DNA from: Dehalococcoidales bacterium
GTDB lineage: Bacteria > Chloroflexota > Dehalococcoidia > Dehalococcoidales > CSSed11-197
Direction of reading: 5' to 3'
Assembly: GCA_028717385.1 (NCBI GenBank)
Contig: JAQUNW010000005.1
Location: forward strand, 1-57,092
DNA length: 57,092 nt
Shown here: positions 1 to 57,092 of the stretch, piece by piece
Position numbering within the stretch: the first letter of the stretch is position 1
Layout of the letters: each line of letters starts with the position of its first letter
The notes under the pieces: model-generated
The model's database searches: none
What the model saw: only the letters and a program-made list of their open reading frames with translations
What the model was told of the DNA's origin: nothing
Program-made: the position numbers and the translations under genes

Positions 1-45
1 TTCACACGCAGGGGGTCACTGGTTCAAATCCAGTATCGCCCACCA
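1..45 (+). tRNA. tRNA gene, 3' part only (the 5' end is outside the window); isotype not determinable
   Basis: T-arm ACTGG-TTCAAAT-CCAGT (18..34), acceptor 3' strand ATCGCCC, discriminator A and encoded CCA ending at 45. About 17 nt before the T-stem suggests a long variable arm. Confidence 0.7.
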
Positions 46-239
46 CTTTTCAAAGCTAAAATAACCCTTGTGATTCATTTTTGGATATACAAGTTGCCAG
101 TTACCATGCTTAGGTTGTCTAAAGCACAGGGGTATTAAAAAGGTAATAACCAGAATCGTTTAATCCCAGATTCCCCCCGGGGGGGGTCAAAAGAAGGTTT
201 ATTTGACACTTCTTATAGGGATGCCATAATAGATTTCCC

Positions 240-735
240 CTATAATCTGTGCAATTTCTTAACCTTTTTCGCCCGTACCTTGTGCCCCAGCTTTACTAGC
301 TCGTACCACAGGACAGAAGCAACGGCAAATCCCAATACAATGAAGAACTGTGTAACCGAAAGGGCTTCTAGCTTTAAAAAGCCGGAGAATGGCGTATAAA
401 GGATAGTTCCAAGCATGACCAGCGTGCCTGTGTTAACTGCCCACATTATCCGATCTTTAGCGAGAGAAAACATTGATTGGATAGCAAAATTCCGATTAGA
501 ACTGTTTACCTATACGAGGAAAAGGTTGGCCAATATGATAACAGGAAGTCCCATCGCACGGGCAACAGGAGCGTTATCTGGATTACCTGCCAGCGTTGCG
601 TAATACAAACCGAATGATCCAGCAAATATAACTAAACCCTGCACTATACTTTTACCAAGCAGCTTGCTGTAAGCATTTGTTCCTTCGGATCTCGCGGGCG
701 ACGTTCCATGATGTCGTCTTCTGCGGGCTGGCTCC
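240..735 (-). pseudogene. Decayed 3' fragment of a cation-transporting P-type ATPase (C-terminal membrane domain only)
   Basis: My minus-strand translation gives EPA-AEDDIMERRPRDPKEQMLT, then a frameshift, then KLLGKSIVQGLVIFAGSFGLYY...ARAMGLPVIILANLFLV, then an in-frame TAG (512..510), then the 77-aa ORF 240..473. This resembles the cation_ATPase_C region. No N-terminal or catalytic part lies upstream. Confidence 0.65.
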
Positions 736-1005
736 CAAGCTAAAACAAATTAATATCGTCATGTTGCCTTGGCTCCATGTAATAATACAATATATCACAA
801 CAGATATATCACTTCGTTAAGAAGGTTATTAACTAAGCCAGTCCTGATGGAAGAAGAAAAATGGTCAGAAAGGATATTTTAGGGATCGAAGGGACAACAA
901 GGATATCACCATTAAACCAGAATTAAATGTTCATAATAATTTACAAGGGACTGTTTAAGAATATTAATGCGGTTTTATGCCGTTGTCTGAAGCATCAGTA
1001 CTTTC

Positions 1006-2028
1006 TCAAAGCTCGAAACTCTCAACCGCAAACCGGCGGACTGTTTTTACAATAGCAGGGGCCCAGAGCCATAGTGAAGTATGCCCCAAAGGGATCCATT
1101 TGATGGGCGGTTTACCGCAAGCTTCCCAGAAATCAATTGCTGCTTGCCTTGGGATATATTTATCATACTTGGCATTTATCATCTGAACGCGTCGGTTTTT
1201 TATGTTGCTTGCATAGGTCATCGGGTCCAAAAGGTAACCGGGGAACGGTGCTTTTACATTCTGGAACCCATTTCGTGAAACCTCATCAAGGTAAAGATTG
1301 TATGCGTGTTGTTTTTCGTGGTATTTCTCCTCACTCAGCTTTGACGATTTTTGGTAGCGTCGGTTCTGGCTTAGCCATTCAATTTTGGGTGAGTTCCCTC
1401 CGGATACAATAAAGACCCCTGCCTTTATACGCTGATCTGCTCCCATAGCGATGGAAGAAACAAGGCCGCCAAAGCTGATTCCCAGTACGCCTGTATTTTC
1501 AGTATTATATTCGCCATTATCGTCCGCCCAATCGATTATTTGTCTTATATCGATTACTGATAAGCGGTAACTTTGGAACCATTCTTTGTCAGAAAACACA
1601 GGAAATTTTTGTTTCATCGGCAGGGGCATTCGCTTGGAATGTATGGTGAGGTATGGTATGCAGCAGGCTATGCCTTCTTTTACTAATTGGCGAGCAATCA
1701 GCTTGCAGGGGATGATACTCAAGTCACCCATTCCATGTACTAATATCATTAAGGGAAACTGGTGTTGTGCTTGGGGCAGATATAGCTCGCTTTTGACTAC
1801 GCCGTTTTCAGCATACCCTGTATCGATAGCGCTTCGAAATTGTAATTTATAATGATGGAAATCCGGATACTTTTTGGTTAATGATATTTCCACATTATTA
1901 TTGCCTTTATGGTATTCGTAGGGGTTTGCTAACACTGATTCATTCACAATACCTGATCCTGTTTTGTTATTTGTTTGAGTGTGTTTTGTGTTGTCCATAT
2001 AAACCTTGTTTTGTAACCGTGACTGCAA
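1006..2028 (-). CDS. alpha/beta-fold hydrolase (dienelactone hydrolase / peptidase S9-like)
   Basis: 340-aa ORF with the HG oxyanion motif (LVHGMGD) and nucleophile elbow GISFGG. The start could instead be the internal Met at 1998. Confidence 0.75.
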   Translation of the reverse strand: MQSRLQNKVYMDNTKHTQTNNKTGSGIVNESVLANPYEYHKGNNNVEISLTKKYPDFHHYKLQFRSAIDTGYAENGVVKSELYLPQAQHQFPLMILVHGMGDLSIIPCKLIARQLVKEGIACCIPYLTIHSKRMPLPMKQKFPVFSDKEWFQSYRLSVIDIRQIIDWADDNGEYNTENTGVLGISFGGLVSSIAMGADQRIKAGVFIVSGGNSPKIEWLSQNRRYQKSSKLSEEKYHEKQHAYNLYLDEVSRNGFQNVKAPFPGYLLDPMTYASNIKNRRVQMINAKYDKYIPRQAAIDFWEACGKPPIKWIPLGHTSLWLWAPAIVKTVRRFAVESFEL

Positions 2029-2330
2029 CAGAATACGCGGATTAAATATTATTCCTATTATAACAATTTCCTAGTGAATGTTATCCTTTATTCGTACAGT
2101 AACGTTGTCGAGCAGCGTTTGTTAGCTTGCAGTTGTAGCGAGGATTTGCGCTTGGTTTGAGCGTTTGCGATCCAAACTCTGATCTTTTTTCATTGACGTT
2201 AATGCAAAGCAAATGATATGTTAATTCAAAGACGATTCTCAGAAAATAACAATAAAAAAGTTTCCTCAAATGGATGCCCATTATCTGGCATTGCCTACCT
2301 TTAAATAATTATTTTATGAGGGAGAAAATA

Positions 2331-2549
2331 ATGGAAGAAATATCAAGCAAATCAAGATTGGCAGTAGCCTTGTTCGCCTGGTTCCTGGGAGTTTTTGGCG
2401 TTCATCGCTTTTATCTGGGGAAAATAGGAACCGGGATTCTGATGTTGGTAACCTGTGGAGGGCTGGGTATCTGGGCATTTATTGATTTTATATTAGCTGT
2501 AGCTGGAGTCATGAAGGACAAAGAGGGCAAGCTGATTAAAAACTGGTAG
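2331..2549 (+). CDS. TM2 domain-containing small membrane protein
   Basis: Contains FAWFLGVFGVHRFYLGKIGTGILML, which is typical of the TM2 domain. I chose the ATG at 2331 because GGGAG lies upstream of it; the ORF track starts at 2274. Confidence 0.8.
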   Translation: MEEISSKSRLAVALFAWFLGVFGVHRFYLGKIGTGILMLVTCGGLGIWAFIDFILAVAGVMKDKEGKLIKNW

Positions 2550-2601
2550 AAAGCCCAATTTGGGTTCTTTGTTACTGGCGTGTTAAAAAGCCAGTGCTTT
2601 G

Positions 2602-4587
2602 TTAACCTTGGCCTGCTACCTCGATTACCCCCATTTGTAGCAGTTTGTTGAAATAAAATTCTGCTTGGCTGCCAGCTGGTATCCATGAAGCGAAGTCATG
2701 ATAATAAAAAATGCCAGCCGTGCGCATGGTATCGATTATCCCTGCCCATTCAGCAGGTATGTTGAAGCGCATGCGTGTAACGGCATTGTAGCATTGTATG
2801 CCGCCTTCAATCTGAATAAGGTCCAGTCTTTTGATGGCTAGCTGAAATGCAGTATTGCTTGTATCCAGTTCTACATCACAAGGATGAATCGTTTCTCCTG
2901 GCAGTCGAGTATTAACCTCAGCGGCAAAAGCCTGATAAGCTCTGTGTACCGCTTCTCTTTGCTCAGCAGTCATTGCCGGATCGTGTACTCCCAGGTGGTT
3001 CAAGCTGAATTGAGCTTGGCCAGCAATTGGGGAAACAGTGGTTGCCTCCAGTCCATAGGCACTGGGGTCGCTCCCTACTTTTGAAGAACGTGTAGCTTCG
3101 AAAGGGAAACAGGAAACGAAGTTAAAACTGTCTTCGAGCTGGCTTACTACTTCGAGCGATTCCATTGCTTCTTGAAAATTGGTTGATGGTAAATCAGGTA
3201 TCAGGTTGATTTTAAGATTCAATCCTGCCTCTTTCGCGTTAAGCATAAAATCTATATTTTGTTGGCGATTGGCGCATTTATTCATGAGTTTCAGAACCCG
3301 GTCATTCATACTTTCGATTCCGACAGCAAGGAATTCGCAACCTGCCTCTACCATTGTTTCCATGATATCAACAGTAAAATGCCGATCGGCTATAGCAAAA
3401 CTGTGCCACTTTACCTGGAGACCACGCTCTAATATAAGTTGACTCATGCGGTTGGCGAAAGCCGGTGGGATAGCTTCGGTGATAACCGAAAAACGATTTA
3501 CTCCATGCTGTTTGATCTGGTACTCCATTTCATTTACAAATGAACTGGGGTTGCGGGAGCGGTATTTGGAACTGCCCCGGTATATTCCGGTGTAATCACA
3601 GTAATGGCATTTCCCCCAATAACAACCACGAGCCTGGACAATGCCAATTTCAGGTTCGTGTAAACTGTTGAGAATACCTGGTTCATATTCTGCATATGGC
3701 AGTTTATTTAAATCCAGGCCTTCGGCTGGCAAGTTTAAAACCACATTATCTCCTGATTTTGATGCCACTCCGGAAACCTTGTCCGGTTGCCATGTTCCCG
3801 ACTGCTTTTGAAAGGTCAGTTCAGCCAGGGGATATTCACCATCTGATATCACCAGGGCATCGATAGAAGGATGAGATGTGAGAATATGGGTGATATTGTC
3901 CTTATCCATAAAAGATATGGTCGGGCCGCCTAAAATTATCGAAACATCGGGCTTGTGCCGTTTAAGATAACGGCTGAGGATCAGCGCCGGCCCCAGCTGG
4001 GGTCCAGTTGGAACCGAAATTCCTGCAACAATCAGATCATCTGGCAGGGTATTCAAGAATATATTCCTTTCCAAAAATGCCTGATAGAACTGTGTAAAAG
4101 CAGAGCTAAAAAACTCCGGATTGGTCAGCTCTGCCAATGGTTTATCGATACGGTATGGTTTAGCTGCCATATTCAGGAGGTAACTCAATTGTGAAGCATC
4201 CTCTCTGAAAACGTGCTTGCCTTGCTGATCGGTAAAAAAATCGCGATAGCGTGAAATCAAGCGTGCGGCTACTGCTGGAACTGATTCCGGGGGTAATTCA
4301 AGATCATCGCCAAAGTTGCCTGAAATCATGTTATTCAAACGTTCTGGATCCAGCAGGTATACAGCAAAATCCTCGTTTAAATCTCCTTGCACGGAGGCAA
4401 TCCCCAGGGATGACAGGTATCCGGATAACACTGCAGTTGAAGGGTAGTAAGAACCAAAATTGGTTTCAACCAGCGGCGGGAAAAGCAAGGCTACTGCAGG
4501 TTTAACGAATGGCATGCATTTTCCTGATCTATCCCTATCCGGCTTTATTTTGGTAAGGCTCTGGTGATCTTTGGAAAGGCTAGCCAT
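2602..4587 (-). CDS. B12-binding-domain radical SAM protein with a C-terminal extension of about 130 aa
   Basis: Cys cluster ARGCYWGKCHYCDY, N-terminal Rossmann-like B12-binding region (IILGGPT), and an rSAM core (SVITEAIPP, AVGIESMND). The ATG at 4587 lies 1 nt after the stop of the upstream gene; the ORF track start is 4668. Confidence 0.85.
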   Translation of the reverse strand: MASLSKDHQSLTKIKPDRDRSGKCMPFVKPAVALLFPPLVETNFGSYYPSTAVLSGYLSSLGIASVQGDLNEDFAVYLLDPERLNNMISGNFGDDLELPPESVPAVAARLISRYRDFFTDQQGKHVFREDASQLSYLLNMAAKPYRIDKPLAELTNPEFFSSAFTQFYQAFLERNIFLNTLPDDLIVAGISVPTGPQLGPALILSRYLKRHKPDVSIILGGPTISFMDKDNITHILTSHPSIDALVISDGEYPLAELTFQKQSGTWQPDKVSGVASKSGDNVVLNLPAEGLDLNKLPYAEYEPGILNSLHEPEIGIVQARGCYWGKCHYCDYTGIYRGSSKYRSRNPSSFVNEMEYQIKQHGVNRFSVITEAIPPAFANRMSQLILERGLQVKWHSFAIADRHFTVDIMETMVEAGCEFLAVGIESMNDRVLKLMNKCANRQQNIDFMLNAKEAGLNLKINLIPDLPSTNFQEAMESLEVVSQLEDSFNFVSCFPFEATRSSKVGSDPSAYGLEATTVSPIAGQAQFSLNHLGVHDPAMTAEQREAVHRAYQAFAAEVNTRLPGETIHPCDVELDTSNTAFQLAIKRLDLIQIEGGIQCYNAVTRMRFNIPAEWAGIIDTMRTAGIFYYHDFASWIPAGSQAEFYFNKLLQMGVIEVAGQG

Positions 4588-4588
4588 G

Positions 4589-5788
4589 TTATTCTGTTTT
4601 TGCTTCCGGGGCTGGCACCAAAATGTCGATAATTGGCGTGAGTGCAGCTTTATCAAATCCCACTTCAACTATGCGTATATTACGAACTTCTTCCGGCTGG
4701 GCAAATGACGCAGGTTGATTTTCTGGTTCATTCTCTACCAATGGTGCGGTTTCGGCAGAGGCTTTCTGAGAAGAGAGAGCTTCTGCCACTTGTGTTGGTA
4801 TGGGGTATTTGGTAACAATAAAACTTCCCATTATTGGTTTAAAGGAGTCGTAATTCCTTTGTACAATATCCATCTCACCTTTTTCATACCATTCGGGATC
4901 GTCCATGCACTCTATGATGATATCGGGGCGTAAAAAGCGGCTGAAGTCGGATATCAAACCAATGGTTTTTGGTTGATTGTCGATATACAATACCATGCTT
5001 GGCCACTCTAACCGGGGCCGGGATTCCAATCCCTTAGATCTGATGGTGATCCATTCTCTCCTGGTGGTGGCATTTTTAGCCGACCAAGCGCAGTCAGTAA
5101 GGTCCGCCCCAAAAGCAATATAGCGGTTGTGGGTGCTTTCCCTGACGATAATGTCAGACATCATAAAAGATGGATCATATCCTTCGTGCCCGAGCAGTAG
5201 CGTCTCCAATTTCTGCGGTTCAAGCACATTTTCATCGAAGAAGCCCTTTTTCTCATCCGGCTGAAGTTCGTGGCACATAAACCTCATTTCGTCATACGGT
5301 ATAGCCAGCGCTTGATCTGGTTTTAACAGGCTGGCTATAGCCATGATTAGCCACTTTTCATAACCCATCTTTATAATTGGAAGCGCATAAGAAGCGACCA
5401 AGCGGGCTGCTTCATCTTCAAAATCATCCAGAGTCAGTTCTTTTTTGAGTAGCATGAACAGTGGATCGCGCAGGGGGCGAATAAGCCCGTTAAGCGGATC
5501 TGTTATCATCCAGTCTAATTTGGAAGGCATCTTGATCTCTGATATCTCCAGAGCTGGCATTAGTTGGGCAGCCTCGGTTTTGTATTTATCACTCACTTCA
5601 AGGGCTTGGATCAGGATTTGAGGTGTTTTCTCCCTGATAAAAGCTTTTCTTACCTGGTTGAAGACGGTGTAAAAACCTTCATTCAGTTCTTTAGGGATAA
5701 GTGTGATCCCTTTACGGATAGTAATTTCGGGATTTTGAGCGATGAAATTTTCGAGCGCTTGAAAGGCTGATCGCCATTCACCTTGCAT
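4589..5788 (-). CDS. hypothetical protein (399 aa), no family recognised
   Basis: Long ORF with an AGGAGG RBS upstream, coupled to the rSAM gene (stop 4591..4589, next ATG 4587). It has an acidic, low-complexity C-terminal tail. Confidence 0.7.
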   Translation of the reverse strand: MQGEWRSAFQALENFIAQNPEITIRKGITLIPKELNEGFYTVFNQVRKAFIREKTPQILIQALEVSDKYKTEAAQLMPALEISEIKMPSKLDWMITDPLNGLIRPLRDPLFMLLKKELTLDDFEDEAARLVASYALPIIKMGYEKWLIMAIASLLKPDQALAIPYDEMRFMCHELQPDEKKGFFDENVLEPQKLETLLLGHEGYDPSFMMSDIIVRESTHNRYIAFGADLTDCAWSAKNATTRREWITIRSKGLESRPRLEWPSMVLYIDNQPKTIGLISDFSRFLRPDIIIECMDDPEWYEKGEMDIVQRNYDSFKPIMGSFIVTKYPIPTQVAEALSSQKASAETAPLVENEPENQPASFAQPEEVRNIRIVEVGFDKAALTPIIDILVPAPEAKTE

Positions 5789-5829
5789 GGTTTCCTCCTG
5801 ATGATTAGTTTCATTGATTTCCGTGTGTA

Positions 5830-6693
5830 TTAAAGCACCTTTTTTAAAGCATCGGCAATAGCTGGTATCAGCTGGGCAATTTTTGTCGCCGGGGTTGGCC
5901 GTACAATTTCGCCCATGTGACGGTTAGCCTGAGCTGCCTTTAAGCAGGCTTCAGCCGGATCCATTCCGGACGATATCAATGCTGATACAATACCCGTAAT
6001 TGTATCTCCGGTGCCGCCAATGGGTTCAAGGGCAGGGATCAGCGGATCTTTAACTACTCCGTAGACTTCCCCTTTAACCATTATATGATCAATAGCGGCT
6101 TTCACCAATAGATAATCAGGGGCATTGCCACTGGCATACGCTTCTTTACCCAGCCGGGCAATTTCAGTATTGTCTACATTAAAGATAAAGTGCTGTACAT
6201 AAGCTGGATGAGCAGCCTCAGCATCGGCTATAAAGCTCAACTCGCCAGGATCCGGAGTGAACAAGTTGAATTTTGGTGCGAGTCCTATCGCTTTAGCATT
6301 GAGCAAGGCGCCAGCATCGGCAATGAAGAATGGCTTGGGAGTTGTTTCTTCTACTGCTTGTACCAGTTTTAAAAACGGCTCTCGTGTAGGTAAAAGATAA
6401 TGAAGAGTGAGTACAGTAGATCCAATAGATGAGATTTCCTGGGTTAAATATTCAAGTATCTTGATAGTTCCATCCCCCATGCCGGTATCACCATAGGTAA
6501 CCAGATGAGGCGGTTCGATACCTAGTGTCTGGCAGGTGGTAGCGGCTGCTGACGCCATGGCGGCAGTTCCCAAGGTGACGTACTTGCCTTCGAGGGCATA
6601 GTCGCCGATATCTAATCGGCCTTTCTGATACCTGCATGCACCCTGTGTCAAGGGAATACCATCAATCGGTATAGTTCCTGCGATAACTAACAT
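5830..6693 (-). CDS. YjeF_C / ribokinase-fold protein (NAD(P)HX-dehydratase-like carbohydrate kinase family)
   Basis: C-terminal motif IGGTGDTITGIVSALISSG (GGxGDxLxG type), FTPDPGEL (compare TPHPGE) and LLVKAAIDHIMVKG. Its ATG shares one base with the TGA of the upstream gene. Confidence 0.7.
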   Translation of the reverse strand: MLVIAGTIPIDGIPLTQGACRYQKGRLDIGDYALEGKYVTLGTAAMASAAATTCQTLGIEPPHLVTYGDTGMGDGTIKILEYLTQEISSIGSTVLTLHYLLPTREPFLKLVQAVEETTPKPFFIADAGALLNAKAIGLAPKFNLFTPDPGELSFIADAEAAHPAYVQHFIFNVDNTEIARLGKEAYASGNAPDYLLVKAAIDHIMVKGEVYGVVKDPLIPALEPIGGTGDTITGIVSALISSGMDPAEACLKAAQANRHMGEIVRPTPATKIAQLIPAIADALKKVL

Positions 6694-7232
6694 CAGATCT
6701 TGCTCCTTTCTTCCCTAAAGAGTTCGGCTGCCTTCTGATAGGCATGCTCCATGGTATAGGCGCAGATAGTCTTTCCCAGCTCCTTGGGGGAAGGCCCTTC
6801 CCCAATCACGGTGTCAATCAAGCTCAGACCGAGCAAGGGTACATCTGGTCAGCCGCCACCGGAGATGTTAACAATAACACCAGTACCTTTCCGGTAGGTC
6901 ACTTTCATATTCCCGCACCTTACCATTGTATAACCTGCATAGTCGGTCACCTTGATCAGCTGGGTAAGGTACACCGGGACCAACTGGGTGCCCTTTGGCA
7001 GGAACAATATATCCATAAAGAGGATGTTATTATTCTCAAGGATACGCTCTACTGCATCCACATCGTCAGCATTGATTTCCAGAGCCATATCGCAACCAGT
7101 GCGATATTCCGGAGGCGGCGCAACTTCATTTGATGAGTAGCCGGCATGCTCTAAAAAATGCTTACCACGCATGGCATAGTAAATGTAGTCGAATACTACC
7201 AGAGCTTTTTCCTTTTCAACTTCTTTGGTCAC
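6693..7232 (-). CDS. DUF3343 (Se/S-carrier-like) domain protein. Candidate selenoprotein of 179 aa, reading the in-frame TGA at 6851..6849 as Sec.
   Basis: GTG start at 7232 behind AAGGAGG. The N-terminal part fits the DUF3343 pattern (VVFDYIYYAMRGKHFLEHAG...PPPEYRTGCDMALEI). The ORF track stops at TGA (6849), but the frame stays open for 51 more codons to TGA 6695..6693, which overlaps the next ATG. Confidence 0.55.
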
Positions 7233-7261
7233 TTTTTCCTCCTTGGGGGAGATACTGTTGC

Positions 7262-8428
7262 CTAACCCGGCCAGTAGAAATCACCTGCACGGGAAAAAAT
7301 TGATACCAATAGCACTGTATACCAAACATATAGCGAAAGGGCGGTTGTAATTGCCAGAGCGATAAATGGTCCTCGTACCTTGAACTTTGTGTCTGTCCAA
7401 TAAAAATCGATTGCCTCTTCTGAACATGCTTCAACGCAACGACCACATTTAATGCATGAGCCTCCCTGGGGGTGTCCCTTGTCTACATCTTCCGGATTAA
7501 GAGCGAACATGCGGCAAGAGTTAACACAATCCAGGCATTTAACACAGCGTTCCTGGTTAATTTTTAAGCGAAATGGGCTGATGCGGTCGAGGAGGTTGAT
7601 AATCGTACCGGCAGGGCAAATGTAGCAAAACCATCGTCTTTTAGTTAAGATTGGTAATATAATTGCCATTATTCCAAGAATACCAATCACCAACCAGAAA
7701 GCTTTCAGCTTGAGCCATAAAACCGGGTAAAAAAGGTTTACCAGGGAAAAACCCAGAAATATTGAGAGCAACACCAGCGCCAAAACCAGGCTGTAACGTA
7801 ATATATTTATCCATGGCTTTAAAGGTCCATAATAAAATTTATTATTAATGCCAATCTTCTGCCTGAGAAAATCCAACCGCACAAATTCCCGTCTGCCTGA
7901 TGCAGCTGCTTCTGGCAGGCCGCCAAGCGGGCAAATCCATCCGCAATAAGCTCTGCCAAACAAGAGGAGAATGATTGCGTAGGGCACCATGAATAGGGCG
8001 AAAGTGGCCAAGTTTCCTGGTATTTGAGTTTGCCAGGCATTAACCGAAGGCAAGAATTCAGCGCCTCCCCAGAAGATGGCTGGCAAAACCAATGGGTGGG
8101 GGAATTGCAAGGTTCCGATACCGCCGGTACCCGGAAAATAGTACCCTGGATTAAAATGATCCACCCATTGCATGAACTGGGTTGGGCCCCAGAGCATGAT
8201 CAGCCCCGCTAAACTCAGGGCAATAACCGTAGCAAGTGCAATGAAAAAAGACCGCCTGAGGCGTTCAATCTTGCCTGACTTCAGGATATAGAATATCATC
8301 AAGCCGCTGATTAATCCCAGCGCTACACCCAATATTGGGTAAGGTTTGGAGTACCACCAGCCGTTGAAGGCTGCGGTAACAAGCCCCATCAACAAAGCCA
8401 GCCGGAACGGGCTTAACTTCATTGTCAT
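7262..8428 (-). CDS. NapH/MauN-like integral-membrane 4Fe-4S polyferredoxin
   Basis: Multiple TM segments plus CGWICPLGG, CYICPAG, CVKCLDCVNSC and CIKCGRCVEAC. Confidence 0.8.
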   Translation of the reverse strand: MTMKLSPFRLALLMGLVTAAFNGWWYSKPYPILGVALGLISGLMIFYILKSGKIERLRRSFFIALATVIALSLAGLIMLWGPTQFMQWVDHFNPGYYFPGTGGIGTLQFPHPLVLPAIFWGGAEFLPSVNAWQTQIPGNLATFALFMVPYAIILLLFGRAYCGWICPLGGLPEAAASGRREFVRLDFLRQKIGINNKFYYGPLKPWINILRYSLVLALVLLSIFLGFSLVNLFYPVLWLKLKAFWLVIGILGIMAIILPILTKRRWFCYICPAGTIINLLDRISPFRLKINQERCVKCLDCVNSCRMFALNPEDVDKGHPQGGSCIKCGRCVEACSEEAIDFYWTDTKFKVRGPFIALAITTALSLYVWYTVLLVSIFSRAGDFYWPG

Positions 8429-9618
8429 CCTATTCGTCCACCGATGATGTCGATAAAGTTATTTAATCTTTCTTGAATATCACTCGTGTTTGTGTAAACG
8501 AGAGAAGAGTCGATGAATACTGGAGGTATTGCCAACTCATGATAAAGAGCATCACCAAGAGCTTCGTAAGACTTCATCAACGGTTTGTATTCCTGTGGCC
8601 CATAAAAAACGAGACCATGTACATTGTATCTCCTTGCAGTAGTGATCATGCGGTATTTCTGGGCGGTATAATCTTCCATATACAGACAGGGAGCATTATA
8701 CAAATAGCGCTCAACCAGGTAATCGAAAGGCGCTGGGAAACCAAAAACTGGCACTCTTTTTCTCAGGAGCATTGATCCCGAACAGCTATAATCGGTTACA
8801 ATAACTGCATTTGAGCCTTTTACCAGTTCAAGCAGTTCGTTGCTAATAAACCCGGCAAGCATAAGACGCGGTTTGGCATCAACAGGCAATCCCATTAGAT
8901 TAATCTGGGCAAGCTTGTCCTGATGCTCCAGAAGGTTTCTTTTAAAAACTGGCCTTTCCAGGGAATACCCGGCTTGCTGCAGCTTGAACACATCTTGCCA
9001 TTCTACCGGTGATCTCCCGCGTATTGGGTATTCATATAATCCCCGGAGGAGTTCCTTTATCTTGTCACTTTGGGTGATAGCCTTGGAGAGGTTAATAATA
9101 TTAATCGGTTGTCTGTTAAATTGACCAAGGTTTTTTGCGAGCATCTTCAGGTTGTGGCGGAATTTAGCTGTGGCTTTATAATCGCTTCGGTAGCGGTTAA
9201 CACGTGGCAGTTCCAGAGTAAATATTGATTGATCAAAACACTCTTTAAAACAATGCGTGGCTGTGTAGCTATCGTTTTCTGGACAAGTAATAATAAGGCT
9301 GTCAAGCACGTTCAAATCGAGTCCTTCAGCAAGGTTAGTCTTATGTTGGACGCTGCAGGCCTGCCAGCATTTGCCAGGTTTTTCTCCAATAGAACTGCCG
9401 GTTGGAATCAATGGCAAACGTAATGGGAACATGCCTGAAGCCAGAATAAGCTCTTCAGGTACCAGCGGGCAGAAATACCCGGTGACTTTTAATCCTAACT
9501 GTCTGGCATGCTGTATATTGTTCAGGATGTTATCGAAATCTTTTGATTTGAAGCCTTGCCGCCTGTGTATTTTATTTGCATTCATGATTACTGCAGGATT
9601 GTCGTCGTTCTTTGCCAC
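8425..9618 (-). CDS. 2-hydroxyacyl-CoA dehydratase / BcrC-BadD (HgdB-like) family Fe-S protein
   Basis: Contains VTGYFCPLVPEELILASGMFPLRL, typical of the family. The proposed GTG start at 9618 overlaps the upstream TAG (TAGTG). The ORF track ATG at 9651 would overlap the upstream gene by 34 nt. Confidence 0.7.
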   Translation of the reverse strand: MAKNDDNPAVIMNANKIHRRQGFKSKDFDNILNNIQHARQLGLKVTGYFCPLVPEELILASGMFPLRLPLIPTGSSIGEKPGKCWQACSVQHKTNLAEGLDLNVLDSLIITCPENDSYTATHCFKECFDQSIFTLELPRVNRYRSDYKATAKFRHNLKMLAKNLGQFNRQPINIINLSKAITQSDKIKELLRGLYEYPIRGRSPVEWQDVFKLQQAGYSLERPVFKRNLLEHQDKLAQINLMGLPVDAKPRLMLAGFISNELLELVKGSNAVIVTDYSCSGSMLLRKRVPVFGFPAPFDYLVERYLYNAPCLYMEDYTAQKYRMITTARRYNVHGLVFYGPQEYKPLMKSYEALGDALYHELAIPPVFIDSSLVYTNTSDIQERLNNFIDIIGGRIG

Positions 9619-10055
9619 TACCCCGTAGTCCTCAATAGCAGGTCCAGCCATTTGATGGTAACGATATTAAAGTAAACTATCCCAAGGTAGAAACCCGCTA
9701 AATAAAGCAGGGCGGATTGTCTGCCTTCGGCCGCCATGACGTGTTGTCTGAAAGGGCAACCTTCAGCAAAAACTGAGAAAAAGCCCATTCCCAATGAGCC
9801 GATTATACCGGCGATCAGGATTCCGGGGGAAGTAAAATCAAAACCAAGGGGGAAATTGGTAATCTCTCCCCCTATAAAATAGAAGAAAGTATATCCAACT
9901 GCGCCGCCGGCAATTAAACCGATTAATCCCTTTAAGCGGTAAGAGTCTTTTAGCATAATGAAATCTCGGATTCCGCTAATCGTACAGAATTTTGAACGTT
10001 GCCCAAGATAACCAATAACTATACCAAGTACCAGAGTTGCAATAGAAGCGATCAT
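9618..10055 (-). CDS. YeeE/YedE family (sulfur/selenium transport domain) membrane protein, C-terminal half
   Basis: Polytopic 145-aa protein with SKFCTISGIRD and AEGCPFRQH motifs. It overlaps the preceding half by 4 nt. Confidence 0.75.
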   Translation of the reverse strand: MIASIATLVLGIVIGYLGQRSKFCTISGIRDFIMLKDSYRLKGLIGLIAGGAVGYTFFYFIGGEITNFPLGFDFTSPGILIAGIIGSLGMGFFSVFAEGCPFRQHVMAAEGRQSALLYLAGFYLGIVYFNIVTIKWLDLLLRTTG

Positions 10056-10546
10056 TGAGGGACTCCTTTCTTGGCTTTAAAGCGAATATAGATAATTGCC
10101 AGCACTACCCCGATCGCAATAGAGGCAAGAGCTATCAGTGCGGTTCCTGAACCGTAGGATACAAGTAAGGCAGTTCTGATTGGGCAGGACCCCCATAACA
10201 AGCCCAAATTAGCAACCAGAAAGCCAAAAATAATGGCAAGAAACCTTTTTCTCACCGGGCCCGGCTGGAATGCGAATTCTTTCTTGCGTCTGGCTGCTAT
10301 AAAGGAGCCAATAAAAACGCCTGCCACAGTGAGCACTGGATATACGATAAAAGCATCTCTTATTGGCCAGTTGGTGCCAATCACTCGGTTAGTAAGCCAA
10401 GCAAAAAGGTCGTTGGGATGGCCGATAAAACTGATACCATATGCCTCGGGTGGTTGTACCTTGAAATAGGCCTGTACCAGGGCAGCCCCGAGTCCCATGA
10501 TAACGCCGATTATAAATACTCTGTAAGAGCTTATTTTCAACTTCAT
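10052..10546 (-). CDS. YeeE/YedE family membrane protein, N-terminal half
   Basis: Polytopic 164-aa protein with the WGSCPIRT motif. Together with 9618..10055 it makes a split transporter. Confidence 0.75.
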   Translation of the reverse strand: MKLKISSYRVFIIGVIMGLGAALVQAYFKVQPPEAYGISFIGHPNDLFAWLTNRVIGTNWPIRDAFIVYPVLTVAGVFIGSFIAARRKKEFAFQPGPVRKRFLAIIFGFLVANLGLLWGSCPIRTALLVSYGSGTALIALASIAIGVVLAIIYIRFKAKKGVPQ

Positions 10547-10547
10547 A

Positions 10548-11111
10548 TTAAACTAACCTCAGCCAGGTAGGGAAAGGAACTTTTGCCTTTTCCCCATGGA
10601 ATGGGCAAGGATAACTGGTGGCTAGTTTGGCATCGAGTTGATGAGAACGCCCACCAAAGAACTCCAGGGTTACCCCTTCGAAGTTTACCCGTTTTTCAAA
10701 TGTGAGGGTTGTCTTTGCTGGTACTTCTACAAACCATGGATAAGATAATAGAGTCTTGCCAGTTACCTCTACCCAAACTTCCTCGTCATCAACTTCGATT
10801 TGCATCATATATGATTCGTCAGGGTCATGAAAGGTGACTAATACTACTCCCCAGGATTCTGTATCCGTCCAATTCTCCAGGGTTAGTTTGACATCATAGG
10901 TGTACCTTTCAAAATCCCAACCGCAATCCATGCCAAGTTCATAATGAGAGACCATGTCGGATTCGAGAGATACTACTTCTATCCCGAGCACTCCTGTAAT
11001 CCGTCCAGCGCCGTCACATGCAGGGCAGGGGACCTCGACGAAGGTAACTGCGGTTAACAGAACTAACCCGATGATGAAGTAGGTGTAAGCGTTGAATAAT
11101 TTGTTTTTCAC
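10548..11111 (-). CDS. membrane-anchored hypothetical protein with split Zn-ribbon-like Cys motifs
   Basis: GTG start behind AAAGGAG. One N-terminal TM helix, then CPACDGAG (DnaJ-type CxxCxGxG) and a C-terminal CPFHG. Confidence 0.6.
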   Translation of the reverse strand: MKNKLFNAYTYFIIGLVLLTAVTFVEVPCPACDGAGRITGVLGIEVVSLESDMVSHYELGMDCGWDFERYTYDVKLTLENWTDTESWGVVLVTFHDPDESYMMQIEVDDEEVWVEVTGKTLLSYPWFVEVPAKTTLTFEKRVNFEGVTLEFFGGRSHQLDAKLATSYPCPFHGEKAKVPFPTWLRLV

Positions 11112-11132
11112 GATACGCTACACTCCTTTCGG

Positions 11133-11168
11133 GGCAGAGGCGAGGATCAAATGATACTCGCCTCTGCC
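11133..11168 (-). other. perfect 12-bp stem / 12-nt loop hairpin between the Mo-hydroxylase genes and the downstream operon
   Basis: GGCAGAGGCGAG-gatcaaatgata-CTCGCCTCTGCC. No U-tract follows on the minus strand, and the RBS of the next gene follows directly. Confidence 0.45.
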
Positions 11169-11211
11169 ATTCCATCTAACCTGATTATATATTGTTGTTA
11201 GTGTTTCGTCT

Positions 11212-12165
11212 CTAGACTAGTGCAAGTAACGCTTTTTTCACCATTCCTTTGGTGATCTGGATCTTGTATTTGTTATGTGGTAGAGCGGTTGCGCCTTTGA
11301 CTGCTTCATCGCCGGCCGCAATGGCATTGGCTTCATTGATAGCCTTGCCTTTGATGAAATTTTCGGCATTGGTAGCACGCCAAGGTATAGGTGAAACACC
11401 GCCTAACACGATTTTAGCATCGCTAACATTTCCACCAGAAATAGTAGCAATGACAGCTACGCTGACCTCTGGGAAGTCGATAGCTTTCCGCCATGCCCAC
11501 TTCTTGTAGACTTGTTTGGTGCCTGCAGCTGGTGCGGGTACCTGTATTTCGGTAATAACTTCGTTGGTAGCCAGGGTATTAGCAAGTCCACCGTAAAGGT
11601 CAGCGATGGGAAATGAGCGTTGGTTGGTAACTATAGTTGCCCCTAAAGCTACCAATACCGGAGCGCAATCAGAAGGGCAGACTGCAAAACAGCCGCCTGC
11701 TCCCCACAAAGCGCTATGTTTTTTGTTGTTACCAGGAACCATATAGCACAGCAAGCCGCCTTTCCTGAGGCAATAAAACTCATTGTGCTCAGCTCTGTAG
11801 TACCAGCACCGTACTGCCTGACAAAGATTACCGGCAATGGTGCCCATATTTCTGAGCTGAGGAGTGCCTACTTTGTGTGCCGCTTCAGCCAACGCCGGAT
11901 ACTTTGAACTGACAATCGTCGACTCATATATTGCGGTGAGTCTGGTGAGGGCACCGATCTTGAGCGTTCCACTTTCTTCTTGTATGTACTCCAATCCCGG
12001 AATGGTCTTGATGTTTACCAGTTTGGTAGGAGGATTGGAATAGATCATGCCTTTCAGTGTGCATAAAATATCGGTTCCGCCGGCAATGATGGCTGAACCA
12101 GTGCCTAATGCCGAGACCGCTTCCTGGACTGACGTTGCATTGACATGCTGATTTATCTTATTCAT
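11212..12165 (-). CDS. molybdenum hydroxylase FAD-binding (medium) subunit, CoxM/XdhB-like
   Basis: 317 aa containing IAGGTDIL, NMGTIAGNL and the CO-dehydrogenase flavoprotein C-terminal region. Confidence 0.85.
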   Translation of the reverse strand: MNKINQHVNATSVQEAVSALGTGSAIIAGGTDILCTLKGMIYSNPPTKLVNIKTIPGLEYIQEESGTLKIGALTRLTAIYESTIVSSKYPALAEAAHKVGTPQLRNMGTIAGNLCQAVRCWYYRAEHNEFYCLRKGGLLCYMVPGNNKKHSALWGAGGCFAVCPSDCAPVLVALGATIVTNQRSFPIADLYGGLANTLATNEVITEIQVPAPAAGTKQVYKKWAWRKAIDFPEVSVAVIATISGGNVSDAKIVLGGVSPIPWRATNAENFIKGKAINEANAIAAGDEAVKGATALPHNKYKIQITKGMVKKALLALV

Positions 12166-12177
12166 TTCGTATTCTCC

Positions 12178-14451
12178 TTAAGCCTTTCCCAAGTGTTTCA
12201 GAATGCGGTCGGGACTCATCGGTCGAGTGAATTTAGAGAAATCGCCACCGATGGCATTGTGTATAGCCATCAACAAGGCTGCGAAGCCTGACCCATTGGC
12301 TGCCGGTTCACCCAGACCGCTCATACCGAAAGGACCGGTAGCATTGACGCTTTCGGTTAACCAGCCACCATGAACATCATCATTGATATCCATGGCAGTG
12401 TGAGCTTTCATATCTATATGGGTTTGGTCGAGCAGGGCACCTCTTTGAGGATCATGGTGAACATCCCAGAGAAGGCCTTTTCCACAGGCTGTCCATAGGC
12501 TCGAGCCGATCTGACCTCCGGCAGTAACCGGATCAATAACTCGGCCGCAATCAGTAGTATGGGCGTGCGCCAATATTTCTACATCCCCGGTATCGGGGTC
12601 AACCGCGACTTCAAAAGCACTGGCTACGCCCTGGCGATGGAAAGCAGGAGTACCGATCGGTTTGCCCTGGAATGGCCTTCTCAGTACTTCTGCGAAACTT
12701 TTTCCCACACCGATGATAGGTTTAGATATTCTGGCCATGACTTCAGCATGGGTGAGAGATTTGGACTGGTCGGTCTTAACAAAGATCTTGCCATCCCTGG
12801 CATGAAGGTCATCGACAGCAACGCCCAGTTGGTTGGCAGCATGAGCAAACAGCTGCTCGCGGATATCCAGAGCTGCCATCAGAGAGGCGGAGCCGTTACT
12901 GGAAGCACCCTGGCTACCAGCTTGCATGCCGCCATCTGGAGCCTGATCATTAGTACCGTAGGACGAACAGTAGACCGCTTCGAACGGAAGCCCAAGAGCT
13001 TCAGCAATGATATTAGCCTGAGTTACTGAGTTGGTACCGTTCTGGTTGTTACTCTGGCCGGTGACGAAGTTACAGGTGCCATCGGTGTTCATATAGATGA
13101 CCACTCCACGTCCAGCGCCCGAATGGCCATGCCGATCGTTGAAGCAGGCAATGCCTACACCGTGGAGCCGTCCGTCTGGTAGAGTTCTGGTACCGGGAGC
13201 ATGATATTTTTGTTCATAGTTTATCTTTTCGTTTACAGCTTCAAGGCACATGCGGGTAGAAGCGCAAGTCATTGGCCGGCCGTTATCTTGATTGAGCATA
13301 TCGTCGGTGATGGTGACCTTGCGCAGGTATTCCAGAGGGGTCATACCAATAGCATCAGCCATAGCGTTAAGTGCTACGCATAGAGTGAAAGCTGCTTCGG
13401 GGTGCATCAGGCAGCGATGTCCGGCTCCAAAGCCGGTATTAGTGGCTACGCCGTAAGTTTCCTGGGTAACGTTAGGTAGGATATAGCTGCAGTCAATATT
13501 TTCCCAACCATTACCGGCAGCAGCGTTGAAGCCGCCGTGGCAGTACCATTTTTGCTGCATAGCGGTCATCGTCCCATCCCTTTTACCGCCGAGCTTAGTG
13601 ATACCCTTCGGGGAATAGTGGTTGCGGCGTCGGATGGAGTGTAATCTTCTGGTACGCGAAATGGCTACTGGAACACCTGCTTTCTTGGAAAGCAGGGCAC
13701 ACAGAGAAGGTTCGCAGGTTTGCCCGCCACCGCCAAGGCCGCCGACACCGCTGGTTTGGCGGATATGGCAACGGCTCTGGTTAACTCCTAACTGAGAGGC
13801 GTATGTGCGGTTCTGGGCATGAGGATTCTGACCCTGGTCGTATCCGTATACATGCTCGCCTTCCCACCAGGCAACACCGGTAACCGGCTCAATAGTATTT
13901 TGAGTGTGAGGTCTGAGGAAGGGGGTTTCAACTTCAATGGTTACCTCGGCTTCTTCAAATCCTGCCTCTATATCACCACGAGAGTTACGTGCCGGGTTAG
14001 CCTGGACGTTGCTGTCAGGGAAAGTACCTGCCAGGGTAGAGCCGGGCTGCCAGGCTTCATCGGGATCGAGAACGAAAGGTAATTCCTCGTATTCAACTTC
14101 AATCAACTCAACTGCACGCTCGGCGATAAAGGGATCGGTAGCAGCGACTGCTGCAATTTCCCAGCCCCACACCAGCACTTCATCCGTCTTGTACTGGGGA
14201 TTTTCCTGCATTGTGATTACAGCTTTAACACCTTCTAGTTCTTCAGCCTTGGAGGTATTGATGCTTTTAACTTTGCAGTGGGCATGGGGGCAGCCAAGGA
14301 TGGCCGCAAAGAGTTTCTTGCCCGGGAAATAATCGTAAGGGAACATATACCTACCGGTTACAATTGAAGGTCCTTCATAAGCACGGTGAGGCTTGCCGAC
14401 TACGGCTAAATCCGTACCAAATTCAAAATCTATGGGTAATGATATCGCCAT
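12178..14451 (-). CDS. molybdopterin-binding (large) subunit of a xanthine dehydrogenase / aldehyde oxidase family enzyme
   Basis: 757 aa with the a/b-hammerhead N-terminal region and MoCo-binding domains (GPFGMSGLGEPAANGS near the C-terminus). Confidence 0.9.
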   Translation of the reverse strand: MAISLPIDFEFGTDLAVVGKPHRAYEGPSIVTGRYMFPYDYFPGKKLFAAILGCPHAHCKVKSINTSKAEELEGVKAVITMQENPQYKTDEVLVWGWEIAAVAATDPFIAERAVELIEVEYEELPFVLDPDEAWQPGSTLAGTFPDSNVQANPARNSRGDIEAGFEEAEVTIEVETPFLRPHTQNTIEPVTGVAWWEGEHVYGYDQGQNPHAQNRTYASQLGVNQSRCHIRQTSGVGGLGGGGQTCEPSLCALLSKKAGVPVAISRTRRLHSIRRRNHYSPKGITKLGGKRDGTMTAMQQKWYCHGGFNAAAGNGWENIDCSYILPNVTQETYGVATNTGFGAGHRCLMHPEAAFTLCVALNAMADAIGMTPLEYLRKVTITDDMLNQDNGRPMTCASTRMCLEAVNEKINYEQKYHAPGTRTLPDGRLHGVGIACFNDRHGHSGAGRGVVIYMNTDGTCNFVTGQSNNQNGTNSVTQANIIAEALGLPFEAVYCSSYGTNDQAPDGGMQAGSQGASSNGSASLMAALDIREQLFAHAANQLGVAVDDLHARDGKIFVKTDQSKSLTHAEVMARISKPIIGVGKSFAEVLRRPFQGKPIGTPAFHRQGVASAFEVAVDPDTGDVEILAHAHTTDCGRVIDPVTAGGQIGSSLWTACGKGLLWDVHHDPQRGALLDQTHIDMKAHTAMDINDDVHGGWLTESVNATGPFGMSGLGEPAANGSGFAALLMAIHNAIGGDFSKFTRPMSPDRILKHLGKA

Positions 14452-14453
14452 TG

Positions 14454-15281
14454 CTAGCTACCTCCAGCGACAATAGTGTCAATAATGCGAGTATAATCGA
14501 TGCAGAAGCATAAGTTCCCGGATAGGGCTTCCCTTGCTTGTGCACGAGTGGGTTTGGGGGTCTTTTTGTAAAGAGCAACTGTTGTCATGATATTGCCGGG
14601 GGTGCAGTAGCCGCACTGGAAGGTAGATCTTTCCAGGAACAGCTTCTGTACTGGGTGCATTTCCGCACCGTTGGCAAGACCTTCGATGGTTAATACTTCA
14701 TGACCTTCAGCTTCACAGGCCAGTACCATACAGGCATATACCGGGGTACCGTCCATATGAACAGTACAGCTTCCGCATTCTCCGCGATCACAGCCTATCT
14801 TAGTGCCGGTAAGCCCCAGTTTTTCCCTAAGGACGAATCCCAGCGACCAGTTAGGATCAACCACTATGGGGTAATCCTTGCCGTTGACTTTGAGGGTTAC
14901 CATACCTTCAATTGGTGCGATAGCCTCAAGGTGCTGGGCTTCGAGGTGGGCTTTAAGATCTGCCAGGGAAGAAAATTCCTGGTTATCGTAGGGGCAGAGA
15001 TACTTGGTAACCGGATCGCCTGCTTCGTGAGCTGAGTCAACATGAGATTGCAGCGCAGCAAACGTGTCAAACTCTATGCTGTCGTAGGGACAGACGAATT
15101 TGGCGACTGTGGTAGTTACTTTTACTGTATTGGTTGCCGTCTCGGTAGTGGTATCACCTTTGCAGGCTGCAAGCAGGGCAGACGAACCGATGGCGGTACC
15201 GCCAACGACAATGCCGGTGTTCTTGATAAACTGTCTTCTGGATATCGAGCTATCTTTGGTTAACTCGTCTTTTTCGGGCAT
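14454..15281 (-). CDS. (2Fe-2S)-binding small subunit of the Mo hydroxylase, with a Tat signal, lipobox and two zinc-finger-like repeats
   Basis: SRRQFIK twin-arginine motif, LLAAC lipobox, Thr-rich linker, two C-x2-D-x3-F-x5-L-x2-H-x4-H repeats, then the CDRGECGSCTV and CGYCTPG 2Fe-2S motifs. Confidence 0.85.
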   Translation of the reverse strand: MPEKDELTKDSSISRRQFIKNTGIVVGGTAIGSSALLAACKGDTTTETATNTVKVTTTVAKFVCPYDSIEFDTFAALQSHVDSAHEAGDPVTKYLCPYDNQEFSSLADLKAHLEAQHLEAIAPIEGMVTLKVNGKDYPIVVDPNWSLGFVLREKLGLTGTKIGCDRGECGSCTVHMDGTPVYACMVLACEAEGHEVLTIEGLANGAEMHPVQKLFLERSTFQCGYCTPGNIMTTVALYKKTPKPTRAQAREALSGNLCFCIDYTRIIDTIVAGGS

Positions 15282-15374
15282 TAGATATTAATCCTCCTTT
15301 ATTTGATTGTATGCCCATGAAATATGTTAAATGTTATGGTTGGCTCCACCTCCTTTTTTATCAGAATTCAGTCA

Positions 15375-15557
15375 CTACGGGCGTATATTGTATTTTTCCC
15401 AACAGTCCACCAGCTGGCAAATAAAACCGTCATAGCACTGTCCCGGTGCCCGACTTTTATCAAGCCGTTCCTTTGTGGTGGTTTTAAGCCCGATCGTTGT
15501 TCTTTCTCCTATATGTTTGTTGGATGCCTTGTTTTTTTCAGTAACAATGTTCATCAT
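15375..15557 (-). CDS. small ribbon-helix-helix-like protein (possible regulator)
   Basis: 60-aa ORF just upstream of the Mo-hydroxylase operon. ERTTIGLKTTTKERLDK resembles an RHH beta-strand/helix. The call is weak. Confidence 0.4.
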   Translation of the reverse strand: MMNIVTEKNKASNKHIGERTTIGLKTTTKERLDKSRAPGQCYDGFICQLVDCWEKYNIRP

Positions 15558-15864
15558 CTGCTACCTCGATTATTGGAATGATGCATATGCCTCCGTTTAC
15601 CAACTCAAACAATAAGCATCACCTCCCGAATAAAATATAAAAAGATTATGCAACCTATCGATTCAGTTGTTAATTTATGATTATGGCTGTATATTTATGA
15701 CATAATAAGACTATCGTATTATTATTAATAAGAACAATAAGGCATTATACTTATTTATTTTCTAATACGGATTAATACTTTTTGCTCTTTACCTATTGAA
15801 ATTGGATTCTATAAGTAGTACCATGGTGGTATATTTCGTGTTCTCGTATGTATCGGATGGAAAT

Positions 15865-16509
15865 ATGCGAGTATTGATAATAGACGGACACGATATCTTT
15901 CAGCAGGGGCTGGAAAAAATCCTGCAATGTGAGCCAGGCATTGAGGTGGTATCACACTGTGGTGCGTTGTGGGAAAAGGCAGTTATTGAAAACAAACCGG
16001 ATATTGTAATCATTGATATCTGCCTGGAACAAATTAACCCCTTTGAACTTATAAGACAGGTTCTGCAAAGTGAACCCAATATCAAGTTCGTTGTTCTTAC
16101 CTATTCCGAGTTGAGGAAAGATCTTATTTCATCGTTCGAAGCAGGGGTTAGCGCATATATCTCCAAGCATATCGATATAAAAAACCTTATACAGGTAATT
16201 AATCGCGTTTCCCGGGGGGAAGTAATCATTTACCATCCATCGAAAAAAGATTTCATCATCAAGATGCTTACTCGAGAAGAGCCTTTAAAAGGTGCACCCA
16301 GGGCAACAGCTTTAACCAGACAGGAACAAGTGGTTATGTCTCTGGTTGAAGAAGGTCGAACTAACCAGGAAATTGCTGATACTCTGGTGATTTCCCCGCA
16401 TACTGTCAAAGTTCACATGAGAAACATCATGGAAAAGCTACAAGCGCCCACCAGGCAGAGAGCAGCCTATCTCGCTCGTGAACAAGGCTTGATAGATAGT
16501 TCCAATTAA
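15865..16509 (+). CDS. NarL/FixJ (LuxR-type HTH) response regulator, orphan
   Basis: MRVLIIDGHD receiver start, DIVIIDICL phospho-acceptor region, and a C-terminal LuxR HTH (TNQEIADTLVISPHTVKVHMRNIMEKL). No kinase gene is adjacent. Confidence 0.85.
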   Translation: MRVLIIDGHDIFQQGLEKILQCEPGIEVVSHCGALWEKAVIENKPDIVIIDICLEQINPFELIRQVLQSEPNIKFVVLTYSELRKDLISSFEAGVSAYISKHIDIKNLIQVINRVSRGEVIIYHPSKKDFIIKMLTREEPLKGAPRATALTRQEQVVMSLVEEGRTNQEIADTLVISPHTVKVHMRNIMEKLQAPTRQRAAYLAREQGLIDSSN

Positions 16510-16581
16510 TTTTTACTACTGCTAGATTGCATTCAAACTGTTAACTGTGCGCTTAATTTCAGTGGAATAATTCTTAATAAT

Positions 16582-17685
16582 TTACCTTAGCATCGCGCTG
16601 TTGTTTAATACCTGGGTACCATATAGGAATAAAACATCAGAACCGGGTTTAAACTCAATGAATTCCCCAACCAGATCTGTGGTGATATAACGCAGGTCGA
16701 CCATGGTTATCTTTGAATAGCTCTCCAGCAGGAGGGGGGCGAGCGAACTGGCAAATGAATCGCGGAAAATTACCAGCTCCGCGGTGTTCTTAGCGTTTGG
16801 ATTATCGATGGTGATTAATGCTTTTGCACCTGAGAGAAACAAATCATAGGGATCGATACCGTTGAACTCTTCCGGAACGTATACATTACTATAGGTGCTT
16901 GTTTCATAATCAAAAACAATGGCATGTTCAATTGTTGGGCTGGTCAGGTAAACCAGCGTATCCGCAGTTATATTAAGAGCAGCATGACCGTAATATGAAC
17001 CATAAAAAGGGGAGAGCTCCAGCCGGGTATAATCTACTTCTGATGCAAGAACGCTACCCCCCATCGCTCTCAAGAGTTTATCTGCAACGTCGATAATCTT
17101 ATTCTGACTCCAGTGGATATCGGTTTTGTAGTAGTCCTCAAGAGACAGTTCGGTAAAAACATCGATGTATTCAATATTAGAAACATTTTGTATCAATAGC
17201 TCGATCATTCTTTGGTAATCAATCGAAGGGTAATCATTTTGTGGGCTAGTAAAATAGTTTTTATCTGGAATCACCGAATAAAAGACGTTCATGCCCTTCA
17301 GGTATTTTTGATAAACCTGGTTGAATTTTGCTGCTGCGTTGATGATGGACTTCTCCTTTAAAGGATATTCAATCTTGATGATGTGGCCATCCTTGATATA
17401 CATATTGTTATTGTCATTTTGATTCAGAAGAAATAACTTTACATAAGCTTTAAAGCTCCTGAATGTATCGCGAAGAATAAATTGGTCTAAAAAGTATTCT
17501 TCGAATTCTTCAAAAAAATCCCCGCTCCATAGTTTCTCCGGCGAAAATTGGGGTAGCTGGGTGAGCTTGCGACGTTCGGGATAGGAAAATTCATGGCTTG
17601 GAGTAGCGAGATTCGCCAGCATCAAGCCAGCGGAAAAAACTACAAAGCAGACTATTACCACTATATTTGCGTATTTTGTTTTCAT
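16582..17685 (-). CDS. DHHW-family (AlgX/AlgJ/DltD-like) extracytoplasmic protein
   Basis: N-terminal TM anchor, a TDIHWSQ (DHHW-type) motif, and a position next to an MBOAT gene. Confidence 0.75.
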   Translation of the reverse strand: MKTKYANIVVIVCFVVFSAGLMLANLATPSHEFSYPERRKLTQLPQFSPEKLWSGDFFEEFEEYFLDQFILRDTFRSFKAYVKLFLLNQNDNNNMYIKDGHIIKIEYPLKEKSIINAAAKFNQVYQKYLKGMNVFYSVIPDKNYFTSPQNDYPSIDYQRMIELLIQNVSNIEYIDVFTELSLEDYYKTDIHWSQNKIIDVADKLLRAMGGSVLASEVDYTRLELSPFYGSYYGHAALNITADTLVYLTSPTIEHAIVFDYETSTYSNVYVPEEFNGIDPYDLFLSGAKALITIDNPNAKNTAELVIFRDSFASSLAPLLLESYSKITMVDLRYITTDLVGEFIEFKPGSDVLFLYGTQVLNNSAMLR

Positions 17686-17693
17686 GTTAAATT

Positions 17694-19097
17694 TTAAAAT
17701 CTGAAATAAATAAATGGATTAAATGAACCATCCACCAGATAACCAGTGACTAACAACATTAAAAAAATTTGTACGGCCGGTCTGAGGATGCTGGTTGCTG
17801 TAACTAATGATTTATATTGACCTGTTTTTTCGGTGATATATTTCCATAGGGGAGTTGATCCAAATATCGCAATTGCAAATACCATCCAATAGCTGCTCAG
17901 GTAATAATTGGTTTCCAGACTGGTCAAAGGTATTCCAGTTAAGCCAAACATCGCTTTCAGTGAGGCTGTGCTTTCAGCAATACCATTAGTATTAAATATG
18001 ACGAAACCTATTACTACCACCAGTAGCAGATAGCAATGACTGAACGCCCTGGGTAGCTTGGCGAAAAAATGTTTAAAAGTGTATTTCTCGAGTATTAAAA
18101 ACAAAGCAAAATAAAGACCCCAGGTAATAAAATTCCATTCCGCCCCATGCCAGAATCCGGTTAGGAACCAGACTATGGCGACATTTCTGATCCATTTAAT
18201 CAGGCTAACCCGGTTGCCGCCAAGTGGGATATAAACATAATCCCTAAACCACGAGCCAAGTGAAATGTGCCATCTGCGCCAAAATTCGGTAACCGATTTA
18301 GAGATGTAGGGGAAATTAAAGTTTTCAGGGAAGCGGAAACCCAAGATTCTCCCCAAGCCGATTGCCATGTCGCTATAGCCTGAAAAATCGAAGTATATCT
18401 GCAGTGCAAAGCCAATTGCCCATATCCAGTACAAAAGGACAGTTTTTTCATCTGTGTTAGAAAATATGAGTCCCAGTTCTCCCAACGAATTGGCAATTAT
18501 TACCTTTTTTGCTAAGCCGGTAATGAAACGATTGATACCATAAGTGATATCTGCAATGGTATGCTTTCTATTAACCAGAGCTGCTTCAACGGTGGTGTAT
18601 CTGACTATAGGTCCGGCGATTAATTGAGGAAACAGGGCGACGTAAGTAGCAAAGTTGATGAGGCTGGTTTGTACTTTTACTGTACCTTTGTATAAGTCGA
18701 TGGTATAAGAAAGTATCTGGAAGGTATAAAAACTTATACCAATAGGCAGGGCTAAATTCAGAGGATCAAGTGTTGAGTCGAAAACAGCGTTAATATTATT
18801 AATGAAGAAAGCGTAATATTTAAAAAAACCAAGCGTGCTGATACTGACAACAACTGAAGATGTTAAAGCCAGCTTGCGGGCTTGGCTGTGTTGTGCTTTC
18901 GAAATCCATATCCCGTGCAGGTACGCCGAAATAATTGATAGAGCCATCAAAAGAGAATAAATAGGCTCTCCCCAGAAATAAAAGGCAAAACTTGCCAGTA
19001 GCAAGACGAGGTTTTTGTATTTTGCCGGAGCAAGAAAATACACGGTTAATACTACTGGCAAGAAATAATAAAGGAAACTTATAGATGAGAACAGCAT
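17694..19097 (-). CDS. MBOAT family O-acyltransferase (AlgI/DltB-like)
   Basis: Polytopic 467 aa containing FWRRWHISLGSWFRDYVYIPLGGNR and FLTGFWHG. Confidence 0.9.
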   Translation of the reverse strand: MLFSSISFLYYFLPVVLTVYFLAPAKYKNLVLLLASFAFYFWGEPIYSLLMALSIISAYLHGIWISKAQHSQARKLALTSSVVVSISTLGFFKYYAFFINNINAVFDSTLDPLNLALPIGISFYTFQILSYTIDLYKGTVKVQTSLINFATYVALFPQLIAGPIVRYTTVEAALVNRKHTIADITYGINRFITGLAKKVIIANSLGELGLIFSNTDEKTVLLYWIWAIGFALQIYFDFSGYSDMAIGLGRILGFRFPENFNFPYISKSVTEFWRRWHISLGSWFRDYVYIPLGGNRVSLIKWIRNVAIVWFLTGFWHGAEWNFITWGLYFALFLILEKYTFKHFFAKLPRAFSHCYLLLVVVIGFVIFNTNGIAESTASLKAMFGLTGIPLTSLETNYYLSSYWMVFAIAIFGSTPLWKYITEKTGQYKSLVTATSILRPAVQIFLMLLVTGYLVDGSFNPFIYFRF

Positions 19098-19140
19098 GCT
19101 TTTCCTTTATAGAATGTTATGATTGCCATAAGCATGCCTG

Positions 19141-19677
19141 TTATGCTAATGCAAGAAATGCATTATACAAAGTCTGAGTCTCCTGATCACTCATTAACAG
19201 AAAGACAACATCGCCAATGTTGTCTACTATAACATTGGAGGGATCAACCCCGGTGCATATCCATTTCATGGGGTCGACATTTTCTTTAATATCAGTTTTT
19301 ATCTGTTCGATGTCTGCGCCATCTTTGACACGAACTAGACAAAGTGAATAAGCCCCTGGTGACATTATTGGTTCAGATGCAATTCCTTCTTTGAATTGGA
19401 TGTCATCTTTACCGAGATAATAGGCTACTCTATCCTCGGTTATTTCAGCTGTATATAAACCTTCCTCAATAAAATTGCGGAAAGATTCATCAACATCTGC
19501 ATTTTGGTAAATGCTTTCCAGTATGCTTTCCAGGCTTCCTTCGAGGTTGTTATTGGGCGGGGTTGTGGTGTTTCCATTTTCTGTTTGGCATGCGAGCATG
19601 CTGAAGCTCAATGCTAAAACCATTAAGGGCAGGATTATTTTTTTCAAATTATTCTCCTTGTATTTTTTTGTTTCCAT
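19141..19677 (-). CDS. lipoprotein, first gene of the MBOAT module (possibly DUF4358-like)
   Basis: Signal peptide with lipobox LSFSMLAC. The family call is from memory only. Confidence 0.6.
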   Translation of the reverse strand: METKKYKENNLKKIILPLMVLALSFSMLACQTENGNTTTPPNNNLEGSLESILESIYQNADVDESFRNFIEEGLYTAEITEDRVAYYLGKDDIQFKEGIASEPIMSPGAYSLCLVRVKDGADIEQIKTDIKENVDPMKWICTGVDPSNVIVDNIGDVVFLLMSDQETQTLYNAFLALA

Positions 19678-19911
19678 AGCTGCAAATGAGTGATTGTCTT
19701 TTTACTGCATGATATTAGAATTTTCCTCCTGGTTGTAATTAGCTTCATTTTATATAACGCAATTTCATAGAAATGGTTAGAAAAGCCTAATTGAGTATGA
19801 TAACTTCAAATATTAATAATGCTATATTGACAGCAATCTGCAAACGGAAGACAGTGGTTCTGGAGCTTCGAATTAAAGCCTGAGCTTAAATTTGCATTAC
19901 CAGGTCAGTCA

Positions 19912-20403
19912 ATGAAAAAGAGTTTGGCATTGATTATTGCAATATTATTGCTGCTTGCAGGGTGCAGGGAACCATCTATCACAACCTCCACCTAAAAACT
20001 AGTTACTACACCAGGCAATCATGTGCCTACCGAGCTAACTACTCCGAGTGGCAATATCACATCCTCAACCGCCCCAAGCTCATTTACGACTGAACCTTCG
20101 ACTCACACATCTCCAGTGTTCTTCACCTACACCGGGAATGGCAGGACGGGAACCCCGCTTTTTGAAAGCGATTGGTCTTATTGGAAGATCGCTTTCAGTA
20201 CAAATTGGAATGGACAATTTACAGTGGAGCTAAAAACTGGTAAAACCGGTCATATAGTGGTTGACCAGGTAGTGAGGGCTGATGAAGAGTACCGGTCCTG
20301 TGTTATTGGTTATACCGGCTCGCCATTTTTTGTTGTCCTTGCTGCCCCGGAAGTTGGTCAATGGACAATCTGGGTAGAACCAGACCCATATTATTATTAT
20401 TGA
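19912..20403 (+). pseudogene. lipoprotein gene interrupted by an in-frame TAA (19993..19995)
   Basis: MKKSLALIIAILLLLAGC REPSITTST-TAA-KLVTTPGNHVPTELTTPSG... stays in one frame. A signal peptide plus lipobox lies upstream of the stop, and a Thr/Ser/Pro linker plus a 126-aa domain lies downstream. Confidence 0.55.
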
Positions 20404-20513
20404 ATATAAAAGATTGGGGTGCAGAGCAGATATTTTATTTCAAGTGTAATTAATAAGTGGTATAATTGCGGTTTAATTACATAGACAGAAAAATAATTGG
20501 AGAGTATTAATTA

Positions 20514-21386
20514 ATGCAGATTGTAACCGATAGCGGCGTCGATACTACCATGTCGCCTCAGGAGATGGGCGAATATAATATCCATGTTGTTCCTTTGAGG
20601 GTAACGTTGGGGGGCAAGACATACAGAGAAGGGTTGGATATAAGCAAGGAAGACTTTTACCAGCTTCTTGTTGCGGGTAAAGAGCTACCTAGGACAACCC
20701 AACCCGCTCCCGGAGAATTTGCCGAGCTTTACCGCAATCTGGCCAAAAAGGATCCAGACATATTATCCATACATATGTCCAGCGGTTTAAGTGGAACTTA
20801 TCAATCTGCCGTATTGGCTTCACAGATGGTGCCGGAGGCCAGAATCACCCATGTTGATACAAAGACCCTCTCTGCTCCCTCTGGCTGGCAGGTAGAAGCA
20901 GCAGCCAGAGCCATCAAAGATGGCTGGGCACTGGATAAGATACTTGAATTGGTAAAACGTATAAGCCAGGCGACGGAGACTGTATTCACCCTCGAAGAGT
21001 TAAAATACCTTATTCACGGTGGGCGCATTAGCCACATGAAGGGATTGGTAGCTTCAGTGCTTAACATCAAGCCTGTTATTGGGGTGGAGAAAGAGAAGGG
21101 TACTTACGTCCAAATGGCTTTTCTGCGCACTTTTAAGAAGGCGATAAAAGGAGTCGTGGATATAATCGAAAAGAAACATGCGGCTGGTTCCAGTTTGAGA
21201 GTCCAGGTGGTACACGCCCAGAATCCGGAAGGGGCTCAGGCTTTACAGGAGCAGATTGCTGAAAAGTTTAACTGCACATTCTTGCCCAAAATAGCTATGT
21301 CTCTGGTTCTTGGTGCCCATACAGGACCTAGTATGATTGGTGTTGCCTATGCAGATGCAAATGTGTTTTTGGGGATTCCGGCTTAG
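20514..21386 (+). CDS. DegV family fatty-acid-binding protein
   Basis: IVTDSGVD start, HMSSGLSGTYQSA, and typical DegV length. Confidence 0.85.
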   Translation: MQIVTDSGVDTTMSPQEMGEYNIHVVPLRVTLGGKTYREGLDISKEDFYQLLVAGKELPRTTQPAPGEFAELYRNLAKKDPDILSIHMSSGLSGTYQSAVLASQMVPEARITHVDTKTLSAPSGWQVEAAARAIKDGWALDKILELVKRISQATETVFTLEELKYLIHGGRISHMKGLVASVLNIKPVIGVEKEKGTYVQMAFLRTFKKAIKGVVDIIEKKHAAGSSLRVQVVHAQNPEGAQALQEQIAEKFNCTFLPKIAMSLVLGAHTGPSMIGVAYADANVFLGIPA

Positions 21387-21405
21387 CTTAAGTTTGGGAA
21401 TAAAA

Positions 21406-21439
21406 TAAAAAGGCGGGAAGCTAATCCCCCGCCTTTTTT
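21406..21439. terminator. bidirectional intrinsic terminator between convergent genes
   Basis: AAAAA-GGCGGG-loop-CCCGCC-TTTTTT. Confidence 0.8.
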
Positions 21440-21459
21440 GTACTAATCTGATATTTAAA

Positions 21460-22452
21460 CTACTTCAGTACTTCCATAAGCTGCTCGCTTAATTTGGTTA
21501 CAACTTCTCCGTCATAATCCTCAATACTACCGGCGTCGCATAGCTTGGCCATCTCAGGATCGATTGGAATCTGCGCCAAAAGGGGTGCATTGGCTGCTTT
21601 TGCCATTTGTTCACCGCGGCTTTTTCCGAAGATTTCTATCTTCTTGTCGATTTCTGGTACATAGAGGTAGCTCATATTTTCAACTACGCCCAGCACTTTC
21701 TTTTCCATCTTATTAGCCATAGAAAGCGCCTTTCTGACTATCATATCTACCAGATCCTGCGGTGTATATACTACGATTACACCTGTAATCGGGAAGGATT
21801 GCATTACGGTTAAAGGGGCGTCCGCAGTTCCGGGTGGCAGGTCAATAATGAGGTAGTCCAGCTTGCCCCATAAAACGTCATTGCCAAACTGTTTGATGGC
21901 GCTGGCAATCAGGGGGCCTCTCCATATCACTGCTTCTCCTTCATCGGGAAGGATCAGGTTGATGGACATCATTCCGATGCCGGTTTTACTCATAACTGGC
22001 ATGATGCCACTTTCATTGCCGGTAGGGGAGAGGTTTACGCCAAACATTTTGGGCATGCTTGGTCCGGTTATATCGGCATCCAGTATACCAACCTCATATC
22101 CTGCTCTTTTTAGAGCTATTGCTACCAAGCCGGATACTAGCGATTTTCCAACTCCACCTTTGCCGCTCATGACAGCAATGATATTAGTGATCTGGTTAAG
22201 TTCCTGGGCTTTGACATCAGTATACTCAACCGTTACTGTGCCGGCTCCATCTATATCCCCAAGGGTTTTTATAACAGTGTTTTTGGTTATTTCTTCCATC
22301 ATGGGGGCAAGGCCAGTATTGGCAAGGTAAACCTTTATACCTTCATCCGAGATTATAATATCGCGCAGTAAATTGAGCTGCTCGATGGTACGCCTGGTAC
22401 CCATAATGGTGATTTCTTCCAGGGCTTTGGTGACTGTTTCCTTATCAACCAT
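21460..22452 (-). CDS. Mrp/NBP35 (ApbC-like) Fe-S cluster carrier ATPase with an N-terminal DUF59-like domain
   Basis: Contains VMSGKGGVGKS and IIDLPPGTAD. Confidence 0.9.
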   Translation of the reverse strand: MVDKETVTKALEEITIMGTRRTIEQLNLLRDIIISDEGIKVYLANTGLAPMMEEITKNTVIKTLGDIDGAGTVTVEYTDVKAQELNQITNIIAVMSGKGGVGKSLVSGLVAIALKRAGYEVGILDADITGPSMPKMFGVNLSPTGNESGIMPVMSKTGIGMMSINLILPDEGEAVIWRGPLIASAIKQFGNDVLWGKLDYLIIDLPPGTADAPLTVMQSFPITGVIVVYTPQDLVDMIVRKALSMANKMEKKVLGVVENMSYLYVPEIDKKIEIFGKSRGEQMAKAANAPLLAQIPIDPEMAKLCDAGSIEDYDGEVVTKLSEQLMEVLK

Positions 22453-22475
22453 TTATAATTCTCCTCCGGTGTTTA

Positions 22476-22841
22476 TTAGTGCTGGCAAGTGTGGCCTCCC
22501 CCGGAATGGTCGCAGGTATCCCCTCCTGTTTCCAGGGAGCCGTTTATATAATCCAGTACGGCTTTTTCAGGATTATCTTCGATTACTCCGGTTACGACGG
22601 TAATGTTTTGCGAAAGAAAGAGTTCTCTTGCGTGTGCACCCATTCCCCCGGCGAGAATAACATTAGCTCCTTTTTCTCCCAGCCATTTGGGTAACAGACC
22701 GGGCTGGTGAGGAGGCGGCACAGCCAGTTCTTTAGACAGTATATTTTTCTGTGATTCATCCACATCAAAAAGAGCAAACTGCTCACAATGACCGAAATGT
22801 GCCGATACTGCTCCACCGCTAATAGGTACTGCGTATTTCAT
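22476..22841 (-). CDS. NifB/NifX-family (dinitrogenase FeMo-cofactor-binding fold) protein
   Basis: Contains MKYAVPISGGAVSAHFGHCEQFALFDV and VILAGGMG, with a Cys/His-rich tail. Confidence 0.75.
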   Translation of the reverse strand: MKYAVPISGGAVSAHFGHCEQFALFDVDESQKNILSKELAVPPPHQPGLLPKWLGEKGANVILAGGMGAHARELFLSQNITVVTGVIEDNPEKAVLDYINGSLETGGDTCDHSGGGHTCQH

Positions 22842-22844
22842 GTT

Positions 22845-23714
22845 TTATTCCCCCTGTATATTATTTTCTATATTGATATAATGCCACAATTTAGTAATTT
22901 CTTGTGTTATCTTCCCATTAGTATATTCCAAAACAGGTTTTCCATGAACCATCGCCTCGGTTACCAATGTGTCAAAGGGGATTTTGGCTGCGACGGGAAT
23001 AGCGAGAGATCTGCAGTAAGCCTCGATTGATGAAGTATTACTTTCGTTTAAATCATACTTATTTATGCATACCACGGCTGGTACGCCAAAATGCTGGCAT
23101 ACCTGGATGATTCTTTTTAAATCATGCACACCGCTGAGTGTAGGTTCGGTTACCAGTAGGGCAATGTTTGCGCCCGCGAGTGAAGATATTACCGGGCAAC
23201 CTGTTCCTGGTGGTCCATCTATGATAATATAGTCTGCCTTTACCTCCTTAGCTATGTTTTTTGCCTGTCGTTTTACCTCAGCTACCAGCTTGCCAGAATT
23301 TTCCTGCCCTATACCCAGGCGTGCATGTACCAGCGCCCCATACCTTGAGTAAGAAACAAACCAGTACCCTGAAAAACTTGGCTGCATTGTTATTGCTTCA
23401 ACCGGACAGATATGGAAGCAAAAACCACACCCTTCACAGTTCAAAGGATCGATTATGAAATCAGTAATAGCATTGAAGCGGCATAGCTGAGAACAAAGGT
23501 TACATCTGGCACATTTATCCTTATTAATAAAAGCGACCTGCCCACCAGCGAATTCATGCTTTTCCTGGATATGGGGATCAAGCAGCAGGTCCAAATCAGC
23601 AGCGTCGACGTCACAATCTGCAAGTACCTTATTTTCTGCCAGCACAGCCAACGAGCCGACGATGCTGGTTTTGCCAGTGCCCCCTTTACCGCTAAGTACG
23701 ACTATTTCTTTCAC
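22845..23714 (-). CDS. MinD/ParA-type P-loop ATPase with an inserted 2x[4Fe-4S] ferredoxin domain
   Basis: VLSGKGGTGKTS, CARCNLCSQLC and CEGCGFCFHIC. I chose the GTG at 23714 because AGGAGA lies 6 nt upstream; the ORF track start is 23813. Confidence 0.8.
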   Translation of the reverse strand: MKEIVVLSGKGGTGKTSIVGSLAVLAENKVLADCDVDAADLDLLLDPHIQEKHEFAGGQVAFINKDKCARCNLCSQLCRFNAITDFIIDPLNCEGCGFCFHICPVEAITMQPSFSGYWFVSYSRYGALVHARLGIGQENSGKLVAEVKRQAKNIAKEVKADYIIIDGPPGTGCPVISSLAGANIALLVTEPTLSGVHDLKRIIQVCQHFGVPAVVCINKYDLNESNTSSIEAYCRSLAIPVAAKIPFDTLVTEAMVHGKPVLEYTNGKITQEITKLWHYINIENNIQGE

Positions 23715-24552
23715 TGGCAATCTCCTGAATTCTGCTAAATGCCTGTTTAAATTTTTCCTGATATTCCGGTAAGCCTTCGACCAGCATGATTCCTTCGGAA
23801 TAAAAACGGGCAATGTTTAAACTTAAAGGTATGGTTAGCAGTATGGGGATATTTTCTTGGTGACAATATTCTTCTACGTTAGAATAACCAATGCCTGAGC
23901 GGTTTAACACTAAGCCACAGGGAACGCTGAGCTGGGTTACGGTTTCAACTGCAAGTTTCAGGTCGTTTAAGCCAAATGGAGTTGGCTCAGTCACAAGCAG
24001 GCAGAAATCACTATCCTTGATAGCGGCAATCACAGGGCATGAGGTTCCCGGAGCTGCGTCTATAATGGCAATCTTTTTCTGGTCAATATGCTCCTTTACT
24101 TTCCTTACCACCGGTGTAGGCATGGTCTGGCCTATATCAAGTTTGCCCTGCACAAAACTGATATTACCGGCGGCGCCTGTTTCTATAATACCTATTTGAT
24201 TGGGTGTTTCGCTGATAGCTTGTCTTGGGCAAAGATAAGAACAGGCTCCACACCCATGGCAGAGTTCGGGAAAAGTAAGTACAGTATCTTTTATGGTTAC
24301 AACGGCTTTAAAGGCGCAAATTTCTGCGCATTTTCCGCAGTGATTGCATCGTTCCTCATTTATCAAAGGAGTCATGATAGAAACATAGTGTATATTGTTA
24401 ATAGTGGGCTTGAGGAAGATATGACTATTGGGCTCTTCTACATCTGCATCGAGCAATTGTACTTCGTAGTCATTTTTTATTGAAGCGGCAAGGCTGGTTG
24501 CTACCATTGTTTTGCCGGTTCCACCTTTACCGCTGGCAATAGAGATAATCAT
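23692..24552 (-). CDS. MinD/ParA-type P-loop ATPase with an inserted 2x[4Fe-4S] ferredoxin domain (paralog)
   Basis: Contains IASGKGGTGKT, CNHCGKCAEIC and CHGCGACSYLC. Confidence 0.8.
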   Translation of the reverse strand: MIISIASGKGGTGKTMVATSLAASIKNDYEVQLLDADVEEPNSHIFLKPTINNIHYVSIMTPLINEERCNHCGKCAEICAFKAVVTIKDTVLTFPELCHGCGACSYLCPRQAISETPNQIGIIETGAAGNISFVQGKLDIGQTMPTPVVRKVKEHIDQKKIAIIDAAPGTSCPVIAAIKDSDFCLLVTEPTPFGLNDLKLAVETVTQLSVPCGLVLNRSGIGYSNVEEYCHQENIPILLTIPLSLNIARFYSEGIMLVEGLPEYQEKFKQAFSRIQEIASERNSRT

Positions 24553-24597
24553 GTATATTAAGATACCTCTCAGTTAATCTATACTGGAAGAGCGCCC

Positions 24598-24981
24598 TCA
24601 GTCGTTTTCCCTGCCTCCACCTTTACCGAAATAGCCGCTTACGTTGGGATTGCGAGAAAGAGAAAAATTTCTGTTTTTATAATCCTCAATTGCCTTTCTT
24701 GCAGTCCCGGATGCCCCGGTAATAATACCTATACCGGCAGCAGTAAGAATTTTGTGTGCATTTGGGCCGCAGTTTCCGGTTATTACTACCTCAACTCCTT
24801 TTTGGGCAATCATTTGAGCGGTTGAGGTACCGGCTCCTTCACCTGCTGACTCGCCTGTATTATTAACCACCTCGAACTCCATAGTGTCGGGATTGGCGAT
24901 AAGAAATATTTCGCATCGGCCAAAGCGCGGATTAACTTCAGAATCAAGTGATGGATTGCTGGCAGAAATTGCAATTTTCAT
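24598..24981 (-). CDS. NifB/NifX-family protein (paralog)
   Basis: Contains MKIAISAS...NPRFGRCEIFLI and VVITGNCGPNA. Confidence 0.75.
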   Translation of the reverse strand: MKIAISASNPSLDSEVNPRFGRCEIFLIANPDTMEFEVVNNTGESAGEGAGTSTAQMIAQKGVEVVITGNCGPNAHKILTAAGIGIITGASGTARKAIEDYKNRNFSLSRNPNVSGYFGKGGGREND

Positions 24982-25000
24982 ATTTACACCTTAAATATAA

Positions 25001-25016
25001 TGAGCATATGCTCATA
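25001..25016. promoter_or_regulatory. 16-bp perfect palindrome ATGAGCATATGCTCAT in an AT-rich divergent intergenic region; candidate Fur/PerR-family operator
   Basis: I checked the perfect dyad by hand. It lies 20 nt upstream of the NifX-like gene start and about 125 nt upstream of the Fur-family gene. Confidence 0.45.
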
Positions 25017-25140
25017 TTAATAATATTCCTGCTAGTCTGGATGTGTCAAGAACTGGTGATATATGATAAAGTATTCTATTGGAACACTTGACTTGCAAAT
25101 GTCAAAGGTGTTTAATAATACTCTAGGAACTGTTACTGTT

Positions 25141-25536
25141 ATGATTACAAGAAACACAAGGCAAAAACAAGTTATTCTTAACATCCTCTCCAACACAACC
25201 AGCCATCCAACTGCAGACTGGATCTATGAGGAAGCCAGAAAAGTATTACCCAACGTAAGTAAGGGTACTGTATATCGCAACCTTAAGATTCTTAGTCAGT
25301 CGGGGCGAATTACCGAACTGAAAATCGATAAAGCTGCCCGCCGTTATGACGGTAATGGAAACAACCATTATCACCTCAAATGCGAAAATTGTAGCAATGT
25401 ATTCGACTTGGAGATTCCGGTCAGAAAAGAGCTCGACCAATGGGCTTCAGAAAATACCGGTACAGCAGTTAACGGGCACAATATTGAGTTTTTTGGGCTT
25501 TGCCGAGGGTGTCTGGCAAAAATAAGCCATCCTTAA
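25141..25536 (+). CDS. Fur family transcriptional regulator (PerR-like by context)
   Basis: Contains TRQKQVILNIL, TVYRNLKIL, HYHLKCENC and CRGC. Start chosen at the Met preceding TRNTRQK; the ORF track start is 25063. Confidence 0.85.
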   Translation: MITRNTRQKQVILNILSNTTSHPTADWIYEEARKVLPNVSKGTVYRNLKILSQSGRITELKIDKAARRYDGNGNNHYHLKCENCSNVFDLEIPVRKELDQWASENTGTAVNGHNIEFFGLCRGCLAKISHP

Positions 25537-25727
25537 TTTACGTTTTTTACTGACTTTAGATATGCAGGCTCTGGTCTGGCGCGTTCATCTGCCGGACTGA
25601 TTAAATATAGCCGGGAGGAATCTATATGGCAGAACCCACCGATGGATGTGTTTCTTCGGCAAAGGGTCCTATTTCAGAACCTGCTGCTGAGAATGTAAAA
25701 AGAGCGAAGGAGGAAACTACCAGGATT

Positions 25728-26336
25728 ATGACAGCACAAGTTGGCAAACCGGCACCGGATTTTGAGGCCGGTGCATATGTGGACGGCGGTTTCAAGAACA
25801 TCAAACTATCAGATTATAAAGGTAAATGGACAGTACTGTGTTTCTATCCAGGTGATTTTACATTTGTCTGACCTACTGAGCTTGCAGCAGTTGCTGCCAG
25901 GCAGGATGATCTGAAAGCCCTTGGTGTACAGGTGCTTTCTGTTAGCACAGATTCACGCTTCACCCACAAGATATGGCAAGCTGAAGAACTATCCAAAATG
26001 GTAGATGGTGGTTTCCCGTACCCGATGTTGTCTGACCAGGGTGGTCGTATCGGTACGATTTATGGTGTTTATGATGTAGATGCCGGAGTTAATATTCGAG
26101 GCCGGTTTATAATTGATCCGGATGGCATCATCCAAGCTATGGAAGTGCTGACTCCCACAGTGGGGCGCAATGTAGCTGAACTTATTCGCCAGGTAAAAGC
26201 TTATCAGCACACACGTAAAACCGGGGAAGTAATGCCATCTGAATGGCAGCCGGGTAAGCCTACTCTCAAACCATCGCCAGCGTTAGTTGGTAAGGTGTGG
26301 GAAGTGTGGAGGCCAGAAACTCCCGTACATGAATAA
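25728..26336 (+). CDS. prxU: selenocysteine-containing peroxiredoxin (AhpC/Prx1 family), with the TGA at 25869..25871 read as Sec
   Basis: ORFs 25626..25871 and 25932..26336 are in the same frame with no other stop between them. The join reads [16 protein letters not shown], so the TGA replaces the peroxidatic Cys of the universal FTFVCPTE motif. Confidence 0.85.
25880..25902 (+). promoter_or_regulatory. candidate bacterial SECIS hairpin
   Basis: GCTT-GCAGC-AGTT-GCTGC-(C)-AGGC begins 9 nt after the UGA and has G/U in the apical loop. Confidence 0.5.
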
Positions 26337-26465
26337 TTAGCGTAACAAAATAATCAACATACAAGCCGGGCTGCGTCTTTATTGCTCTATTAGTGCGAAG
26401 GTCGCCCGGCTTGCTAATACACATATCAAGGCTATATTTTCTGCTAAAAGGAAAAGGAGGCTAAA

Positions 26466-26903
26466 ATGCAATTACCTGAATATGTTAGCAAGGAAGAAGT
26501 AAAACGGATTTGTAAAGAGATGGGTCTCAGAGATTGGACTAAAATTACCAAGCCAGCGGTAGATGACGAGGAAGCTGGGATAATTTTAAAAATCGTTAAT
26601 GTAAATAATATGGATATCCCGCTTGAAGAGTTTCGCAGAGGGTTGGAGATTGAGCTGGAACACGGAACAATGTATGAAGATGCTAATGTAACCAATAATC
26701 ACCCAGTGCTTACCGGTAAAATTGTACTCGCGCATCTAAAAGAAATGATGGATTATTACGAAAGGCTGGAAGTGGCGGAAATTGAGGGCGACCTGTTGAA
26801 AGCAATTATGGCTAAAAACATGGAGAAGGTAGAATCGAAATACAAAAAACTTGCTGCGGCCAAGGAAGAGCTTGCCAGGGTCATTTCTGATCAGATGGCT
26901 TAA
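26466..26903 (+). CDS. hypothetical protein (145 aa)
   Basis: Strong RBS AAAGGAGG. The conserved-looking core is GLEIELEHG...TNNHP...KIVLAHLKE. No family is confidently recognised. Confidence 0.7.
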   Translation: MQLPEYVSKEEVKRICKEMGLRDWTKITKPAVDDEEAGIILKIVNVNNMDIPLEEFRRGLEIELEHGTMYEDANVTNNHPVLTGKIVLAHLKEMMDYYERLEVAEIEGDLLKAIMAKNMEKVESKYKKLAAAKEELARVISDQMA

Positions 26904-27012
26904 CTAGCTGGACTTGTGCCGGAGCCTCTTGATTTGATAAACTTGTTCGGTGATTAATTTGTGTGCTTCATTCACACAACCTCCCTCATTATTATTGAGT
27001 GGAGAAGGTATT

Positions 27013-27088
27013 GCGGGAGTAACTCAGTTGGTAGAGTGCCTGCCTTCCAAGCAGGTTGCCGCGGGTTCGAGTCCCGTCTCCCGCTCCA
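27013..27088 (+). tRNA. tRNA-Gly (anticodon UCC)
   Basis: Hand-folded cloverleaf: acceptor GCGGGAG/CTCCCGC, anticodon arm CCTGC-CTTCCAA-GCAGG, T-loop GGTTCGAGTCC, encoded CCA. Confidence 0.95.
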
Positions 27089-27128
27089 GTTTGACTTACC
27101 TAAACTGGTAGGTGAAAATGTAAACCTC

Positions 27129-27203
27129 GGGCTCGTAGCTCAGCGGCAGAGCGGACGGCTCATAACCGTTTGGTCGTAGGTTCGAATCCTACCGGGCCCA
27201 CCA
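27129..27203 (+). tRNA. tRNA with a CAU anticodon (elongator Met, or Ile2 if lysidine-modified)
   Basis: Acceptor GGGCTCG/CGGGCCC, anticodon arm GACGG-CTCATAA-CCGTT, T-loop GGTTCGAATCC, encoded CCA. It lacks the initiator-type GGG/CCC anticodon stem. Confidence 0.9.
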
Positions 27204-27210
27204 TCGATCT

Positions 27211-27244
27211 TGTTACACAACTCAAGTGTAACATCCCCTTCGTT
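27211..27244 (+). terminator. hairpin after the tRNA pair
   Basis: TGTTACAC-aactcaa-GTGTAACA is followed by a tccccttcgttt tract, which is weak. Confidence 0.45.
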
Positions 27245-27284
27245 TAGATTGATCTACCAGCTTGCCCGGTGCGCTGCGGCTAAA

Positions 27285-28058
27285 CTAGTTACCGCATTCG
27301 ATACTTATCATGTTAAACAGTCCCAAAAGGTCTGTAACTGTAGTTGCTTCCTTGGCACTGCCGGTTTTATCCAGAACTATTTTTCCCTGGTGCATCATAA
27401 TCAGCCGGTTCCCGTACATGGTTGCATAGCGTAGATTGTGAGTTACCATGATAGTGGTTATATTTTTTTCTTGTACAATTTTGTCAGTCAGGTCCATGAT
27501 TGTTTCAGAGGTTCTTGGATCTAACGCTGCAGTATGTTCGTCTAATATTAAAAAATCAATAGCCGTCATGGTAGACATGAGAAGCGCTAACGCCTGGCGC
27601 TGGCCACCTGAAAGCGAACTAACCGGGGTATCCATCTTATCCTCTAGCCCAAGTCCCAGCTGGTGCAGCATTTCGCGGTAATGGGCAATTCTTTTTTTGT
27701 TTGTGCCAGGTGTCAGGGAAAAAGGCTTTCCCTTGTTATCAGCCATTGACATATTTTCCAGTATTGTCATTCCTGAGCAGGTGCCCATTGCCGGATTCTG
27801 GTATACCCGTCCGATACGGCGATGCCGCTTGAAATCTGGAATATTGGTAATATCTTCTCCGTTTATAAGAATACTACCGCAATCTACGTCTATCGAGCCG
27901 CAGATAATATTCAGCATCGATGTTTTTCCGCTTCCATTAGACCCAACTACAGAGACAAATTCACCGTCGTTTATAGACAGGTTAAAATCCTGGAAAATGC
28001 ATGTTTCGTTGATTGTGCCTGGATTATAAATTTTAGAGACGTGTTTAAGATCAAGCAA
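27285..28058 (-). CDS. ABC transporter ATP-binding protein
   Basis: Walker A GSNGSGKTS, signature LSGGQRQ, Walker B ILDEHTAALD. Confidence 0.9.
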   Translation of the reverse strand: MLDLKHVSKIYNPGTINETCIFQDFNLSINDGEFVSVVGSNGSGKTSMLNIICGSIDVDCGSILINGEDITNIPDFKRHRRIGRVYQNPAMGTCSGMTILENMSMADNKGKPFSLTPGTNKKRIAHYREMLHQLGLGLEDKMDTPVSSLSGGQRQALALLMSTMTAIDFLILDEHTAALDPRTSETIMDLTDKIVQEKNITTIMVTHNLRYATMYGNRLIMMHQGKIVLDKTGSAKEATTVTDLLGLFNMISIECGN

Positions 28059-28935
28059 CGCTTTTCCTCCTTGCGCGCCGTTCGTGTCCCAGCACCAGTA
28101 TTATCAGGAATAATACTGCAGTTACGAGTTTCATGTCTGTTGCTGAGAGGCCATATGTAATTGCAAGTGCTACGCATGCTTTATACAGGACGCTTCCAAT
28201 GATTACAGAGCTGGTTGGCTTGATGCGATAGAAACGCTTGAACAGGTTTAGCCCGATGATAACTGAAGCCAGTCCTATAACTATAGTACCGGTACCCATC
28301 TGGATTTCGAAAAAGCGCTGATGCTGCGCCATAACGCTTCCGCTTAAGGCAACCAGAGCATTGGCAATAATCAGCCCGACGATTTTAACACTGCCTTTAT
28401 CCTTAGCCAATGAAGTAACTACAATTGAATTATCTCCAACCGCCCTGAGGAGGTATCCGGACTTGGTTTTAAGGTACCAATCAAGCAATAGCTTGCTAGC
28501 TATAGCTACTATACAGATGATTATCAAGGTTTTATATGGCGAAAGGAAGCTAGGGAATATTTGGTTAGTAAAACCATTGTTGAAAATAGTAGTTGTGTTA
28601 AAAATTGGTACATTTGCTCTGCCAGCAATATGTAGATTAATTGAGTATAGAGCGGTCATGGTAATAATACCCGATAGCAGGTCTCGCACCTTTAACTTTA
28701 CATGAATAAGCCCGGTCGCCAGCCCAGCCAGACCGCCGGCTATTACCGCCACAAGCATGGCAAACAAGGGATTAATATCAGCCGAAATCAGCGCTACTGT
28801 TACAGCGGCTCCAAGTGGATAAGTTCCATCAACGCCGAGATCCGGAAAATCCAGGATCTTGTATGTAATGTAAACGCCCATTGCTATGATGGCAAAGATT
28901 AAACCTTGTTCCAGTATGCTTATCAGCATATCCAT
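28051..28935 (-). CDS. ABC transporter permease
   Basis: Polytopic 294 aa that overlaps the ATPase gene by 8 nt. Confidence 0.85.
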   Translation of the reverse strand: MDMLISILEQGLIFAIIAMGVYITYKILDFPDLGVDGTYPLGAAVTVALISADINPLFAMLVAVIAGGLAGLATGLIHVKLKVRDLLSGIITMTALYSINLHIAGRANVPIFNTTTIFNNGFTNQIFPSFLSPYKTLIIICIVAIASKLLLDWYLKTKSGYLLRAVGDNSIVVTSLAKDKGSVKIVGLIIANALVALSGSVMAQHQRFFEIQMGTGTIVIGLASVIIGLNLFKRFYRIKPTSSVIIGSVLYKACVALAITYGLSATDMKLVTAVLFLIILVLGHERRARRKSVA

Positions 28936-29077
28936 TCCAGTACCCCTAAATATACACTTCGGGGGAATGCGGGATCTATACTGTTTTTTGCTCGCATTCC
29001 CTCGAAGATTTCTATAGCTAACATGAATATTTTATTCTTTATATCCGATAGCCGCATCTGCGGAAAGGTTCGCCTTG

Positions 29078-30055
29078 TTAATTTTCTGCTACATCAATAG
29101 CTCGGCTCGACAGTTCGCCTGGAAGGCTAATACCCATTTCTGCCATTACGTTGGAGTTTATGTACAGAAAACTTTCCTCGATAATTTCGAAAGGTATCTC
29201 AGACGCAGCGGCTTCTCCTTTTAGTACTTTGGCGGCCATTTTACCAGTTTGTTTTCCAAGATCGTAGTATTCTAGTCCCTCTGCTGCAACACATCCAATT
29301 TTTACCTGCTCGATTTCGCTTCCAAACACGGGGATATTTTTTACCTTGGCTGCTTCCAGGATGATGGGGAGAGAACCTACCACAGTATTATCGGTAAGGT
29401 TGGATATACAGTCTACTTTGGACAAAAGACCATCGATTGCCAGGGGGATATCTGCTGCAACGCTGATGCCGGTTTTCACAATTTCAAATCCGTAACCAGC
29501 GGCAAGCTCTTCGTAAACTGCGATGGCAGATTCTGAATTTACTTCGCTGGTGGTATAGAGTATTCCTATTTTGCTGGCTTCCGGCATGGTAGCGCGAATA
29601 AGTTTAAGCTGTGCATCTACCGGCAGCATATCACTGGTTCCGGTGATGTTGCCTTCATTGATCTGGGCCATAACGGGATCGGTTACTGCAGTAAAAATAA
29701 CAGGTATGTTTTTCCCCTCGGCAGCATTAAAGGCTGCTTGAGCCATCGGAGTGGCGATTGCGCAGATCAAATCGACCTTTTTAGAAACAAATGATTGGGC
29801 TATCAGGTTCGATGTTCCGCCATCAAAATTAGCATCCTGATAATCTACTGTAAGGTTCTCTCCCTCTATGATGCCCTCTTCTGCCAGCCCTGCCAAAAAG
29901 CCTTCACGGCAGTTGTCCAGAGATCCATGGGGGCCAAATTGTCCAATTCCAATTGTATAACTGTCATTTGTACCGGCATTACACCCGGATACAATCATTG
30001 TTGAGATAAAAACCAAGGATATTATGGCAAGAATCCTTTTCACTTTTTTCATCAC
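29078..30055 (-). CDS. ABC transporter substrate-binding lipoprotein (ABC_sub_bind / TrpX-like family)
   Basis: Signal peptide with lipobox VSGC. IGIGQFGPHGSLDNCREGF is typical of the family. The start could be GTG 30055 or ATG 30052. Confidence 0.85.
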   Translation of the reverse strand: MMKKVKRILAIISLVFISTMIVSGCNAGTNDSYTIGIGQFGPHGSLDNCREGFLAGLAEEGIIEGENLTVDYQDANFDGGTSNLIAQSFVSKKVDLICAIATPMAQAAFNAAEGKNIPVIFTAVTDPVMAQINEGNITGTSDMLPVDAQLKLIRATMPEASKIGILYTTSEVNSESAIAVYEELAAGYGFEIVKTGISVAADIPLAIDGLLSKVDCISNLTDNTVVGSLPIILEAAKVKNIPVFGSEIEQVKIGCVAAEGLEYYDLGKQTGKMAAKVLKGEAAASEIPFEIIEESFLYINSNVMAEMGISLPGELSSRAIDVAEN

Positions 30056-30185
30056 TCCTATTGGATTTTTTTTATTTTTTAATAAGTAAACCTGTTTTTA
30101 GTTCGTAAAAATATCTTTATGGCCCCACCGGGCCAGCACCTGGTATTTGGTTTATTCATGTCCCTCTCCTCCTTGTGATTTCAGG

Positions 30186-30477
30186 CAAACAAAAAGCCTC
30201 CTGTCCGTGAAGGGACAGGAGGCTAACCCGCGGTGCCACCCTTCTTAGCTTCCGGCTTGGAAGCTATCTCTGCGGATACAGGGGAAAACCCCGATATCCT
30301 GAGGTTTGATAACGCTCCTCTCTGCGTCCAGGCCTACTTGCTTTTTAGCTTTCGGTTGGCAGCTCCCAGATCCATTCAACCCGAGCGTAGAAACCGGTTC
30401 CCACCAATCCCGGCTCTCTGGATTCCCGTTTTCGGGCATACTAGCTCTGTTCTCAGCCTTTGTTTATTAAGTTTGAT
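30186..30477 (-). promoter_or_regulatory. T-box riboswitch leader, probable Trp specifier (UGG at 30374..30372)
   Basis: On the minus strand: AG bulge/distal loop CCAGAGAGCC...TTGGTGGGAACC, specifier context GAA-UGG-A, T-box sequence AGGGTGGCACCGCG (30242..30229), and terminator AGCCTCCTGTCC-cttcac-GGACAGGAGGCT + TTTTTGTTTG (30224..30186). Confidence 0.85.
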
Positions 30478-30483
30478 AAGAAT

Positions 30484-30511
30484 AATATACCCTATTGAGC
30501 CTGCCTGTCAA
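30484..30511 (-). promoter_or_regulatory. sigma70-type promoter for the T-box leader
   Basis: On the minus strand: TTGACA (30511..30506), a 16-nt spacer, then TATATT (30489..30484). Confidence 0.5.
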
Positions 30512-30609
30512 AGGTTGAGGCGGATAAGGTTGCAGAATTAGGACTTCGGTTTTTAAGAATGTATAATAATGGCACACCGAATGATTTTAACCAGGTATCA
30601 ACAAACATT

Positions 30610-31230
30610 ATGCCTGAACTTTTAGCTTTATACGGGACCGTTGTATTTACTTCTATTTCCGGAGTAATGATGCCGGGACCTATGTTTGCTGCTACGCTAG
30701 CCAAGAGTTATAAGACTCCCTTTGCCGGCGCATGGATTTCGCTAGGTCATGCAGTGGTAGAAATACCAGTGATTCTGTTGATATATTTTGGTTTTGCCCG
30801 TTTTTTTCAGCATCAGATTGTCCATATAGCACTGAGTCTTACTGGGGGCGCCATGATTATATTTCTGGCGGTCAGTATGTATCGGGCACGCCACGATGTT
30901 GTAACAGAAAGGAGGGACGTGCCTTATAGTGCTTTTGTTGCCGGGATTGTAATGAGCGCGCTTAACCCCTTTTTCCTGCTATGGTGGGCAACAGTTGGAA
31001 GCATGCTGATAATGAAGGTGGTGCCGTATGGAGCAGGGGCGCTGACAGGCTTCATTGTCGCTCACTGGCTGTGTGATTTGGTATGGCTTTCTCTCATATC
31101 TGGCCTGGTATACAAAACCCACAACTGGTGGAGTGGAAAAGTGCAGTTGTGGGTTTTTGTCTTAAACAGCCTGTTTTTAGCAGGTTTTGGCGGTTGGTTT
31201 ATTTATTCCGGCTTTGCTTCTATGCTTTAG
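30610..31230 (+). CDS. LysE/RhtB family amino-acid exporter
   Basis: About 200-aa polytopic protein containing GPMFAATL and NPFFLLWW. Start chosen at an internal Met; the ORF track start is 30559. Confidence 0.8.
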   Translation: MPELLALYGTVVFTSISGVMMPGPMFAATLAKSYKTPFAGAWISLGHAVVEIPVILLIYFGFARFFQHQIVHIALSLTGGAMIIFLAVSMYRARHDVVTERRDVPYSAFVAGIVMSALNPFFLLWWATVGSMLIMKVVPYGAGALTGFIVAHWLCDLVWLSLISGLVYKTHNWWSGKVQLWVFVLNSLFLAGFGGWFIYSGFASML

Positions 31231-32137
31231 CCTCCCCTTTATTTAGCCAGGGAACAAAGCGTTTCCATTCCTTTTTCTCCCATACAACGAGCAAGGTTGC
31301 TGCGATGAATATCGAGCTAAAAGTACCAGCAATAATACCGATAAGCATTGTAATAGCAAAGTTGGCAATGGTTGAACCAATAAATAGCAAAAGTGCTACA
31401 ACTACCACCAATGTGGTGATGCCGGTATTCAATGAGCGGGTTATGGTTTCCACCAGGCTATGGTTAACGATAGCAGCGAAGTCACTATTGGGATGATTCA
31501 AGCGGTTTTCCCGAATCCGGTCAAAAATTACAACCGTATCGTTTACACTATAACCAAGGACAGCCAGAACACCGGTGACAAACATCAGGTTAACTTCCAG
31601 TTTAAAGAAAATAGAAAGTAGGGCAAATATGCCGATAACTACTATTAAATCATGTACCAACGCTAAAATTGCGCAGGTGCCATAGCGGAAGGGTTTGGGC
31701 ATTCTTCGAAAAGCCCAGGTGATGTACAGCATTATACTGATAGCAGCAATCGCCACAGCTATGGCTGCATTTCTGGCAGTCTGCCGGGCAATAATCGGAT
31801 CAACGTTTTCAAATGCAAGCTCTTCCAGGCTACCGAGCTTTTCTTCCAGAGCAGCTTCCATGGACGCTTTTTCTTCGGCTTTAAGTGTGAGGGTACGTAT
31901 TAAAAAATCACCCTCACCAGTGACTTGCACAACGGCATTTTCATAGCCCAATTCGGATAGCGCTTGCCTTAGCTCATTCAGTTCTATGCCTTCTTCAAAG
32001 CTGAGGGTCAGGATTGATCCGCTGGAAAAATCAATTCCCATTTTTAAACCACTGGTAGCCAGTGTTACGATGCAGACGAGTAGTACAACGGCTGAAAGGG
32101 CAAACAGCTTAAAGCGTTTTCCAACAAGATCTATCAT
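31220..32137 (-). CDS. secF: protein translocase subunit SecF
   Basis: 305 aa. It shares 1 nt with the secD stop and has a typical SecF membrane core (DTVVIFDRIREN). Confidence 0.9.
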   Translation of the reverse strand: MIDLVGKRFKLFALSAVVLLVCIVTLATSGLKMGIDFSSGSILTLSFEEGIELNELRQALSELGYENAVVQVTGEGDFLIRTLTLKAEEKASMEAALEEKLGSLEELAFENVDPIIARQTARNAAIAVAIAAISIMLYITWAFRRMPKPFRYGTCAILALVHDLIVVIGIFALLSIFFKLEVNLMFVTGVLAVLGYSVNDTVVIFDRIRENRLNHPNSDFAAIVNHSLVETITRSLNTGITTLVVVVALLLFIGSTIANFAITMLIGIIAGTFSSIFIAATLLVVWEKKEWKRFVPWLNKGEAKA

Positions 32138-33474
32138 TATTTTTCGCCTCCCAGATATGGGCTGAACAGCCGTTTATTAACAGAAATTCTGGAACCTAAA
32201 AATAGACGCATGATAGTGCGGGTTACCACTATTGCGGTAAACATACTAACCGCGACACCCAGGAACAACGTTACCGCAAAGCCTTGAACGGAAGCACCAG
32301 CTGCGACGGTTGAACCCACCCAGAACAGGATTGCGCATACAATAAAAGTGGTGATATTCGAGTCCCGGATGGCCGACCAAGCACGATTAAAACCGGCTTC
32401 GGTGGCCGAACCCAAAGTTCTCCCTTTTTGTAATTCTTCTTTCATGCGTTCAAATATAAGCACATTGGCATCTACCGCCATACCGATAGAGAGAATAAAA
32501 CCACCAATACCAGCCAGTGTAAGCGTAACCGGTATAAGTTTGAATAACGCCAGGGTGATGGCTGCATAAAACAGCAATGCAAATGAAGCTACCAATCCCG
32601 GTATACGGTAATAGATAATCATAAAAAACAAAACAAGTGCCAGACCGATTATACCAGCCTTCAGACTCAGGGTGACAAAATCTGAACCCAGGGTCGGGGA
32701 GACGGTCTGCTCGTAAATGACTTCCAGCGGAACCGGCAGCCTCCCAGCATTCAATTGCTGGGAGAGAGTAGTTGCTTCATTAAGGCTGAGACCTGTAATC
32801 TGCCCGCGATTGGAAATAACCGATTCAACGGTCGGGGCTATAGGCTGTCCGTCATCCCCCAGTAAAGGTTGGTCGCCTTCAAAAATACCCAGTCTTTGCC
32901 CTATCAAACGGCCAGTTACCTGCTCGGAGAGTTTTGCCCCCTCCTCGTTAAATTCAAATACCAGTATAATTCTTCCAAAATCGTCAGTGGCTGCATAGGT
33001 ATTTGCTTTGAAATAACTGGAATTAAGGGTTTTTTGTTCTCCGTTGATTTCACCTGTAGCCGGGACCCATTCTTTCTCGCCGTCGTCGTCAATATCTTTA
33101 TATTCACGAAATTCAAGCAGGGCAGTTCGGCCAATGCGGTCCTTTTCAACATCACTGATTGAGAGCCCGGGCAGACTGACTATAATCCGGTCTTCCCCCT
33201 GTTTTTCAATTTGGGGCTCAGAGACTCCAAGCGGGTTGATACGGTTGGTGATGACTTTAACGACTCCTTCAAGGATCTCATCTTTATTGCCATCGGTAAT
33301 GCCGGAGAGATCGGCTTCGTATACCAGGCGAAGGCCGCCCTGCAGGTCTAGCCCCAGCTCAATCCCTCTGGAAAACAATACCCCGTCTCCCAGCGGAAAT
33401 ACGATTAACATAGAAACAACAAAGATAATCAGTATCACCAGAGATGCAATAATGTTTTTTCGGGTCATGTGCAC
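32137..33474 (-). CDS. secD: protein translocase subunit SecD
   Basis: 445 aa containing LGLDLQGG, AGIGGFILSIGMAVDANVLIFERMKEE. Confidence 0.9.
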   Translation of the reverse strand: MHMTRKNIIASLVILIIFVVSMLIVFPLGDGVLFSRGIELGLDLQGGLRLVYEADLSGITDGNKDEILEGVVKVITNRINPLGVSEPQIEKQGEDRIIVSLPGLSISDVEKDRIGRTALLEFREYKDIDDDGEKEWVPATGEINGEQKTLNSSYFKANTYAATDDFGRIILVFEFNEEGAKLSEQVTGRLIGQRLGIFEGDQPLLGDDGQPIAPTVESVISNRGQITGLSLNEATTLSQQLNAGRLPVPLEVIYEQTVSPTLGSDFVTLSLKAGIIGLALVLFFMIIYYRIPGLVASFALLFYAAITLALFKLIPVTLTLAGIGGFILSIGMAVDANVLIFERMKEELQKGRTLGSATEAGFNRAWSAIRDSNITTFIVCAILFWVGSTVAAGASVQGFAVTLFLGVAVSMFTAIVVTRTIMRLFLGSRISVNKRLFSPYLGGEK

Positions 33475-33487
33475 TTAACCTTCTTAT

Positions 33488-35050
33488 TTATGGTTTTATA
33501 ATACCCTTACCCTGGCGATAATCACGATTATCAACCATAGGCAGGTCTTTACTACCTATTATTTCCCCGACAAGTTTTAATGCCTCGCCGCGCGTTGTGA
33601 TATCCCCTACCGCCTGGGCTTCGGCAACTGCTTCCAGAATTGCCCTGATAATAGGCCCTGGCGCTAAATTAAAATTATCCAATAAATCGTGCCCGTTAAT
33701 CAAGCTTGGCGCTTTAGTGCTTTCCTCCATTGCTTCTTTCTTGCCTATCACCATATCTGCAATCCGGCAGTGTTCAGCCCAAAAGCCAGCTTCCAGAGTT
33801 GGTCCTCGCGCGGCTAGATGATCTGCCAGGCTGAGAAATAGCGTGTCGATAGCTATATCACCGGTATCACGCAAGTAGCGGTAGATTGCCCTGCTGGTTG
33901 GCAATTGCCCCTTCTGATTCATTTGCACTGGCCTGAGGTGATGCAAGGTCATACCAGCTGCCATTCTGGTTTCCTTGATAGAAAAGCGTAAACGCGTAAG
34001 AATACTTTGGGTAATGGGTTCTCCGTGTGCCGGGTGTCCATAAAAACGTATACGTCCATCCTCAGTAATTGTGCGGGTATCTGGCTTGGCGATATCATGA
34101 AGCAGAGCGGCAATTTTTAATATTTGACGACGGTTGCTGTCAACCGCTACCGGGTATTCGAAATAATTTTGGATGTGGTTGTTCCAAGGTGCTATTTTCC
34201 GAGCGTCGCTAGCTGCATAAGGCCAGTTGCCCTTTCTTAACAGATAATCAACCGCATCTATGCATTTGACTGAATGGCCAAATACATCCCAATGGTGTTC
34301 CTTTGGTTGCTGGGTAGTCTTACACGGAATAAGCTCAGGGATGATCCCTTCGAGAATGCCCAATTTATCCAGTTGAATTATTACGTCTCCAGTATTGTCA
34401 ATCTTGAATAACCTGAGCAATTCTTCGCGTACGCGCTCTCCGGCAATACCGCGAATACAATCGCTATTTTCCTTTAGTAAAGATAGAGTGTCACCGTCGA
34501 TTTTAAAGCCCAGCTCCTGTGAAAGCCGGACGCATCGCAGGAGCCTGATGCCATCGTTTTTAAACACCTGTGGGGATACGGCGGAGATCGTTCTGCGGGA
34601 AATAGCATCAATGCCCTGATAGGGGTCAATTAACTCTGGTACAGTAGCACCTGGAACAAGATCGTTTGCTTTTTCAATTGGTAACGCCATGGCATTTATG
34701 GTGAAATCCCGCCGGGCTAAGTCATATAGAATGTCATCACGAATAGTATTTATGTCCAAATGTTTGACTGTTGATGCCGGTTGATAATCTTCAGGGAGAA
34801 CTATTCTGGCTATATGGTTTTTCGAATCGAGAACTACGAAATGGCCATTAATAAATTCGGCTAGAGCCGGAGCGGTAATCAGAGCGTCACTTGAGATAGC
34901 CAGGTCAATATCTTCTGGAGTGCGACCCAGAATGCAGTCGCGCAGGTATCCGCCAACAAGAAAAGCGCTACCCGCGCTTTGAGAAAAAAAGGCTTCAACC
35001 CTGGTTAATAATCGGCTGTTTTTTTGGTTCAAGCCCCACCACGCATTCAT
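33488..35050 (-). CDS. cca: CCA-adding tRNA nucleotidyltransferase / poly(A) polymerase family protein with an HD domain
   Basis: Contains GGYLRDCILGR..DIDL, RRDFTINAMA, and HD domain LLHDIAKP. Confidence 0.8.
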   Translation of the reverse strand: MNAWWGLNQKNSRLLTRVEAFFSQSAGSAFLVGGYLRDCILGRTPEDIDLAISSDALITAPALAEFINGHFVVLDSKNHIARIVLPEDYQPASTVKHLDINTIRDDILYDLARRDFTINAMALPIEKANDLVPGATVPELIDPYQGIDAISRRTISAVSPQVFKNDGIRLLRCVRLSQELGFKIDGDTLSLLKENSDCIRGIAGERVREELLRLFKIDNTGDVIIQLDKLGILEGIIPELIPCKTTQQPKEHHWDVFGHSVKCIDAVDYLLRKGNWPYAASDARKIAPWNNHIQNYFEYPVAVDSNRRQILKIAALLHDIAKPDTRTITEDGRIRFYGHPAHGEPITQSILTRLRFSIKETRMAAGMTLHHLRPVQMNQKGQLPTSRAIYRYLRDTGDIAIDTLFLSLADHLAARGPTLEAGFWAEHCRIADMVIGKKEAMEESTKAPSLINGHDLLDNFNLAPGPIIRAILEAVAEAQAVGDITTRGEALKLVGEIIGSKDLPMVDNRDYRQGKGIIKP

Positions 35051-35148
35051 AATTTATGATATTTCGTACGTTGAAACTATACCTTAAAGCAGTAGCAGGT
35101 TCAAGTAAATGTGCCCATTCAGGTTGGTATTGATACTTGTTTTGTTAT

Positions 35149-35242
35149 TCTGTGTCTTCCTCGATGAGCACGTAAGTGCGAAGAAGGATCTTCCCCGTAA
35201 TAGTGGCCGTTGTAACATAGGAGTGTTTCCCTATGTACGAGC
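35149..35242 (+). repeat. dispersed intergenic repeat, copy A
   Basis: CTGTGTCTTCCTCGATGA-[GCAC-GTAA-GTGC]-GAAGAAGGATCTTCCCCGTAATAGTGGCCGTTGTAACATAGGAGTGTTTCC...ACGAGC. See copies B-E. Confidence 0.85.
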
Positions 35243-35306
35243 TCTAATCTTAAAAGATTCTTTGCTCCATTTCGGGTATTACAGAGGATGCGGTAAACAT
35301 CTGGTC

Positions 35307-37730
35307 TTAATCAAGCCCCAGAGGGTCAATATCCACTTTCCAGCGCGGGGGTATTTTTGTAGCTTCCAGAAGCACAGCCGGATCAGGACCTTTAATGATA
35401 ATGCTCCAGCGGTAACGCCCTCTCAGGCGATGATAAAAAGCAGGAACTGGCCCAATCAGAGTGAGTCCGGCTATTCCGATCCGGCCACAATTTTCAGACA
35501 ATTCCATCTTCAATCGTAGCGCCTCGCGCCTGCAAAAGTCATCGTTTGTATGCGAGAATATCAGTCTTGCCAGGCGGGAAAAAGGAGGCTGTTTCAAACT
35601 GCGGCGATAAGCTATTTCGGTATTAAAAAATCCTTCATAGTCATGGTTTGCAGCTGCTTGAATAGCGTAATGATCAGGAAAGTAGCTTTGGATAATAACC
35701 TTGCCTGTGGTGTCACCGCGGCCAGCACGGCCTGCCACCTGGCATAGCAGCGAAAAGGCATGTTCACCAGCGCGAAAATCCGGTAGATTAATACCAATAT
35801 CGGCGTTGATTACCCCCACTAAGCTAACTCCCGGAAAATCCATTCCTTTGGCAATCATTTGGGTACCAATGAGTATATCGGCTTTGCCATCAATAAATCT
35901 TTTTAGAAAAGTACCATGTGAGCCTTTATTTCGGGTTGTATCAGAGTCCCAGCGTAAAATCCGCGCCTTGGGGAACAGGGAGGTGATTTCGATTTCTACA
36001 CCCTGTGTACCCAGACCAAGGTACTTAATGCGTTTACTCAAACATTGGGGACAAATCCCTGGTATTGGTTGGCGCAAGTTGCAATGATGACATACCAATT
36101 TTTCTTCCTGTGGGTGGTAGCTCAAAGTAATTCGGCACCGCCGGCATACAGCTACATAACCGCAACTGCGGCACTGTACAAAAGTAGCTCCCCCTCTCCG
36201 GTTTAAAAAAAGGATAACCTGATCCTTTCGGTCTAGGGCAGTGCGGATTTCTGTTTGGAGAGCGCGGCTGAAGATAGACCGATTACCAGTTTTAAGTTCT
36301 TCTCTTAAATCCACTACCTCCACTTCAGGAAGTGATGAGGCTCGTCCCTGCGTAATTCTTTCAGATAATTTTAGTATCCGGTATTCACCAGTCGAAGCTT
36401 TATAGTATGTTTCGACGTCCGGGGTTGCGCTGCCAAGAACCAGGGTAGCATTGTTAATCCGGCACAACTCCTGAGCGGCTGTTCTTGTGTGGTAGCGAGG
36501 GGAAGTGTCCTGTTTATAGCTCCATTCATGCTCTTCGTCCATTACTACCAGTCCGAGGTCAGGCTGAGGGGCGAATAGGGCGCTTCTGGCGCCTATTACT
36601 ACGTTATATTTCCCTTCTTTGATTTCTCTCCACTGGTCGAATCTTTCGCCCAGGCTCAGGGTGGAATGCAAAACCGCGACCTGATTAGGAAACCGCGCGG
36701 TAAAACGGTTGATGATTTGAGGTGTAAGGCTTATTTCTGGCACCAGCACAATCGCCTTCTTGCCTAATCTAATAGCCTGGTCAAGTGCTTGTAGGTATAC
36801 TTCAGTTTTTCCACTCCCGGTAACTCCATGGAGGAGGAAATTATGCGAAGAGTTGCATTTCAGACTGCTGGTGATTTCATCAAGGGCGCGTTGCTGCATA
36901 TTATTCGGTTTTAATGGGGGCCCGGGAGGTTGAGTTGAAACCGGAATTGGTCTGCGGATGATCTCCCTTTTGTTAACGGCAACCAGGCCTTTGTCCTCAA
37001 GAGCTTTTCTGGAAGAAATAGAACTGCTGGTTGCCTGGCTGACCTCTCTCCAGGAAACTGATGTTTTCACTTTTTCAAGATAATACAATATCATTGCCTG
37101 TTTTGGAGAACGGGCAGCCAGTTTTGCGGCTTCCTTACCAGCAGTTTCGTGGTCTACAGCAAGCTCAATAAAAACTTCCATCTTAGGGCTGATTCTGGCT
37201 GGGCTAAGGTGAAAGTTGCGGAAAATCAAGTTGCGTCTGGCGAGGCTTGATACAGCTCTCTGCGCTCTTTGTTTACCTAGTATTTTTTCAGCATTCTTTA
37301 ATTCTAATAAACCGCAAGCAGTGATTTTTTCAAATAGTTCTCGTTCGTCGCTGCTGAGTGATTCGGAGCAAATAATGTCAACATCGGGATTAGCCACAAG
37401 AGTACAGAAATTTGAACGTCCAAATCCTGGGGGGAGCATTAATGCCAATGATTGAAAGAGGGGGCATCGGTAATAGGCTGATAACCATTTTCCTAATTGG
37501 AGTGAAGATAGTGGAAGTATGACTGGAGGGTCAACAATCCCCGCTATATCACGGGTTTGTTCATATTCTGGGGAATCGCCAGTGCTGATAACAATTCCCT
37601 GAAGTAACTGTCGTCCAAATGGTACCCATACTGCTTGCCCCGGTTGTACTTCCATTCCTTCCGGTATATGGTAACTAAAAGTAGGCTTAATACCGGAAGG
37701 TGAATTGACACTGACTTCGGCATACGGCAA
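35307..37730 (-). CDS. priA: primosomal protein N' (replication restart helicase PriA)
   Basis: 807 aa with Walker A GVTGSGKT, DEEH, and the Cys-rich Zn-binding insertion CRSCGY..CRRC..CHHC..CPQC. Confidence 0.95.
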   Translation of the reverse strand: MPYAEVSVNSPSGIKPTFSYHIPEGMEVQPGQAVWVPFGRQLLQGIVISTGDSPEYEQTRDIAGIVDPPVILPLSSLQLGKWLSAYYRCPLFQSLALMLPPGFGRSNFCTLVANPDVDIICSESLSSDERELFEKITACGLLELKNAEKILGKQRAQRAVSSLARRNLIFRNFHLSPARISPKMEVFIELAVDHETAGKEAAKLAARSPKQAMILYYLEKVKTSVSWREVSQATSSSISSRKALEDKGLVAVNKREIIRRPIPVSTQPPGPPLKPNNMQQRALDEITSSLKCNSSHNFLLHGVTGSGKTEVYLQALDQAIRLGKKAIVLVPEISLTPQIINRFTARFPNQVAVLHSTLSLGERFDQWREIKEGKYNVVIGARSALFAPQPDLGLVVMDEEHEWSYKQDTSPRYHTRTAAQELCRINNATLVLGSATPDVETYYKASTGEYRILKLSERITQGRASSLPEVEVVDLREELKTGNRSIFSRALQTEIRTALDRKDQVILFLNRRGGATFVQCRSCGYVAVCRRCRITLSYHPQEEKLVCHHCNLRQPIPGICPQCLSKRIKYLGLGTQGVEIEITSLFPKARILRWDSDTTRNKGSHGTFLKRFIDGKADILIGTQMIAKGMDFPGVSLVGVINADIGINLPDFRAGEHAFSLLCQVAGRAGRGDTTGKVIIQSYFPDHYAIQAAANHDYEGFFNTEIAYRRSLKQPPFSRLARLIFSHTNDDFCRREALRLKMELSENCGRIGIAGLTLIGPVPAFYHRLRGRYRWSIIIKGPDPAVLLEATKIPPRWKVDIDPLGLD

Positions 37731-37754
37731 AGGTAACCTCCCTTGCGTTGGCAG

Positions 37755-38117
37755 CTAGTCTTTGTTTTCGGTCTGAACCGGGCGCCGTTCTTTCAGACGG
37801 GCAGCCTTGGTGCTCAGTCCTCTCATATAGAATAGCCTGGCGCGGCGGACTTTACCGTGTCTTAATATCTCGACTTTTTCTACACGAGGGGAACGGAAGG
37901 GGAAAGTGCGTTCCACGCCAATTCCGTAGGCGACACGACGAACGGTGAAATTGCCGCCATCAAGCGCTTTTTTAACTTTAATTACAATACCCTGGAAAAT
38001 CTGGGTGCGCTCTTTTTCTCCCTCGACAATTTTAGCGTGGACTTTAACACTGTCGCCGGGTGTAAGTTCCGGAATATCCGGGTTAGCTTCAGTGGTAACA
38101 AGTTCTTTGAATTCCAT
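37755..38117 (-). CDS. rplS: 50S ribosomal protein L19
   Basis: Contains [27 protein letters not shown]...RRAKLFY-like RRARLFYMR. Confidence 0.95.
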
Positions 38118-38257
38118 TGTTTTGACCTATCTCCTAATTCAGCTAATAAACCTAACTATTAAAGCATTATTAGGCTTATCTTGGCAAGTCCGAGGTGCGG
38201 GAGGCGGAGCACCTTACCTTATATATTATATATCAACTATTATTGTTATCCCCATTT

Positions 38258-38351
38258 ACTGTGTCTCCCTCGAGGAGGGCGTATGCCCTACGAAGAATCT
38301 TCCCCGTAATACCCCCCATTGTAACATGGTAGTGTTTCCGTATGAACGAGC
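38258..38351 (+). repeat. dispersed intergenic repeat, copy B
   Basis: ACTGTGTCTCCCTCGAGGA-[GGGC-GTAT-GCCC]-TACGAAGAATCTTCCCCGTAATACCCCCCATTGTAACATGGTAGTGTTTCC...ACGAGC. Confidence 0.85.
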
Positions 38352-38423
38352 GCAATTCGTGTGAGACCCTTCGCTACGCGCAAAGGGTGACAGAAGTGTG
38401 CCCCAGGAGGTCCGATGCCGTTG

Positions 38424-39182
38424 TTATATATCCGCCTTTTCGGAGTTATCTGACCTGAACCCGGAAAGCATTTTTTCTTCCTCAGGCGTAAGTGAAGCAG
38501 AATCTAAAAGATCCGGGCGGCGCTCAAGAGTACGTTTTAAAGCTTGTCTACGGCGCCATTTTTCGATTTCCCCGTGGTTGCCGGAAAGAAGTATATCCGG
38601 AACACAATGATTCCGGTATTCAGCTGGGCGGGTATATTGGGGGTATTCGAGCAAGCCCCGGCTGAAAGAATCATCCGCAGCAGATTGTTCATCGATGACC
38701 CCCGGAATCAGCCTGATAATAGTATCTACCATCACAATTGCAGCAGGTTCTCCGCCGCTTAGGACATAATCGCCAATGCTTATTTCGTCGGTTGCCAGGT
38801 GTTGGCATATCCTTTCATCAAACCCTTCATAATGACCACAAATCAAAATAAGGCTGTCGCAGGTGGATAATTCCCGGGCAATTTTTTGGTTAAAAATGCG
38901 ACCTTGTGGAGAAAGTAAAATTACCGGTTTTTTGGGGTTTTTTACATAAGGTTTGCCAACCAGATCTTCAACCGCTTCAAAAATCGGCTCCGGTTTTAGC
39001 ACCATTCCAGCCCCTCCACCGTAAGGATAATCATCAACTACCTGATGCCGGTCGCGGGCGTAGTTACGGAAATTGTTTACATAAATACTAACCAACTGCT
39101 TATCTACAGCTCGCTTTATGATGCTGTTCGCGAATGGTCCTTGGAACATTTCCGGAAATATTGTCAATATATCAATCCGCAT
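38424..39182 (-). CDS. trmD: tRNA (guanine37-N1)-methyltransferase TrmD
   Basis: Starts [13 protein letters not shown] and contains GGGAGMVLK and [11 protein letters not shown] chose the ATG at 39182 behind GGGGA; the ORF track start is 39236. Confidence 0.95.
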
Positions 39183-39279
39183 AATCATCCCCTGAAGTTG
39201 CTTGCCAGATGATTTTATCACAGGTTTACTATACATAACAAAAGAATCTGAAATTTCGGTAAATTTTTATAAAAAAATC

Positions 39280-39338
39280 TTGACAAGAGATATGTCTAGT
39301 AGTGTAGAATGGGATGTAGTGGGATGAAGTGGGAGAAA
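39280..39338 (+). promoter_or_regulatory. mraZ promoter with three phased GGGA(T/G) direct repeats (candidate MraZ operator)
   Basis: TTGACA at 39280..39285 and TAGAAT at 39305..39310, a 19-nt spacer that is longer than ideal. ATGGGAT, GTGGGAT and GTGGGAG start at 39309, 39319 and 39329, exactly 10 nt apart. Confidence 0.6.
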
Positions 39339-39358
39339 AGAGGCGTTAAGGGGTTCCA

Positions 39359-39787
39359 GTGTTTTTTGGAGAATTTGAATATCGGCTGGATGAAAAGGGT
39401 CGGTTTCCCATACCGCCCCGCTTTCGTCCGTTATTAAAAGATGGCCTTGTGTTCACCAGGGGTATTGAACACTGCATCACCGCATATCCTCTGGCAGAGT
39501 GGAAGAAACTTGCCCAGGAAGTTACCGGGGGCAGCGCTATCTCCCGCCAGAAACAAAGACGCCTCAATCGGGCTCTGTTTGCCGGTGCTTTTTTGGTACA
39601 GCTTGATGGGCAGGGGAGAATCACCCTTCCGCCAAAACTAAAAGAGCTTGCTGGCATTTCTGAAGAAGTGATTATTGCTGGTGCTAATAATTATCTTGAA
39701 TTATGGAATCCTCAAGAATGGCAGGAAGAACAAACCATTGCCCAAGAGCAAGCCTGGCAGATAATTGAGAGCATGGAAAATGAATAA
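39359..39787 (+). CDS. mraZ: division/cell wall cluster transcriptional regulator MraZ
   Basis: GTG start. Contains [23 protein letters not shown] and the second half-repeat [13 protein letters not shown]. Confidence 0.95.
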
Positions 39788-40808
39788 TTCTGCATCTGGG
39801 TTGCATTTACCAGTGATGCTTGAAGAGGTTGTTCACGGATTGAAGGTGGAAACTGGAGGCAGGTACGTGGATTGTACCACAGGTGCTGCCGGACACGCGA
39901 TGGCGATTTTGAATGCTAGTTCGCCCGGTGGGCAATTGTTGGGTTTTGAGGCGGATCCCCAGGCTGTAACTATAGCCAGGGAGCGCCTTTCTGATTTTGG
40001 ATCATCAGCTTTAATTATTAACCGGAATTTTTCCAGCCTGGAAGAAGAGTGCCTGGAGCGGGAGTTTTTTCCGCTCAACGGAATACTTTTCGACCTGGGT
40101 CTTTCCTCAATGCAATTAGCTGAGACTGGTAGAGGATTCAGCTTTCAATACGATGCTCCGCTGGATATGCGTTTCAGCCCAGATCAGGACCTGAGTGTAG
40201 AAGAGATAGTTAATTCCTACAAGGAGGCAGAGATCGCTTCTATTATATATAAGTATGGTGAGGAGCCTGCCAGCCGGCGTATTGCAGCAGCCATTGTTAA
40301 TCATCGGCCTATACATACAACAATGCAACTTGCTGAGGTTGTTGCCAGGGCGGTCGGCGGTAAGAAAGGGCGTATTCACCCGGCCACCCGCACCTTCCAA
40401 GCTTTTAGAATTGCAGTTAACCGAGAATTGGAAAACTTGGAAACAGCTCTTCACCAAGCTTTAAATTTATTGGGTCATGAGGGGCGGCTGGTGGTTATCA
40501 GCTACCATTCTCTCGAAGATCGTATTGTAAAGAAATTCTTCAGAGAAGAGTCCCGCAATTGCATTTGTCTCCCTGGTGCGCCGGTTTGCACCTGTTCTCA
40601 CCGTGCGAGCATAAGGCAGGTCAATCGGAAAGTTATTACTCCATCAATGGAAGAAATTCGGCAAAACCCGAGGAGCCGCAGCGCCCGTATGCGAATTGCA
40701 GAACGGATCTTAGCCCGCCAGGAAGCAAGTCTGAATTCTGCAGGTCTGTTTTTTGTCAGCTTGACCGGCTGCCTGGCTGGAGTCGCTGGCTGTATGAGTC
40801 TCAACTAA
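39780..40808 (+). CDS. rsmH: 16S rRNA (cytosine1402-N4)-methyltransferase RsmH
   Basis: Contains [25 protein letters not shown] and [11 protein letters not shown]. The ATG at 39780 overlaps the mraZ end. There is an extra hydrophobic C-terminal tail. Confidence 0.95.
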
Positions 40809-40938
40809 CCGGCAAGCATAATTATTATTTGGAATTATATATAACGAATAGAACAGGAGGAAGGGGAGGTACGGAAGATGTGAGCAATTACGCAAAATAT
40901 TGATAGAAAGAAGTATGACAAAGAATAAGGAGGAACAA

Positions 40939-42162
40939 ATGGGGAAAAAGTCAATTATAACCTCGATTGACGTTGGTACGACCAAGATCTGTACAACAAT
41001 TGCAGAATACAACGATAATGGTGGTATCCGCGTCGTAGGCGTGGGGATGGCTCCGTCGCACGGGCTTCACAAAGGCCTTGTTGTAAACATTAATGAAGCG
41101 CGTGAAGCTATCCGGGATTCTGTCACGAAGGCAGAACAGGCTTGTGATTACCGGGTTGAATCGGCCTACGTAGGTGTCACTGGGCGCCACGTAAGTTCAA
41201 TGAACAACAAGGGAGTGGTGGCCATTACCCGCAATGACCGCCTGGTTCGTTCTGATGACCTGAAGAGGGTTCTCACTTCAGCTCAGAGTATCAAGGTTCC
41301 TAATGATCGACGCTTGCTGCATGTGATACCGCGCGGTTACAGCGTTGACGGTCAGACTGGAGTAAAAAATCCAGTAGGCATGCATGGCTTTCGCCTGGAT
41401 GTTGAAACCCATGTTATCACTGCCGCTGCGACCTCTATTCAAAATATGGTTAAGTGTATCCGTGGCGTAGGCCTGGATATTGATGATCTTGTACTGGAGC
41501 CGCTGGCATCCAGCGAAGCAGTGCTTACCGATGATGAAAAGCAGGTTGGTGTTATACTCGCCGATATTGGTGGGGGCACAACCGATATATGTATTTTCAA
41601 GGATGGAAGCATTTGGCACAGTTCAATTCTGCCGGTTGCTGGTTACCAACTGACCCGTGATATCGCCATTGGTTTGGGTCTGCCTTTTGATGTAGCCGAG
41701 GAAATGAAGAAACGCTATGGGAGCGTTATGCCGGTTTATGAAAGCCGGATGGAATCAGCCAATCCTATTTCGGCTGATGGGCATGGTGTTTCCTACCAGG
41801 ATCTGTGCGATATCATTCGTGCTCGTATGGAAGAAATTATGCGCCTGATTTTACTGGAACTTCCCAGCGCAGATTATGAATCCCTGGTACCGGCTGGTGT
41901 AGTTTTTACCGGTGGATCCAGTAACCTCTCCGGCATCGAATCACTTGGCCGTGATATTATGCGGCTTCCGGTTAGAGTCGGCGTACCTTCTCATGTGTAT
42001 GGAATAACCGATTCACTTCGTGATCCGGCATTTGCCACTAGTGTTGGCCTCTTGCTTTGGGGTGCAAAAAATTATGGACCGTCCGGGCCAAAAAAACGGG
42101 GCGGGTGGTTTGGTTCAACATTCCGTAAGCTGGCTTCTAGTCTGAGCCGGTTGTTTGGTTAA
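40939..42162 (+). CDS. ftsA: cell division protein FtsA
   Basis: AAGGAGG lies 5 nt upstream of the ATG at 40939. Contains SIDVGTTKI and DIGGGTTD, plus a C-terminal amphipathic helix. Confidence 0.95.
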   Translation: MGKKSIITSIDVGTTKICTTIAEYNDNGGIRVVGVGMAPSHGLHKGLVVNINEAREAIRDSVTKAEQACDYRVESAYVGVTGRHVSSMNNKGVVAITRNDRLVRSDDLKRVLTSAQSIKVPNDRRLLHVIPRGYSVDGQTGVKNPVGMHGFRLDVETHVITAAATSIQNMVKCIRGVGLDIDDLVLEPLASSEAVLTDDEKQVGVILADIGGGTTDICIFKDGSIWHSSILPVAGYQLTRDIAIGLGLPFDVAEEMKKRYGSVMPVYESRMESANPISADGHGVSYQDLCDIIRARMEEIMRLILLELPSADYESLVPAGVVFTGGSSNLSGIESLGRDIMRLPVRVGVPSHVYGITDSLRDPAFATSVGLLLWGAKNYGPSGPKKRGGWFGSTFRKLASSLSRLFG

Positions 42163-42201
42163 TAAAAATAATAATCCTGTGAAAATATAAGGAGGAAATA
42201 A

Positions 42202-43347
42202 ATGGCGAAAACAAGTTTTGTTCCCAACCCGGCCAAGATTAAAGTCATTGGTCTTGGTGGTGGTGGTTGTAATGCGGTTACCCGTATGGTACGGGAAGAA
42301 ATTCAGGGCGTAGAATTTATTGCGATGAATACTGATGCCCAGGCTTTGGCCATAACCGAGGCTCCTACCAGGATTCAACTTGGTGAGAAGATTACAAGGG
42401 GTCTGGGTGTAGGCGGAGATCATAATCTTGGTTCAAAAGCAGCTGAAGAAAGCCGTGATGAGATCAAAGAATTGATCGGCGGAGCTGATATGGTCTTTAT
42501 TACCGCTGGTATGGGCGGTGGAACTGGTACTGGTTCAGCTTCGGTTGTAGCCCAGATTGCCAAGGAAAGCGGTGCCTTGACAATAGCTGTGGTAACCAAG
42601 CCCTTTAGTTTTGAAGGTGCCCGTCGCAGTGAGGTTGCAAAAGATGGTATCAATCGTTTGCTTGGCAAAGTGGATACCCTGATCATTATTCCCAATGATC
42701 GTTTGCTCGATCTGTGTGATGCCAAAACGGGCATGGACTCAGCTTTCAAGATGGCAGACGATGTGCTACGCCATGGTGTACAGGCCATTTCCGAGGTGAT
42801 AACGGTTCCTGGTGTAATCAATCTTGACTTTGCTGATGTTAAAGCAATAATGAAAGACGCTGGCCCCGCATGGATGAGTATCGGGCATGGTAGCGGTAAA
42901 AACCGCGCTGTCGATGCTGCCAAAGAAGCCCTTGCCAGCCCACTGCTTGATGTATCAATTTCCGGTTCGAACGGTATCCTGTTTAACGTTGTTGGTTCTG
43001 ATGACCTTACTCTCTTTGAGGTTAATGAAGCAGCAGAGGTTATCAAACAGGCAGTTGATCCCAATGCAAATATTATTTTCGGCGTGGGTACCAATTCTTC
43101 CCTTGAACAGGAAGTACGCATTACTCTTATCGCCACCGGTTTTGTTTCCAAGACTGGATTTGATGAGACCAAAGATAGCCAAGACGAACTTGCCGGTCTG
43201 TTGAAAAATATCAAGACTGAAGATGAGCTTGATGTACCATCATTCCTCCGCAGGCCGTTATTCAGCCGCCAGAGGCAGGTATTTACACCTACCGATAAGA
43301 TTGTCAAGCCAGAGAGAAAAGCGCCCACCAATCTCAGATTTGAATAA
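42202..43347 (+). CDS. ftsZ: cell division protein FtsZ
   Basis: Contains [21 protein letters not shown] and NLDFADV, plus the C-terminal peptide DVPSFLRR. Confidence 0.97.
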
Positions 43348-43370
43348 CTCCTGTTTACCCGAAACAACTA

Positions 43371-43408
43371 GGGGGGGGCGGAGCCTGAAGGTGCCGCCCC
43401 CCTTCTTT
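43371..43408 (+). terminator. intrinsic terminator after ftsZ
   Basis: GGGGGGCGG-loop-CCGCCCCCC is followed by TTCTTT. Confidence 0.7.
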
Positions 43409-43410
43409 AA

Positions 43411-43519
43411 CACGCCATATAACCAGGAAGACTATTCGGATAAGACCTGCATATGTAACAGCGGGCACTATTAAGGGGAAGATCCTTTAGCAGTAAACTG
43501 CCTCAAGGCAGACACAGTT
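43411..43519 (-). repeat. dispersed intergenic repeat, copy E (inverted orientation; unit 1 plus a degenerate unit 2)
   Basis: The minus strand reads AACTGTGTCTGCCTTGAG-[GCAG-TTTA-CTGC]-TAAAGGATCTTCCCCTTAATAGTGCCCGCTGTTACATATGCAGGTCTTATCCGAATAGTCTTCCTGG. Confidence 0.8.
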
Positions 43520-43697
43520 AATGGCCCGCACTTCTTCCGGATTATTGGGTGATATGATTCATTCATTAATTAATGAGCGCAGCGAACACTTTAATGGGGA
43601 TTGCGCTTACCAGTAATCAAATTACCCGGTGCCACTTGCTACATGAGCAGGGGTAATTAATTGCCTTGTGCTCGTAATACAGGCTACAATAGGATTT

Positions 43698-44393
43698 ATG
43701 AGCATGATTATTAAGCTTTTAGGTTTGCAGGAGCTTGAAATCGAAATAACAGGCTTGGAGAAAGCCTTAACAGATGCTCGGGGAAAATTGGGGGAAAGCC
43801 CGGCACTTCAAAAAGCAAAGGCAGATGCTGCTGCCGCTGAAACCAGCTACCGTCAGTTAAGCGACCGTCAAAAGGAACTTGAATGGCAGTCGGAAGATAT
43901 TGATACAAAGTTGAAAAACGTCAATGAGAAACTGTACAGCGGCAGGGTTTCTAATCCAAAAGAACTAACCAGTTTACAACTTGAAGCCGGATTGCTGAGC
44001 GAGAAGGCAGCTGGGTTAGATGAAAAAGCCCTTGATGTTATGGAAAAAATGGAAGCTGCTGATCAAGAATTTTCCCAGGCAGCGGCAAGACTAACACAAG
44101 CGGAAAGTGCATGGCATGTTGAACAGCAAGGGCTTAAGCAAGAAATAGACAATATGCAACAAAAAATTGCAATCCTTGAGGAAAAACGCGCAAAAAGCGC
44201 AGATGAAATATCCCCCGAAGCTCTCCAGTTATATCAACGGGTTAAAATGCAAAAAGGGGTGGCTGTTGCTAGAGTAGCCCATGGCACTTGTGAAGGTTGC
44301 CGTATTAGCCTATCAACAGCCCAGTTGCAACGTGCACGAAGCGGATCATTGGAAAGATGTGCTAATTGCGGGCGAATACTATATGGTGAATAA
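43698..44393 (+). CDS. COG1579-type coiled-coil protein with a C-terminal C4 zinc ribbon
   Basis: Long heptad-rich region ending in CEGCRISLS...CANCGRILY. The start is uncertain (43668, 43698 or 43704). Confidence 0.75.
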   Translation: MSMIIKLLGLQELEIEITGLEKALTDARGKLGESPALQKAKADAAAAETSYRQLSDRQKELEWQSEDIDTKLKNVNEKLYSGRVSNPKELTSLQLEAGLLSEKAAGLDEKALDVMEKMEAADQEFSQAAARLTQAESAWHVEQQGLKQEIDNMQQKIAILEEKRAKSADEISPEALQLYQRVKMQKGVAVARVAHGTCEGCRISLSTAQLQRARSGSLERCANCGRILYGE

Positions 44394-44397
44394 AGCT

Positions 44398-44805
44398 ATG
44401 CCTTATAAAAAAGTTGTTATTAATACCGATGGTGCCTCACGGGGAAATCCTGGGAAAGCCGCAATTGGTGCGGTGATAGCCGACGAACAAGGCGGTACCA
44501 TACATACAATTTCTCGATGTATAGGAATCACAACCAATAATCAGGCAGAATATAAAGCATTGATAGAAGGGCTGGAGGCTGCTTTGAAACTCGATGCTTC
44601 CGAAGTGGCTATTCGGATTGATTCAGAGTTAATAGTTAACCAGGTTAAAGGGCGATATCGGGTTAAAAATCCCGCACTCAAACCGCTCTATCAACGGGTT
44701 ACTGAGTTATTGGCTGGTTTTAATGGCTTTACGATTGAGCATATTAGCAGGACTTTTAACCAGGGGGCGGATCGTTTGGCTAATCTGGCTCTTGACGCGC
44801 ATTAA
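44398..44805 (+). CDS. ribonuclease H family protein (RNase HI-like)
   Basis: Contains INTDGASRGNPGKAAIGAVI, NNQAEYKALIEGL, DSELIVNQ and NQGADRLAN. The ATG at 44398 lies just after the upstream stop; the ORF track start is 44281. Confidence 0.85.
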   Translation: MPYKKVVINTDGASRGNPGKAAIGAVIADEQGGTIHTISRCIGITTNNQAEYKALIEGLEAALKLDASEVAIRIDSELIVNQVKGRYRVKNPALKPLYQRVTELLAGFNGFTIEHISRTFNQGADRLANLALDAH

Positions 44806-44857
44806 ACACTCTCTCTTTCAATTAAAATACTATCCTTCTCGTATGATATAATATGAG

Positions 44858-45230
44858 TTGCTGGAGTTAGGAAAACCGGATGGTCGCCATTTAGATAATG
44901 TAAATGGAGGAAAGTCCGGGCTCCGCCGGGCAAGGATGCTGGGTAACTCCCAGGAGGGGTAACCCTACGGAAAGCGCAACAGAAACATACCGCTCAATCC
45001 AGAATTGAGCAAGGGTGAAATGGTGAGGTAAGAGCTCACCAGCAGCCGGGAGACCGGCTGGCTGGGCAAGCCCCATCCGGAGCAAGGCCAAATAGGGGGA
45101 CCTGAGGGCGCCCGGCCCGTCCCCGGGTTGGCCGCATGACCTAGGTGGTAACACCTTGGCTAGATAGATGGCCGTCGGCCTCCTTGAGAGGTTACAGAAC
45201 CCGGCTTATAGGTTTACCTGGCTCCAGCAG
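44858..45230 (+). ncRNA. rnpB: RNase P RNA, bacterial type A
   Basis: P4 strands GAGGAAAGTCCGGGCTCC and ACAGAACCCGGCTTA. P1 pairs TGCTGGAG with CTCCAGCA. An extended -10 element TGATATAAT (44844..44852) lies just upstream. Confidence 0.95.
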
Positions 45231-45272
45231 TTAGAATCTTGAAACTTTCCCCGCTAAAAAGGAGTTTCTTTT

Positions 45273-46412
45273 ATGTCCAAACCTTTGAAATGGCTCGTTG
45301 GCATCAGCGCAGGACTGGTTGTATCCGTGTTAATTTTTACTGGGGGAGTGATGCTGGGCAGCCATTCGTCGGAAACAGAAGATGATAATTTTGCTGCTAT
45401 AGAAGATGCCTGGCGCATAATAACCGAAGAATACGTAGAAAAAGATAACATTGATACCGCTGCTCTAAGTCAGGCGGCTATCGAAGCTATGATGGATTTT
45501 ATTGATGATCCCTATTCTACTTATCTCAATCGTGAATCATATCTCGAAACCATGAACCAGCTGGAAGGAAAGTATGAGGGCATTGGTACAGAAGTATCGA
45601 TTGCTGATAAAGGGGTGGTAGTAATTGGTGTATATACCGACTCACCGGCTGAGAAGGCTGGGATAAAGCCTGGAAATATTATCACCGCCGTGAATGGGGA
45701 AGATATTGCGGGGATGGGTTTGATGGATATCGTGCTAAAGGTCAGGGGCCCAAAAGGCACTTCGATAACCTTAACTGTTCTTGACTACGAGGCAGGTACC
45801 CATCGTGATGTAGCCATAATACGAGATGAAGTTCATGAGAAAAGTGTACATTTCGACATGGTGGGAGAATATGCGCATGTTGTTATCAGCCAATTCGGTG
45901 AAAAAACCGATGATGAGCTCGGTAAAGCTTTAAAAGACCTGGAGGCTCTTGGTGCCCGAGGGATTGTATTGGATCTTCGCTATAATCCGGGAGGTTTGCT
46001 GGATTCCGTGGTGGATTCAGCCAGCCGTTTTCTGAGAGAAGGGGTAGTATTTACCGTAAAATATAGTGATGGCAGGGAAGAAGTCTATGAGGTTCGGAAA
46101 AAAGACGTAGTGACTGACTTGCCAATGGTAGTACTGGTTAATCAATTTAGTGCTTCCGGTTCAGAGGTTGTAGCTGGCGCACTCCAGGATCATAACCGCG
46201 CTTTGATAGCAGGCACAACAACTTTTGGCAAGGGCAGTGTCAATGTCCTGACCCCTATAGGAGCTGATCAGGGTATGTATATTACCATTGCCCGATGGCT
46301 GACACCTGACGGTCATATGATTGAAGGGAATGGAATTGAGCCTGATGAGCAACTTACTCTCTATGGGGAAGATATGCTCAACTGGGCGGTTGAGTATCTG
46401 CGAAATAGGTAG
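45273..46412 (+). CDS. S41 family C-terminal processing peptidase with a PDZ domain
   Basis: AAGGAG RBS and signal anchor. PDZ region GIKPGNIITAVNG, and catalytic regions LDLRYNPGG and SASGSEVVAGALQD. Confidence 0.9.
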   Translation: MSKPLKWLVGISAGLVVSVLIFTGGVMLGSHSSETEDDNFAAIEDAWRIITEEYVEKDNIDTAALSQAAIEAMMDFIDDPYSTYLNRESYLETMNQLEGKYEGIGTEVSIADKGVVVIGVYTDSPAEKAGIKPGNIITAVNGEDIAGMGLMDIVLKVRGPKGTSITLTVLDYEAGTHRDVAIIRDEVHEKSVHFDMVGEYAHVVISQFGEKTDDELGKALKDLEALGARGIVLDLRYNPGGLLDSVVDSASRFLREGVVFTVKYSDGREEVYEVRKKDVVTDLPMVVLVNQFSASGSEVVAGALQDHNRALIAGTTTFGKGSVNVLTPIGADQGMYITIARWLTPDGHMIEGNGIEPDEQLTLYGEDMLNWAVEYLRNR

Positions 46413-46425
46413 ACTATCGCAGAAG

Positions 46426-46455
46426 TTGACCGCCAAAAGGGTGGTAGCCTATAAT
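46426..46455 (+). promoter_or_regulatory. sigma70-type promoter upstream of pheST
   Basis: TTGACC, an 18-nt spacer, then TATAAT. Confidence 0.5.
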
Positions 46456-46492
46456 CCATAATTATCCTTAATGGCTTTTTGGGTTTTTTAAC

Positions 46493-47533
46493 TTGAATCA
46501 ACAATTAGATCCATTAAAATCAGAAGCTCGTACCGCTATGGATGCAGTCACCAATTGTGAACAGCTGGATGCATGGCGGATAAAATATCTCGGTAAGAAG
46601 AGCGCGATACTAGCCATATTAAAGAGCCTTGGCGCATTACCGGTAGAAGAGCGTAAAGTTGCCGGCTCAGAAGCCAACAAGCTTAAAAACGAACTCGAGG
46701 CACTGCTGAAAGAAAAAGAGGCAAGCTTTGCTGGTGGTTCTGCAAGACAGGAAAGAGACCCGGGTGAAGTTGACATTACTCTACCGGGAAAACCGGTTAA
46801 TCTGGGTACAATTCATCCCATTACCCGCGTTCTTTATGAACTGGGCGAGATATTTTCGTCAATGGGTTTTGAAATCGTTGAAGGTCCGGAAGTTGAATGG
46901 GATTATTATAATTTCGAAGCCTTAAACATTCCGAAAGAACATCCCGCGCGGGACTCCATGCAGACTTTCTGGGTAGATTCTCCTCCTTCACAAGATGGCC
47001 GGGAAATGCTGTTGAGGACGCATACTTCTCCTATGCAGATCAGAGTAATGGAGAAACAGAAACCTCCACTTCGTATTGTGGTGCCAGGAAGAGTGTTCCG
47101 CTATGAAGCTACCGACGCTACTCATCTGCACATGTTTCATCAGATAGAAGGGCTTGCCATTGATAAGGGCATTACCATGGCAGACCTTAAAGGTTCTTTG
47201 TATGAGTTTTCCAGACGCTTCTTTGGGCCTGAGCGTAGGGTTCGGTTCCGTTGCGACTTTTTCCCATTTGTAGAACCTGGAGTGGAGATGGCGGTAGAGT
47301 GTGCGGTATGCCACGGTTCTGGTTGCCGTCTTTGCTCTCAGAGCGGCTGGATAGAGATTCTGGGCGCTGGTATGGTTCACCCCAGGGTGCTTGAAGCAGG
47401 TGGCATAGACCCTGATGAATATTCGGGATTTGCCTTTGGAATGGGTATCGAGAGAATACCTCTGCTCAGGTACGGTATCGATGACATTCGATTGTTTTAT
47501 TCAAACGATTTACGCTTTTTAAGGCAGTTTTAG
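46493..47533 (+). CDS. pheS: phenylalanine--tRNA ligase alpha subunit
   Basis: TTG start. Contains [22 protein letters not shown] and FGMGIERI. Confidence 0.95.
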
Positions 47534-47535
47534 AT

Positions 47536-49938
47536 ATGAAAGTTCCGGTTAGCTGGCTAAGAGATTATATTAGAGAACCATTCGATGCTGATGATATCGC
47601 TCATCGGCTTACCATGGCAGGTACTGAAGTTGCGGGGATCGAGCGAATTGGCTCATCTTGGGAAGGTGTAAATGTTGGCTTGGTTATTGACGTACGCCCT
47701 CACCCTAATGCTGACCGTTTGCGGCTAGTTACTGTTGATACTGGCAGCGGTCGTAATGAAGTAGTCTGCGGAGCCCCCAATGTGAGTACTGGCCAAAAAA
47801 TCGCTTATGCCAGAATAGGCGCCTGTTTGGTAGACGGGCATACCGGTCAGCCGGCGACGCTTAAACCGGCAAAGATCAGGGGAGTAGTTTCCGAAGGGAT
47901 GGTATGCTCAGAAAAAGAGTTGGGTTTATCAGATGATCATGAAGGTATTATCGTTCTGCCCGATGACGCACCTCTGGGCGTGCCGCTTTCAGAATACATG
48001 GGAGAAACAATTCTTGATCTTGAGGTGACACCCAATCGCCCTGATATGCTTTCTGTTATCGGAGTCGCTTGCGAAACTGCTGCACTTTTGGGAGTGTCTC
48101 CGGTTATCCCTGAACCTGAATTTCACGGCGAGGGGGAATCTATCGACCATCTCGTCGATGTTTTGGTTGAAGCACCTGATCTATGTTTAAGGTATGCTGC
48201 CAGTCTTATTAGGGGTATAACCATTAAGGAAAGCCCCGATTGGCTTAAAACCAGGCTGATTAATGCAGGTATGCGCCCGATAAACAACGTTGTTGATGCC
48301 ACTAATTACGTTATGCTTGAGTATGGCCAACCACTTCATGCTTTTGATTTTAATAATGTAGCCGGACATCGGATAGTAGTTCGTCGGGCTAATGAAGGTG
48401 CTTTATTTACTACTCTCGATGGGATTGAGCGAAAACTTTCCTCAGATATGTTGATGATTTGCGATGGCAAAGGGCCAGTAGCTATTGCCGGTGTTATGGG
48501 TGGATCAAACAGTGAAGTTACCCCGGATACCGCCGAAGTTTTACTTGAGTCGGCCAGTTTCCTGCCAGCCTCTGTTCACTTCACCAGCAGCAGACTTGGT
48601 TTGACAAGTGCTGCCAGCCAGCGTTTTGAACGTGGCCTCAGCCCGCACCTTGCCCTAAAGGCTCTTAAACGTGCGACATCGCTGATAGCTGAGCTTGCCG
48701 GCGGTGTTCCAGTTCAGGGAGTAATCGATAAAACACCCGGATTAAAAGCAGCTACTTTGATACCTGTGAAGCTTTCGAGGATTAATGGATTATTAGGCGC
48801 AGATTATTCACGGGAAGAAATTATCGATACGCTGAAATTGCTTGGATGCGAGGTGTCCACTGGCTCAAGCCAGAATGACATAAATGTCAAGCCGCCTTAC
48901 TGGCGCAGTGATATAAACATCGAACCGGATGTTGTAGAAGAAGTAGCCCGTATAAGAGGGTACGATACTATCCCGTTAAACATGCTAGATAAAGCAATTC
49001 CTAACCAAACGCCGAATCCGATATTGGGTCTGAAGCGCCATTTGCGCCATACGCTGACAGGGCTGGGATTTAACGAGATACAGAGCTGGGCAATGACCAG
49101 CACTGTAATGTTAAAAAAAGTACTCAACCAGGCTGAGCTAAAGACGTGGCCGCTGCATCTCAAAAAACCAATGACAGTTGAACAGGAATGTCTGCGTACA
49201 AGCTTAAGGCCGTATCTGGTAGCATCTCTGGCCTCAAACCGGCGGTTTGATGATGGGGCAATACGTCTATTTGAACTGGGGGCAGTGTATCTACCTAGAC
49301 AAAACGATCTTCCTGAAGAACCTCAGATGCTTGCTGGAATTATTGCTTCACCCTGGATTAAAGAACACTGGGGGATTAAGCCGGAAAAACCTGATTTTTT
49401 CACACTAAAGGGAATTGTTGAAGGTCTGCTCGCAAGCGTAGGTGTAGAAGCAGAATATTTACCCTCGGCTGATAGCGGATTTAAACCTGGTGTTCAAGCT
49501 GCGATTATGATGGGTGGTGTTCAGCTGGGTGTGCTTGGCGAGCTCCACCCCCAAGTGTGCAGGGAAATGGATATTAATGAAAGTGCATTTCTGTTTGAAT
49601 TAGATATCAACCGGCTTTTACCATACACTCTGGTTGAAAGGAGCTATTGTCCAGTACCACGCTACCCGGCGGTGCTACGAGATATTGCCCTGGTGGTGGA
49701 AGATAGCGTTACTCATTCAATGGTTATGGAAATACTCGGGAGCTATCCGCTGATAGCAGATGTTGTACTGTTTGATATCTATACCGGAAAGCCTGTCCCG
49801 GAGGGGTCAAAGTCCATGGCTTATCGACTCACCTTCCTCAGCGATAAGAAGACCTTGACCGATCAAGCGGTGGATAAGGTACTTGAACAGGTTCTTTCAC
49901 GCCTGGAGAAGCAGTTAGGCGCTACACTTCGCCGATAA
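47536..49938 (+). CDS. pheT: phenylalanine--tRNA ligase beta subunit
   Basis: 800 aa starting MKVPVSWLRDY, with tRNA-binding, B3/4, B5 and FDX-ACB domains in order. Confidence 0.95.
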   Translation: MKVPVSWLRDYIREPFDADDIAHRLTMAGTEVAGIERIGSSWEGVNVGLVIDVRPHPNADRLRLVTVDTGSGRNEVVCGAPNVSTGQKIAYARIGACLVDGHTGQPATLKPAKIRGVVSEGMVCSEKELGLSDDHEGIIVLPDDAPLGVPLSEYMGETILDLEVTPNRPDMLSVIGVACETAALLGVSPVIPEPEFHGEGESIDHLVDVLVEAPDLCLRYAASLIRGITIKESPDWLKTRLINAGMRPINNVVDATNYVMLEYGQPLHAFDFNNVAGHRIVVRRANEGALFTTLDGIERKLSSDMLMICDGKGPVAIAGVMGGSNSEVTPDTAEVLLESASFLPASVHFTSSRLGLTSAASQRFERGLSPHLALKALKRATSLIAELAGGVPVQGVIDKTPGLKAATLIPVKLSRINGLLGADYSREEIIDTLKLLGCEVSTGSSQNDINVKPPYWRSDINIEPDVVEEVARIRGYDTIPLNMLDKAIPNQTPNPILGLKRHLRHTLTGLGFNEIQSWAMTSTVMLKKVLNQAELKTWPLHLKKPMTVEQECLRTSLRPYLVASLASNRRFDDGAIRLFELGAVYLPRQNDLPEEPQMLAGIIASPWIKEHWGIKPEKPDFFTLKGIVEGLLASVGVEAEYLPSADSGFKPGVQAAIMMGGVQLGVLGELHPQVCREMDINESAFLFELDINRLLPYTLVERSYCPVPRYPAVLRDIALVVEDSVTHSMVMEILGSYPLIADVVLFDIYTGKPVPEGSKSMAYRLTFLSDKKTLTDQAVDKVLEQVLSRLEKQLGATLRR

Positions 49939-49964
49939 CCTGGCTGTTCGAGCTACCCTTATTT

Positions 49965-50062
49965 CAGTGTCATTTCCGTCTACCGCGTCGTCCTTGAGTC
50001 GGGTGGTAGCCCGACGAAGGATCTTCCCCGGATAGTACTCTTGGTGACATAAAGCGTTGTCA
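49965..50062 (+). repeat. dispersed intergenic repeat, copy C (unit-2 type)
   Basis: CAGTGTC...TCCTTGA-[GTCGGG-TGGTAG-CCCGAC]-GAAGGATCTTCCCCGGATAGTACTCTTGGTGACATAAAGCGTTGTC. Confidence 0.8.
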
Positions 50063-50097
50063 GGGTGATACTTGTCAGTATTTATTTCAAGAAGCAG

Positions 50098-51810
50098 CTA
50101 GGCGCTGTACTTTGCCGGAATAACAATCTTCTTAACCCTATCAACAATATCAGCAAGTCCAACCAGGTCTGCCTTTTTCTCCGAGCGCCATTTCAGTTCA
50201 ACGCTTTCCTTTTCCAGTGTCCTGGGGCTTATGGTAATACGAAGTGGAATCCCTAAAAGATCTGCATCGTTAAATTTAACCCCCGGAGATTCCATTCTGT
50301 CGTCATAAAGAACTTCGATACCGCAATTAATCAGCTCCTGATATAATTGGACAGCTGTTTGCGACACCTTTTCATCTTCCAGAAAAAGCGGGCAAAGGTA
50401 TACTTCATACGGTGCGATTGAAAGCGGCCAAATAATACCTTTTTCATCGTGGCTGGCTTCAATTACACTGGCAAGAAGTCGGCCGACTCCAATACCGTAA
50501 CTTCCCATAACGATGGGCTTGGAGTTGCCCTCCGCATCGGTATAAAAAGCACCCATTTTCTCAGCCAGGAAAGTACCCAGCTTAAAGATATGCCCGACTT
50601 CTATGCCTCTGGTGGTTTTTAATGGTGCACCGCATTTAATGCAGCAATCACCAGCCGATGCCAGTGAAATGTCTGCAATGATATCAGCAGAGAAATCGCG
50701 AGGGAAGTTCACATTTTTAATGTGATAGTCTGGTTTGTTGGCACCGGCAACAAAATTGGTACCATTATTTAAAGACTCATCGGCTATGATCTTGATACCT
50801 GCCAGACCAACGGGAGATGCCGACCCGGCAACAAGATGGGCTTTTCCCACCTCTTCCGGGAGAGCCAGGCGTAACTCGTTTACCTTGAGAATGTTGTTTA
50901 ACTTGATTTCGTTCACTTCAATATCACCACGGAGAGCAACAAACACAATCTCTCCATCAGCATAATAAAAGACAGCTTTAATTGTCTGCGTACGATCAAC
51001 ATCCAGGAACCTGGCTACGTCTTCGATGGTTTTCTGGCCAGGTGTATAGACTTCTTCTATGGATCTGGGTTCTGATGAAGAACCTGGCTTTTTGATGCTT
51101 TTAGCTTTTTCAACGTTAGCTGCATAACCGCACTTTTCGCAGTAGATGATTACGTCTTCCCCGCAATCGGTTACTGCCATAAACTCACTCGAGTCCTTGC
51201 CTCCTATAGCGCCGCTGTCCGCCTCAATCATGATTACCGGTAGTCCGGTTCTTCGGTAAATATTCTGATAACTTTTACGCATTTTTTGATAGCTTTCATT
51301 CAAGCCTGTTTCATCAAGATCAAAGCTGTAGAGGTCTTTCATAGTGAATTCTCTCACTCGTATCAAGCCGCCTCGAGGTCTTGGTTCATCCCGGAATTTG
51401 GTTTGTATTTGGTAGAGCATTACCGGAAGATCGCGGTAGCTTTTAATAAAAAAACTTACTAGATCAGTGACAACCTCTTCATGGGTAGGACCTAGAACGA
51501 GCTCTCGATCCTTGCGGTCATTGACCGGAAATATAATCTTACCAAATGCCTGGCCGCGCCCGCTTTTTTCCCAAAGTTCCCTGGGCTGGATTACTGGCAT
51601 CGTGATCTCCTGACCACCGGCTTTGTCCATCTCATCGCGAATGATATTTTCTATTTTTTTTAGTGCGCGATGTGCCAGGGGCAGGTATGAATAAACGCCG
51701 GCTGAAAGCTGGCGAATCATACCTGCTCTCAACATAAGCTGATGACTTATGGTATCTGCATCGGCGGGTATTTCTTTTTGAGTTTTACTGATAAGTTTGG
51801 AAAAGCGCAC
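50098..51810 (-). CDS. proS: proline--tRNA ligase (bacterial type with an INS editing domain)
   Basis: GTG start. 570 aa containing FRDEPRPRGGLIRVREF, GSYGIGVGR, and a central editing insertion. Confidence 0.95.
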   Translation of the reverse strand: MRFSKLISKTQKEIPADADTISHQLMLRAGMIRQLSAGVYSYLPLAHRALKKIENIIRDEMDKAGGQEITMPVIQPRELWEKSGRGQAFGKIIFPVNDRKDRELVLGPTHEEVVTDLVSFFIKSYRDLPVMLYQIQTKFRDEPRPRGGLIRVREFTMKDLYSFDLDETGLNESYQKMRKSYQNIYRRTGLPVIMIEADSGAIGGKDSSEFMAVTDCGEDVIIYCEKCGYAANVEKAKSIKKPGSSSEPRSIEEVYTPGQKTIEDVARFLDVDRTQTIKAVFYYADGEIVFVALRGDIEVNEIKLNNILKVNELRLALPEEVGKAHLVAGSASPVGLAGIKIIADESLNNGTNFVAGANKPDYHIKNVNFPRDFSADIIADISLASAGDCCIKCGAPLKTTRGIEVGHIFKLGTFLAEKMGAFYTDAEGNSKPIVMGSYGIGVGRLLASVIEASHDEKGIIWPLSIAPYEVYLCPLFLEDEKVSQTAVQLYQELINCGIEVLYDDRMESPGVKFNDADLLGIPLRITISPRTLEKESVELKWRSEKKADLVGLADIVDRVKKIVIPAKYSA

Positions 51811-51909
51811 TCTTTGTGATCTCCTCGTTAGTATTAAGTTAATTAATGTTAAAAAGTATAACAGTTTTAATTGTTTATAGCATGATTTAGTAACTCGAGA
51901 GATGCAGGT

Positions 51910-52965
51910 TTATTCACGGCTCAGATACTCAATCTCTTTTATTAGCTCTGGGATGATGCTGTCTTCGCTAATCGAGCGTATTTTTTGGCCATGCTTAAAG
52001 AGCAAGGCTTTGCCTTTACCGCCGGCTATACCGATATCAGCATCTCTGGCTTCTCCAGGACCGTTTACAGCGCAGCCCATTACCGCTACTTTAATATCCT
52101 TCTGATACGAAGATAGTCGTTTATTAACTTCTTCTGTGATTCTTACTACGTCTATTTCAGTACGTCCGCAGGTTGGGCAGCTGATAAGAACCGGACCACG
52201 GCTCCGTAGATTGAGGGATTTTAATATTTCGTAAGCAGCTTTGACTTCTTCCACGGGAGATCCGGTTAGTGAAACCCGGATGGTGTCCCCAATGCCCTGA
52301 TAAAGCAATGGTGCAATTCCAGCGGTGCTGCGAATAAGGCCAGCTGGCGGTACTCCAGCTTCGGTAATTCCTACATGAAGAGGGTAGGGTACCATAGTAG
52401 CGATTCTCTGATAGCTTTCAATAGTTGTGGGAACATCAAAAGCTTTAAGACTTATTTTAATGAGATCAAAATCAAGCTCCTGGAGGAGATTGATTTCACG
52501 CAGGGCTGCAGATACCATTCTTTCTGCTACCGGGAGATCCGGGTCGATATCACTGGGGAGAGAGCCTGCATTGACGCCAATACGTATGGGTATTTGTTTG
52601 GCTTTGGCAGCCTTTACAACAGTAGTGATCTTTTCAGGATCACCGATATTGCCTGGATTTATACGCAAACCGTCAACCCCACTATCAATAGCATCCAGTG
52701 CAAGCCGATAGTCAAAATGGATATCAGCAATTAATGGGATTGATATATCATTCCTGATGCAGCGAATTGCTGCGGCTGCTTGTTTATCGGGCACAGCTAC
52801 TCGTACCAATTCACACCCGGCTTCTTCAAGCTCTTTTATTTGGAGTATTGTAGCTTTCGTGTTGCGCGTGTCAGTTTTAGTCATAGATTGCACCACAATA
52901 GGCGCATTCCCGCCAATCGCTACACCCCCAATTTGAATAATTTTACTGTTTCGCCGGGTTATCAA
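51910..52965 (-). CDS. ispG: 4-hydroxy-3-methylbut-2-en-1-yl diphosphate synthase (flavodoxin)
   Basis: Contains VQSMTKTDT, RINPGNIG, and CPTCGRT...GCAVNGPGE. Confidence 0.95.
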   Translation of the reverse strand: MITRRNSKIIQIGGVAIGGNAPIVVQSMTKTDTRNTKATILQIKELEEAGCELVRVAVPDKQAAAAIRCIRNDISIPLIADIHFDYRLALDAIDSGVDGLRINPGNIGDPEKITTVVKAAKAKQIPIRIGVNAGSLPSDIDPDLPVAERMVSAALREINLLQELDFDLIKISLKAFDVPTTIESYQRIATMVPYPLHVGITEAGVPPAGLIRSTAGIAPLLYQGIGDTIRVSLTGSPVEEVKAAYEILKSLNLRSRGPVLISCPTCGRTEIDVVRITEEVNKRLSSYQKDIKVAVMGCAVNGPGEARDADIGIAGGKGKALLFKHGQKIRSISEDSIIPELIKEIEYLSRE

Positions 52966-54041
52966 GGTATGACGCTTCCTCCATCGATAATACGGATGAT
53001 ATCCTGGAAAGTTACCAGGATCATTAATCCCATTAATAAGGCGAAGCCTATCATGTGCACCATGCCCTCTTTTTGAGGAGAGATTTTTTTACCGCCCCTG
53101 ATCCACTCCAAAAGTACGAAAACAATCCTCCCGCCGTCTAATGCTGGTAATGGAAGCAGGTTTATAATTCCGAGGTTGATGGATAAAAACGCGGCGAATT
53201 CCAGCAAAGGGCTTATGCCGGCACGGGCAACTTCACCAGTAAGTTGAGCGATGCCCAGAGGGCCGGTTACACCCCCTGCTGGTGCAGCGCCGGTCACCAG
53301 GGCAAGCAGTGAGTTTTTAAAGAGTACCAGGGTTTCAAACGTTTCGGTTATCCCCTGCGGAATGGCTTTCCAAAAAGGAAGATTTTCTTTAACTACCTCA
53401 TAATTCTCTGCTTTAAGGAGGAAACCCACTGCCCCTTGATCCTGTGGGGGTTTCCAACGGGGAACCAGGCTAGTTTCGTATTCTGAGCTGCCTCGTTGGT
53501 ATACAAAGGTTATCTTCTTACCCAGATTAAGCTGTATATAACGGTTAACATCGATGATGCTTTTTACCTGGTGGCCATTTACTTCTGTAATCATATCACC
53601 TGGTTGAAAACCGGCCATCTCCGCTGGGGACCCAGGGGCAATTTCAACAACTCCCACATCGCTATATGCTGTGTTATGCGGAACCATTAGAGCAATAGAT
53701 ATCAGAAATAAGGGAAGTACAAAGTTCATTAAGGATCCGGCGGAAAGCACCAATAGGCGTTTCCATGGTTTCTGACTAGCCAGGCTTCGTTCAATACTAG
53801 GATCTTCTTCTCCTGCCATTTTGGTAAAACCGCCCAAAGGTATTGCATTAAGAGAATAGACAGTTTCTCCATGTTTTTTCGAAAACAGGCGTGGAGGGAA
53901 ACCAATGCCAAATTCATCGACTTTAATCCCAAAAGCTTTAGCGCTTCCGAAATGCCCCAGTTCATGGGCGATTATTACCAGCGCCAGTACAAAAAGAAAA
54001 GCTATGATTGTAATAATAATATCCATATCATTCCATGCCAA
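52962..54041 (-). CDS. rseP: RIP metalloprotease RseP (M50 site-2 protease) with a PDZ domain
   Basis: Contains the HELGHF zinc motif, NLLPLPALDGG, and an internal PDZ domain. Confidence 0.9.
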   Translation of the reverse strand: MAWNDMDIIITIIAFLFVLALVIIAHELGHFGSAKAFGIKVDEFGIGFPPRLFSKKHGETVYSLNAIPLGGFTKMAGEEDPSIERSLASQKPWKRLLVLSAGSLMNFVLPLFLISIALMVPHNTAYSDVGVVEIAPGSPAEMAGFQPGDMITEVNGHQVKSIIDVNRYIQLNLGKKITFVYQRGSSEYETSLVPRWKPPQDQGAVGFLLKAENYEVVKENLPFWKAIPQGITETFETLVLFKNSLLALVTGAAPAGGVTGPLGIAQLTGEVARAGISPLLEFAAFLSINLGIINLLPLPALDGGRIVFVLLEWIRGGKKISPQKEGMVHMIGFALLMGLMILVTFQDIIRIIDGGSVIP

Positions 54042-55152
54042 TTACGTTTGCCCTTTTATAGGCACGATCAGCTTCTTCCTCTATAGTATTGATATCCGGG
54101 TTATATATTGGACGATGTTCATTAAGTACTTGTTCGATAATAGATGCAATACGCAAGAAGGGGATTGACTTGCTTAAAAACATTGCAACAGCAGCTTCCC
54201 CGGCGCCGCACAGGACGGCTGGGTAGGTTCCGCCATGTACCCCGGCACTCCTTGCCAGTTCAAGACAAGGGAAAAGATCGGTGTTCGGTTTTGTGAACGG
54301 GAGGGATTCAATAGATTTCCAATCAAGGCGAGGCAGTTTCGGATTAGTCCACCGTTCGGGATAGGTTAATGCATACTGGATCGGGAAACGCATATCGGGA
54401 TAGCTCAATTGGGCCTTGATGGAACCATCCTTGAATTCGACCATAGAATGTACCACGCTGGGCGGGTGGACGAGTACCTTGATTTTATTATAACTAACAC
54501 CAAAAAGGTGATGAGCTTCTATAATCTCAAGCCCTTTGTTTAATAAGGTAGCTGAATCGATTGTGACTTTTGGGCCCATCAGCCAAGAAGGGTGCCTGAG
54601 AGCCTGTTCAGGCGTAACTCTTGCCAATTGTTCCTTTGTGTATTTGGCAAATGGTCCTCCTGAAGCAGTGAGTATTAACCTGGCTATCGCTTTTCTTTCC
54701 CCCTTCAGGCATTGCCAGATAGCGCTGTGCTCGCTATCCACTGGCAAGATTCTCCCCTTGCTTTTACGGATTGCAGAAGTAATTATATCCCCTGCCATTA
54801 CCAAAGATTCTTTGTTGGCAAGTGCTATCTTTTTTCCTGCTTTAGCAGCCCAGAGGGTTGGCTTGAGGCCGGTGATTCCAGCAGGTGCCATCAGTACCGT
54901 ATCAATCTCCGGTAGAGTTAACATCTCTTCCAGAGATAGGTAGTTTGAGCCATTTATATCATGCTTGTGCCCCTGGAAGTAGACATACTTTGGGTGAAAT
55001 TCACGCACTTGCTCTTCTAGCAGTACAGTGTTTTTCCCGGCAGCCAGTGCTATTATGCGGAAACGCTCCGGAAAGGAACGAACAATTTCCAGAGTCTGCC
55101 TGCCGATAGAACCGGTTGAACCGATTAAGGCAATTTGTTTTATACTAGCCAT
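54028..55152 (-). CDS. dxr: 1-deoxy-D-xylulose 5-phosphate reductoisomerase
   Basis: Contains LIGSTGSIGRQTL, LANKESLV and PVDSEHSAI. Confidence 0.95.
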   Translation of the reverse strand: MASIKQIALIGSTGSIGRQTLEIVRSFPERFRIIALAAGKNTVLLEEQVREFHPKYVYFQGHKHDINGSNYLSLEEMLTLPEIDTVLMAPAGITGLKPTLWAAKAGKKIALANKESLVMAGDIITSAIRKSKGRILPVDSEHSAIWQCLKGERKAIARLILTASGGPFAKYTKEQLARVTPEQALRHPSWLMGPKVTIDSATLLNKGLEIIEAHHLFGVSYNKIKVLVHPPSVVHSMVEFKDGSIKAQLSYPDMRFPIQYALTYPERWTNPKLPRLDWKSIESLPFTKPNTDLFPCLELARSAGVHGGTYPAVLCGAGEAAVAMFLSKSIPFLRIASIIEQVLNEHRPIYNPDINTIEEEADRAYKRANVIGME

Positions 55153-55940
55153 ATTACGTAATAGTATACCATGACAACCGCAAAAACCACGCTGTCCATG
55201 CGGTCAAGACAACCGCCGTGGCCTGGAACAGTTTTTCCGGAGTCCTTGGCACTCATATTACGTTTGAAGATAGACTCAATCAGGTCTCCACACTGCCCAA
55301 AAATGCTAATTAAGGCTCCCATTAATATAGCCTCCAGCCAGCTGACGGGGAGGTTAAATAGAAAGACCACTAGTGGGCTGATTGCCATACTGCCTGCCAA
55401 CCCGCCAATCGCTCCCTCCCATGTTTTGGAGGGGCTTATTGAAGGTGCGAGGCGTTTTTTACCAATCAGGCTTCCGACAAAAAATGCAGAAGTATCCGAG
55501 GCAAAGGTCGCAAACAGAGCCAGAAAGACCCAACCGGCTCCGTCTGGGAGTAATCTTAATGCTATCAAGTAGCTGAGAAGCAAGCCTGTGTATATTACTC
55601 CGGCGACGGTCCACGCCCAACTTAAAAAAGCCGATTCTTTTTGCGTTCTAAACAATAGCCATATCAGGCTTATGATAACACCAACAGTAAATATTGTGGA
55701 TTGAGTAATATGACCGGAAAAATGAGGCCCGGCTATCAGAGCCGGGACCCAGACGAAACCGGCAGCCGTTAAGGGTTTTACCTTTTGATCGTGATTTTTT
55801 ACCAGGTTAAAAAACTCAGAGAGGGCAAAGACCCCCCAAATTGCACAGCCTATTGTAAGCCATGGAATTGGGTGGTTAAACCATGTTGCGGTAATCACAA
55901 CTGGAATTAGCAGGAAAGCAGTAATAAGCCTTTGTTGCAA
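55140..55940 (-). CDS. cdsA: phosphatidate cytidylyltransferase
   Basis: Contains SPSKTWEGAIGG and GHGGCLDRMDS. I propose the TTG at 55940, 1 nt after the uppS stop. The ORF track ATG at 56057 would overlap uppS by 116 nt. Confidence 0.85.
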   Translation of the reverse strand: MQQRLITAFLLIPVVITATWFNHPIPWLTIGCAIWGVFALSEFFNLVKNHDQKVKPLTAAGFVWVPALIAGPHFSGHITQSTIFTVGVIISLIWLLFRTQKESAFLSWAWTVAGVIYTGLLLSYLIALRLLPDGAGWVFLALFATFASDTSAFFVGSLIGKKRLAPSISPSKTWEGAIGGLAGSMAISPLVVFLFNLPVSWLEAILMGALISIFGQCGDLIESIFKRNMSAKDSGKTVPGHGGCLDRMDSVVFAVVMVYYYVIWLV

Positions 55941-55941
55941 G

Positions 55942-56634
55942 TTAGTCGCCGCCAAAGCGTCTCTCCCTGGATTTGAAAGCTGAAAGAGCTGCAGCCATTT
56001 CTTCCTGATTGAAATCTGGCCATAGTACAGGGGTGAAAAAGAGTTCGCTATAGGCAAGCTGCCACATAAGAAAATTGCTGAGGCGTAACTCTCCGCCAGT
56101 TCTTACCAGCAGGTCAACATCCGGCATTCCAGCGGTATAGAGATAATTACTGAATAAAGGTTCATCAATGTTTTCCGCGGGTACTTCATCGGCAACAAGC
56201 TTTTTTATGGCATCAACAATCTCGGTTCGTCCACCATAATCGAAAGCCAGGTTGACAGTGATACCAGTGTTGGTACGGGTTTTTTCTAGCGCTCGATCAA
56301 TTGCCTTGGCTAGTTTTGGAGAAAGCCTGTTCATTCTACCGATATGCTTAATCCTGAAGCCCATTTTATCTAGCTTGTTACTTTCTCTGGTTACGTATTG
56401 TTCGAGCATCTGCATTAACTCTTTGACTTCGTCTGCTGGTCGACTCCAGTTTTCAGTAGAAAAGCTGTAAAGAGTAACGTACGAAATGCCCTTGGAGTCA
56501 AGATATCTAATGATATTCAGAGCGGTATTTGCTCCAGCGCGATGGCCTTCTACGCGGGAAAGGCCACGTCTTTCTGCCCAGCGCCGGTTACCATCCATTA
56601 TAATGGCAACATGTTTGGGTATATATTGTTCCAT
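55942..56634 (-). CDS. uppS: isoprenyl transferase (undecaprenyl-diphosphate synthase family)
   Basis: Contains HVAIIMDGNRRWA, FSTENWSRP, and RTGGELRLSNFLMWQLAYSE. Confidence 0.95.
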   Translation of the reverse strand: MEQYIPKHVAIIMDGNRRWAERRGLSRVEGHRAGANTALNIIRYLDSKGISYVTLYSFSTENWSRPADEVKELMQMLEQYVTRESNKLDKMGFRIKHIGRMNRLSPKLAKAIDRALEKTRTNTGITVNLAFDYGGRTEIVDAIKKLVADEVPAENIDEPLFSNYLYTAGMPDVDLLVRTGGELRLSNFLMWQLAYSELFFTPVLWPDFNQEEMAAALSAFKSRERRFGGD

Positions 56635-56689
56635 TGGAGGCTATTTTACACTATTTTGAGGTGACAAGGGTAGCTGTATTCATTGTATT

Positions 56690-56870
56690 GCTCTGGAAAC
56701 ACTGCTAATGTGGGCAAGAAGACTATCCGGGGAAGATCTGTGTATGTTACAACGGGCACTATTAAGGGAAAGATTCTTCGTCGGGGTTTTACCCCTCCTC
56801 TAGAACGACACAAGATATGAAACGTGCTCATCAAGGATTACACAGCAGATGGCGGATGGCACAGCAGATG
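56690..56870 (-). repeat. dispersed intergenic repeat, copy D (inverted orientation; composite with duplicated modules)
   Basis: The minus strand reads CTGCTGTGCC...CTGCTGTGTAATCCTTGATGAGCAC...CTTGTGTCGTTCTAGAGGA-[GGGGT-AAA-ACCCC]-GACGAAGAATCTTTCCCTTAATAGTGCCCGTTGTAACATACACAGATCTTCCCCGGATAGTCTTCTTGCCCACATTAGCAGTGTTTCC. Confidence 0.85.
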
Positions 56871-56900
56871 GGGATGAAACAGGTAATCTCAAGGATCCGG

Positions 56901-57092
56901 CTATACTTCCCTGAGCTCGGCTTCCTTTTTCTCCCTTTCCTGTTCAACCATGGCGGTAACACCATCAGTGAGTTGTTGAAGCTTGGATAACGTCATGCGA
57001 CACTCGTCTTGGGAGATTTCCTTATCCTTTTCCATCTGTTTCAGTTTATCGGCAACATCACGCCGCACGTTTCTGATGGCGATTTTTGTATC
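56901..57092 (-). CDS. frr: ribosome recycling factor, C-terminal 63 codons (window-truncated)
   Basis: My translation reads DTKIAIRNVRRDVADKLKQMEKDKEISQDE...LTDGVTAMVEQEREKKEAELREV-stop (TAG 56903..56901). It occupies the position expected upstream of uppS. Confidence 0.9.
   Translation of the reverse strand, partial: DTKIAIRNVRRDVADKLKQMEKDKEISQDECRMTLSKLQQLTDGVTAMVEQEREKKEAELREV

Follow-up and report, generated by a model that had tools for sequence, protein, structure and literature searches.

A modular, translationally coupled gene cluster with a candidate selenium-handling core beside a molybdenum hydroxylase operon in Dehalococcoidia

The 57,092-nt stretch of Dehalococcoidales DNA analysed here (the window) carries on its minus strand, at positions 2602-11111, nine genes (g1 to g9) that we tentatively interpret as a module for selenium uptake and reductive processing, serving an adjacent, predicted Tat-exported molybdenum (Mo) hydroxylase of the PaoABC/4-HBCR type. 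At its centre are g6, a DUF3343 selenoprotein, and g7, a kinase-fold protein; no description of this pair was found in the papers or curated models that could be searched, and we regard it as a previously unnoticed selenium-handling pair. The unit proved to be modular, with a widespread core of YedE, g6 and g7, a Dehalococcoidia layer consisting of the Mo hydroxylase, g1, an HGD-D protein (g4) and a NapH-like protein (g5), and a pair formed by g8 and the radical SAM protein g9. The operon, conserved in uncultured Dehalococcoidia, provides testable candidates for bacterial selenium uptake and delivery.

All nine open reading frames were present where the initial annotation had placed them, and the tight or translational coupling it described was recovered on re-reading the junctions: a 1-nt gap between g1 and g2, a 4-nt overlap between g2 and g3, TAGTG between g3 and g4 (whose GTG at 9618 is preceded by GAGGA), a 4-nt overlap between g4 and g5, a 29-nt spacing containing AAGGAGG before g6, TGATG at the end of g6 (a 1-nt overlap with g7, placing this end at 6693), a 41-nt spacing containing AGGAGG before g8, and a 1-nt gap before the ATG of g9 at 4587. 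A terminator-like palindromic hairpin just 3' of g9 (2552..2566, assigned to neither strand) probably marks the operon end. The order MoS-MoL-MoM-g1 to g8 is repeated in contigs L001-L004, all four likewise from Dehalococcoidia and with protein identities of 37-86%, indicating that the arrangement is more than chance; L082 and L091, two lineages further removed, have it in rearranged or divergent form, with g6 identities of 37% and 66%. The conservation of the neighbourhood, which the initial annotation had proposed to examine, thus supports its view of one functional unit; the fixed nine-gene composition it implied gave way to a modular one. Its statement that the gene set matches no described pathway stands within the papers and curated models that were searchable.

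The g6 gene (6693..7232, minus strand) encodes a 179-aa protein with DUF3343 and DUF8182 domains (Se_S_carrier, 49.9 bits), in which an in-frame selenocysteine (Sec) codon, TGA at 6849-6851, specifies Sec128 in the motif SGGG-U-PDVP. Five loci share this TGA, and the coding sequence beyond it is conserved in them too; all 19 of 19 full-length homologues have Cys in the Sec column, within an invariant SGGG-C-PD(V/I)P. A SECIS-like hairpin, GCUC-GGUCU-GAGC (6822..6834, minus strand), is likewise conserved in five loci; its stem begins 15 nt after the UGA and, counting from the U of that codon, its apical loop comprises bases 22-26, a spacing shared with a Sec-peroxiredoxin gene also present in the window. 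These features confirm the suspected selenoprotein as real. The structural model of a Cys homologue (pLDDT 86.7) has two ferredoxin-like domains.

The following gene, g7 (5830..6693, minus strand), encodes an enzyme of the ribokinase/YjeF_C fold (PF01256, Carb_kinase, 31 bits) whose family invariants include IGGTGD, GDxGxGxG and FTPDxxExxFLADxxAxHPAY, with no conserved Cys in the family. In metagenomes g7 lies directly after g6 in 64 of 66 copies, the pattern of an obligate partner, and YedE is near the pair in 26 of 38. Among 39 long g6-g7 loci, YedE was found in 30 and TusA-like genes in 15; curated selenium-specific neighbours were LysR_Sec_metab (nine loci; 267 bits, cut-off 250), YedF (six; 220 bits, cut-off 110) and SelD (five; 345 bits). 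One or other of these three lies beside the core and passes its equivalog cut-off in 15 of the 39, linking the unit to selenium and not only to sulfur. Different loci carry different reductant genes beside the module, namely HGD-D with a BcrAD activase (L006, L036 and L062), an E3-like disulfide reductase with a GcvH-like protein (L013 and L017), or a NapH-like protein (seven of the 39, and two more in L043 and L091), which suggests that the reductant layer is interchangeable. In most g6-g7 loci the surroundings contain no Mo hydroxylase, clearly pointing to a more general role for the core; together with the Sec-form modules of L092 and L093, also without a Mo enzyme, this tells against our preferred reading.

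The genes g2 (10052..10546) and g3 (9618..10055), both on the minus strand, are the N- and C-terminal halves of a split YedE/YeeE channel (PF04143, Sulf_transp, 31.8 and 45.5 bits). The first matches positions 53-134 of the seleno_YedE model TIGR04112; the second, whose counterpart in fused YedE genes is their C-terminal half, aligns to positions 186-301 of that model with 66 bits, against 29.7 bits to TsuA. In M. maripaludis, yedE mRNA rises 5.3 log2-fold on selenium depletion, but deletion of yedE gave no clear selenium phenotype (PMC11097638), a further point against our preferred reading. Upstream, g1 (10548..11111, minus strand) matched no Pfam or NCBIfam family; it has one N-terminal transmembrane helix, a predicted extracytoplasmic domain and four conserved Cys (CPxCxGxG, C63 and CPFHG). 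Its orthologues in L001-L003 are 62-65% identical, and distant homologues lie directly upstream of split YedE in L091 (32%, E=1e-24) and L082.

The Fe-S protein g4 (8425..9618, minus strand) belongs to the HGD-D family (PF06050, 104.6 bits); GTG 9618 is its probable start, the longer alternative at ATG 9651 having no ribosome-binding site. Proteins of solved structure related to it include BzdN (6e-8) and the double-cubane protein (1e-5), a family that tracks SelD in 955 of 970 cases (bioRxiv 10.1101/2022.07.06.499078). Assignment of g4 itself as a double-cubane protein was rejected, as the 7-Cys double-cubane motif is missing. Only C61, C290 and C322 are conserved in the orthologues, and the probable cofactor of g4 is a single [4Fe-4S] cluster that leaves an iron site open. 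The search of the larger open reading frames of the window revealed no BcrAD/HgdC-type ATPase, in agreement with the initial annotation; in Slackia, HGD-D and its activase are STRING-linked to YedE, YedF and DUF3343 (PMC5322559). The overlapping gene g5 (7262..8428, minus strand) encodes a NapH-like membrane polyferredoxin (Fer4_5, 43.9 bits; TIGR02163, 92 bits) in which we read two CX3CP and two CxxCxxCxxxC motifs.

The upstream operon, likewise on the minus strand, encodes a xanthine-oxidase-family Mo hydroxylase. Its small [2Fe-2S] subunit, MoS (14454..15281; Fer2_2, 88.8 bits), reached no NCBIfam equivalog cut-off; a Tat signal (SRRQFIK), a lipobox (LAAC) and two finger-like C..H..H repeats can be read in its sequence. 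The Mo-cofactor-binding large subunit, MoL (12178..14451; MoCoBD_1/2 and Ald_Xan_dh_C), contains the catalytic-Glu motif GLGEPA and has 4-hydroxybenzoyl-CoA reductase alpha as its closest solved relative (E=1.7e-39). The FAD subunit, MoM (11212..12165), has a PaoB/HcrB [4Fe-4S]-type insertion of ~40 residues with four Cys (C119, C131, C139 and C158); it can be aligned without a break to 5y6q_B (E=5e-38), each Cys facing a Cys, and has further matches to 4-HBCR beta and PaoB, whereas the alignment with CO-dehydrogenase CutM falls into two pieces that skip the insertion. An insertion of this kind, known from 4-HBCR and PaoB, goes with ferredoxin-linked electron flow. In the 100-nt gap between MoM and g1 lies a hairpin with a 12-bp G+C stem (11133..11168, minus strand), with a conserved TATAATCAGGTTAG before it and GGAG and the start of g1 after it; it lacks a U-tract, as had been noted, and matched no Rfam family. 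Strong hairpins of different sequence occupy the same position in L001-L003.

A Mo hydroxylase adjoins the module in the window and in L001-L003, L020, L025, L082 and L091, and XdhC-like genes lie beside it in L021 and L023. It is this recurrent adjacency that suggests that selenium might end on the Mo cofactor. Clustering of selenium genes with those for xanthine-oxidase-family enzymes is a feature of the third selenium trait (PMC2432076). None of selD, yqeB, yqeC and xdhC was found in the window, so that it lacks the markers by which selenium dependence of a Mo hydroxylase is known, which weighs against our preferred reading.

The last two genes appear to form a separate layer. The 399-aa protein g8 (4589..5788, minus strand) belongs to an undescribed family without Pfam or NCBIfam matches; its model (pLDDT 70) combines a helical domain at the N terminus with an alpha/beta part that is poorly modelled, and gave no significant fold match. 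It is not the orphan it was first taken for, having about 524 representative clusters of relatives at E<=1e-3. The neighbouring g9 (2602..4587, minus strand) is a class-B-like radical SAM protein (PF04055, 53 bits) that contains a CX4CX2C motif and, at its C terminus, an unassigned domain of ~150 aa; its top NCBIfam match, TIGR03975, scores 112 bits, under the cut-off of 281.85. The radical SAM assignment of the initial annotation was upheld, and the B12-binding part is unproven (PF02310, 18.5 bits, below the cut-off of 32.1). The g8 gene is paired with a radical SAM gene in five loci, and the g8-g9 pair also occurs apart from selenium genes (L094), an observation that runs counter to our preferred reading.

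In our preferred reading of a selenium module, the chemistry at each step, what g7 acts on and where the selenium ends up are all inferred. In the widespread core, the split YedE channel would carry a selenium species across the membrane, g6 would capture it, probably in selenotrisulfide or perselenide form, on the invariant Cys47, Sec128 and Cys157, and g7 could use ATP/ADP in a step that acts on the carrier-bound selenium or its acceptor. In the layer specific to these Dehalococcoidia, g1 may act as an extracytoplasmic accessory of the channel, and the polyferredoxin g5 with its translationally coupled g4 would supply electrons for reducing the bound selenium, a pair that may replace the ATP-driven activase found with HGD-D relatives elsewhere. 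Before the hydroxylase is exported by Tat, the product could then complete its Mo cofactor in the cytoplasm by becoming the labile Mo=Se (or Mo=S) ligand. As a third layer, g8 and g9 would act separately, as a pair that matures or modifies exported redox enzymes and in which g8 is a putative scaffold rather than an enzyme.

The predicted Tat export and the multihaem cytochrome c of L091 suit a link by electron transfer no less well than one by maturation, and an electron-transfer role for the Mo enzyme, not considered in the initial annotation, is a serious rival, albeit one we judge rather unlikely. The exported hydroxylase would be an electron source or sink, not the selenium recipient: an external substrate would be oxidised (or reduced), and g5, with g1 or a cytochrome c as outer partner, would pass electrons across the membrane to cytoplasmic g4, where they would serve to reduce selenium or sulfur on the carrier, or some other substrate. 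In place of the absent ATP-dependent activase there would be electrons of low potential, such as aldehyde oxidation could provide. This is consistent with the Tat signal and lipobox of MoS, the MoM insertion, the g4-g5 overlap, the lack of an activase in the window, the position of the L091 cytochrome gene directly upstream of a NapH-like gene, the DsbD_2 genes adjoining NapH-like genes in L021 and L023, and the hydrogenase operon beside the module in L020, L023 and L025. However, it leaves unexplained why YedE, g6 and g7 are translationally coupled into the same unit across deep divergence; moreover, L082 has the Mo enzyme, a NapH-like protein and the core without HGD-D, neither g5 nor g1 has an evident quinone or haem site, and the direction of electron flow is not readable from sequence.

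The element handled by the system could also be sulfur. YeeE/TsuA is a proven thiosulfate importer, and weak TsuA matches were obtained here. Thiosulfate or a related sulfur species might be imported, as by YeeE/TsuA with a TusA-like partner, to provide the hydroxylase with its usual terminal sulfido ligand (Mo=S); the unit would then do the job of XdhC and a cysteine desulfurase, with the Sec of g6 merely a more reactive catalytic residue. The TusA-like genes counted above would suit this, as would DsrE-like and GcvH-like neighbours resembling sulfur-relay systems. In L009 the module is coupled to ThiS/ThiF-like sulfur-carrier genes, and DUF3343 proteins occur in organisms without SelD and are not specific to selenium users (PMC5322559), both of which also count against our preferred reading. 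We nevertheless consider this sulfur reading improbable, given the selenium-specific neighbours that pass equivalog cut-offs, the g3 score to seleno_YedE at twice that to TsuA, and the selenoproteins typical of selenium-handling loci.

Least likely of all, the selenium module, the g8-radical SAM pair and the Mo hydroxylase may be independent neighbours in one lineage with separate promoters, a conserved TATAAT-like box and hairpin ahead of g1 starting a second transcript; the 100-nt gap, the lack of a Mo enzyme beside the core in most cases, the L094 pair without the core and the different position of g8 in L082 and L091 would all allow this, but the Mo enzyme, g8, g1, split YedE, NapH-like protein, g6 and g7 stay together at 37% identity for g6 and 26-29% for g8, and start and stop codons overlap throughout g1-g9.

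Re-reading every junction bore out the nine minus-strand open reading frames (ORFs) of the initial annotation, which run from 11111 to 2602 and are called g1 to g9 here in transcription order: a membrane-anchored cysteine protein (g1), two YedE halves (g2, g3), an HGD-D protein (g4), a NapH-like membrane protein (g5), a DUF3343 protein (g6), a kinase-fold protein (g7), a 399-aa protein (g8) and a radical SAM protein (g9). The junctions are a 1-nt gap (g1-g2), a 4-nt ATGA-type overlap (g2-g3), TAGTG (g3-g4), a 4-nt overlap (g4-g5), 29 nt containing AAGGAGG (g5-g6), TGATG (g6-g7), 41 nt containing AGGAGG (g7-g8) and a 1-nt gap before the g9 ATG at 4587. The GTG start of g4 at 9618 is preceded by GAGGA, and its longer alternative, ATG 9651, has no ribosome-binding site; because the g6-g7 junction reads TGATG, g6 spans 6693-7232. 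A palindromic, terminator-like hairpin lies downstream of g9, and a scan for sigma-70 promoters and terminators was uninformative, with counts not above those of shuffled sequences. The source is a metagenome-assembled genome; a protein named for Dehalococcoidales matches g8 with 100% identity.

The earlier suggestion that g6 is a candidate selenoprotein gained strength from a conserved TGA, conserved coding sequence downstream of it, cysteine homologues and a second selenocysteine (Sec) gene in the window. The TGA at 6849-6851 is the same codon in four other Dehalococcoidia contigs with the same gene order (L001-L004), and the 51 codons 3' of it are conserved at the protein level across these loci and the window. 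At the Sec column, cysteine is invariant in 19 full-length homologues and in 28 homologues, within the invariant motif IVNISGGGCPD(V/I)P; the full-length homologues (170-213 aa, all with this cysteine) come from Dehalococcoidia, Methanocaldococcus, Methanotorris, Methanococcus aeolicus, a spirochaete and others, and the family keeps two further invariant cysteines, in RTGCD (Cys47) and CAY. A conserved GCUC-GGUCU-GAGC hairpin has its stem from 15 nt after the UGA; this stem has no more than 4 bp, and the outer stem is weak. The spacing between UGA and apical loop equals that in the Sec-peroxiredoxin gene of the window. That gene (25626-26336, plus strand) has an in-frame TGA at 25869 in place of the catalytic cysteine (FTFV-U-PTE), and the organism therefore decodes Sec. 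On this evidence from sequence, g6 is a bacterial selenoprotein. At permissive thresholds, Rfam gave only chance matches on the g6 SECIS region and on the intercistronic hairpin upstream of g1, and selA, selB and selD are absent from the window. The Sec-peroxiredoxin, the second selenoprotein of the window, is split by ORF callers, and its own hairpin has an AGUU loop and begins 8 nt past the UGA, or 11 nt counting from the first base of that codon.

The g6 protein matches PF11823 (Se_S_carrier/DUF3343) with 49.9 bits, over a cut-off of 25, and precomputed Pfam annotation adds PF26554 (DUF8182); gene callers truncate the protein to 127 aa. The predicted model of a natural cysteine homologue has two ferredoxin-like domains (pLDDT 86.7). 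A fold search with this model returned generic ACT/PII ferredoxin-like folds and no informative structural neighbour, a g6 profile found no match among PDB sequences, and DUF8182 is not mentioned in the searched literature.

A metagenome scan with the g6 alignment retrieved more than 581 relatives; Sec forms are under-sampled in the resulting neighbourhood statistics because the scan pattern forced cysteine forms. In these metagenome loci g7 directly follows g6 in 64 of the 66 copies with enough downstream sequence, and a YedE-like gene lies close to g6 in 26 of 38. Neighbours were clustered over 39 loci of at least 7 kb and cluster representatives were checked against NCBIfam, which placed YedE in 30 of the 39 long loci, TusA-like proteins in 15, LysR_Sec_metab in 9 (267 bits, over the cut-off), NapH-like proteins in 7, HGD-D in 6, YedF in 6 (220 bits) and SelD in 5 (345 bits). 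At least one of SelD, YedF and the selenium LysR occurs in 15/39, and the usual layout is LysR_Se(-) beside YedE-(TusA)-g6-g7-TusA/YedF-SelD.

Relatives of the partner protein g7 number more than 1080 at the 90% cluster level, and their annotations read no more than "NAD(P)H-hydrate dehydratase", "sugar kinase" or hypothetical. The g7 protein has a ribokinase/YjeF_C fold, and its IGGTGD (E.IGGTGD), invariant in 31 family members, fits the GxGD anion-hole/catalytic Asp motif. The match to PF01256 barely passes (31 versus 27 bits, residues 103-264), and PDB matches appeared at E≥0.13 only. Identity as a true NnrD was rejected: TIGR00196 gave 26.8 bits against a cut-off of 129.85, and the N-terminal 100 residues match nothing. 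The searched literature held no papers on YjeF together with selenophosphate.

Several loci vary this core. Two paralogous g6-g7 modules share a contig in L013, L017, L020 and L092, one with a fused YedE and TusA/YedF, the other with a split YedE; in L092 the split-YedE module has a Sec g6. In L082 (about 11441-12247) and L091 (11489-12232) the gene immediately after g7 is CbiH-like and of the precorrin-3B C17-methyltransferase family (TIGR01466, 261 bits), and L021 has a gene of the same family upstream of g6. In L020, L023 and L025 a five-gene [NiFe]-hydrogenase-like operon, read from sequence as large and small subunits, Tat ferredoxin, membrane subunit and protease, directly precedes g6-g7-split YedE.

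What the sequences show is that the genes are coupled and conserved across loci, that g6 occurs in Sec and Cys forms, that g7 is paired with g6, that the core lies among selenium genes and what type of molybdenum (Mo) enzyme is encoded upstream; the mechanism is our proposal. By analogy with thiosulfate import by YeeE, YedE would take in selenium species. Selenite reacts with thiols to give selenotrisulfides, and g6 would hold the imported selenium on its Cys/Sec triad. The g5 and g4 proteins would reduce this bound selenium, g7 may carry out an ATP/ADP-dependent activation or transfer, and the product would finish the Mo cofactor ahead of Tat export. We infer this full chain, from YedE import through g6, reduction by g5/g4 and g7 to the Mo cofactor, only tentatively and put it a little short of an even chance; we are considerably more confident in YedE-g6-g7 as a candidate selenium-handling module. 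In the DsrC/DsrMKJOP system a chalcogen bound to a small carrier with conserved cysteines is reduced by an Fe-S complex at the membrane, and the cupric reductase CcoG is a NapH-like polyferredoxin acting as a reductase in cofactor assembly. The likeness of g6 and g5-g4 to these systems would be one of function only, as there is no sequence relationship to DsrC or DsrK.

The putative reductants differ from locus to locus. The g4 protein matches HGD-D (PF06050) with 104.6 bits (cut-off 28.4); among solved structures, BzdN and the double-cubane protein come closest to it. Against the 7-Cys double-cubane motif of Haft and Gwadz (CX19CX18-19CX29CX166-170CX32-34CX32C), g4 orthologues keep only C61, C290 and C322, with the last cysteine and the TCPYF/ETTC segment missing; g4 is accordingly read as a single-cluster HGD-D protein. 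A double-cubane [8Fe-9S] identity was rejected on the absence of that motif and on an NF040772 score of 76 bits against a cut-off of 350. No BcrAD/HgdC ATPase was found among the scanned ORFs of the window. The g5 protein scores 92 bits to TIGR02163 (NapH/MauN), under the cut-off of 213, and 43.9 bits to Fer4_5; it has transmembrane helices, the CX3CP-type motifs CGWICP and CYICP, and the [4Fe-4S] motifs CVKCLDCVNSC and CIKCGRCVEAC. No family match was found for g1.

At other loci g6 adjoins different redox genes: a double-cubane-like HGD-D protein with a BcrAD activase in L006 (Methanocaldococcus), L036 and L062; an E3-like disulfide reductase, a GcvH-like protein and Sir2 in L013 and L017; a GcvH-like protein and an FAD/CCG protein in L092; and a NapH-like protein, DsbD_2 and an XdhC-like protein in L021 and L023. 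This variation suggests that the carrier needs a reductant and that g4-g5 would be the version used here. In line with this reading, genomes that encode SelD account for 955 of 970 double-cubane proteins (bioRxiv 10.1101/2022.07.06.499078), and M. maripaludis yedE rises 5.3 log2-fold on selenium depletion (PMC11097638).

The Mo hydroxylase upstream of g1 comprises a small (MoS), a large (MoL) and an FAD subunit (MoM). A Tat motif (SRRQFIK) and a lipobox were read in MoS. MoM has an insertion of about 40 residues whose four cysteines align with the medium subunit of Methylobacillus aldehyde oxidase (5y6q_B); it also matches PaoB and the beta subunit of 4-hydroxybenzoyl-CoA reductase (4-HBCR), whereas CO-dehydrogenase flavoproteins align only on both flanks of the insertion. 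The closest solved relative of MoL is 4-HBCR alpha. No curated equivalog cut-off was reached by the three subunits, including those of the selenium-dependent xanthine dehydrogenase (XDH) models, and scores to the PaoA/C and HcrA/B/C equivalogs were all far under their cut-offs. With the [4Fe-4S] loop in the FAD subunit and the Tat signal on the Fe-S subunit, the enzyme is, by its sequence features, an exported PaoABC/4-HBCR-type Mo hydroxylase. It shares with PaoABC and 4-HBCR the three subunits and the four-Cys [4Fe-4S] insertion, and with PaoA the small-subunit Tat signal, but differs in its S-L-M order, in the lack of any score above an equivalog cut-off, in the absence of a PaoD/XdhC gene and in extra finger-like repeats of the small subunit. 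These are two C-x2-D...H-x4/5-H repeats at about residues 63-117 of MoS (14454-15281, minus strand), between the Tat/lipobox signal and the [2Fe-2S] domains; eukaryotic C2H2 finger models match them weakly, and the L002 orthologue is without the segment. A LuxR-type response regulator gene (15796-16509) is transcribed divergently from the Mo operon.

The same features feed the main rival, in which the exported Mo enzyme would pass electrons to the g5-g4 pair or take them from it. Export by Tat, the [4Fe-4S] loop and the cytochrome c at the L091 locus all favour such a role; we regard it as somewhat unlikely, though the strongest contender to delivery of selenium to the Mo cofactor.

The channel bears both on the selenium proposal and on a sulfur version of the module. 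Both g2 and g3 match PF04143 as halves of a YeeE/YedE channel, and conserved central-loop cysteines were read in FCTISG and EGCPFR (g3) and GSCPIR (g2). The g3 half scores 66 bits to the selenium-type YedE model versus 30 bits to the thiosulfate transporter TsuA. With TIGR04112, the YedE selenium subfamily, the halves score 21.5 and 66 bits, and its equivalog cut-off of 200 bits is inapplicable because the channel protein is split. The locus shares with YeeE/TsuA-YeeD/TsuB the channel family, the re-entrant-loop cysteine and a cytoplasmic cysteine carrier encoded alongside, but here a pair of genes encodes the channel, the selenium subfamily gives it the higher score, and the g6 fold of two ferredoxin-like domains is unrelated to the YeeD/TsuB carrier, with CPD(V/I)P versus the CPxP of TusA. 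Sulfur handling would draw on this likeness and on the frequent TusA-like neighbours, set against the selenium-type score of g3; we consider it quite improbable.

Mere co-location of separate units appears highly doubtful beside the coupled junctions and the order MoS-MoL-MoM-g1-g2-g3-g4-g5-g6-g7-g8, which is kept in L001, L002 and L003 and partly in L004. Identity to the window is 83-86% for g6, 75-80% for g7, 72-82% for g2/g3, 62-65% for g1, 55% for g5, 40-44% for g8 and 37-38% for g4. Distant versions read MoS-MoL-MoM-g8-like (26%)-small protein-g1-like-split YedE-NapH-like-g6-g7 in L082 and, in the abundant marine Dehalococcoidales contig L091, MoL-MoM-g8-like-g1-like-split YedE-two HGD-D-multihaem cytochrome c-NapH-like-g6 (Sec)-g7, where hhalign supports the g8-like protein at 100% probability and the g1-like protein at E=1e-24. 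In L020 and L025 a related Mo hydroxylase lies less than 10 kb from g6-g7-split YedE. Upstream of g1, the 100-nt gap contains a 12-bp hairpin that lacks a U-tract; in L001-L003 the same gap has a strong hairpin of different sequence in the same position, with a conserved TATAATCAGGTTAG box ahead of it. This element (window 11133-11211, minus strand) could stabilise or attenuate the mRNA, or it could be a leader that belongs to an internal promoter.

Three known systems are similar to the locus, which belongs to none of them. The first is the selenium-utilisation neighbourhood YedE/YedF/DUF3343/LysR_Se/SelD of Lin et al. 2015 (PMC5322559), whose STRING table for Slackia already held the HGD-D association, unexplained; a 2022 review of prokaryotic selenoproteins treats DUF3343 only in its summary of that work. 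Both have a YedE-type channel and a DUF3343 protein, and relatives of our core adjoin SelD, YedF and LysR_Sec_metab. However, in our operon YedE is split and YedF, SelD and LysR are absent, g6 is a two-domain DUF3343 + DUF8182 protein with Sec/Cys in SGGG(U/C)PD(V/I)P rather than a DUF3343 protein of 80-100 aa, and there is an obligate kinase-fold partner, g7, that is absent from the searched literature. The second is the third selenium trait, with its SelD-YqeB-YqeC-XdhC-MobA-like accessory genes (Haft and Self 2008, PMC2276186; Zhang et al. 2008, PMC2432076). Both cluster selenium-related genes with a xanthine-oxidase-family enzyme, and labile selenium of the Mo cofactor is a plausible target. 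SelD, YqeB/HP1, YqeC/HP2 and XdhC were found neither among the nine proteins nor in the rest of the window, and the Mo enzyme is Tat-exported, of the PaoABC/4-HBCR type and below the cut-offs of the models for selenium-dependent XDH and nicotinate dehydrogenase. The third is HGD-D with its activase, as in 2-hydroxyacyl-CoA dehydratase, benzoyl-CoA reductase and the double-cubane proteins: g4 keeps the HGD-D fold and three cluster-type cysteines, but has neither an activase nor the 7-Cys motif and is translationally coupled to a NapH-like polyferredoxin. A search on Dehalococcoidia with selenocysteine and molybdopterin gave nothing relevant.

Three findings are new relative to the searched literature and curated models: a selenoprotein family made up of the DUF3343-DUF8182 carrier in its Sec and Cys forms, a kinase-fold protein as the obligate partner of this carrier, and an HGD-D protein wired to a NapH-like membrane protein beside an exported Mo hydroxylase. 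A broader claim is that g6-g7 would be a missing, widespread step of selenium assimilation between YedE and SelD or the final acceptors, here serving a YqeB/YqeC-independent insertion of labile selenium into a new class of exported selenium-dependent Mo hydroxylases, with a membrane-fed, activator-free HGD-D protein as reductant; we think it unlikely in this full form.

According to PMC11097638, a pathway dedicated to selenium uptake or trafficking is yet to be demonstrated in a prokaryote. The locus bears on how labile selenium reaches Mo hydroxylases and on the unexplained statistical tie of HGD-D/double-cubane proteins to SelD (bioRxiv 10.1101/2022.07.06.499078). It offers two concrete and very conserved proteins to follow, the Sec/Cys carrier with its SGGG(U/C)PD(V/I)P loop and the kinase-fold partner, and the pair can be tested genetically and biochemically because it occurs in canonical YedE-...-YedF-SelD loci of many uncultured lineages. 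It also points to HGD-D proteins wired to a membrane polyferredoxin in place of an ATPase, and adds a selenoprotein family that gene callers cut short at 127 aa. Prokaryotic selenium trafficking thus becomes experimentally approachable, with the function as a proposal.

The last two genes are treated as a separate pair, linked more to exported redox enzymes than to selenium. The 399-aa g8 protein, called an orphan in the initial annotation, lost that status: it has no family match among curated models, but a profile search found 524 representative clusters, of which 295 reached E≤1e-30; a scan of the genome collection with g8 gave three loci only. Invariant positions across the broad family are mostly hydrophobic, Pro or Gly, and a fold search of its model against the PDB gave nothing significant. 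On these grounds we consider g8 more likely to be a scaffold or chaperone than an enzyme. A PD-(D/E)xK nuclease (Mus81, SgrAI, Can2) was rejected, with matches at E>0.1 only and a PD..E-like motif not kept family-wide. A radical SAM gene is adjacent to g8 or within 2 kb of it in the window, L003, L096, L001 and L094; L094 has the two without selenium genes, beside rdhA/rdhB-like genes, and in L001 the neighbours of the radical SAM gene are a GcvH-like gene for a Tat lipoprotein and a second Mo hydroxylase. In L082 and L091 g8 follows MoM and no radical SAM gene was seen.

The g9 protein matches PF04055 with 53 bits and scores best, at 112 bits, against a RiPP C-methyltransferase model whose cut-off is 282. 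Its cysteine triad is CX4CX2C (GCYWGKC(H/A)YC), as in the L001 orthologue (9661-11610, minus strand), versus the canonical CX3CX2C. The B12-binding domain that had been assigned to it scores below threshold, with 18.5 bits to PF02310 against 32.1, and matches to class-B NCBIfam models are only partial and under their cut-offs.

Around these genes, L001 encodes at 8849-9508 (minus strand), between g8 and the radical SAM gene, a GcvH-like protein with Tat signal and lipobox, an exported lipoyl-carrier-like lipoprotein; its second Mo hydroxylase is a fused S-L form, and rdhA/rdhB also lie close by. The g8 homologues at L005 1545-2954 and L094 3631-5022 adjoin reductive-dehalogenase-like genes (rdhA/VcrB), an adjacency that may reflect chance in rdh-rich genomes or a g8 role in serving Tat-exported cofactor enzymes generally.

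Elsewhere in the window, 21460-24981 (minus strand) encodes one Mrp/NUBPL-type ParA ATPase, two CbiA/MinD-ferredoxin fusions and two Nitro_FeMo-Co (NifX/NifB-C-like) proteins, adjoined by a Fur-family regulator gene (25063-25536, plus strand). A T-box leader (30208-30463, minus strand; 105.6 bits) lies directly 5' of an ABC substrate-binding protein gene (29078-30055, minus strand), with permease and ATPase genes after it. Surface-polymer O-acylation is the probable role of a gene pair at 16582-19097 (minus strand) that encodes an MBOAT acyltransferase and a DHHW protein.

Follow-up and report, generated by a model that had tools for sequence, protein, structure and literature searches.

A candidate selenoprotein with DUF3343 and DUF8182 domains encoded across an in-frame UGA in Dehalococcoidales

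Does the TGA at positions 6851..6849 (minus strand) of this Dehalococcoidales contig end a gene, or does it specify selenocysteine (Sec) within a longer one? The contig was analysed over its full 57,092 nucleotides, a stretch referred to here as the window. Preceded by GGG, the TGA closes a 127-codon open reading frame (ORF; 7232..6849), and the same frame then stays open for 51 further codons (PDVPLLGL...REERSKI) until a second TGA, which shares its A with the ATG of the next gene (6693..6691). All of these features, from which the original prediction of a selenoprotein had started, were confirmed from the sequence (Table 1). On the comparative analysis of homologous sequences described below, the apparent stop is almost certainly read as Sec, and the gene at 7232..6693 very probably encodes a 179-residue DUF3343-DUF8182 selenoprotein whose UGA-128 is recoded by the standard bacterial route. 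The case for recoding is made by this comparative evidence and not by the open extension or the hairpin of the window alone.

Table 1. Features of the candidate selenoprotein gene, its neighbours and the selenoperoxiredoxin gene in the window
Feature	Position	Strand	Remarks
Complete coding sequence of the predicted selenoprotein	6693..7232	-	179 residues (127 + Sec + 51) plus stop; from homolog colinearity and pN/pS
GTG start codon	7232..7230	-	
Ribosome binding site (RBS) AGGAGG	7238..7243	-	5 nt before GTG; read directly from sequence
In-frame TGA, predicted Sec, residue 128	6849..6851	-	aligned with TGT/TGC in homologs
True stop TGA	6695..6693	-	
Putative SECIS core	6822..6834	-	stem GCUC/GAGC, loop GGUCU; begins 14 nt past UGA
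DUF3343/Se_S_carrier domain (PF11823), residues 10-73	7014..7205	-	E=2.3e-13, 49.9 bits (cut-off 25)
Cys47 (TGC), motif RTGCD	7094..7092	-	invariant; within DUF3343
DUF8182 domain (PF26554), about residues 80-179 (boundaries approximate)	6696..6995	-	precomputed Pfam matches
Cys157 (TGC)	6764..6762	-	invariant; within DUF8182
Partner gene, 287-aa ribokinase-superfamily protein	5830..6693	-	weak Carb_kinase/NnrD-like match (PF01256, Carb_kinase, 31 bits); GGTGDTITG motif
Partner RBS AAGGAG	6708..6703	-	inside the tail of the predicted selenoprotein
NapH-like membrane polyferredoxin (Fe-S) gene	8428..7262	-	same gene string
HGD-D/double-cubane-cluster-like gene	9651..8425	-	same gene string
Split YedE/YeeE-type transporter, two genes	10546..10052 and 10055..9618	-	partial matches to PF04143 and TIGR04112
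PrxU selenoperoxiredoxin, FTFV-U-PTE	TGA 25869..25871	+	364.7 bits against NCBIfam PrxU (NF040737; cut-off 270)

The in-frame TGA and the conserved tail behind it

The original prediction took the stop-free stretch of 155 nt behind the first TGA as an argument for read-through. The stretch is truly open, but 16% of the long ORFs in the window are likewise followed by at least 51 open codons, and the extension on its own is not beyond chance. A reassignment of UGA in the genetic code was rejected because TGA otherwise terminates 19 of the 73 long ORFs in the window, as well as the selenoprotein gene itself.

Homologs provide a different kind of evidence. In 65 distinct homologs, both bacterial and archaeal, the TGA codon aligns with an invariant Cys codon (TGT or TGC) within the motif N[IV]SGGG-C-PD[IV]P, and Cys was found at the aligned position in every full-length homolog of two alignments (27/27 in A1 and 62/62 in A3). 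Homologs of 170-195 aa are colinear with 93-98% of the read-through product; a uniform end of the family at the TGA, which would have spoken against Sec, was therefore not observed, and full-length homologs span the position, always with Cys. In addition, 35 distinct versions containing the TGA were recovered from independent metagenomes and metagenome-assembled genomes (MAGs), where they form two separate clades (A and B), and the TGA form is present on 33 metagenome contigs. In every Sec form the UGA is followed by 47-56 open codons. The ratio pN/pS is 0.205 downstream of the UGA versus 0.214 upstream in clade A, and 0.169 versus 0.138 in clade B (with pS of approximately 0.5-0.75), while the other two frames of the tail contain 1.5-2.8 stops on average. 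Judged by these substitution patterns, the tail is translated and is under the same purifying selection as the part upstream of the UGA, and the predicted Sec at position 128 takes the place of a Cys conserved without exception in the bacterial and archaeal homologs.

It is highly improbable that the TGA is a genuine stop, with a 127-residue product and a following 155 nt that serve as spacer or hold an independently initiated small gene. A stop at this codon agrees with all public annotations, which give a product of 127-128 aa (every Sec form found in public databases is annotated in this truncated form), and chance extensions are as common as noted above. It would, however, cost the protein its invariant Cys157 together with half of DUF8182. 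A TTG at 6836 could begin a 47-codon ORF, but the possible start position is not conserved, codon +5 being W, L, M or Y, and the downstream piece in relatives has no conserved start codon; it is always fused to the upstream part and never a separate gene, contrary to the idea that it is an independent unit. Moreover, the tail is homologous to and colinear with the C-terminal third of every Cys homolog, its length is kept at 47-56 codons in 35 distinct sequences, and it shows the in-frame purifying selection described above.

The TGA could in principle be an artefact of sequencing or assembly, or the mark of a gene that has been inactivated by mutation and is decaying; one related contig (L085) is visibly disrupted on both sides of the TGA. 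This explanation is refuted by the comparative data and retains practically no probability, given that 35 distinct sequences, drawn from a large number of independent metagenomes and MAGs and falling into two clades, share this TGA, with purifying selection on both sides of the codon. The gene of the window itself is reproduced in L088, with an identical Sec-flanking stretch, and in L109, with the same peptide around the Sec codon.

A hairpin behind the UGA and Sec decoding in the organism

The short hairpin that had been proposed behind the UGA, GCUC-GGUCU-GAGC, is present where it was described, with G23-U24 (6829..6828; U of the UGA = 1) in its loop. An alternative fold of the core has 5 bp, including a G22-U26 wobble, and a GUC triloop. 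In clade A the hairpin was found in 24 of 24 Sec forms, compared to none of the 8 nearest Cys orthologs and 6 of the 65 Cys forms overall. The hairpin cells are paired in 93% of cases across the 24 sequences, versus 10-44% when the 3' partners are slid, and RNAalifold predicted the hairpin as the only helix. Against a mean third-position entropy of 1.32 bits, the only codons with none at all are -1 and +6 to +8, and the frozen synonymous sites at codons +6 to +8 coincide with the position of the hairpin. The hairpin is thus specific to UGA forms and constrained at the RNA level, and the concern that no SECIS-like structure might be conserved was not borne out, since one is shared by the TGA forms and absent from the nearest Cys orthologs. 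Part of the conservation is protein-driven because the hairpin overlaps conserved codons. Pair 22-26 occurs as G-U, A-U or G-C. At pair 18-30, 20 sequences have G-C and 3 have U-A; these three are related to each other, so that this sole double change may have arisen just once, leaving the covariation thin. In clade B the peptide after the UGA is different, yet a hairpin is again found, with a GC-AGUU-GC apex identical to that of the PrxU hairpin in the window.

The hairpin of the window is the weakest of the family, with 4-5 bp; most relatives, unlike the window, can add a U16 bulge and a lower stem of 3 bp. For the 45 nt after the UGA, the minimum free energy in the window is -6.5 kcal/mol (z=0.38 versus shuffles; ensemble -7.8), weaker than the -7.5 kcal/mol asked for by the published bSECIS model, which further specifies loop size, a G in the first two loop positions, a stem of at least 4 bp and spacing (PMC13188914). 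The loop, the G/GU, the stem and the 18-nt spacing of this model are found in the window as well as in each of the 24 sequences of clade A, and 60-mers with the hairpin enforced reach -7.7 kcal/mol or lower in 24 of 24 cases (-11.4 in the window). Because the window hairpin folds no better than shuffled sequences, the case for a SECIS element rests on comparison and not on thermodynamics. No Rfam SECIS family was matched, either by the whole window at the gathering threshold or by positions 6650..6900 at E<=10, and two weak Rfam matches to eukaryotic lncRNA models were discarded as noise. The E. coli fdhF element has GGUCUG at nt 22-27, the same positions as in the window hairpin, although at 40 nt it is longer.

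The claim that this organism decodes UGA as Sec elsewhere holds up: the peroxiredoxin gene approximately 19 kb away, with a TGA at its catalytic codon, scores above the PrxU cut-off (Table 1). A scan of the window for TGA read-through combined with a GU-loop hairpin returned the selenoprotein gene, PrxU and three further matches. No selA, selB or selD was identified in the 57-kb window using motif regular expressions (ten large ORFs were housekeeping genes), and no tRNA-Sec was identified in the window or in 43 loci; we infer the Sec machinery of the organism from PrxU only.

It is possible in principle that the UGA is read through without Sec, by near-cognate insertion of Cys or Trp or by programmed read-through with the hairpin as a stimulator instead of a SelB site. 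UGA is leaky when the next base is C, the small hairpin is weak in the window, and genes for the Sec machinery were not seen in the window or the fetched loci. Nevertheless, we regard read-through of this kind as quite unlikely. The codon stands in for an invariant Cys, as is characteristic of Sec, the hairpin shares its G-U loop, its spacing and the GGUCUG string with the fdhF SECIS, and PrxU in the same window combines a TGA at its catalytic residue with a similar hairpin. Furthermore, MAGs of Dehalococcoidia have been documented that carry 46-49 selenoprotein genes (PMC13326102).

Under Sec recoding, SelB would deliver Sec-tRNA(Sec) to UGA-128 upon recognising the small hairpin 14 nt after the UGA, with G23-U24 exposed, and translation would end at the second TGA, where the partner gene begins with an overlapping start codon. 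More speculatively, selenium supply could in Sec forms gate expression of the partner via translational coupling, because the start codon and RBS of the partner lie 155 nt past the Sec-UGA.

Domains, conserved neighbours and possible function

The N-terminal half of the protein matches PF11823, in agreement with its earlier description as DUF3343-like, and the C-terminal domain, unrecognised in the first reading, corresponds to Pfam PF26554 (DUF8182). Precomputed PF26554 matches exist for all homologs, including the truncated product of the window's own gene (P0003). DUF8182 of the predicted selenoprotein comprises an NMK motif, the loop VNISGGG-U-PDVP and Cys157, and residues C47, C128 and C157 are invariant among aligned full-length homologs. 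In the AF2 model of P0001, a Cys homolog with 69% identity (pLDDT 85.9), the Sec/Cys residue is located between strand 121-127 and helix 133-140; its predicted placement in the glycine-rich loop SGGG-U/C-PD would be typical of a reactive nucleophile. A Foldseek comparison of the model with the PDB returned nothing below E=3.8e-3 (TM of approximately 0.3, to generic ferredoxin-like ACT/PII folds), a profile search of PDB sequences gave nothing meaningful, and there were 0 matches to NCBIfam models at E<=0.01. PF11823/DUF3343 does not appear in the prokaryotic selenoprotein catalogues of 2022 and 2026; families of Haft 2023 and 2025 appear in the 2026 table with NF accessions. As far as these catalogues and NCBIfam show, DUF3343-DUF8182 is a new selenoprotein family that uses ordinary bacterial Sec recoding. 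The proposal of a new selenoprotein is thereby supported through the Sec/Cys pair, the conserved tail, the SECIS-like hairpin and the absence from these resources.

The DUF3343-DUF8182 protein (here called the carrier, in both Sec and Cys forms) has a constant companion. The ribokinase-like partner gene, whose ATG overlaps the stop of the selenoprotein gene (TGATG), lies directly downstream in 34 of 35 Sec forms and 61 of 64 Cys forms, starting no more than a few nt from the second stop in the former and following the only stop in the latter, and carrier::ribokinase-like fusions were found in five cluster representatives. The AF2 model of the partner (pLDDT 91) has a ribokinase fold. Its sequence had no match among PDB sequences and scored 26.8 bits against the NnrD equivalog TIGR00196, below the cut-off of 129.85; its likeness to NnrD appears to be at the level of the superfamily fold only.

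The YeeE/YedE halves described as neighbours are present, but they are not immediate neighbours, as the NapH-like and HGD-D-like genes intervene. This split transporter probably serves the carrier as its membrane partner: many carrier loci have YedE at a distance of a few kb, and natural YedE::DUF3343-DUF8182 fusions exist, the YedE part scoring 423 bits against TIGR04112. A YedE fusion occurs in Nostoc. Alongside the Sec form, the HGD-D-like and NapH-like genes are both retained in L003, L004, L006, L084 and L111, and likewise in L091, there without a YedE match. Mo-hydroxylase genes adjacent to the module were rejected as part of it, being absent beside it in L003 and L004. The L001 neighbourhood contains TusA, GcvH-like and HdrD-like genes. 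Some neighbourhoods, such as that of L001, point to sulfur over selenium as the cargo.

Based on gene context and fusions, we tentatively propose, as a possibility short of an even chance, that the carrier is the cytoplasmic acceptor of a YedE-type channel, taking a chalcogen onto Sec/Cys128 and passing it to, or having it reacted on, the partner. The role would be like that of YeeD/TsuB for YeeE. Sec/Cys128 would accept a sulfur or selenium species, with Cys47 and Cys157 possibly taking part in a relay, and the species would then be handed to, or reacted on, the ATP-dependent ribokinase-fold partner; Sec may make the transfer faster, or possible at lower substrate levels. A broader interpretation, doubtful at present, is that YedE, the carrier and the ribokinase-fold enzyme form an unrecognised ancient pathway of sulfur or selenium acquisition or insertion shared by bacteria and archaea (MJ0011 in M. 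jannaschii), whose components have been joined by gene fusion more than once. In such a pathway, the channel would give the chalcogen to Sec/Cys128, and the kinase-like enzyme would use ATP to activate an acceptor hydroxyl for chalcogen installation. If this were true, it would amount to a way of making a C-S or C-Se bond, or a cofactor, that is independent of the three known selenium-utilisation traits.

Comparison with known systems

DUF3343/Se_S_carrier small proteins have been tied to selenium genes by comparative genomics and proposed as Se/S chaperones (Lin et al. 2015, PMC5322559). The family has been a leading candidate for Se/S trafficking since 2015 without the definition of a selenium-specific subfamily or the assignment of a reactive site, and neither a Sec-containing member nor such a subfamily was reported in that study. 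The Sec substitution described here marks a chemically critical residue, which lies in the uncharacterised DUF8182 and not in DUF3343. The substitution and the two kinds of fusion jointly delineate a unit of three proteins, namely a YedE channel, the carrier and a ribokinase-fold enzyme. The DUF3343-DUF8182 family therefore merits an entry in selenoprotein catalogues and annotation pipelines, and it adds to the large selenoproteomes of Dehalococcoidia.

Classical PF11823 members are single-domain proteins of 80-100 aa, whereas the protein of the window adds DUF8182 and carries its Sec there, outside DUF3343. Their conserved Cys is also found in the N-terminal domain of the selenoprotein, which is a bona fide member of the family, and the association of classical DUF3343 with YedE and an HGD-D-like gene in Slackia (PMC5322559) is the same as for the carrier of the window. 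In terms of recoding, PrxU (NF040737) and E. coli FdhF likewise have an in-frame UGA in place of a conserved Cys and a hairpin directly downstream within the coding region, but they belong to different protein families.

YeeE requires YeeD, a partner protein with a conserved Cys (PMC11073785). Like the carrier, YeeD/TsuB and the TusA-like YedF are small soluble proteins with a reactive Cys that are encoded beside, or fused to, a YeeE/YedE transporter. However, their TusA fold and sequence are unrelated to DUF3343 plus DUF8182, and the carrier differs from them in having an obligate ribokinase-fold partner. The YeeE/YedE-family selenoprotein (GUxSG) of the 2022 and 2026 catalogues places Sec in the same transport and trafficking system, but within the membrane transporter; in the window the predicted Sec is in the soluble carrier, and the transporter halves contain Cys. 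Finally, the partner resembles the ribokinase-superfamily proteins NnrD, ThiD, PdxK and Pfk-2 in its modelled fold (TM 0.53-0.62) and shares the GxGD anion-hole motif with them, at a sequence identity of only 10-19%.

The in-frame TGA and its extension

The original prediction was that a DUF3343-like protein reads through an in-frame UGA as selenocysteine (Sec). Its ORF, internal TGA, 51-codon extension (PDVPLLGLSLIDTVIGEGPSPKELGKTICAYTMEHAYQKAAELFREERSKI, translated from the window) and overlap of the final stop with the next start codon were all accurate when re-read from the sequence. Public records give the Sec forms as proteins of 127-128 aa. At least 51 open codons trail 16% of the long ORFs in the window (45% GC); an open extension taken alone is not unusual, and therefore the case hangs on comparative evidence.

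Searching with the read-through product returned 155 relatives, which divide by length into a long class of 170-195 aa (query coverage 93-98%) and a short class of 125-131 aa whose last residues are precisely GGG. The residue facing the TGA was Cys in all full-length relatives aligned (n=27, then n=62), which represent Dehalococcoidia, Thermodesulfobacteriota and other Deltaproteobacteria-type lineages, Moorella, Nostoc, Bathyarchaeia, Nitrososphaerota and Methanocaldococcus (MJ0011). The motif around codon 128 is [IV]VN[IV]SGGG-C-PD[IV]P, and Cys47, Cys128 and Cys157 are each invariant. Homologs spanning the position with Cys or with an aligned TGA, the proposed check on the prediction, were both found: 65 distinct homologs carry TGT or TGC at codon 128 at the DNA level, and a metagenome scan with TGA fixed in the pattern yielded 33 additional contigs. 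The distinct TGA forms number 35 in total; in every one the frame stays open for another 47-56 codons, a stretch homologous to the Cys-form C-terminus. These alignments show codon 128 to be a Sec/Cys position. A read error is ruled out as the source of the TGA because locus L088 and the window share an identical sequence flanking the Sec codon and L109 has the same peptide around it.

The TGA forms fall into two clades in a neighbor-joining tree, clade A (Dehalococcoidia, including the window) and clade B (wetland and peat metagenomes; tail UPDIPYVAQQLHG…). Many Cys lineages lie between them, which implies that the Cys/Sec switch probably occurred at least twice independently. The second, independent Sec clade (peptide MCKAGNMK…GGG-U-PDIPYVAQQLHG…) comprises loci L083, L090, L094, L096, L098, L100, L102, L104, L108, L112 and L113, with hosts that are bacterial by context; the same ribokinase-like gene comes next after the Sec gene, which in L100 is also adjoined by a full-length YedE. 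In the clade A locus L085 (near 1796), the TGA and hairpin are kept with frameshifts on either side of the TGA, which points to misassembly or to gene decay. Several Dehalococcoidia genomes contain two carrier and kinase-like pairs a few kb apart, one Cys and one Sec (L001, at 2560..3959 and 8001..9411; L008, L009, L011, L093 and L105), the Cys copy belonging to subfamily PDIPYLHVEMVDK.

Substitution patterns show that the tail is translated. Nei-Gojobori pN/pS, calculated over 47 codons downstream and 100 codons upstream of the UGA at a synonymous divergence of 0.5-0.75, was 0.205 after the UGA versus 0.214 before it in clade A, and 0.169 versus 0.138 in clade B. Read in either of the alternative frames, the tail contains 1.5-2.8 stops on average. 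The partner gene starts a few nucleotides from the second stop in 34 of the 35 Sec forms and holds the same place behind the only stop of the Cys forms in 61 of 64 cases. If the tail were instead an independently initiated small gene, it would need its own start; no start codon inside the tail is conserved among the Sec forms, and the residue at codon +5 varies among W, L, M and Y.

The encoded carrier has two domains, an N-terminal DUF3343, as originally recognized (residues 10-73 match PF11823, DUF3343/Se_S_carrier, E=2.3e-13), and a C-terminal PF26554 (DUF8182). In the AlphaFold model of a 69%-identical Cys homolog (pLDDT 85.9), the Sec/Cys lies between strand 121-127 and helix 133-140. Reactive nucleophiles commonly sit in glycine-rich loops at the N-terminus of a helix. 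No solved structural relative of the carrier came up in fold or profile searches.

Coordinates of features in the window and of natural fusions
Feature	Position	Strand	Remarks
Carrier ORF start, GTG	7232	minus	read from sequence
Ribosome-binding site AGGAGG	7243..7238	minus	read from sequence
In-frame TGA after …VNISGGG	6851..6849	minus	127 codons from GTG
Final stop TGA	6695..6693	minus	its A also opens the ATG of the next gene
Split YedE-type transporter	9618..10546	minus	genes of 164 and 145 aa, 4-nt overlap
Mo hydroxylase, xanthine-dehydrogenase/CO-dehydrogenase-type, three genes	11212..15281	minus	immediately upstream of YedE-carrier string
PrxU-type selenoperoxiredoxin gene	25611..26336	plus	364.7 bits vs PrxU equivalog NF040737, cut-off 270
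PrxU TGA (FTFV-U-PTE)	25869..25871	plus	in-frame in peroxiredoxin gene
tRNA-Gly(TCC) and tRNA-Met	27013..27203	plus	
T-box leader	30208..30463	minus	upstream of TrpX-like tryptophan ABC-transporter binding-protein gene
Bacterial RNase P class A RNA	44868..45224	plus	
Natural fusion loci	L027 4867..6513; L029 4888..6537; L037 4615..6495		
Carrier::ribokinase-like and YedE::carrier fusion proteins			P0151, P0152, P0158, P0159, P0171

The hairpin downstream of the UGA

With the U of the UGA as nt 1, a hairpin at nt 17/18-30/31 of the form G(G)CUC-[A/G]GU[N][U/C]-GAGC(C) is possible in all 24 distinct clade A sequences. In the specified helix 93% of cells pair, compared to 10-44% with the 3' partners slid; pair 18-30 reads G-C 20 times and U-A 3 times and is broken once, and pair 22-26 is G-U in 15, A-U in 7 and G-C in 2. 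Unguided RNAalifold recovered exactly the same helix and no other. The hairpin is particular to the UGA forms: it occurs in 24/24 of those in clade A, in 0/8 of the closest Cys orthologs, whose peptide in this region is LGMKL versus L[GS]L[SR]L in the Sec forms, and in 6/65 of all Cys forms. Its strongest signal is third-codon-position entropy, which averages 1.32 bits over 73 codons and is zero at four only (-1, +6, +7 and +8), codons +6 to +8 being the hairpin. These comparisons show a conserved SECIS-like hairpin that is constrained as RNA. In clade B the peptide at the hairpin site is unrelated, yet a two-part hairpin, GCC(C)A-GC-AGUU-GC-(A)UGG(G)C with apex GC-AGUU-GC, is present and differs from that of clade A.

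The window hairpin fits a bacterial SECIS model (PMC13188914) in loop size, loop-start G then G/U, stem of at least 4 bp and 18-nt spacing. It also shares with the E. coli fdhF SECIS (sequence checked against 5,419 E. coli genomes) the string GGUCUG at exactly nt 22-27. The window hairpin is the family's weakest, with a 45-nt MFE of -6.5 kcal/mol (z=0.38 vs shuffles; short of the -7.5 kcal/mol asked by the SECIS model) and -11.4 kcal/mol for the 60-mer with the hairpin enforced. One fully compensatory pair change was seen, confined to a single subclade, and no Rfam SECIS family matched the carrier hairpin.

In 33/35 Sec forms the last base ahead of the UGA is C (codon GGC or GCC), and GGC is found in 25/65 Cys forms; the codon after it is CCG/CCA in 34/35 Sec forms and never CCC, which occurs in 25/65 Cys forms. 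These raw counts, unadjusted for kinship (window 6854..6846 and 35 Sec-form loci), suggest that Sec insertion may prefer a C-UGA-CCR context.

Partner enzyme, YedE and proposed function

The 287-aa protein encoded directly after the carrier gene in 95 of 99 cases is a distant ribokinase-superfamily member (Pfam Carb_kinase, 31 bits; AF2 model pLDDT 91). Foldseek comparison with NnrD, ThiD, PdxK and Pfk-2 gave TM 0.53-0.62 at 10-19% identity, and the score is far under the NnrD equivalog cut-off. Carrier::ribokinase-like fusions of 514-588 aa were found in five cluster representatives, and the carrier is joined to the C-terminus of a complete YedE (423 bits vs TIGR04112, 'putative selenium transporter') in Nostoc, Calothrix and a gammaproteobacterial MAG. 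YedE genes are close by in most loci. Adjacency and fusion show that the carrier, kinase-like enzyme and YedE form one unit.

The window order is hypothetical membrane protein, two YedE halves, HGD-D/double-cubane-like, NapH-like polyferredoxin, selenoprotein, ribokinase-like, hypothetical and B12-radical SAM. In L003, L004, L006, L084 and L111 the Sec gene and its partner again lie among hyp187, the two YedE halves and the HGD-D-like, NapH-like and hyp399 genes; the rSAM gene is present in L006, L111 and L091, the last having HGD-D-like, NapH-like and hyp399 genes and no YedE match. Each YedE half corresponds to about half of a 10-TM protein, a split common to many related loci. The Mo hydroxylase genes encode an FAD subunit, a Mo-cofactor large subunit and a 2Fe-2S subunit whose leader is twin-arginine-like. 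Their adjacency to the YedE-carrier string is suggestive because a labile selenium cofactor serves some enzymes of this type; it is absent from L003 and L004, marine Dehalococcoidales contigs with which the window's RsmH, FtsA and PheST are syntenic.

Sec is probably inserted at UGA-128 via SelB. The carrier may act on the cytoplasmic side of YedE much as YeeD/TsuB serves YeeE; in that system thiosulfate modifies a conserved Cys, and uptake depends on the partner (PMC11073785). Sec/Cys128 would accept sulfur or selenium in some form, Cys47 and Cys157 might relay or resolve it, and the carrier would pass it to a reaction powered by the ATP-dependent partner. This specific carrier model is tentative and somewhat more likely wrong than right. 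On the side of selenium as cargo, genes for selD and Sec lyase in other organisms cluster with those for DUF3343, YedE and HGD-D-like proteins (PMC5322559), and M. maripaludis yedE mRNA rises 5.3 log2-fold upon selenium depletion (PMC11097638). On the side of sulfur, the TusA, GcvH-like and HdrD-like genes around the Cys paralogue in L001 suggest sulfur trafficking; a full-length YedE and the TusA genes adjoin the Cys copy, and the GcvH-like and HdrD-like genes lie between the copies.

Selenocysteine use and novelty

The claim that this organism decodes UGA as Sec in a peroxiredoxin was borne out by the match to the PrxU equivalog. The SECIS-like hairpin of PrxU, GCAGC-AGUU-GCUGC, begins 12 nt past its UGA, a distance equivalent to the carrier's, and this gene too would be truncated by gene callers. 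TGA terminates 19 of the 73 long ORFs in the window, and therefore UGA reassignment is ruled out. No Sec machinery genes were found within the 57-kb window or the fetched loci; Dehalococcoidia MAGs have been recorded with 46-49 selenoprotein genes (PMC13326102). The Sec/Cys pair, translated tail, conserved hairpin and PrxU in the window support the selenoprotein reading, and the carrier gene is very probably a genuine Sec-decoding gene.

The carrier appears to be a new selenoprotein family, since it is in neither the 2022 (PMC9312934) nor the 2026 (PMC13188914) catalogue of prokaryotic selenoproteins, the literature searched held no mention of a Sec-containing DUF3343 and none of any kind of DUF8182, a 2015 DUF3343 study reported neither a Sec form nor a selenium-specific subfamily (PMC5322559), and no NCBIfam model, selenoprotein-specific models included, matches it. 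Sec here identifies the active residue in a domain that is uncharacterised and connects the parts of a three-component system, a moderately surprising addition to selenium and sulfur biology that introduces no new principle. Recoding itself follows the usual bacterial route, and therefore no categorically new mechanism is claimed.

Follow-up and report, generated by a model that had tools for sequence, protein, structure and literature searches.

A predicted selenocysteine peroxiredoxin gene of the PrxU family, with a conserved N-terminal cysteine arm, in a Dehalococcoidales contig

PrxU of Eubacterium acidaminophilum is the founding member of the selenocysteine (Sec)-containing peroxiredoxins (Sohling et al., 2001, Biol Chem 382:979), and recent reviews citing that work count the Sec-peroxiredoxin (PF00578, with a TxxU motif) as a prokaryotic selenoprotein verified by experiment. 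Two further precedents concern the second residue that takes part in recycling the catalytic one. Of the five resolving-Cys positions recognised in peroxiredoxins, one is N-terminal (the "Nt" type; Poole and Nelson, 2016), and in MsrB1 a selenenylsulfide between the catalytic Sec and a resolving Cys is needed for reduction by thioredoxin (Kim and Gladyshev, 2005). Here we describe a prxU gene found in a Dehalococcoidales contig (JAQUNW010000005.1, positions 1 to 57,092); this whole stretch of 57,092 nucleotides is referred to as the window. The finding is the correct assignment of a gene to a selenoprotein family that is already described and curated, Sec-peroxiredoxins having been known since 2001, and for Sec-peroxiredoxins as such the gene adds nothing new; the one feature beyond textbook knowledge is an invariant N-terminal Cys motif. 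The original prediction on this DNA had mentioned a Sec-peroxiredoxin known from an amino-acid-fermenting anaerobe; this is the E. acidaminophilum PrxU, whose family is curated as NF040737.

The prxU coding sequence occupies positions 25626-26336 of the forward strand, on which all the features located below also lie. It comprises 236 codons, including that of Sec82, followed by a TAA stop codon at 26334-26336. ORF calling had given two pieces, 25626-25871 and 25932-26336, which share one frame and had been proposed to form one gene. Translation bore this out, the frame being open from 25626 to the TAA with the TGA at 25869-25871 as its sole interruption. The feature had been started at 25728, but this codon is an internal Met, and both the ribosome binding site read from the sequence (GGGAGGA, 25613-25619, 6 nt 5' of the ATG) and the conserved N-terminus place the start at the ATG at 25626. 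The 34 residues 5' of the Met at 25728 are kept in the relatives and fall within the span of the NF040737 model.

For the searches against NF040737 and Pfam, Sec was replaced by Cys in the query. The NCBIfam equivalog NF040737 (peroxi_PrxU) was matched with 375.7 bits (cutoff 270; E = 9e-113), protein residues 6-231 aligning on profile positions 2-232 of 233, and the Pfam domain AhpC-TSA was detected (1e-37) together with the C-terminal domain 1-cysPrx_C. Membership of the family is thereby established, and these matches agree with the idea of a Sec-type AhpC/Prx1 peroxiredoxin split by ORF calling. In the alignment with human Prx2 (1qmv; E = 1.6e-53), the TGA coincides with the peroxidatic Cys in FTFVCPTE, which is the place that the UGA had been said to take. 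The AlphaFold2 model of a Cys-type homologue 74% identical to the protein has a mean pLDDT of 90.7 and gives a target-normalised TM-score of about 0.9 when compared with Prx2, Prx3 and AhpC. An active site of the Prx1/AhpC type, with PxxxTxxU and the conserved Arg, is strongly supported. The best explanation of the whole is that 25626-26336 is a single intact prxU gene for a 236-residue peroxiredoxin of AhpC/Prx1 fold with SECIS-directed incorporation of Sec82, and we give this reading a probability of roughly 0.9.

The relatives used for comparison were obtained by a genome scan limited to one genome per species, from which the 80 closest loci, with 81 genes of 68-89% identity, were retained, and from the protein clusters nearest to the window protein (120 clusters, 61-83% identity). 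Where the canonical resolving Cys would be expected in the C-terminal arm, the window protein has Met203 (codon 26232-26234), its GEVMPSEW aligning with GEVCPAGW of Prx2, and the Cys of the C-terminal GEVCPxxW by which typical 2-Cys peroxiredoxins are recognised is thus replaced. The absence of this canonical Cys had been correctly noted. The same column contains T in 46, M in 27, L in 3, I in 2 and A in 2 of the genome relatives, and among the protein clusters T in 97, A in 8, M in 7, I in 5, L in 3 and C in 1. No Cys was found downstream of Sec in the window protein, nor in 75 of the 81 relatives. In the aligned sequences, this resolving Cys has therefore been lost throughout the clade, from Sec-type and Cys-type members alike, and the window protein is in no way special in this respect.

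The only cysteines of the window protein are Cys8 and Cys72, both invariant in the relatives. Cys8 (codon TGT, 25647-25649) belongs to an 11-residue motif encoded at 25641-25673, with the family consensus D-[GSQ]-C-V-x-P-A-[KR]-G-P-I, behind which comes a low-complexity linker, variable and some 25 residues long, the arm measuring 34 residues in total. The motif occurs in 81/81 genome relatives, its Cys standing 74-77 residues ahead of Sec in 76 cases, and in all 43 long-form protein clusters, Sec and Cys types alike; in the planctomycete versions a signal peptide stands ahead of it. In AlphaFold2 models, calculated as monomers, of two Cys-type homologues, the motif reached pLDDT values of 82 and 72 and the linker 58 and 40, and a beta-bridge was seen at residues 14-15. 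Cys72 (codon 25839-25841), located 10 residues before Sec, is the more universal of the two: the position is Cys in 81/81 relatives and in 63 of the 64 Sec-type clusters, and Phe in ordinary Prx2. The conservation of both cysteines is thus established. From the missing C-terminal Cys it had been concluded that the enzyme would work with Sec and no partner, but this does not follow, given that Cys8, which is encoded in the 34 residues cut off by the start at 25728, and Cys72 are invariant.

Other members of the clade differ in their cysteines. A sister Cys-type group has no arm and carries Cys3 (MTCR...), and in a few others the C-terminal Cys is shifted, so that a second Cys is re-invented repeatedly within the clade. 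In addition, two short Sec forms (P0119 and P0084), each with a stop codon a little way upstream, are genuine and have no arm, so that the arm is not obligatory for a Sec-peroxiredoxin. A literature search on an N-terminal arm or an N-terminal resolving Cys in PrxU returned nothing specific.

On this basis a catalytic cycle may be proposed. The selenolate of Sec82 would attack H2O2 or an organic hydroperoxide, giving a selenenic acid, and Cys8 on the flexible arm would then attack this selenenic acid to form a selenenylsulfide, which we infer to be the most likely recycling route; the selenenylsulfide would in turn be reduced, presumably by thioredoxin, and Cys72 could serve as an alternative or relay partner. 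Tentatively, and at somewhat less than an even chance, we thus propose Cys8 as a resolving or relay residue for Sec82 in long-form PrxU, with thioredoxin reducing the selenenylsulfide. The role is suggested by the invariance of the motif, which is predicted to be ordered and docked at the end of a disordered linker, and by the tendency of the clade to re-invent a second Cys. It is also suggested by analogy, because an N-terminal resolving Cys is recognised in peroxiredoxins and because MsrB offers a precedent. Should the proposal hold, long-form PrxU would achieve among Sec-peroxiredoxins what MsrB1 achieves with its resolving Cys, and would represent a previously undescribed form of the Prx1/AhpC class marked by an N-terminal arm. 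The arm motif would then bear on the recycling of selenenic acid by a peroxiredoxin devoid of the usual resolving Cys.

A serious, though less favoured, possibility is that the protein is a true 1-Sec peroxiredoxin in which an external thiol or redoxin reduces the selenenic acid directly. The two cysteines, Cys8 and Cys72, would then have other tasks, for instance in structure or oligomerisation, in regulation, or in the handling of metal or selenium. The missing canonical resolving Cys is in line with this, as are the short Sec forms devoid of the arm, whose sole Cys is the one at -10 in a buried strand. The entry of the E. acidaminophilum PrxU is described as being of the 1-Cys type, which also counts for such a mechanism. 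Moreover, each of the six subfamilies includes peroxiredoxins that have no resolving Cys (Poole and Nelson, 2016). However, the 11 residues around Cys8 form a motif that varies little or not at all in 81/81 relatives across phyla and that the long forms of Cys type retain as well, which is hard to explain unless the motif acts in catalysis or redox chemistry. Thioredoxin could not reduce Sec-containing MsrBs devoid of a resolving Cys (Kim and Gladyshev, 2005), and the N-terminal resolving Cys is an established type. The arm Cys as partner of Sec82 is for these reasons the reading that we tentatively favour.

Both mechanisms require that the TGA at 25869-25871, at the peroxidatic position of PxxxTxxU, encodes Sec82. 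On the opposite view, a Cys-peroxiredoxin gene would have been inactivated by a TGY-to-TGA nonsense mutation and the two ORFs would be its remnants, as the two fragments yielded by ORF calling alone could suggest. Against this, TGA was found at this very codon in 81/81 genes of the 80 closest genome loci. These are distributed over about ten phyla and include Dehalococcoidia, Anaerolineae, Syntrophaceae, Syntrophorhabdaceae, Ignavibacteria, Actinomycetota, Nitrospirota, Planctomycetota, Acidobacteriota, Zixibacteria and Peptococcaceae, among others; the closest (L009, 89% identity) belongs to Dehalococcoidia. The conservation of the TGA is accordingly an established fact, and the long-form PrxU clade is overwhelmingly of the Sec type across many anaerobic phyla. 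Furthermore, dN/dS against the four closest relatives (L009-L012) was 0.014-0.053 upstream and 0.016-0.052 downstream of the TGA, reaching 0.058 against L013. As the values are equally low on both sides, the part after the TGA is under the same strong constraint at protein level, and purifying selection on the two sides of the codon, which a pseudogene would not show, can be considered established. Finally, a tRNA-Sec gene adjoins prxU, about 40 nt upstream of it, in two Anaerolineaceae loci (L037 and L044).

The signal expected for Sec insertion was also identified. A hairpin of sequence GCUUGCAGC-AGUU-GCUGC(C)AGGC had been pointed out at 25880-25902, and folded alone it has an energy of -11.3 kcal/mol. 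It proved to be a genuine SECIS, conforming to the bSECIS constraints and covarying in 81 relatives, which again argues against a pseudogene. According to the family alignment, the bacterial SECIS hairpin spans 25881-25900, with the stem strand 25881-25888 pairing with 25893-25900. Seven of the eight pairs form, a U.C mismatch being present at 25883/25898, and the apical loop AGUU (25889-25892) lies 17 nt after the UGA. All four bSECIS features were observed, namely a 4-nt loop whose second and third bases are G and U, an upper stem of at least 5 bp (here 5 contiguous pairs), a UGA-loop spacing of 17 nt and an energy of -7.8 to -11.3 kcal/mol. On the other hand, the fold of the single sequence 25860-25940 (81 nt) was not better than those of shuffled sequences (z = -1.05), its minimum-energy structure pairing the UGA region differently, and a scan of the whole window at the Rfam gathering thresholds gave no SECIS-type family, just RNase P, a T-box and two tRNAs. 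Since the single-sequence fold is uninformative, the SECIS call rests on the comparative data.

For this comparison, the 45 nt starting at the UGA were aligned in 84 Sec-type genes, 81 of them distinct. A fixed register was found in which columns 13-20 pair with columns 25-32 (the U of UGA being 1) and enclose a loop of four bases. This loop reads AGUU in 63/81 and GGUC in 18/81 sequences, with nothing else, so that the Ala and Val codons covary perfectly in their third bases (A..U or G..C) around an invariant GU. Within the alignment 83.7% of the stem cells are paired, and six of the nine pairs show changes on both sides. Compensated cells amounted to 42, compared with 12.4 +/- 2.8 in shuffles, none of the 500 shuffles reaching 42, and slid registers all scored far below the fixed one. 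Covariation of the SECIS is therefore established; the window copy itself has a compensated A:U at 25886:25895, where most relatives have G:C. As a control, we used 22 Cys-type genes (19 distinct) encoding DFTFVCPTEL-x-AVA. The loops of these 19 sequences were diverse (CGUG, GGUG, UGUU and others) and most of them form 2-3 pairs only. The full hairpin was detected in just three (L106, L107 and L110), all with a PrxU-like motif of 12 residues and two of them (L107 and L110) also with the N-terminal arm; these look like recent Sec-to-Cys conversions that retain a fossil SECIS. Because the hairpin lies inside the codons for L-A-A-V-A-A-R, the synonymous sites in this segment are constrained by the RNA structure. 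In the proposed mechanism, the mRNA hairpin at 25881-25900, through its AGUU loop, would recruit SelB carrying Sec-tRNA(Sec), and the UGA at 25869-25871 would then be read as Sec instead of as a stop. Insertion of Sec82 dependent on SelB and SECIS is strongly supported by this comparative evidence, from which we infer that Sec is actually inserted in this organism.

The genes for the Sec machinery were looked for in the window as well. Profile scans of 40 of the larger ORFs, together with ARAGORN and Rfam, revealed none of selA, selB, selC and selD in these 57 kb, which is the remaining point in favour of a pseudogene; likewise, no sel protein genes were found in the flanks of L037 beside its tRNA-Sec. 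A gene for an Se/S-carrier-like protein and the halves of a YedE-family transporter are located about 16-19 kb upstream of prxU, and they provide weak circumstantial support for selenium use. The Se/S-carrier gene ends at a TGA (6849-6851) followed by an open continuation of 51 codons, and this TGA was taken as a normal stop. When the window was searched for in-frame TGA codons with at least 45 codons on each side, prxU was the only pair judged plausible, the other 33 having been assessed by their flanking peptide sequences.

Taking together the conserved TGA, the SECIS, the dN/dS values, the ordinary TGA stops of the window and the adjacent tRNA-Sec, an inactivated gene, a sequencing error and a reassigned code are effectively excluded, the first of these being very improbable. 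The least probable of all is an artefact at 25871 or a code in which TGA means Trp or Gly, which could be argued from the 'W' that occupies the peroxidatic position in 64 of the 120 closest database clusters (Cys in 55), but the same TGA is present in 80 independent assemblies, Trp or Gly at this position would abolish catalysis, the 'W' arises because gene callers on short contigs read TGA as Trp (in the four 'W' proteins checked at DNA level the codon was TGA each time), and the code is not reassigned, as TGA is the ordinary stop, at the expected length, of 8 of the 35 annotated genes in the window, rseP and dxr ending with it at full profile length. The intact prxU is in turn good evidence that UGA is decoded as Sec in this Dehalococcoidia-like organism, and this bears on how other in-frame TGA codons are to be read. 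The gene had been put forward as an internal positive control for such decoding in this genome, a reasonable argument whose basis is comparative.

Directly upstream of prxU, at 25063-25536, a gene was identified for a PerR-like regulator of the Fur family (Pfam FUR, 4.6e-25), whose best NCBIfam matches are PerR models, with scores below their cutoffs. The adjacency of perR and prxU is kept in the closest Dehalococcoidia loci (L009-L012) and also in L040 and L049, and the order perR, prxU, DUF5661 gene, tRNA-Gly(UCC) and tRNA-Met is common to the closest Dehalococcoidia loci. A promoter scan of the 89-nt spacer between perR and prxU gave no promoter-like site, and a palindrome stands at 25000-25015, ahead of the regulator gene. 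The two genes are probably co-transcribed as a peroxide-stress unit, and prxU may be under PerR control. After the stop codon of prxU, a long GC-rich stem-loop is found at 26362-26413 (RNA fold of -25.4 kcal/mol), which is terminator-like and has no T tract; a terminator scan in which a T run is required did not call it.

With regard to annotation, the two ORFs should be combined as a single selenoprotein gene, 25626-26336, with Sec at codon 82, and a pipeline using NF040737 would be expected to call prxU as a single gene. With the members of NF040737, which is named "thioredoxin-dependent peroxiredoxin", the window protein shares the AhpC/Prx1 fold, a peroxidatic Sec (TxxU) and the lack of a C-terminal resolving Cys; the model, of 233 positions, itself takes in the N-terminal arm as found here. 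Within the family, the window gene is a long form with the Cys8 arm, whereas P0119 and P0084 are short forms that lack it. The E. acidaminophilum PrxU is likewise a short form, of about 203 residues. With the typical 2-Cys peroxiredoxins (human Prx2, 1QMV, and Salmonella AhpC, 4MA9) it has in common the fold, the PxxxTxxC/U motif, the conserved Arg and the C-terminal extension. It differs from them in having Sec for the peroxidatic Cys, Met203 for the resolving Cys, Cys for Phe at -10 and an extra arm of 34 residues with Cys8. The Nt-type peroxiredoxins resemble it, as far as sequence goes, in that a conserved Cys lies beyond the core fold, at the very N-terminus, while a C-terminal resolving Cys is absent; in contrast to them, PrxU bears this Cys on a long flexible linker and in a specific 11-residue motif. 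Finally, mammalian MsrB1, which has an unrelated fold and substrate, would be a functional analogue only.

The spacer between perR, the PerR-like gene directly upstream of the selenoperoxiredoxin gene prxU, and the divergent NifB-like/ORP-type Fe-S cluster genes contains a perfect 16-nt palindrome, ATGAGCATATGCTCAT, at positions 25000..25015 of the window. This palindrome is kept exactly in three of the closest prxU loci from Dehalococcoidia (L009, L011, and L012), and the sequence on either side of it differs. It is a candidate operator of PerR or of another regulator. The ORP-type cluster itself occupies 21460..24981 on the minus strand, divergent to perR-prxU. It encodes a Mrp/ApbC-like Fe-S carrier with a match to MrpORP (21460..22452), a small separate gene matching the C-terminal part of MrpORP (22476..22841), two MinD/ParA-Fer4 ATPases whose ORFs overlap (22845..23813 and 23692..24552) and a Nitro_FeMo-Co domain protein (24598..24981).

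A second minus-strand cluster of the window, at 6849..15281, has possible links to selenium or sulfur. Its genes encode a protein with a domain match to PF11823, "putative Se/S carrier" (6849..7232), a NapH-like ferredoxin (7262..8428), a double-cubane-like reductase (8425..9651), two half-size YeeE/YedE "Sulf_transp" proteins (9618..10055 and 10052..10546) and a three-subunit molybdenum hydroxylase of the xanthine-dehydrogenase family (11212..15281). The half at 9618..10055 matched seleno_YedE weakly, with 66 bits, below the cutoff of 200.

Among the relatives of prxU, the prxU genes of two Anaerolineaceae genomes, L037 and L044, are preceded at a distance of about 40 nt by a tRNA-Sec gene with anticodon UCA (5864..5959 in both); a search of the L037 flanks for sel protein genes found none. 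In addition, a single deltaproteobacterial contig (L025) carries two prxU copies, at 6247 and 11589, about 5 kb apart, and both have the TGA codon, the N-terminal motif and the hairpin.

Three Cys-type genes with a PrxU-like 12-residue motif, all on metagenome contigs (L106, L107, and L110), have a complete SECIS-like hairpin, UUGGCGGC-AGUU-GCCGCCAG, 3' of the TGC codon, and the N-terminal Cys motif is also present in L107 and L110. These genes look like recent Sec-to-Cys conversions in which the hairpin would be a fossil SECIS. Additionally, six Cys-type homologues (P0015, P0017, P0018, P0023, P0030, and P0034), one of them bearing the name of the planctomycete Neorhodopirellula pilleata, show a signal peptide ahead of the N-terminal Cys motif, which suggests that they are exported versions retaining this motif.

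Finally, among the 120 protein clusters closest to the window PrxU, 64 show Trp at the Sec codon of the PrxU family, which is how public metagenome gene calls translate it. Protein databases therefore contain numerous "FTFVWPTE" peroxiredoxins which are in fact selenoproteins.

Follow-up and report, generated by a model that had tools for sequence, protein, structure and literature searches.

The stretch of DNA analysed here, referred to below as the window, comprises 57,092 nt of a contig of a Dehalococcoidales bacterium and carries, in the spaces between its housekeeping genes, five copies (A to E) of an intergenic repeat. All five had been proposed in an initial annotation made from the letters alone, and all five are real, with starts no more than 1-2 nt away from the positions given there. 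The order of blocks described at that stage (CTGTGTC, CCTYGAKG, a hairpin, GAAGRATCTTCCCC, unit 1 and/or unit 2, and AGTGTTTCC) is seen in the window copies, and the five listed readings of stem and loop match exactly, namely GCAC-GTAA-GTGC in A, (A)GGGC-GTAT-GCCC(T) in B, GTCGGG-TGGTAG-CCCGAC in C, GGGGT-AAA-ACCCC in D and GCAG-TTTA-CTGC in E, each stem being fully complementary and all five being different. The ends of copies A and B had been set too short, the true ends lying at 35284 and 38393, and the neighbouring genes of two copies were interchanged: it is copy D (at 56.7 kb) that lies between frr and uppS, and copy E (at 43.4 kb) that has ftsZ and a CdsZ-like zinc-ribbon gene as its neighbours.

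The repeat copies and their surroundings

Copy A (35150..35284, + strand) is a full-length unit with a degenerate 3' terminus, located between the priA stop and the cca promoter and antisense to both genes; its stem (35168-35171 / 35176-35179, GCAC/GTGC) belongs to class III and is followed by an internal unit 1. Copy B (38259..38393, + strand), also a full-length unit, is found in the gap that extends from the trmD stop to the rplS promoter region, in antisense orientation to trmD and rplS, and combines a class I stem (38276-38280 / 38285-38289, AGGGC/GCCCT) with an internal unit 1. In a covariance model search (cmsearch) both copies reach 111 bits at an E-value of about 1e-25, A with 111.4 bits over 35152-35284, which corresponds to model positions 1-132, and B with 111.2 bits over 38261-38393; these scores are partly obtained by construction, because A and B are among the 16 full-length copies from which the model was built. 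With a single seed copy from another genome, nhmmer detects B at an E-value of 4e-16 and A at 9e-12.

The remaining three copies are partial or rearranged and lack the 3' half. Copy C (49966..50071, + strand), found in the convergent gap between pheT and proS, joins a 5' motif and a second 5' module to a class V hairpin (49998-50003 / 50010-50015, GTCGGG/CCCGAC), an internal unit 2 and a stretch resembling the 3' module, TCAGGGTGATAC, the central 3' half being missing; it scores 18.9 bits in cmsearch, and nhmmer finds it at an E-value of 1.5e-4. Copy D (56695..56883, - strand) is sense to both frr and uppS and scores 16.3 bits. It carries several 5' motifs, among them a 19-nt motif twice in tandem at 56841-56882 (TRF) and a 31-nt half-module; it further has a class IV hairpin (56795-56791 / 56787-56783, GGGGT/ACCCC), followed by internal units 1 and 2, and it is truncated after AGTGTTTCC. 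Copy E (43408..43536, - strand), detected by nhmmer only (E-value 1.2e-7), is situated between the ftsZ terminator hairpin (43371-43403) and the CdsZ-like gene, in antisense orientation to this gene and to ftsZ; a half-module tail (GTGCGGGCCATTAAC) and a 5' module precede its class II hairpin (43501-43498 / 43493-43490, GCAG/CTGC), and an internal unit 1 together with a degenerate unit 2 follows it.

The window copies resemble one another far more closely than chance would allow: with no more than 3 mismatches, three matches to the 21-mer of unit 1 occur in the window and none in 100 shuffles, and a repeat finder links the five sites by pairwise matches of 29-117 nt at 75-89% identity. No further copy was detected at positions 1-34000 by the repeat finder, nhmmer or cmsearch. 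Every insert in the window lies between the stop or terminator of the upstream gene and the conserved promoter of the downstream gene, the one before cca reading TTGAAC-17-TATAGT. The general picture of a modular, multi-copy and intergenic family occurring in both orientations, which had been drawn from these five sites, is supported.

The canonical unit and its modules

A full unit of about 127-135 nt runs 5'-TGTCATCCAGAGG ... CTCTGAATGACA-3' and is an imperfect palindrome with inverted termini. Its canonical order is TGTCATCCAGAGG, a short G+C hairpin, GACGAAGGATCTTCCCC, one or two internal units of 37 nt each, a 3' half extending from GTGTTTCCGTATGAACGGGCACAA to GAGATTCTTCGC, and finally CTCTGAATGACA; the 16 full-length copies align over about 135 nt as TGTCATCCAGAGG / hairpin / GACGAAGGATCTTCCCC / GTAATAGYGCCCGYYGTAACAT / GGGAGTGTTTCCGTATGAACGGGCACAAYCCGTGTGAGATTCTTCGC / TTGCG / CTCTGAATGACA. 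The block AGTGTTTCC is therefore not the end of the element, being the start of a conserved 3' half that closes with the inverted 5' terminus. A single 12-nt motif stands at both termini in opposite orientation, 11 of the 12 positions being complementary between TGTCATCCAGAG at the 5' end and CTCTGAATGACA at the 3' end, and CGAAGGATCT is the inverse of AGATTCTTCG.

The internal units are of two interchangeable types, and copies that possess two of them, as D and E do, have a full length of 164-169 nt in the wider family. A 5' half-module of 31-32 nt, TGTCATCCAGAGGAGGGCC-ATACATTAACAC, has at least 25 occurrences and is sometimes doubled, and a 3' module of 21-22 nt, consisting of GCGCTCTGAATGACA and a linker, forms tandem arrays of 3-5 units (TRF). 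Such 21-nt arrays are located at 5279-5625 of locus L059, where one degenerate run of 3' modules reaches about 350 nt, and at 13723-13807 of locus L060. The mixing of modules is free: every hairpin class is found with both types of internal unit, with both versions of the 3' interior and with both end variants. These data show that the extra 5' half-modules and 3' modules iterate in tandem and recombine freely between copies, and the grammar of the family can be written as (A')n, A with hairpin, B(1-2), core, C, (C')n. Open reading frames over the copies are spurious calls that differ from copy to copy, and the element is non-coding.

Distribution and age

An exact-pattern scan of 185,579 species genomes, one per bacterial or archaeal species, yielded only three Dehalococcoidales/Dehalococcoidia MAGs above chance; the other matches, about 30 in unrelated taxa, equal the chance expectation from the information content of the pattern. 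In one of the genomes, STF2_53, the pattern occurs on 12 contigs with up to four occurrences per contig. A scan of metagenomes gave 56 contigs carrying the pattern, on which the covariance model has 69 matches at E<=1e-8, and in the Dehalococcoidales loci that were gathered nhmmer finds 198 hits in 112 clusters. In these searches the family is seen only in Dehalococcoidales genomes and metagenomes. A phage origin was considered and rejected, with 0 matches in IMG/VR.

Of the 112 clusters 26 are situated at contig ends, which fits a dispersed repeat, because dispersed repeats break assemblies. The copies of STF2_53 have a mean pairwise identity of 0.76, and for A and B of the window the value is 0.70; such divergence of the copies indicates that the family is not young. 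No relevant Dehalococcoidia repeat or MITE was found described in the literature, and the repeat family is previously undescribed.

Gain and loss at orthologous sites

The relatives used for comparison have 78-86% TrmD identity to the species of the window, and all three comparable sites vary among them, which means that presence of the element is polymorphic. Within the species itself the same L19 protein is encoded on 12 contigs, all with an identical 306-nt gap between trmD and rplS, while in relatives with 82-86% TrmD identity this gap is 144, 110 and 132 nt long and the element is absent; the site of copy B is empty in L059, L060, L061 and L100. The gap between priA and cca, 256 nt in the window, is reduced to 81 and 83 nt in two relatives (L059 and L061, both empty) and extended to 460 nt in L060, where a larger mosaic occupies the same place in the same orientation as window copy A. 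Between ftsZ and cdsZ there are 320 nt in the window, 65 nt in L062 (empty), and 521 nt in L060 and 709 nt in L059, both of which contain arrays. Around priA-cca, identity between loci L040 and L060 is 92-96%, but the two differ by about 86 nt of 21-nt modules.

A search for empty sites with joined flanks, conducted for all 112 clusters, returned the trmD|rplS case only. The extra block at this site (38235..38423, + strand) has 189 nt and includes, besides copy B, 24 nt on its 5' side, possibly a collapsed half-module, and 30 nt on its 3' side, possibly a degenerate 3' module. When joined, the flanks of the block align collinearly to L060 and L100. A 9-nt direct repeat, TTATATATC, borders the block on both sides (38226..38234 and 38424..38432, both on the + strand), and the second copy reads on the - strand GATATATAA, which represents the last two codons and the stop of trmD. 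The empty sites hold one copy of the 9-mer, that of L060 reading GATATATAA^TATATATAAGG.

This direct repeat looks like a target-site duplication, for which it is a candidate of 9 bp; the GATATATAA duplication comes from a single resolved pair of filled and empty sites, where the surrounding sequence is of low complexity, (TA)n. The block that it encloses does not end in the TGTCA termini, being 54 nt longer than the unit bounded by TGTCA. Directly outside the TGTCA termini no duplication is visible in the alignment of full-length copies. Terminal inverted repeats and target-site duplications had been named at the outset as features to be looked for at the borders of the copies, and of the two the inverted termini are there, and for duplication there is this one candidate case.

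The small hairpin

The small hairpin (helix 2) is paired at 96.4% in 65 distinct copies, with exchanges between GC, CG and AU pairs. Whole 3' arms were swapped among copies, helix by helix, in 1000 permutations, and for this hairpin the paired fraction falls from 0.964 with own arms to 0.739 with permuted arms, the observed value being reached in 0/1000 permutations. The stems fall into the classes GGGC/GCCC (40 copies), GCAC/GTGC (22), GGCAG/CTGCC (16), GGGGT/ACCCC (13) and an extended GTCGGGC/GCCCGAC, and within one stem class 10-11 different loops occur, mostly GNNA on the + strand of the element, with only about four broken stems. No two of the window copies have a stem class in common, and these classes are met again in other genomes.

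It had been claimed that the stem differs in every copy and stays paired, this being a signature of selection on structure. The pairing is borne out by the comparison of own and permuted arms, and so is selection on structure, for this hairpin alone. What the stem does not show is gradual drift: there are four or five discrete stem alleles, common across genomes, and the variation of the hairpin is that of a few alternative stem cassettes and not a continuous drift. A strict Watson-Crick stem combined with free loops shows that some structural selection acts, and a purely neutral repeat fails to explain it. The small hairpin appears to be the one part of the element in which pairing itself is constrained.

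A short G+C hairpin with a free loop, as the only strictly structure-constrained part of an element, is the target type of HUH enzymes, and the end motifs stand in inverted pairs like REP doublets. One could suppose from this that the repeats are of REP/REPIN type or are palindromic elements derived from IS200/IS605 (PATE), moved as single-stranded DNA by a HUH enzyme (Y1, RAYT/TnpA) that reads the small hairpin. We consider such an origin quite improbable. The 12-nt end motif itself is not a palindrome; there is no conserved GTAG/CTAC at the foot of the hairpin, the feet reading GAG-/-GAC; and the terminal inverted repeats of the element, as well as its possible 9-bp duplication, are features absent from HUH elements.

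The genes around the clusters point in the same direction, with no RAYT- or TnpA-like ORF either in the recurring families near clusters or in the ORFs checked by Pfam. Ten ORFs neighbouring clusters have no transposase and no Y1_Tnp domain in Pfam, and when the 361 ORFs of at least 100 aa that lie no more than 1.2 kb from clusters were compared all against all, a screen for recurring families only, the result was orthologous housekeeping genes and a family of TIG-domain surface proteins. The neighbours that were checked are ordinary genes. In about 0.5 Mb around the clusters no transposase, RAYT or other recurrent gene was found, a scope that a single-copy Y1 gene, or one located elsewhere, would escape. 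A pair of inverted end motifs 1.3 kb apart in locus L009 turned out to be chance matches inside ordinary genes.

A further reading is that the hairpin serves as a recognition structure of a mobilisation or processing system not recognised so far in the streamlined Dehalococcoidales genomes, one that could combine an enzyme acting on hairpins of single-stranded DNA or RNA with the phased arrays of end motifs, or else that the element is a functional structured RNA or DNA module domesticated by the host and not a plain decaying MITE; we would give this a rather small chance. Its starting point is the set of four or five Watson-Crick stems, with loops that are mostly GNNA on one strand and with stem versions kept across species.

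Long helices, strand and the RNA reading

On either strand the predicted fold of canonical copies is a rod from which a single hairpin branches off, with dG of -50 to -58 kcal/mol and z of -2.9 to -7.0, and in 65 distinct copies 83% of the cells of the rod structure are paired, versus 35-49% when the partners are slid (33-51% overall). Copy B of the window is degenerate and gives z values of only -0.9 on the + strand and -2.3 on the - strand. The MFE structure of a canonical copy was used for this analysis instead of the RNAalifold result, which on an alignment containing flanks had given a weak consensus. Folding of the earlier, shorter coordinates shows no significant stability on either strand (z -0.5 to -2.1), and this is misleading, because A and B are cut short there.

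Fold and hairpin raise the possibility of a structured non-coding RNA present in many copies, either a small RNA, as the initial annotation had offered for one alternative, or a cis-acting RNA module; the rod-plus-hairpin fold would then be the product and the repeats its genes. In its favour count the stem with 96% pairing, compensatory swaps and freely varying loops, the predominance of GNNA loops on one strand of the element, and the fact that canonical copies fold far better than shuffled sequence. The arm permutation also leaves a weak pairing excess in two of the long helices, P3 (own 0.752, permuted 0.732, observed value reached in 20/1000) and P4 (0.707 and 0.687, 14/1000).

The other two helices do not follow: the terminal helix P1 is paired at 0.834 with own and 0.831 with permuted arms (369/1000), P2 at 0.884 and 0.881 (184/1000), and the terminal duplex has an energy of -11.82 kcal/mol with own termini and -11.91 kcal/mol with foreign ones. 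Arm-to-arm covariation is thus not seen in the termini or in P2. The long helices are complementary only because both ends bear the same motif in inverted form, as terminal inverted repeats do, and the inverted ends act as sequence motifs and not as a co-evolving helix. G.U and A.C cells, 194 versus 174, are about equally frequent, which means that neither strand is favoured as RNA.

Signals of transcription do not fit an RNA gene either. Promoter- and terminator-like sites in or beside the copies are at chance level and none is common to the copies. The only candidate for an own promoter, an extended -10-like site on the - strand of copy B (TTCATA-17-TGnTACAAT, 38346-38318), was set aside as a family feature because it rests on a substitution specific to B. 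With respect to co-directional neighbours the copies are mostly antisense (A, B, E, L062, L036) and also sense (D, L047), and many lie in convergent gaps.

The same arrangement decides on a leader or riboswitch, since copies are found downstream of stops and terminators and upstream of conserved promoters, in both orientations: mixed orientation together with convergent gaps excludes a leader or attenuator, and the argument that this is not a cis-leader, made originally from orientation, holds. Frequent truncation, duplicated ends and tandem arrays would be intolerable for an RNA gene, and the sites are gained and lost between close relatives.

There is no matching Rfam family. With Rfam 15, cmscan gives no match at gathering score on the window, none overlapping the copies at E<=10 in 34000-57092, and none at E<=1 on the loci of canonical copies L036, L040, L044 and L105. 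The Chloroflexi-1 motif (RF01698), which had been named as a possible identity of the repeat, is likewise a multi-copy candidate RNA of the same phylum, but it is listed for Chloroflexus aggregans and not for Dehalococcoidia (PMC2864571), and produces no cmscan match here, so that this identification falls away. Taking both sides together, we regard a dedicated RNA as unlikely. Of the two alternatives offered at the beginning, the mobile MITE/REP-like element is the one that fits: the termini are inverted, orthologous sites can be empty, modules iterate in tandem and one insertion is bordered by a direct repeat of 9 nt.

That both ends keep their motif without covariation in pairing would also fit recognition of the sequence by a protein. 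Occurrences of TGTCATYCAGAG, the end motif of 12 nt, are 21-22 nt or 31-32 nt apart; these distances correspond to about 2 and 3 helical turns and place the sites on one face of the helix. The repeats might accordingly be imagined as phased arrays of binding sites for a host DNA-binding protein (nucleoid-associated, gyrase- or IHF-like, or acting in segregation) that are kept for chromosome organisation, as has been proposed for REP/BIME of E. coli. Phased subterminal sites are equally expected, though, for the binding of a transposase. Presence of the sites varies among close relatives, and the density of copies is very uneven, with 0 in 1-34 kb and 5 in 35-57 kb of the window, and both facts make it less likely that the chromosome needs the repeats for its structure; the analysis also yielded no candidate protein. 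A part of this kind in chromosome organisation seems to us hardly probable.

Discussion

From the analysis above we find it probable that the family is a lineage-specific, non-coding, modular, palindromic interspersed repeat which unites a grammar like that of BOX elements with the size and inverted termini of MITEs, ERIC and Correia elements. In this reading it represents selfish or neutral DNA of a familiar sort and not a new RNA gene, and its copies would be co-transcribed passively, in the orientation in which they have landed, without being dedicated RNA genes.

BOX elements are non-coding intergenic repeats of 67-637 bp in which tandem internal modules, variable in number, are enclosed by one module at the 5' side and another at the 3' side; their ends pair into a stem-loop when transcribed, and they are MITE-like, are co-transcribed with neighbours and give rise to spurious ORF calls (PMC3049150). 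The BOX elements of Streptococcus pneumoniae and S. suis (boxA, boxB(n), boxC) have the same modular grammar as the repeats described here, the two being compared by architecture only. The hosts belong to unrelated phyla, and unlike in BOX the terminal modules iterate too in our family, which also has an extra side hairpin with alternative stems.

A size of 100-170 nt and terminal inverted repeats are shared with MITEs such as Correia/NEMIS of Neisseria, ERIC/IRU of enterobacteria and RUP of pneumococcus. In this MITE-type group, as here, an imperfect hairpin can form on either strand, the copies are intergenic and occur in both orientations, and insertions are polymorphic. Like MITEs, the family is below 300 bp, non-coding and present in many copies (198 hits in 112 clusters), with terminal inverted repeats and polymorphic sites. 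It departs from simple MITEs in the strongly modular formation of arrays and in that no cognate IS or transposase was found near the clusters.

With REP/BIME and REPINs the repeats have in common a mosaic of a short motif in direct and inverted positions, short conserved linkers, a location after stops and terminators and a variable number of units. They differ in that TGTCATYCAGAG is not palindromic, in the missing GTAG foot, in the unique core of about 100 nt that the unit carries, and in that no RAYT was seen near the clusters.

As to the mechanism, the element would spread, or would have spread, as non-autonomous DNA, landing in the dead zone between the stop or terminator of one gene and the promoter of the next. 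An enzyme supplied in trans, with the phased TGTCATYCAGAG end motifs as its recognition sites, may mobilise it, and the arrays could then be reshaped by replication slippage and recombination between copies. For the small hairpin it seems most likely that its structure is recognised while the element propagates, on RNA or on DNA in single-stranded form, or that it serves as a stabilising stem in read-through transcripts.

The family is also of a practical importance for the genomics of this group. It breaks the assemblies of Dehalococcoidales MAGs, as seen from the clusters at contig ends, and it inflates short intergenic regions beside core genes (trmD-rplS, priA-cca, ftsZ). Gene callers produce spurious ORFs over the repeats, for instance at 5220-5693 of L059 and 16669-16881 of L062, and a family model (R1) would clean the annotation. 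Variable arrays of modules could act as strain markers, like BOX and REP-PCR elsewhere.

On a more general side, one hairpin that is strictly constrained in pairing, set against long "helices" that are merely an inverted motif, gives an example of how structural constraint can be separated from the palindromy of terminal inverted repeats. The known genomes of Dehalococcoidia are small and streamlined, and an actively reshaped mosaic repeat is, for this reason, mildly unexpected in them.

Module arrays and the hairpin loop

In the relatives of the window genome, modules of the repeat family form tandem arrays. In one relative (locus L059) the ftsZ-cdsZ gap is filled by a long degenerate array with a period of 21 nt (5279-5625), which derives from the 3' module of the repeat, and for which periods of 42 and 105 nt were scored as well; over this array the gene caller has set a 157-aa ORF (5220-5693). 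At the priA-cca site, in surroundings that are 92-96% identical, the close relatives L060 (13723-13807) and L040 (5850-5930) carry 21-nt modules whose total length differs by about 86 nt; the arrays thus behave like VNTRs.

The hairpin in the 5' part of the repeat has, across the copies, a loop of 4 nt, mostly G-N-N-A on the plus strand of the element, as in GTAA at 35172-35175 of the window. The 31-nt half-module matches the full module up to the first base of this loop and parts from it precisely there (GGGCG continued by TTTCAT.., or GGGCC by ATACAT..). These features hint at an event or structure at the loop that is specific to one strand.

Candidate transcription signals in and next to the repeats

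Upstream of cca the window has a promoter-like TTGAAC-17-TATAGT (35076-35104, minus strand), which is kept in all four of the four relatives, with or without a repeat upstream of it. Another promoter-like site, of the extended -10 type (TTCATA-17-TACAAT with TG before TACAAT; 38318-38346, minus strand), lies within copy B, the repeat of the trmD/rplS gap, on the same strand as both of these genes; it hinges on one base specific for copy B and is not found in the consensus of the family.

Directly 3' of ftsZ, a G+C-rich inverted repeat, GGGGGGGGCGGAGCC..GGTGCCGCCCCCC, is followed by TTCTTT (43371-43403, plus strand), and copy E begins directly after it. It is probably the ftsZ terminator, and was not among the sites of a simple terminator scan.

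Structured RNAs and protein genes

The covariance-model search of the window returned a T-box leader (30208-30463, minus strand; 105.6 bits, exceeding the gathering score), with a second T-box in the relative L040 (767-1024), and a bacterial class A RNase P RNA (44868-45224, plus strand; 305.7 bits). Two tRNA genes are at 27013-27085 and 27129-27200, both on the plus strand. A weak ylbH-leader match overlapping the 3' end of frr (56889-57091, minus strand) was taken as chance: it scores 22.9 bits, where the gathering score is 50, and has an E-value of 0.44.

The longest ORF of TrmD (38424-39236, minus strand) gives 270 aa, while the products in relatives have 248-255 aa and, in one case, 269 aa; since the matches span 89-93% of the window query, the difference probably reflects the choice of the N-terminal start codon. 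In the MAG STF2_53, an ORF with a terminase large-subunit C-terminal (RNaseH-like) domain (L044, 2625-3125, minus strand) adjoins a three-copy repeat cluster and may belong to a prophage.
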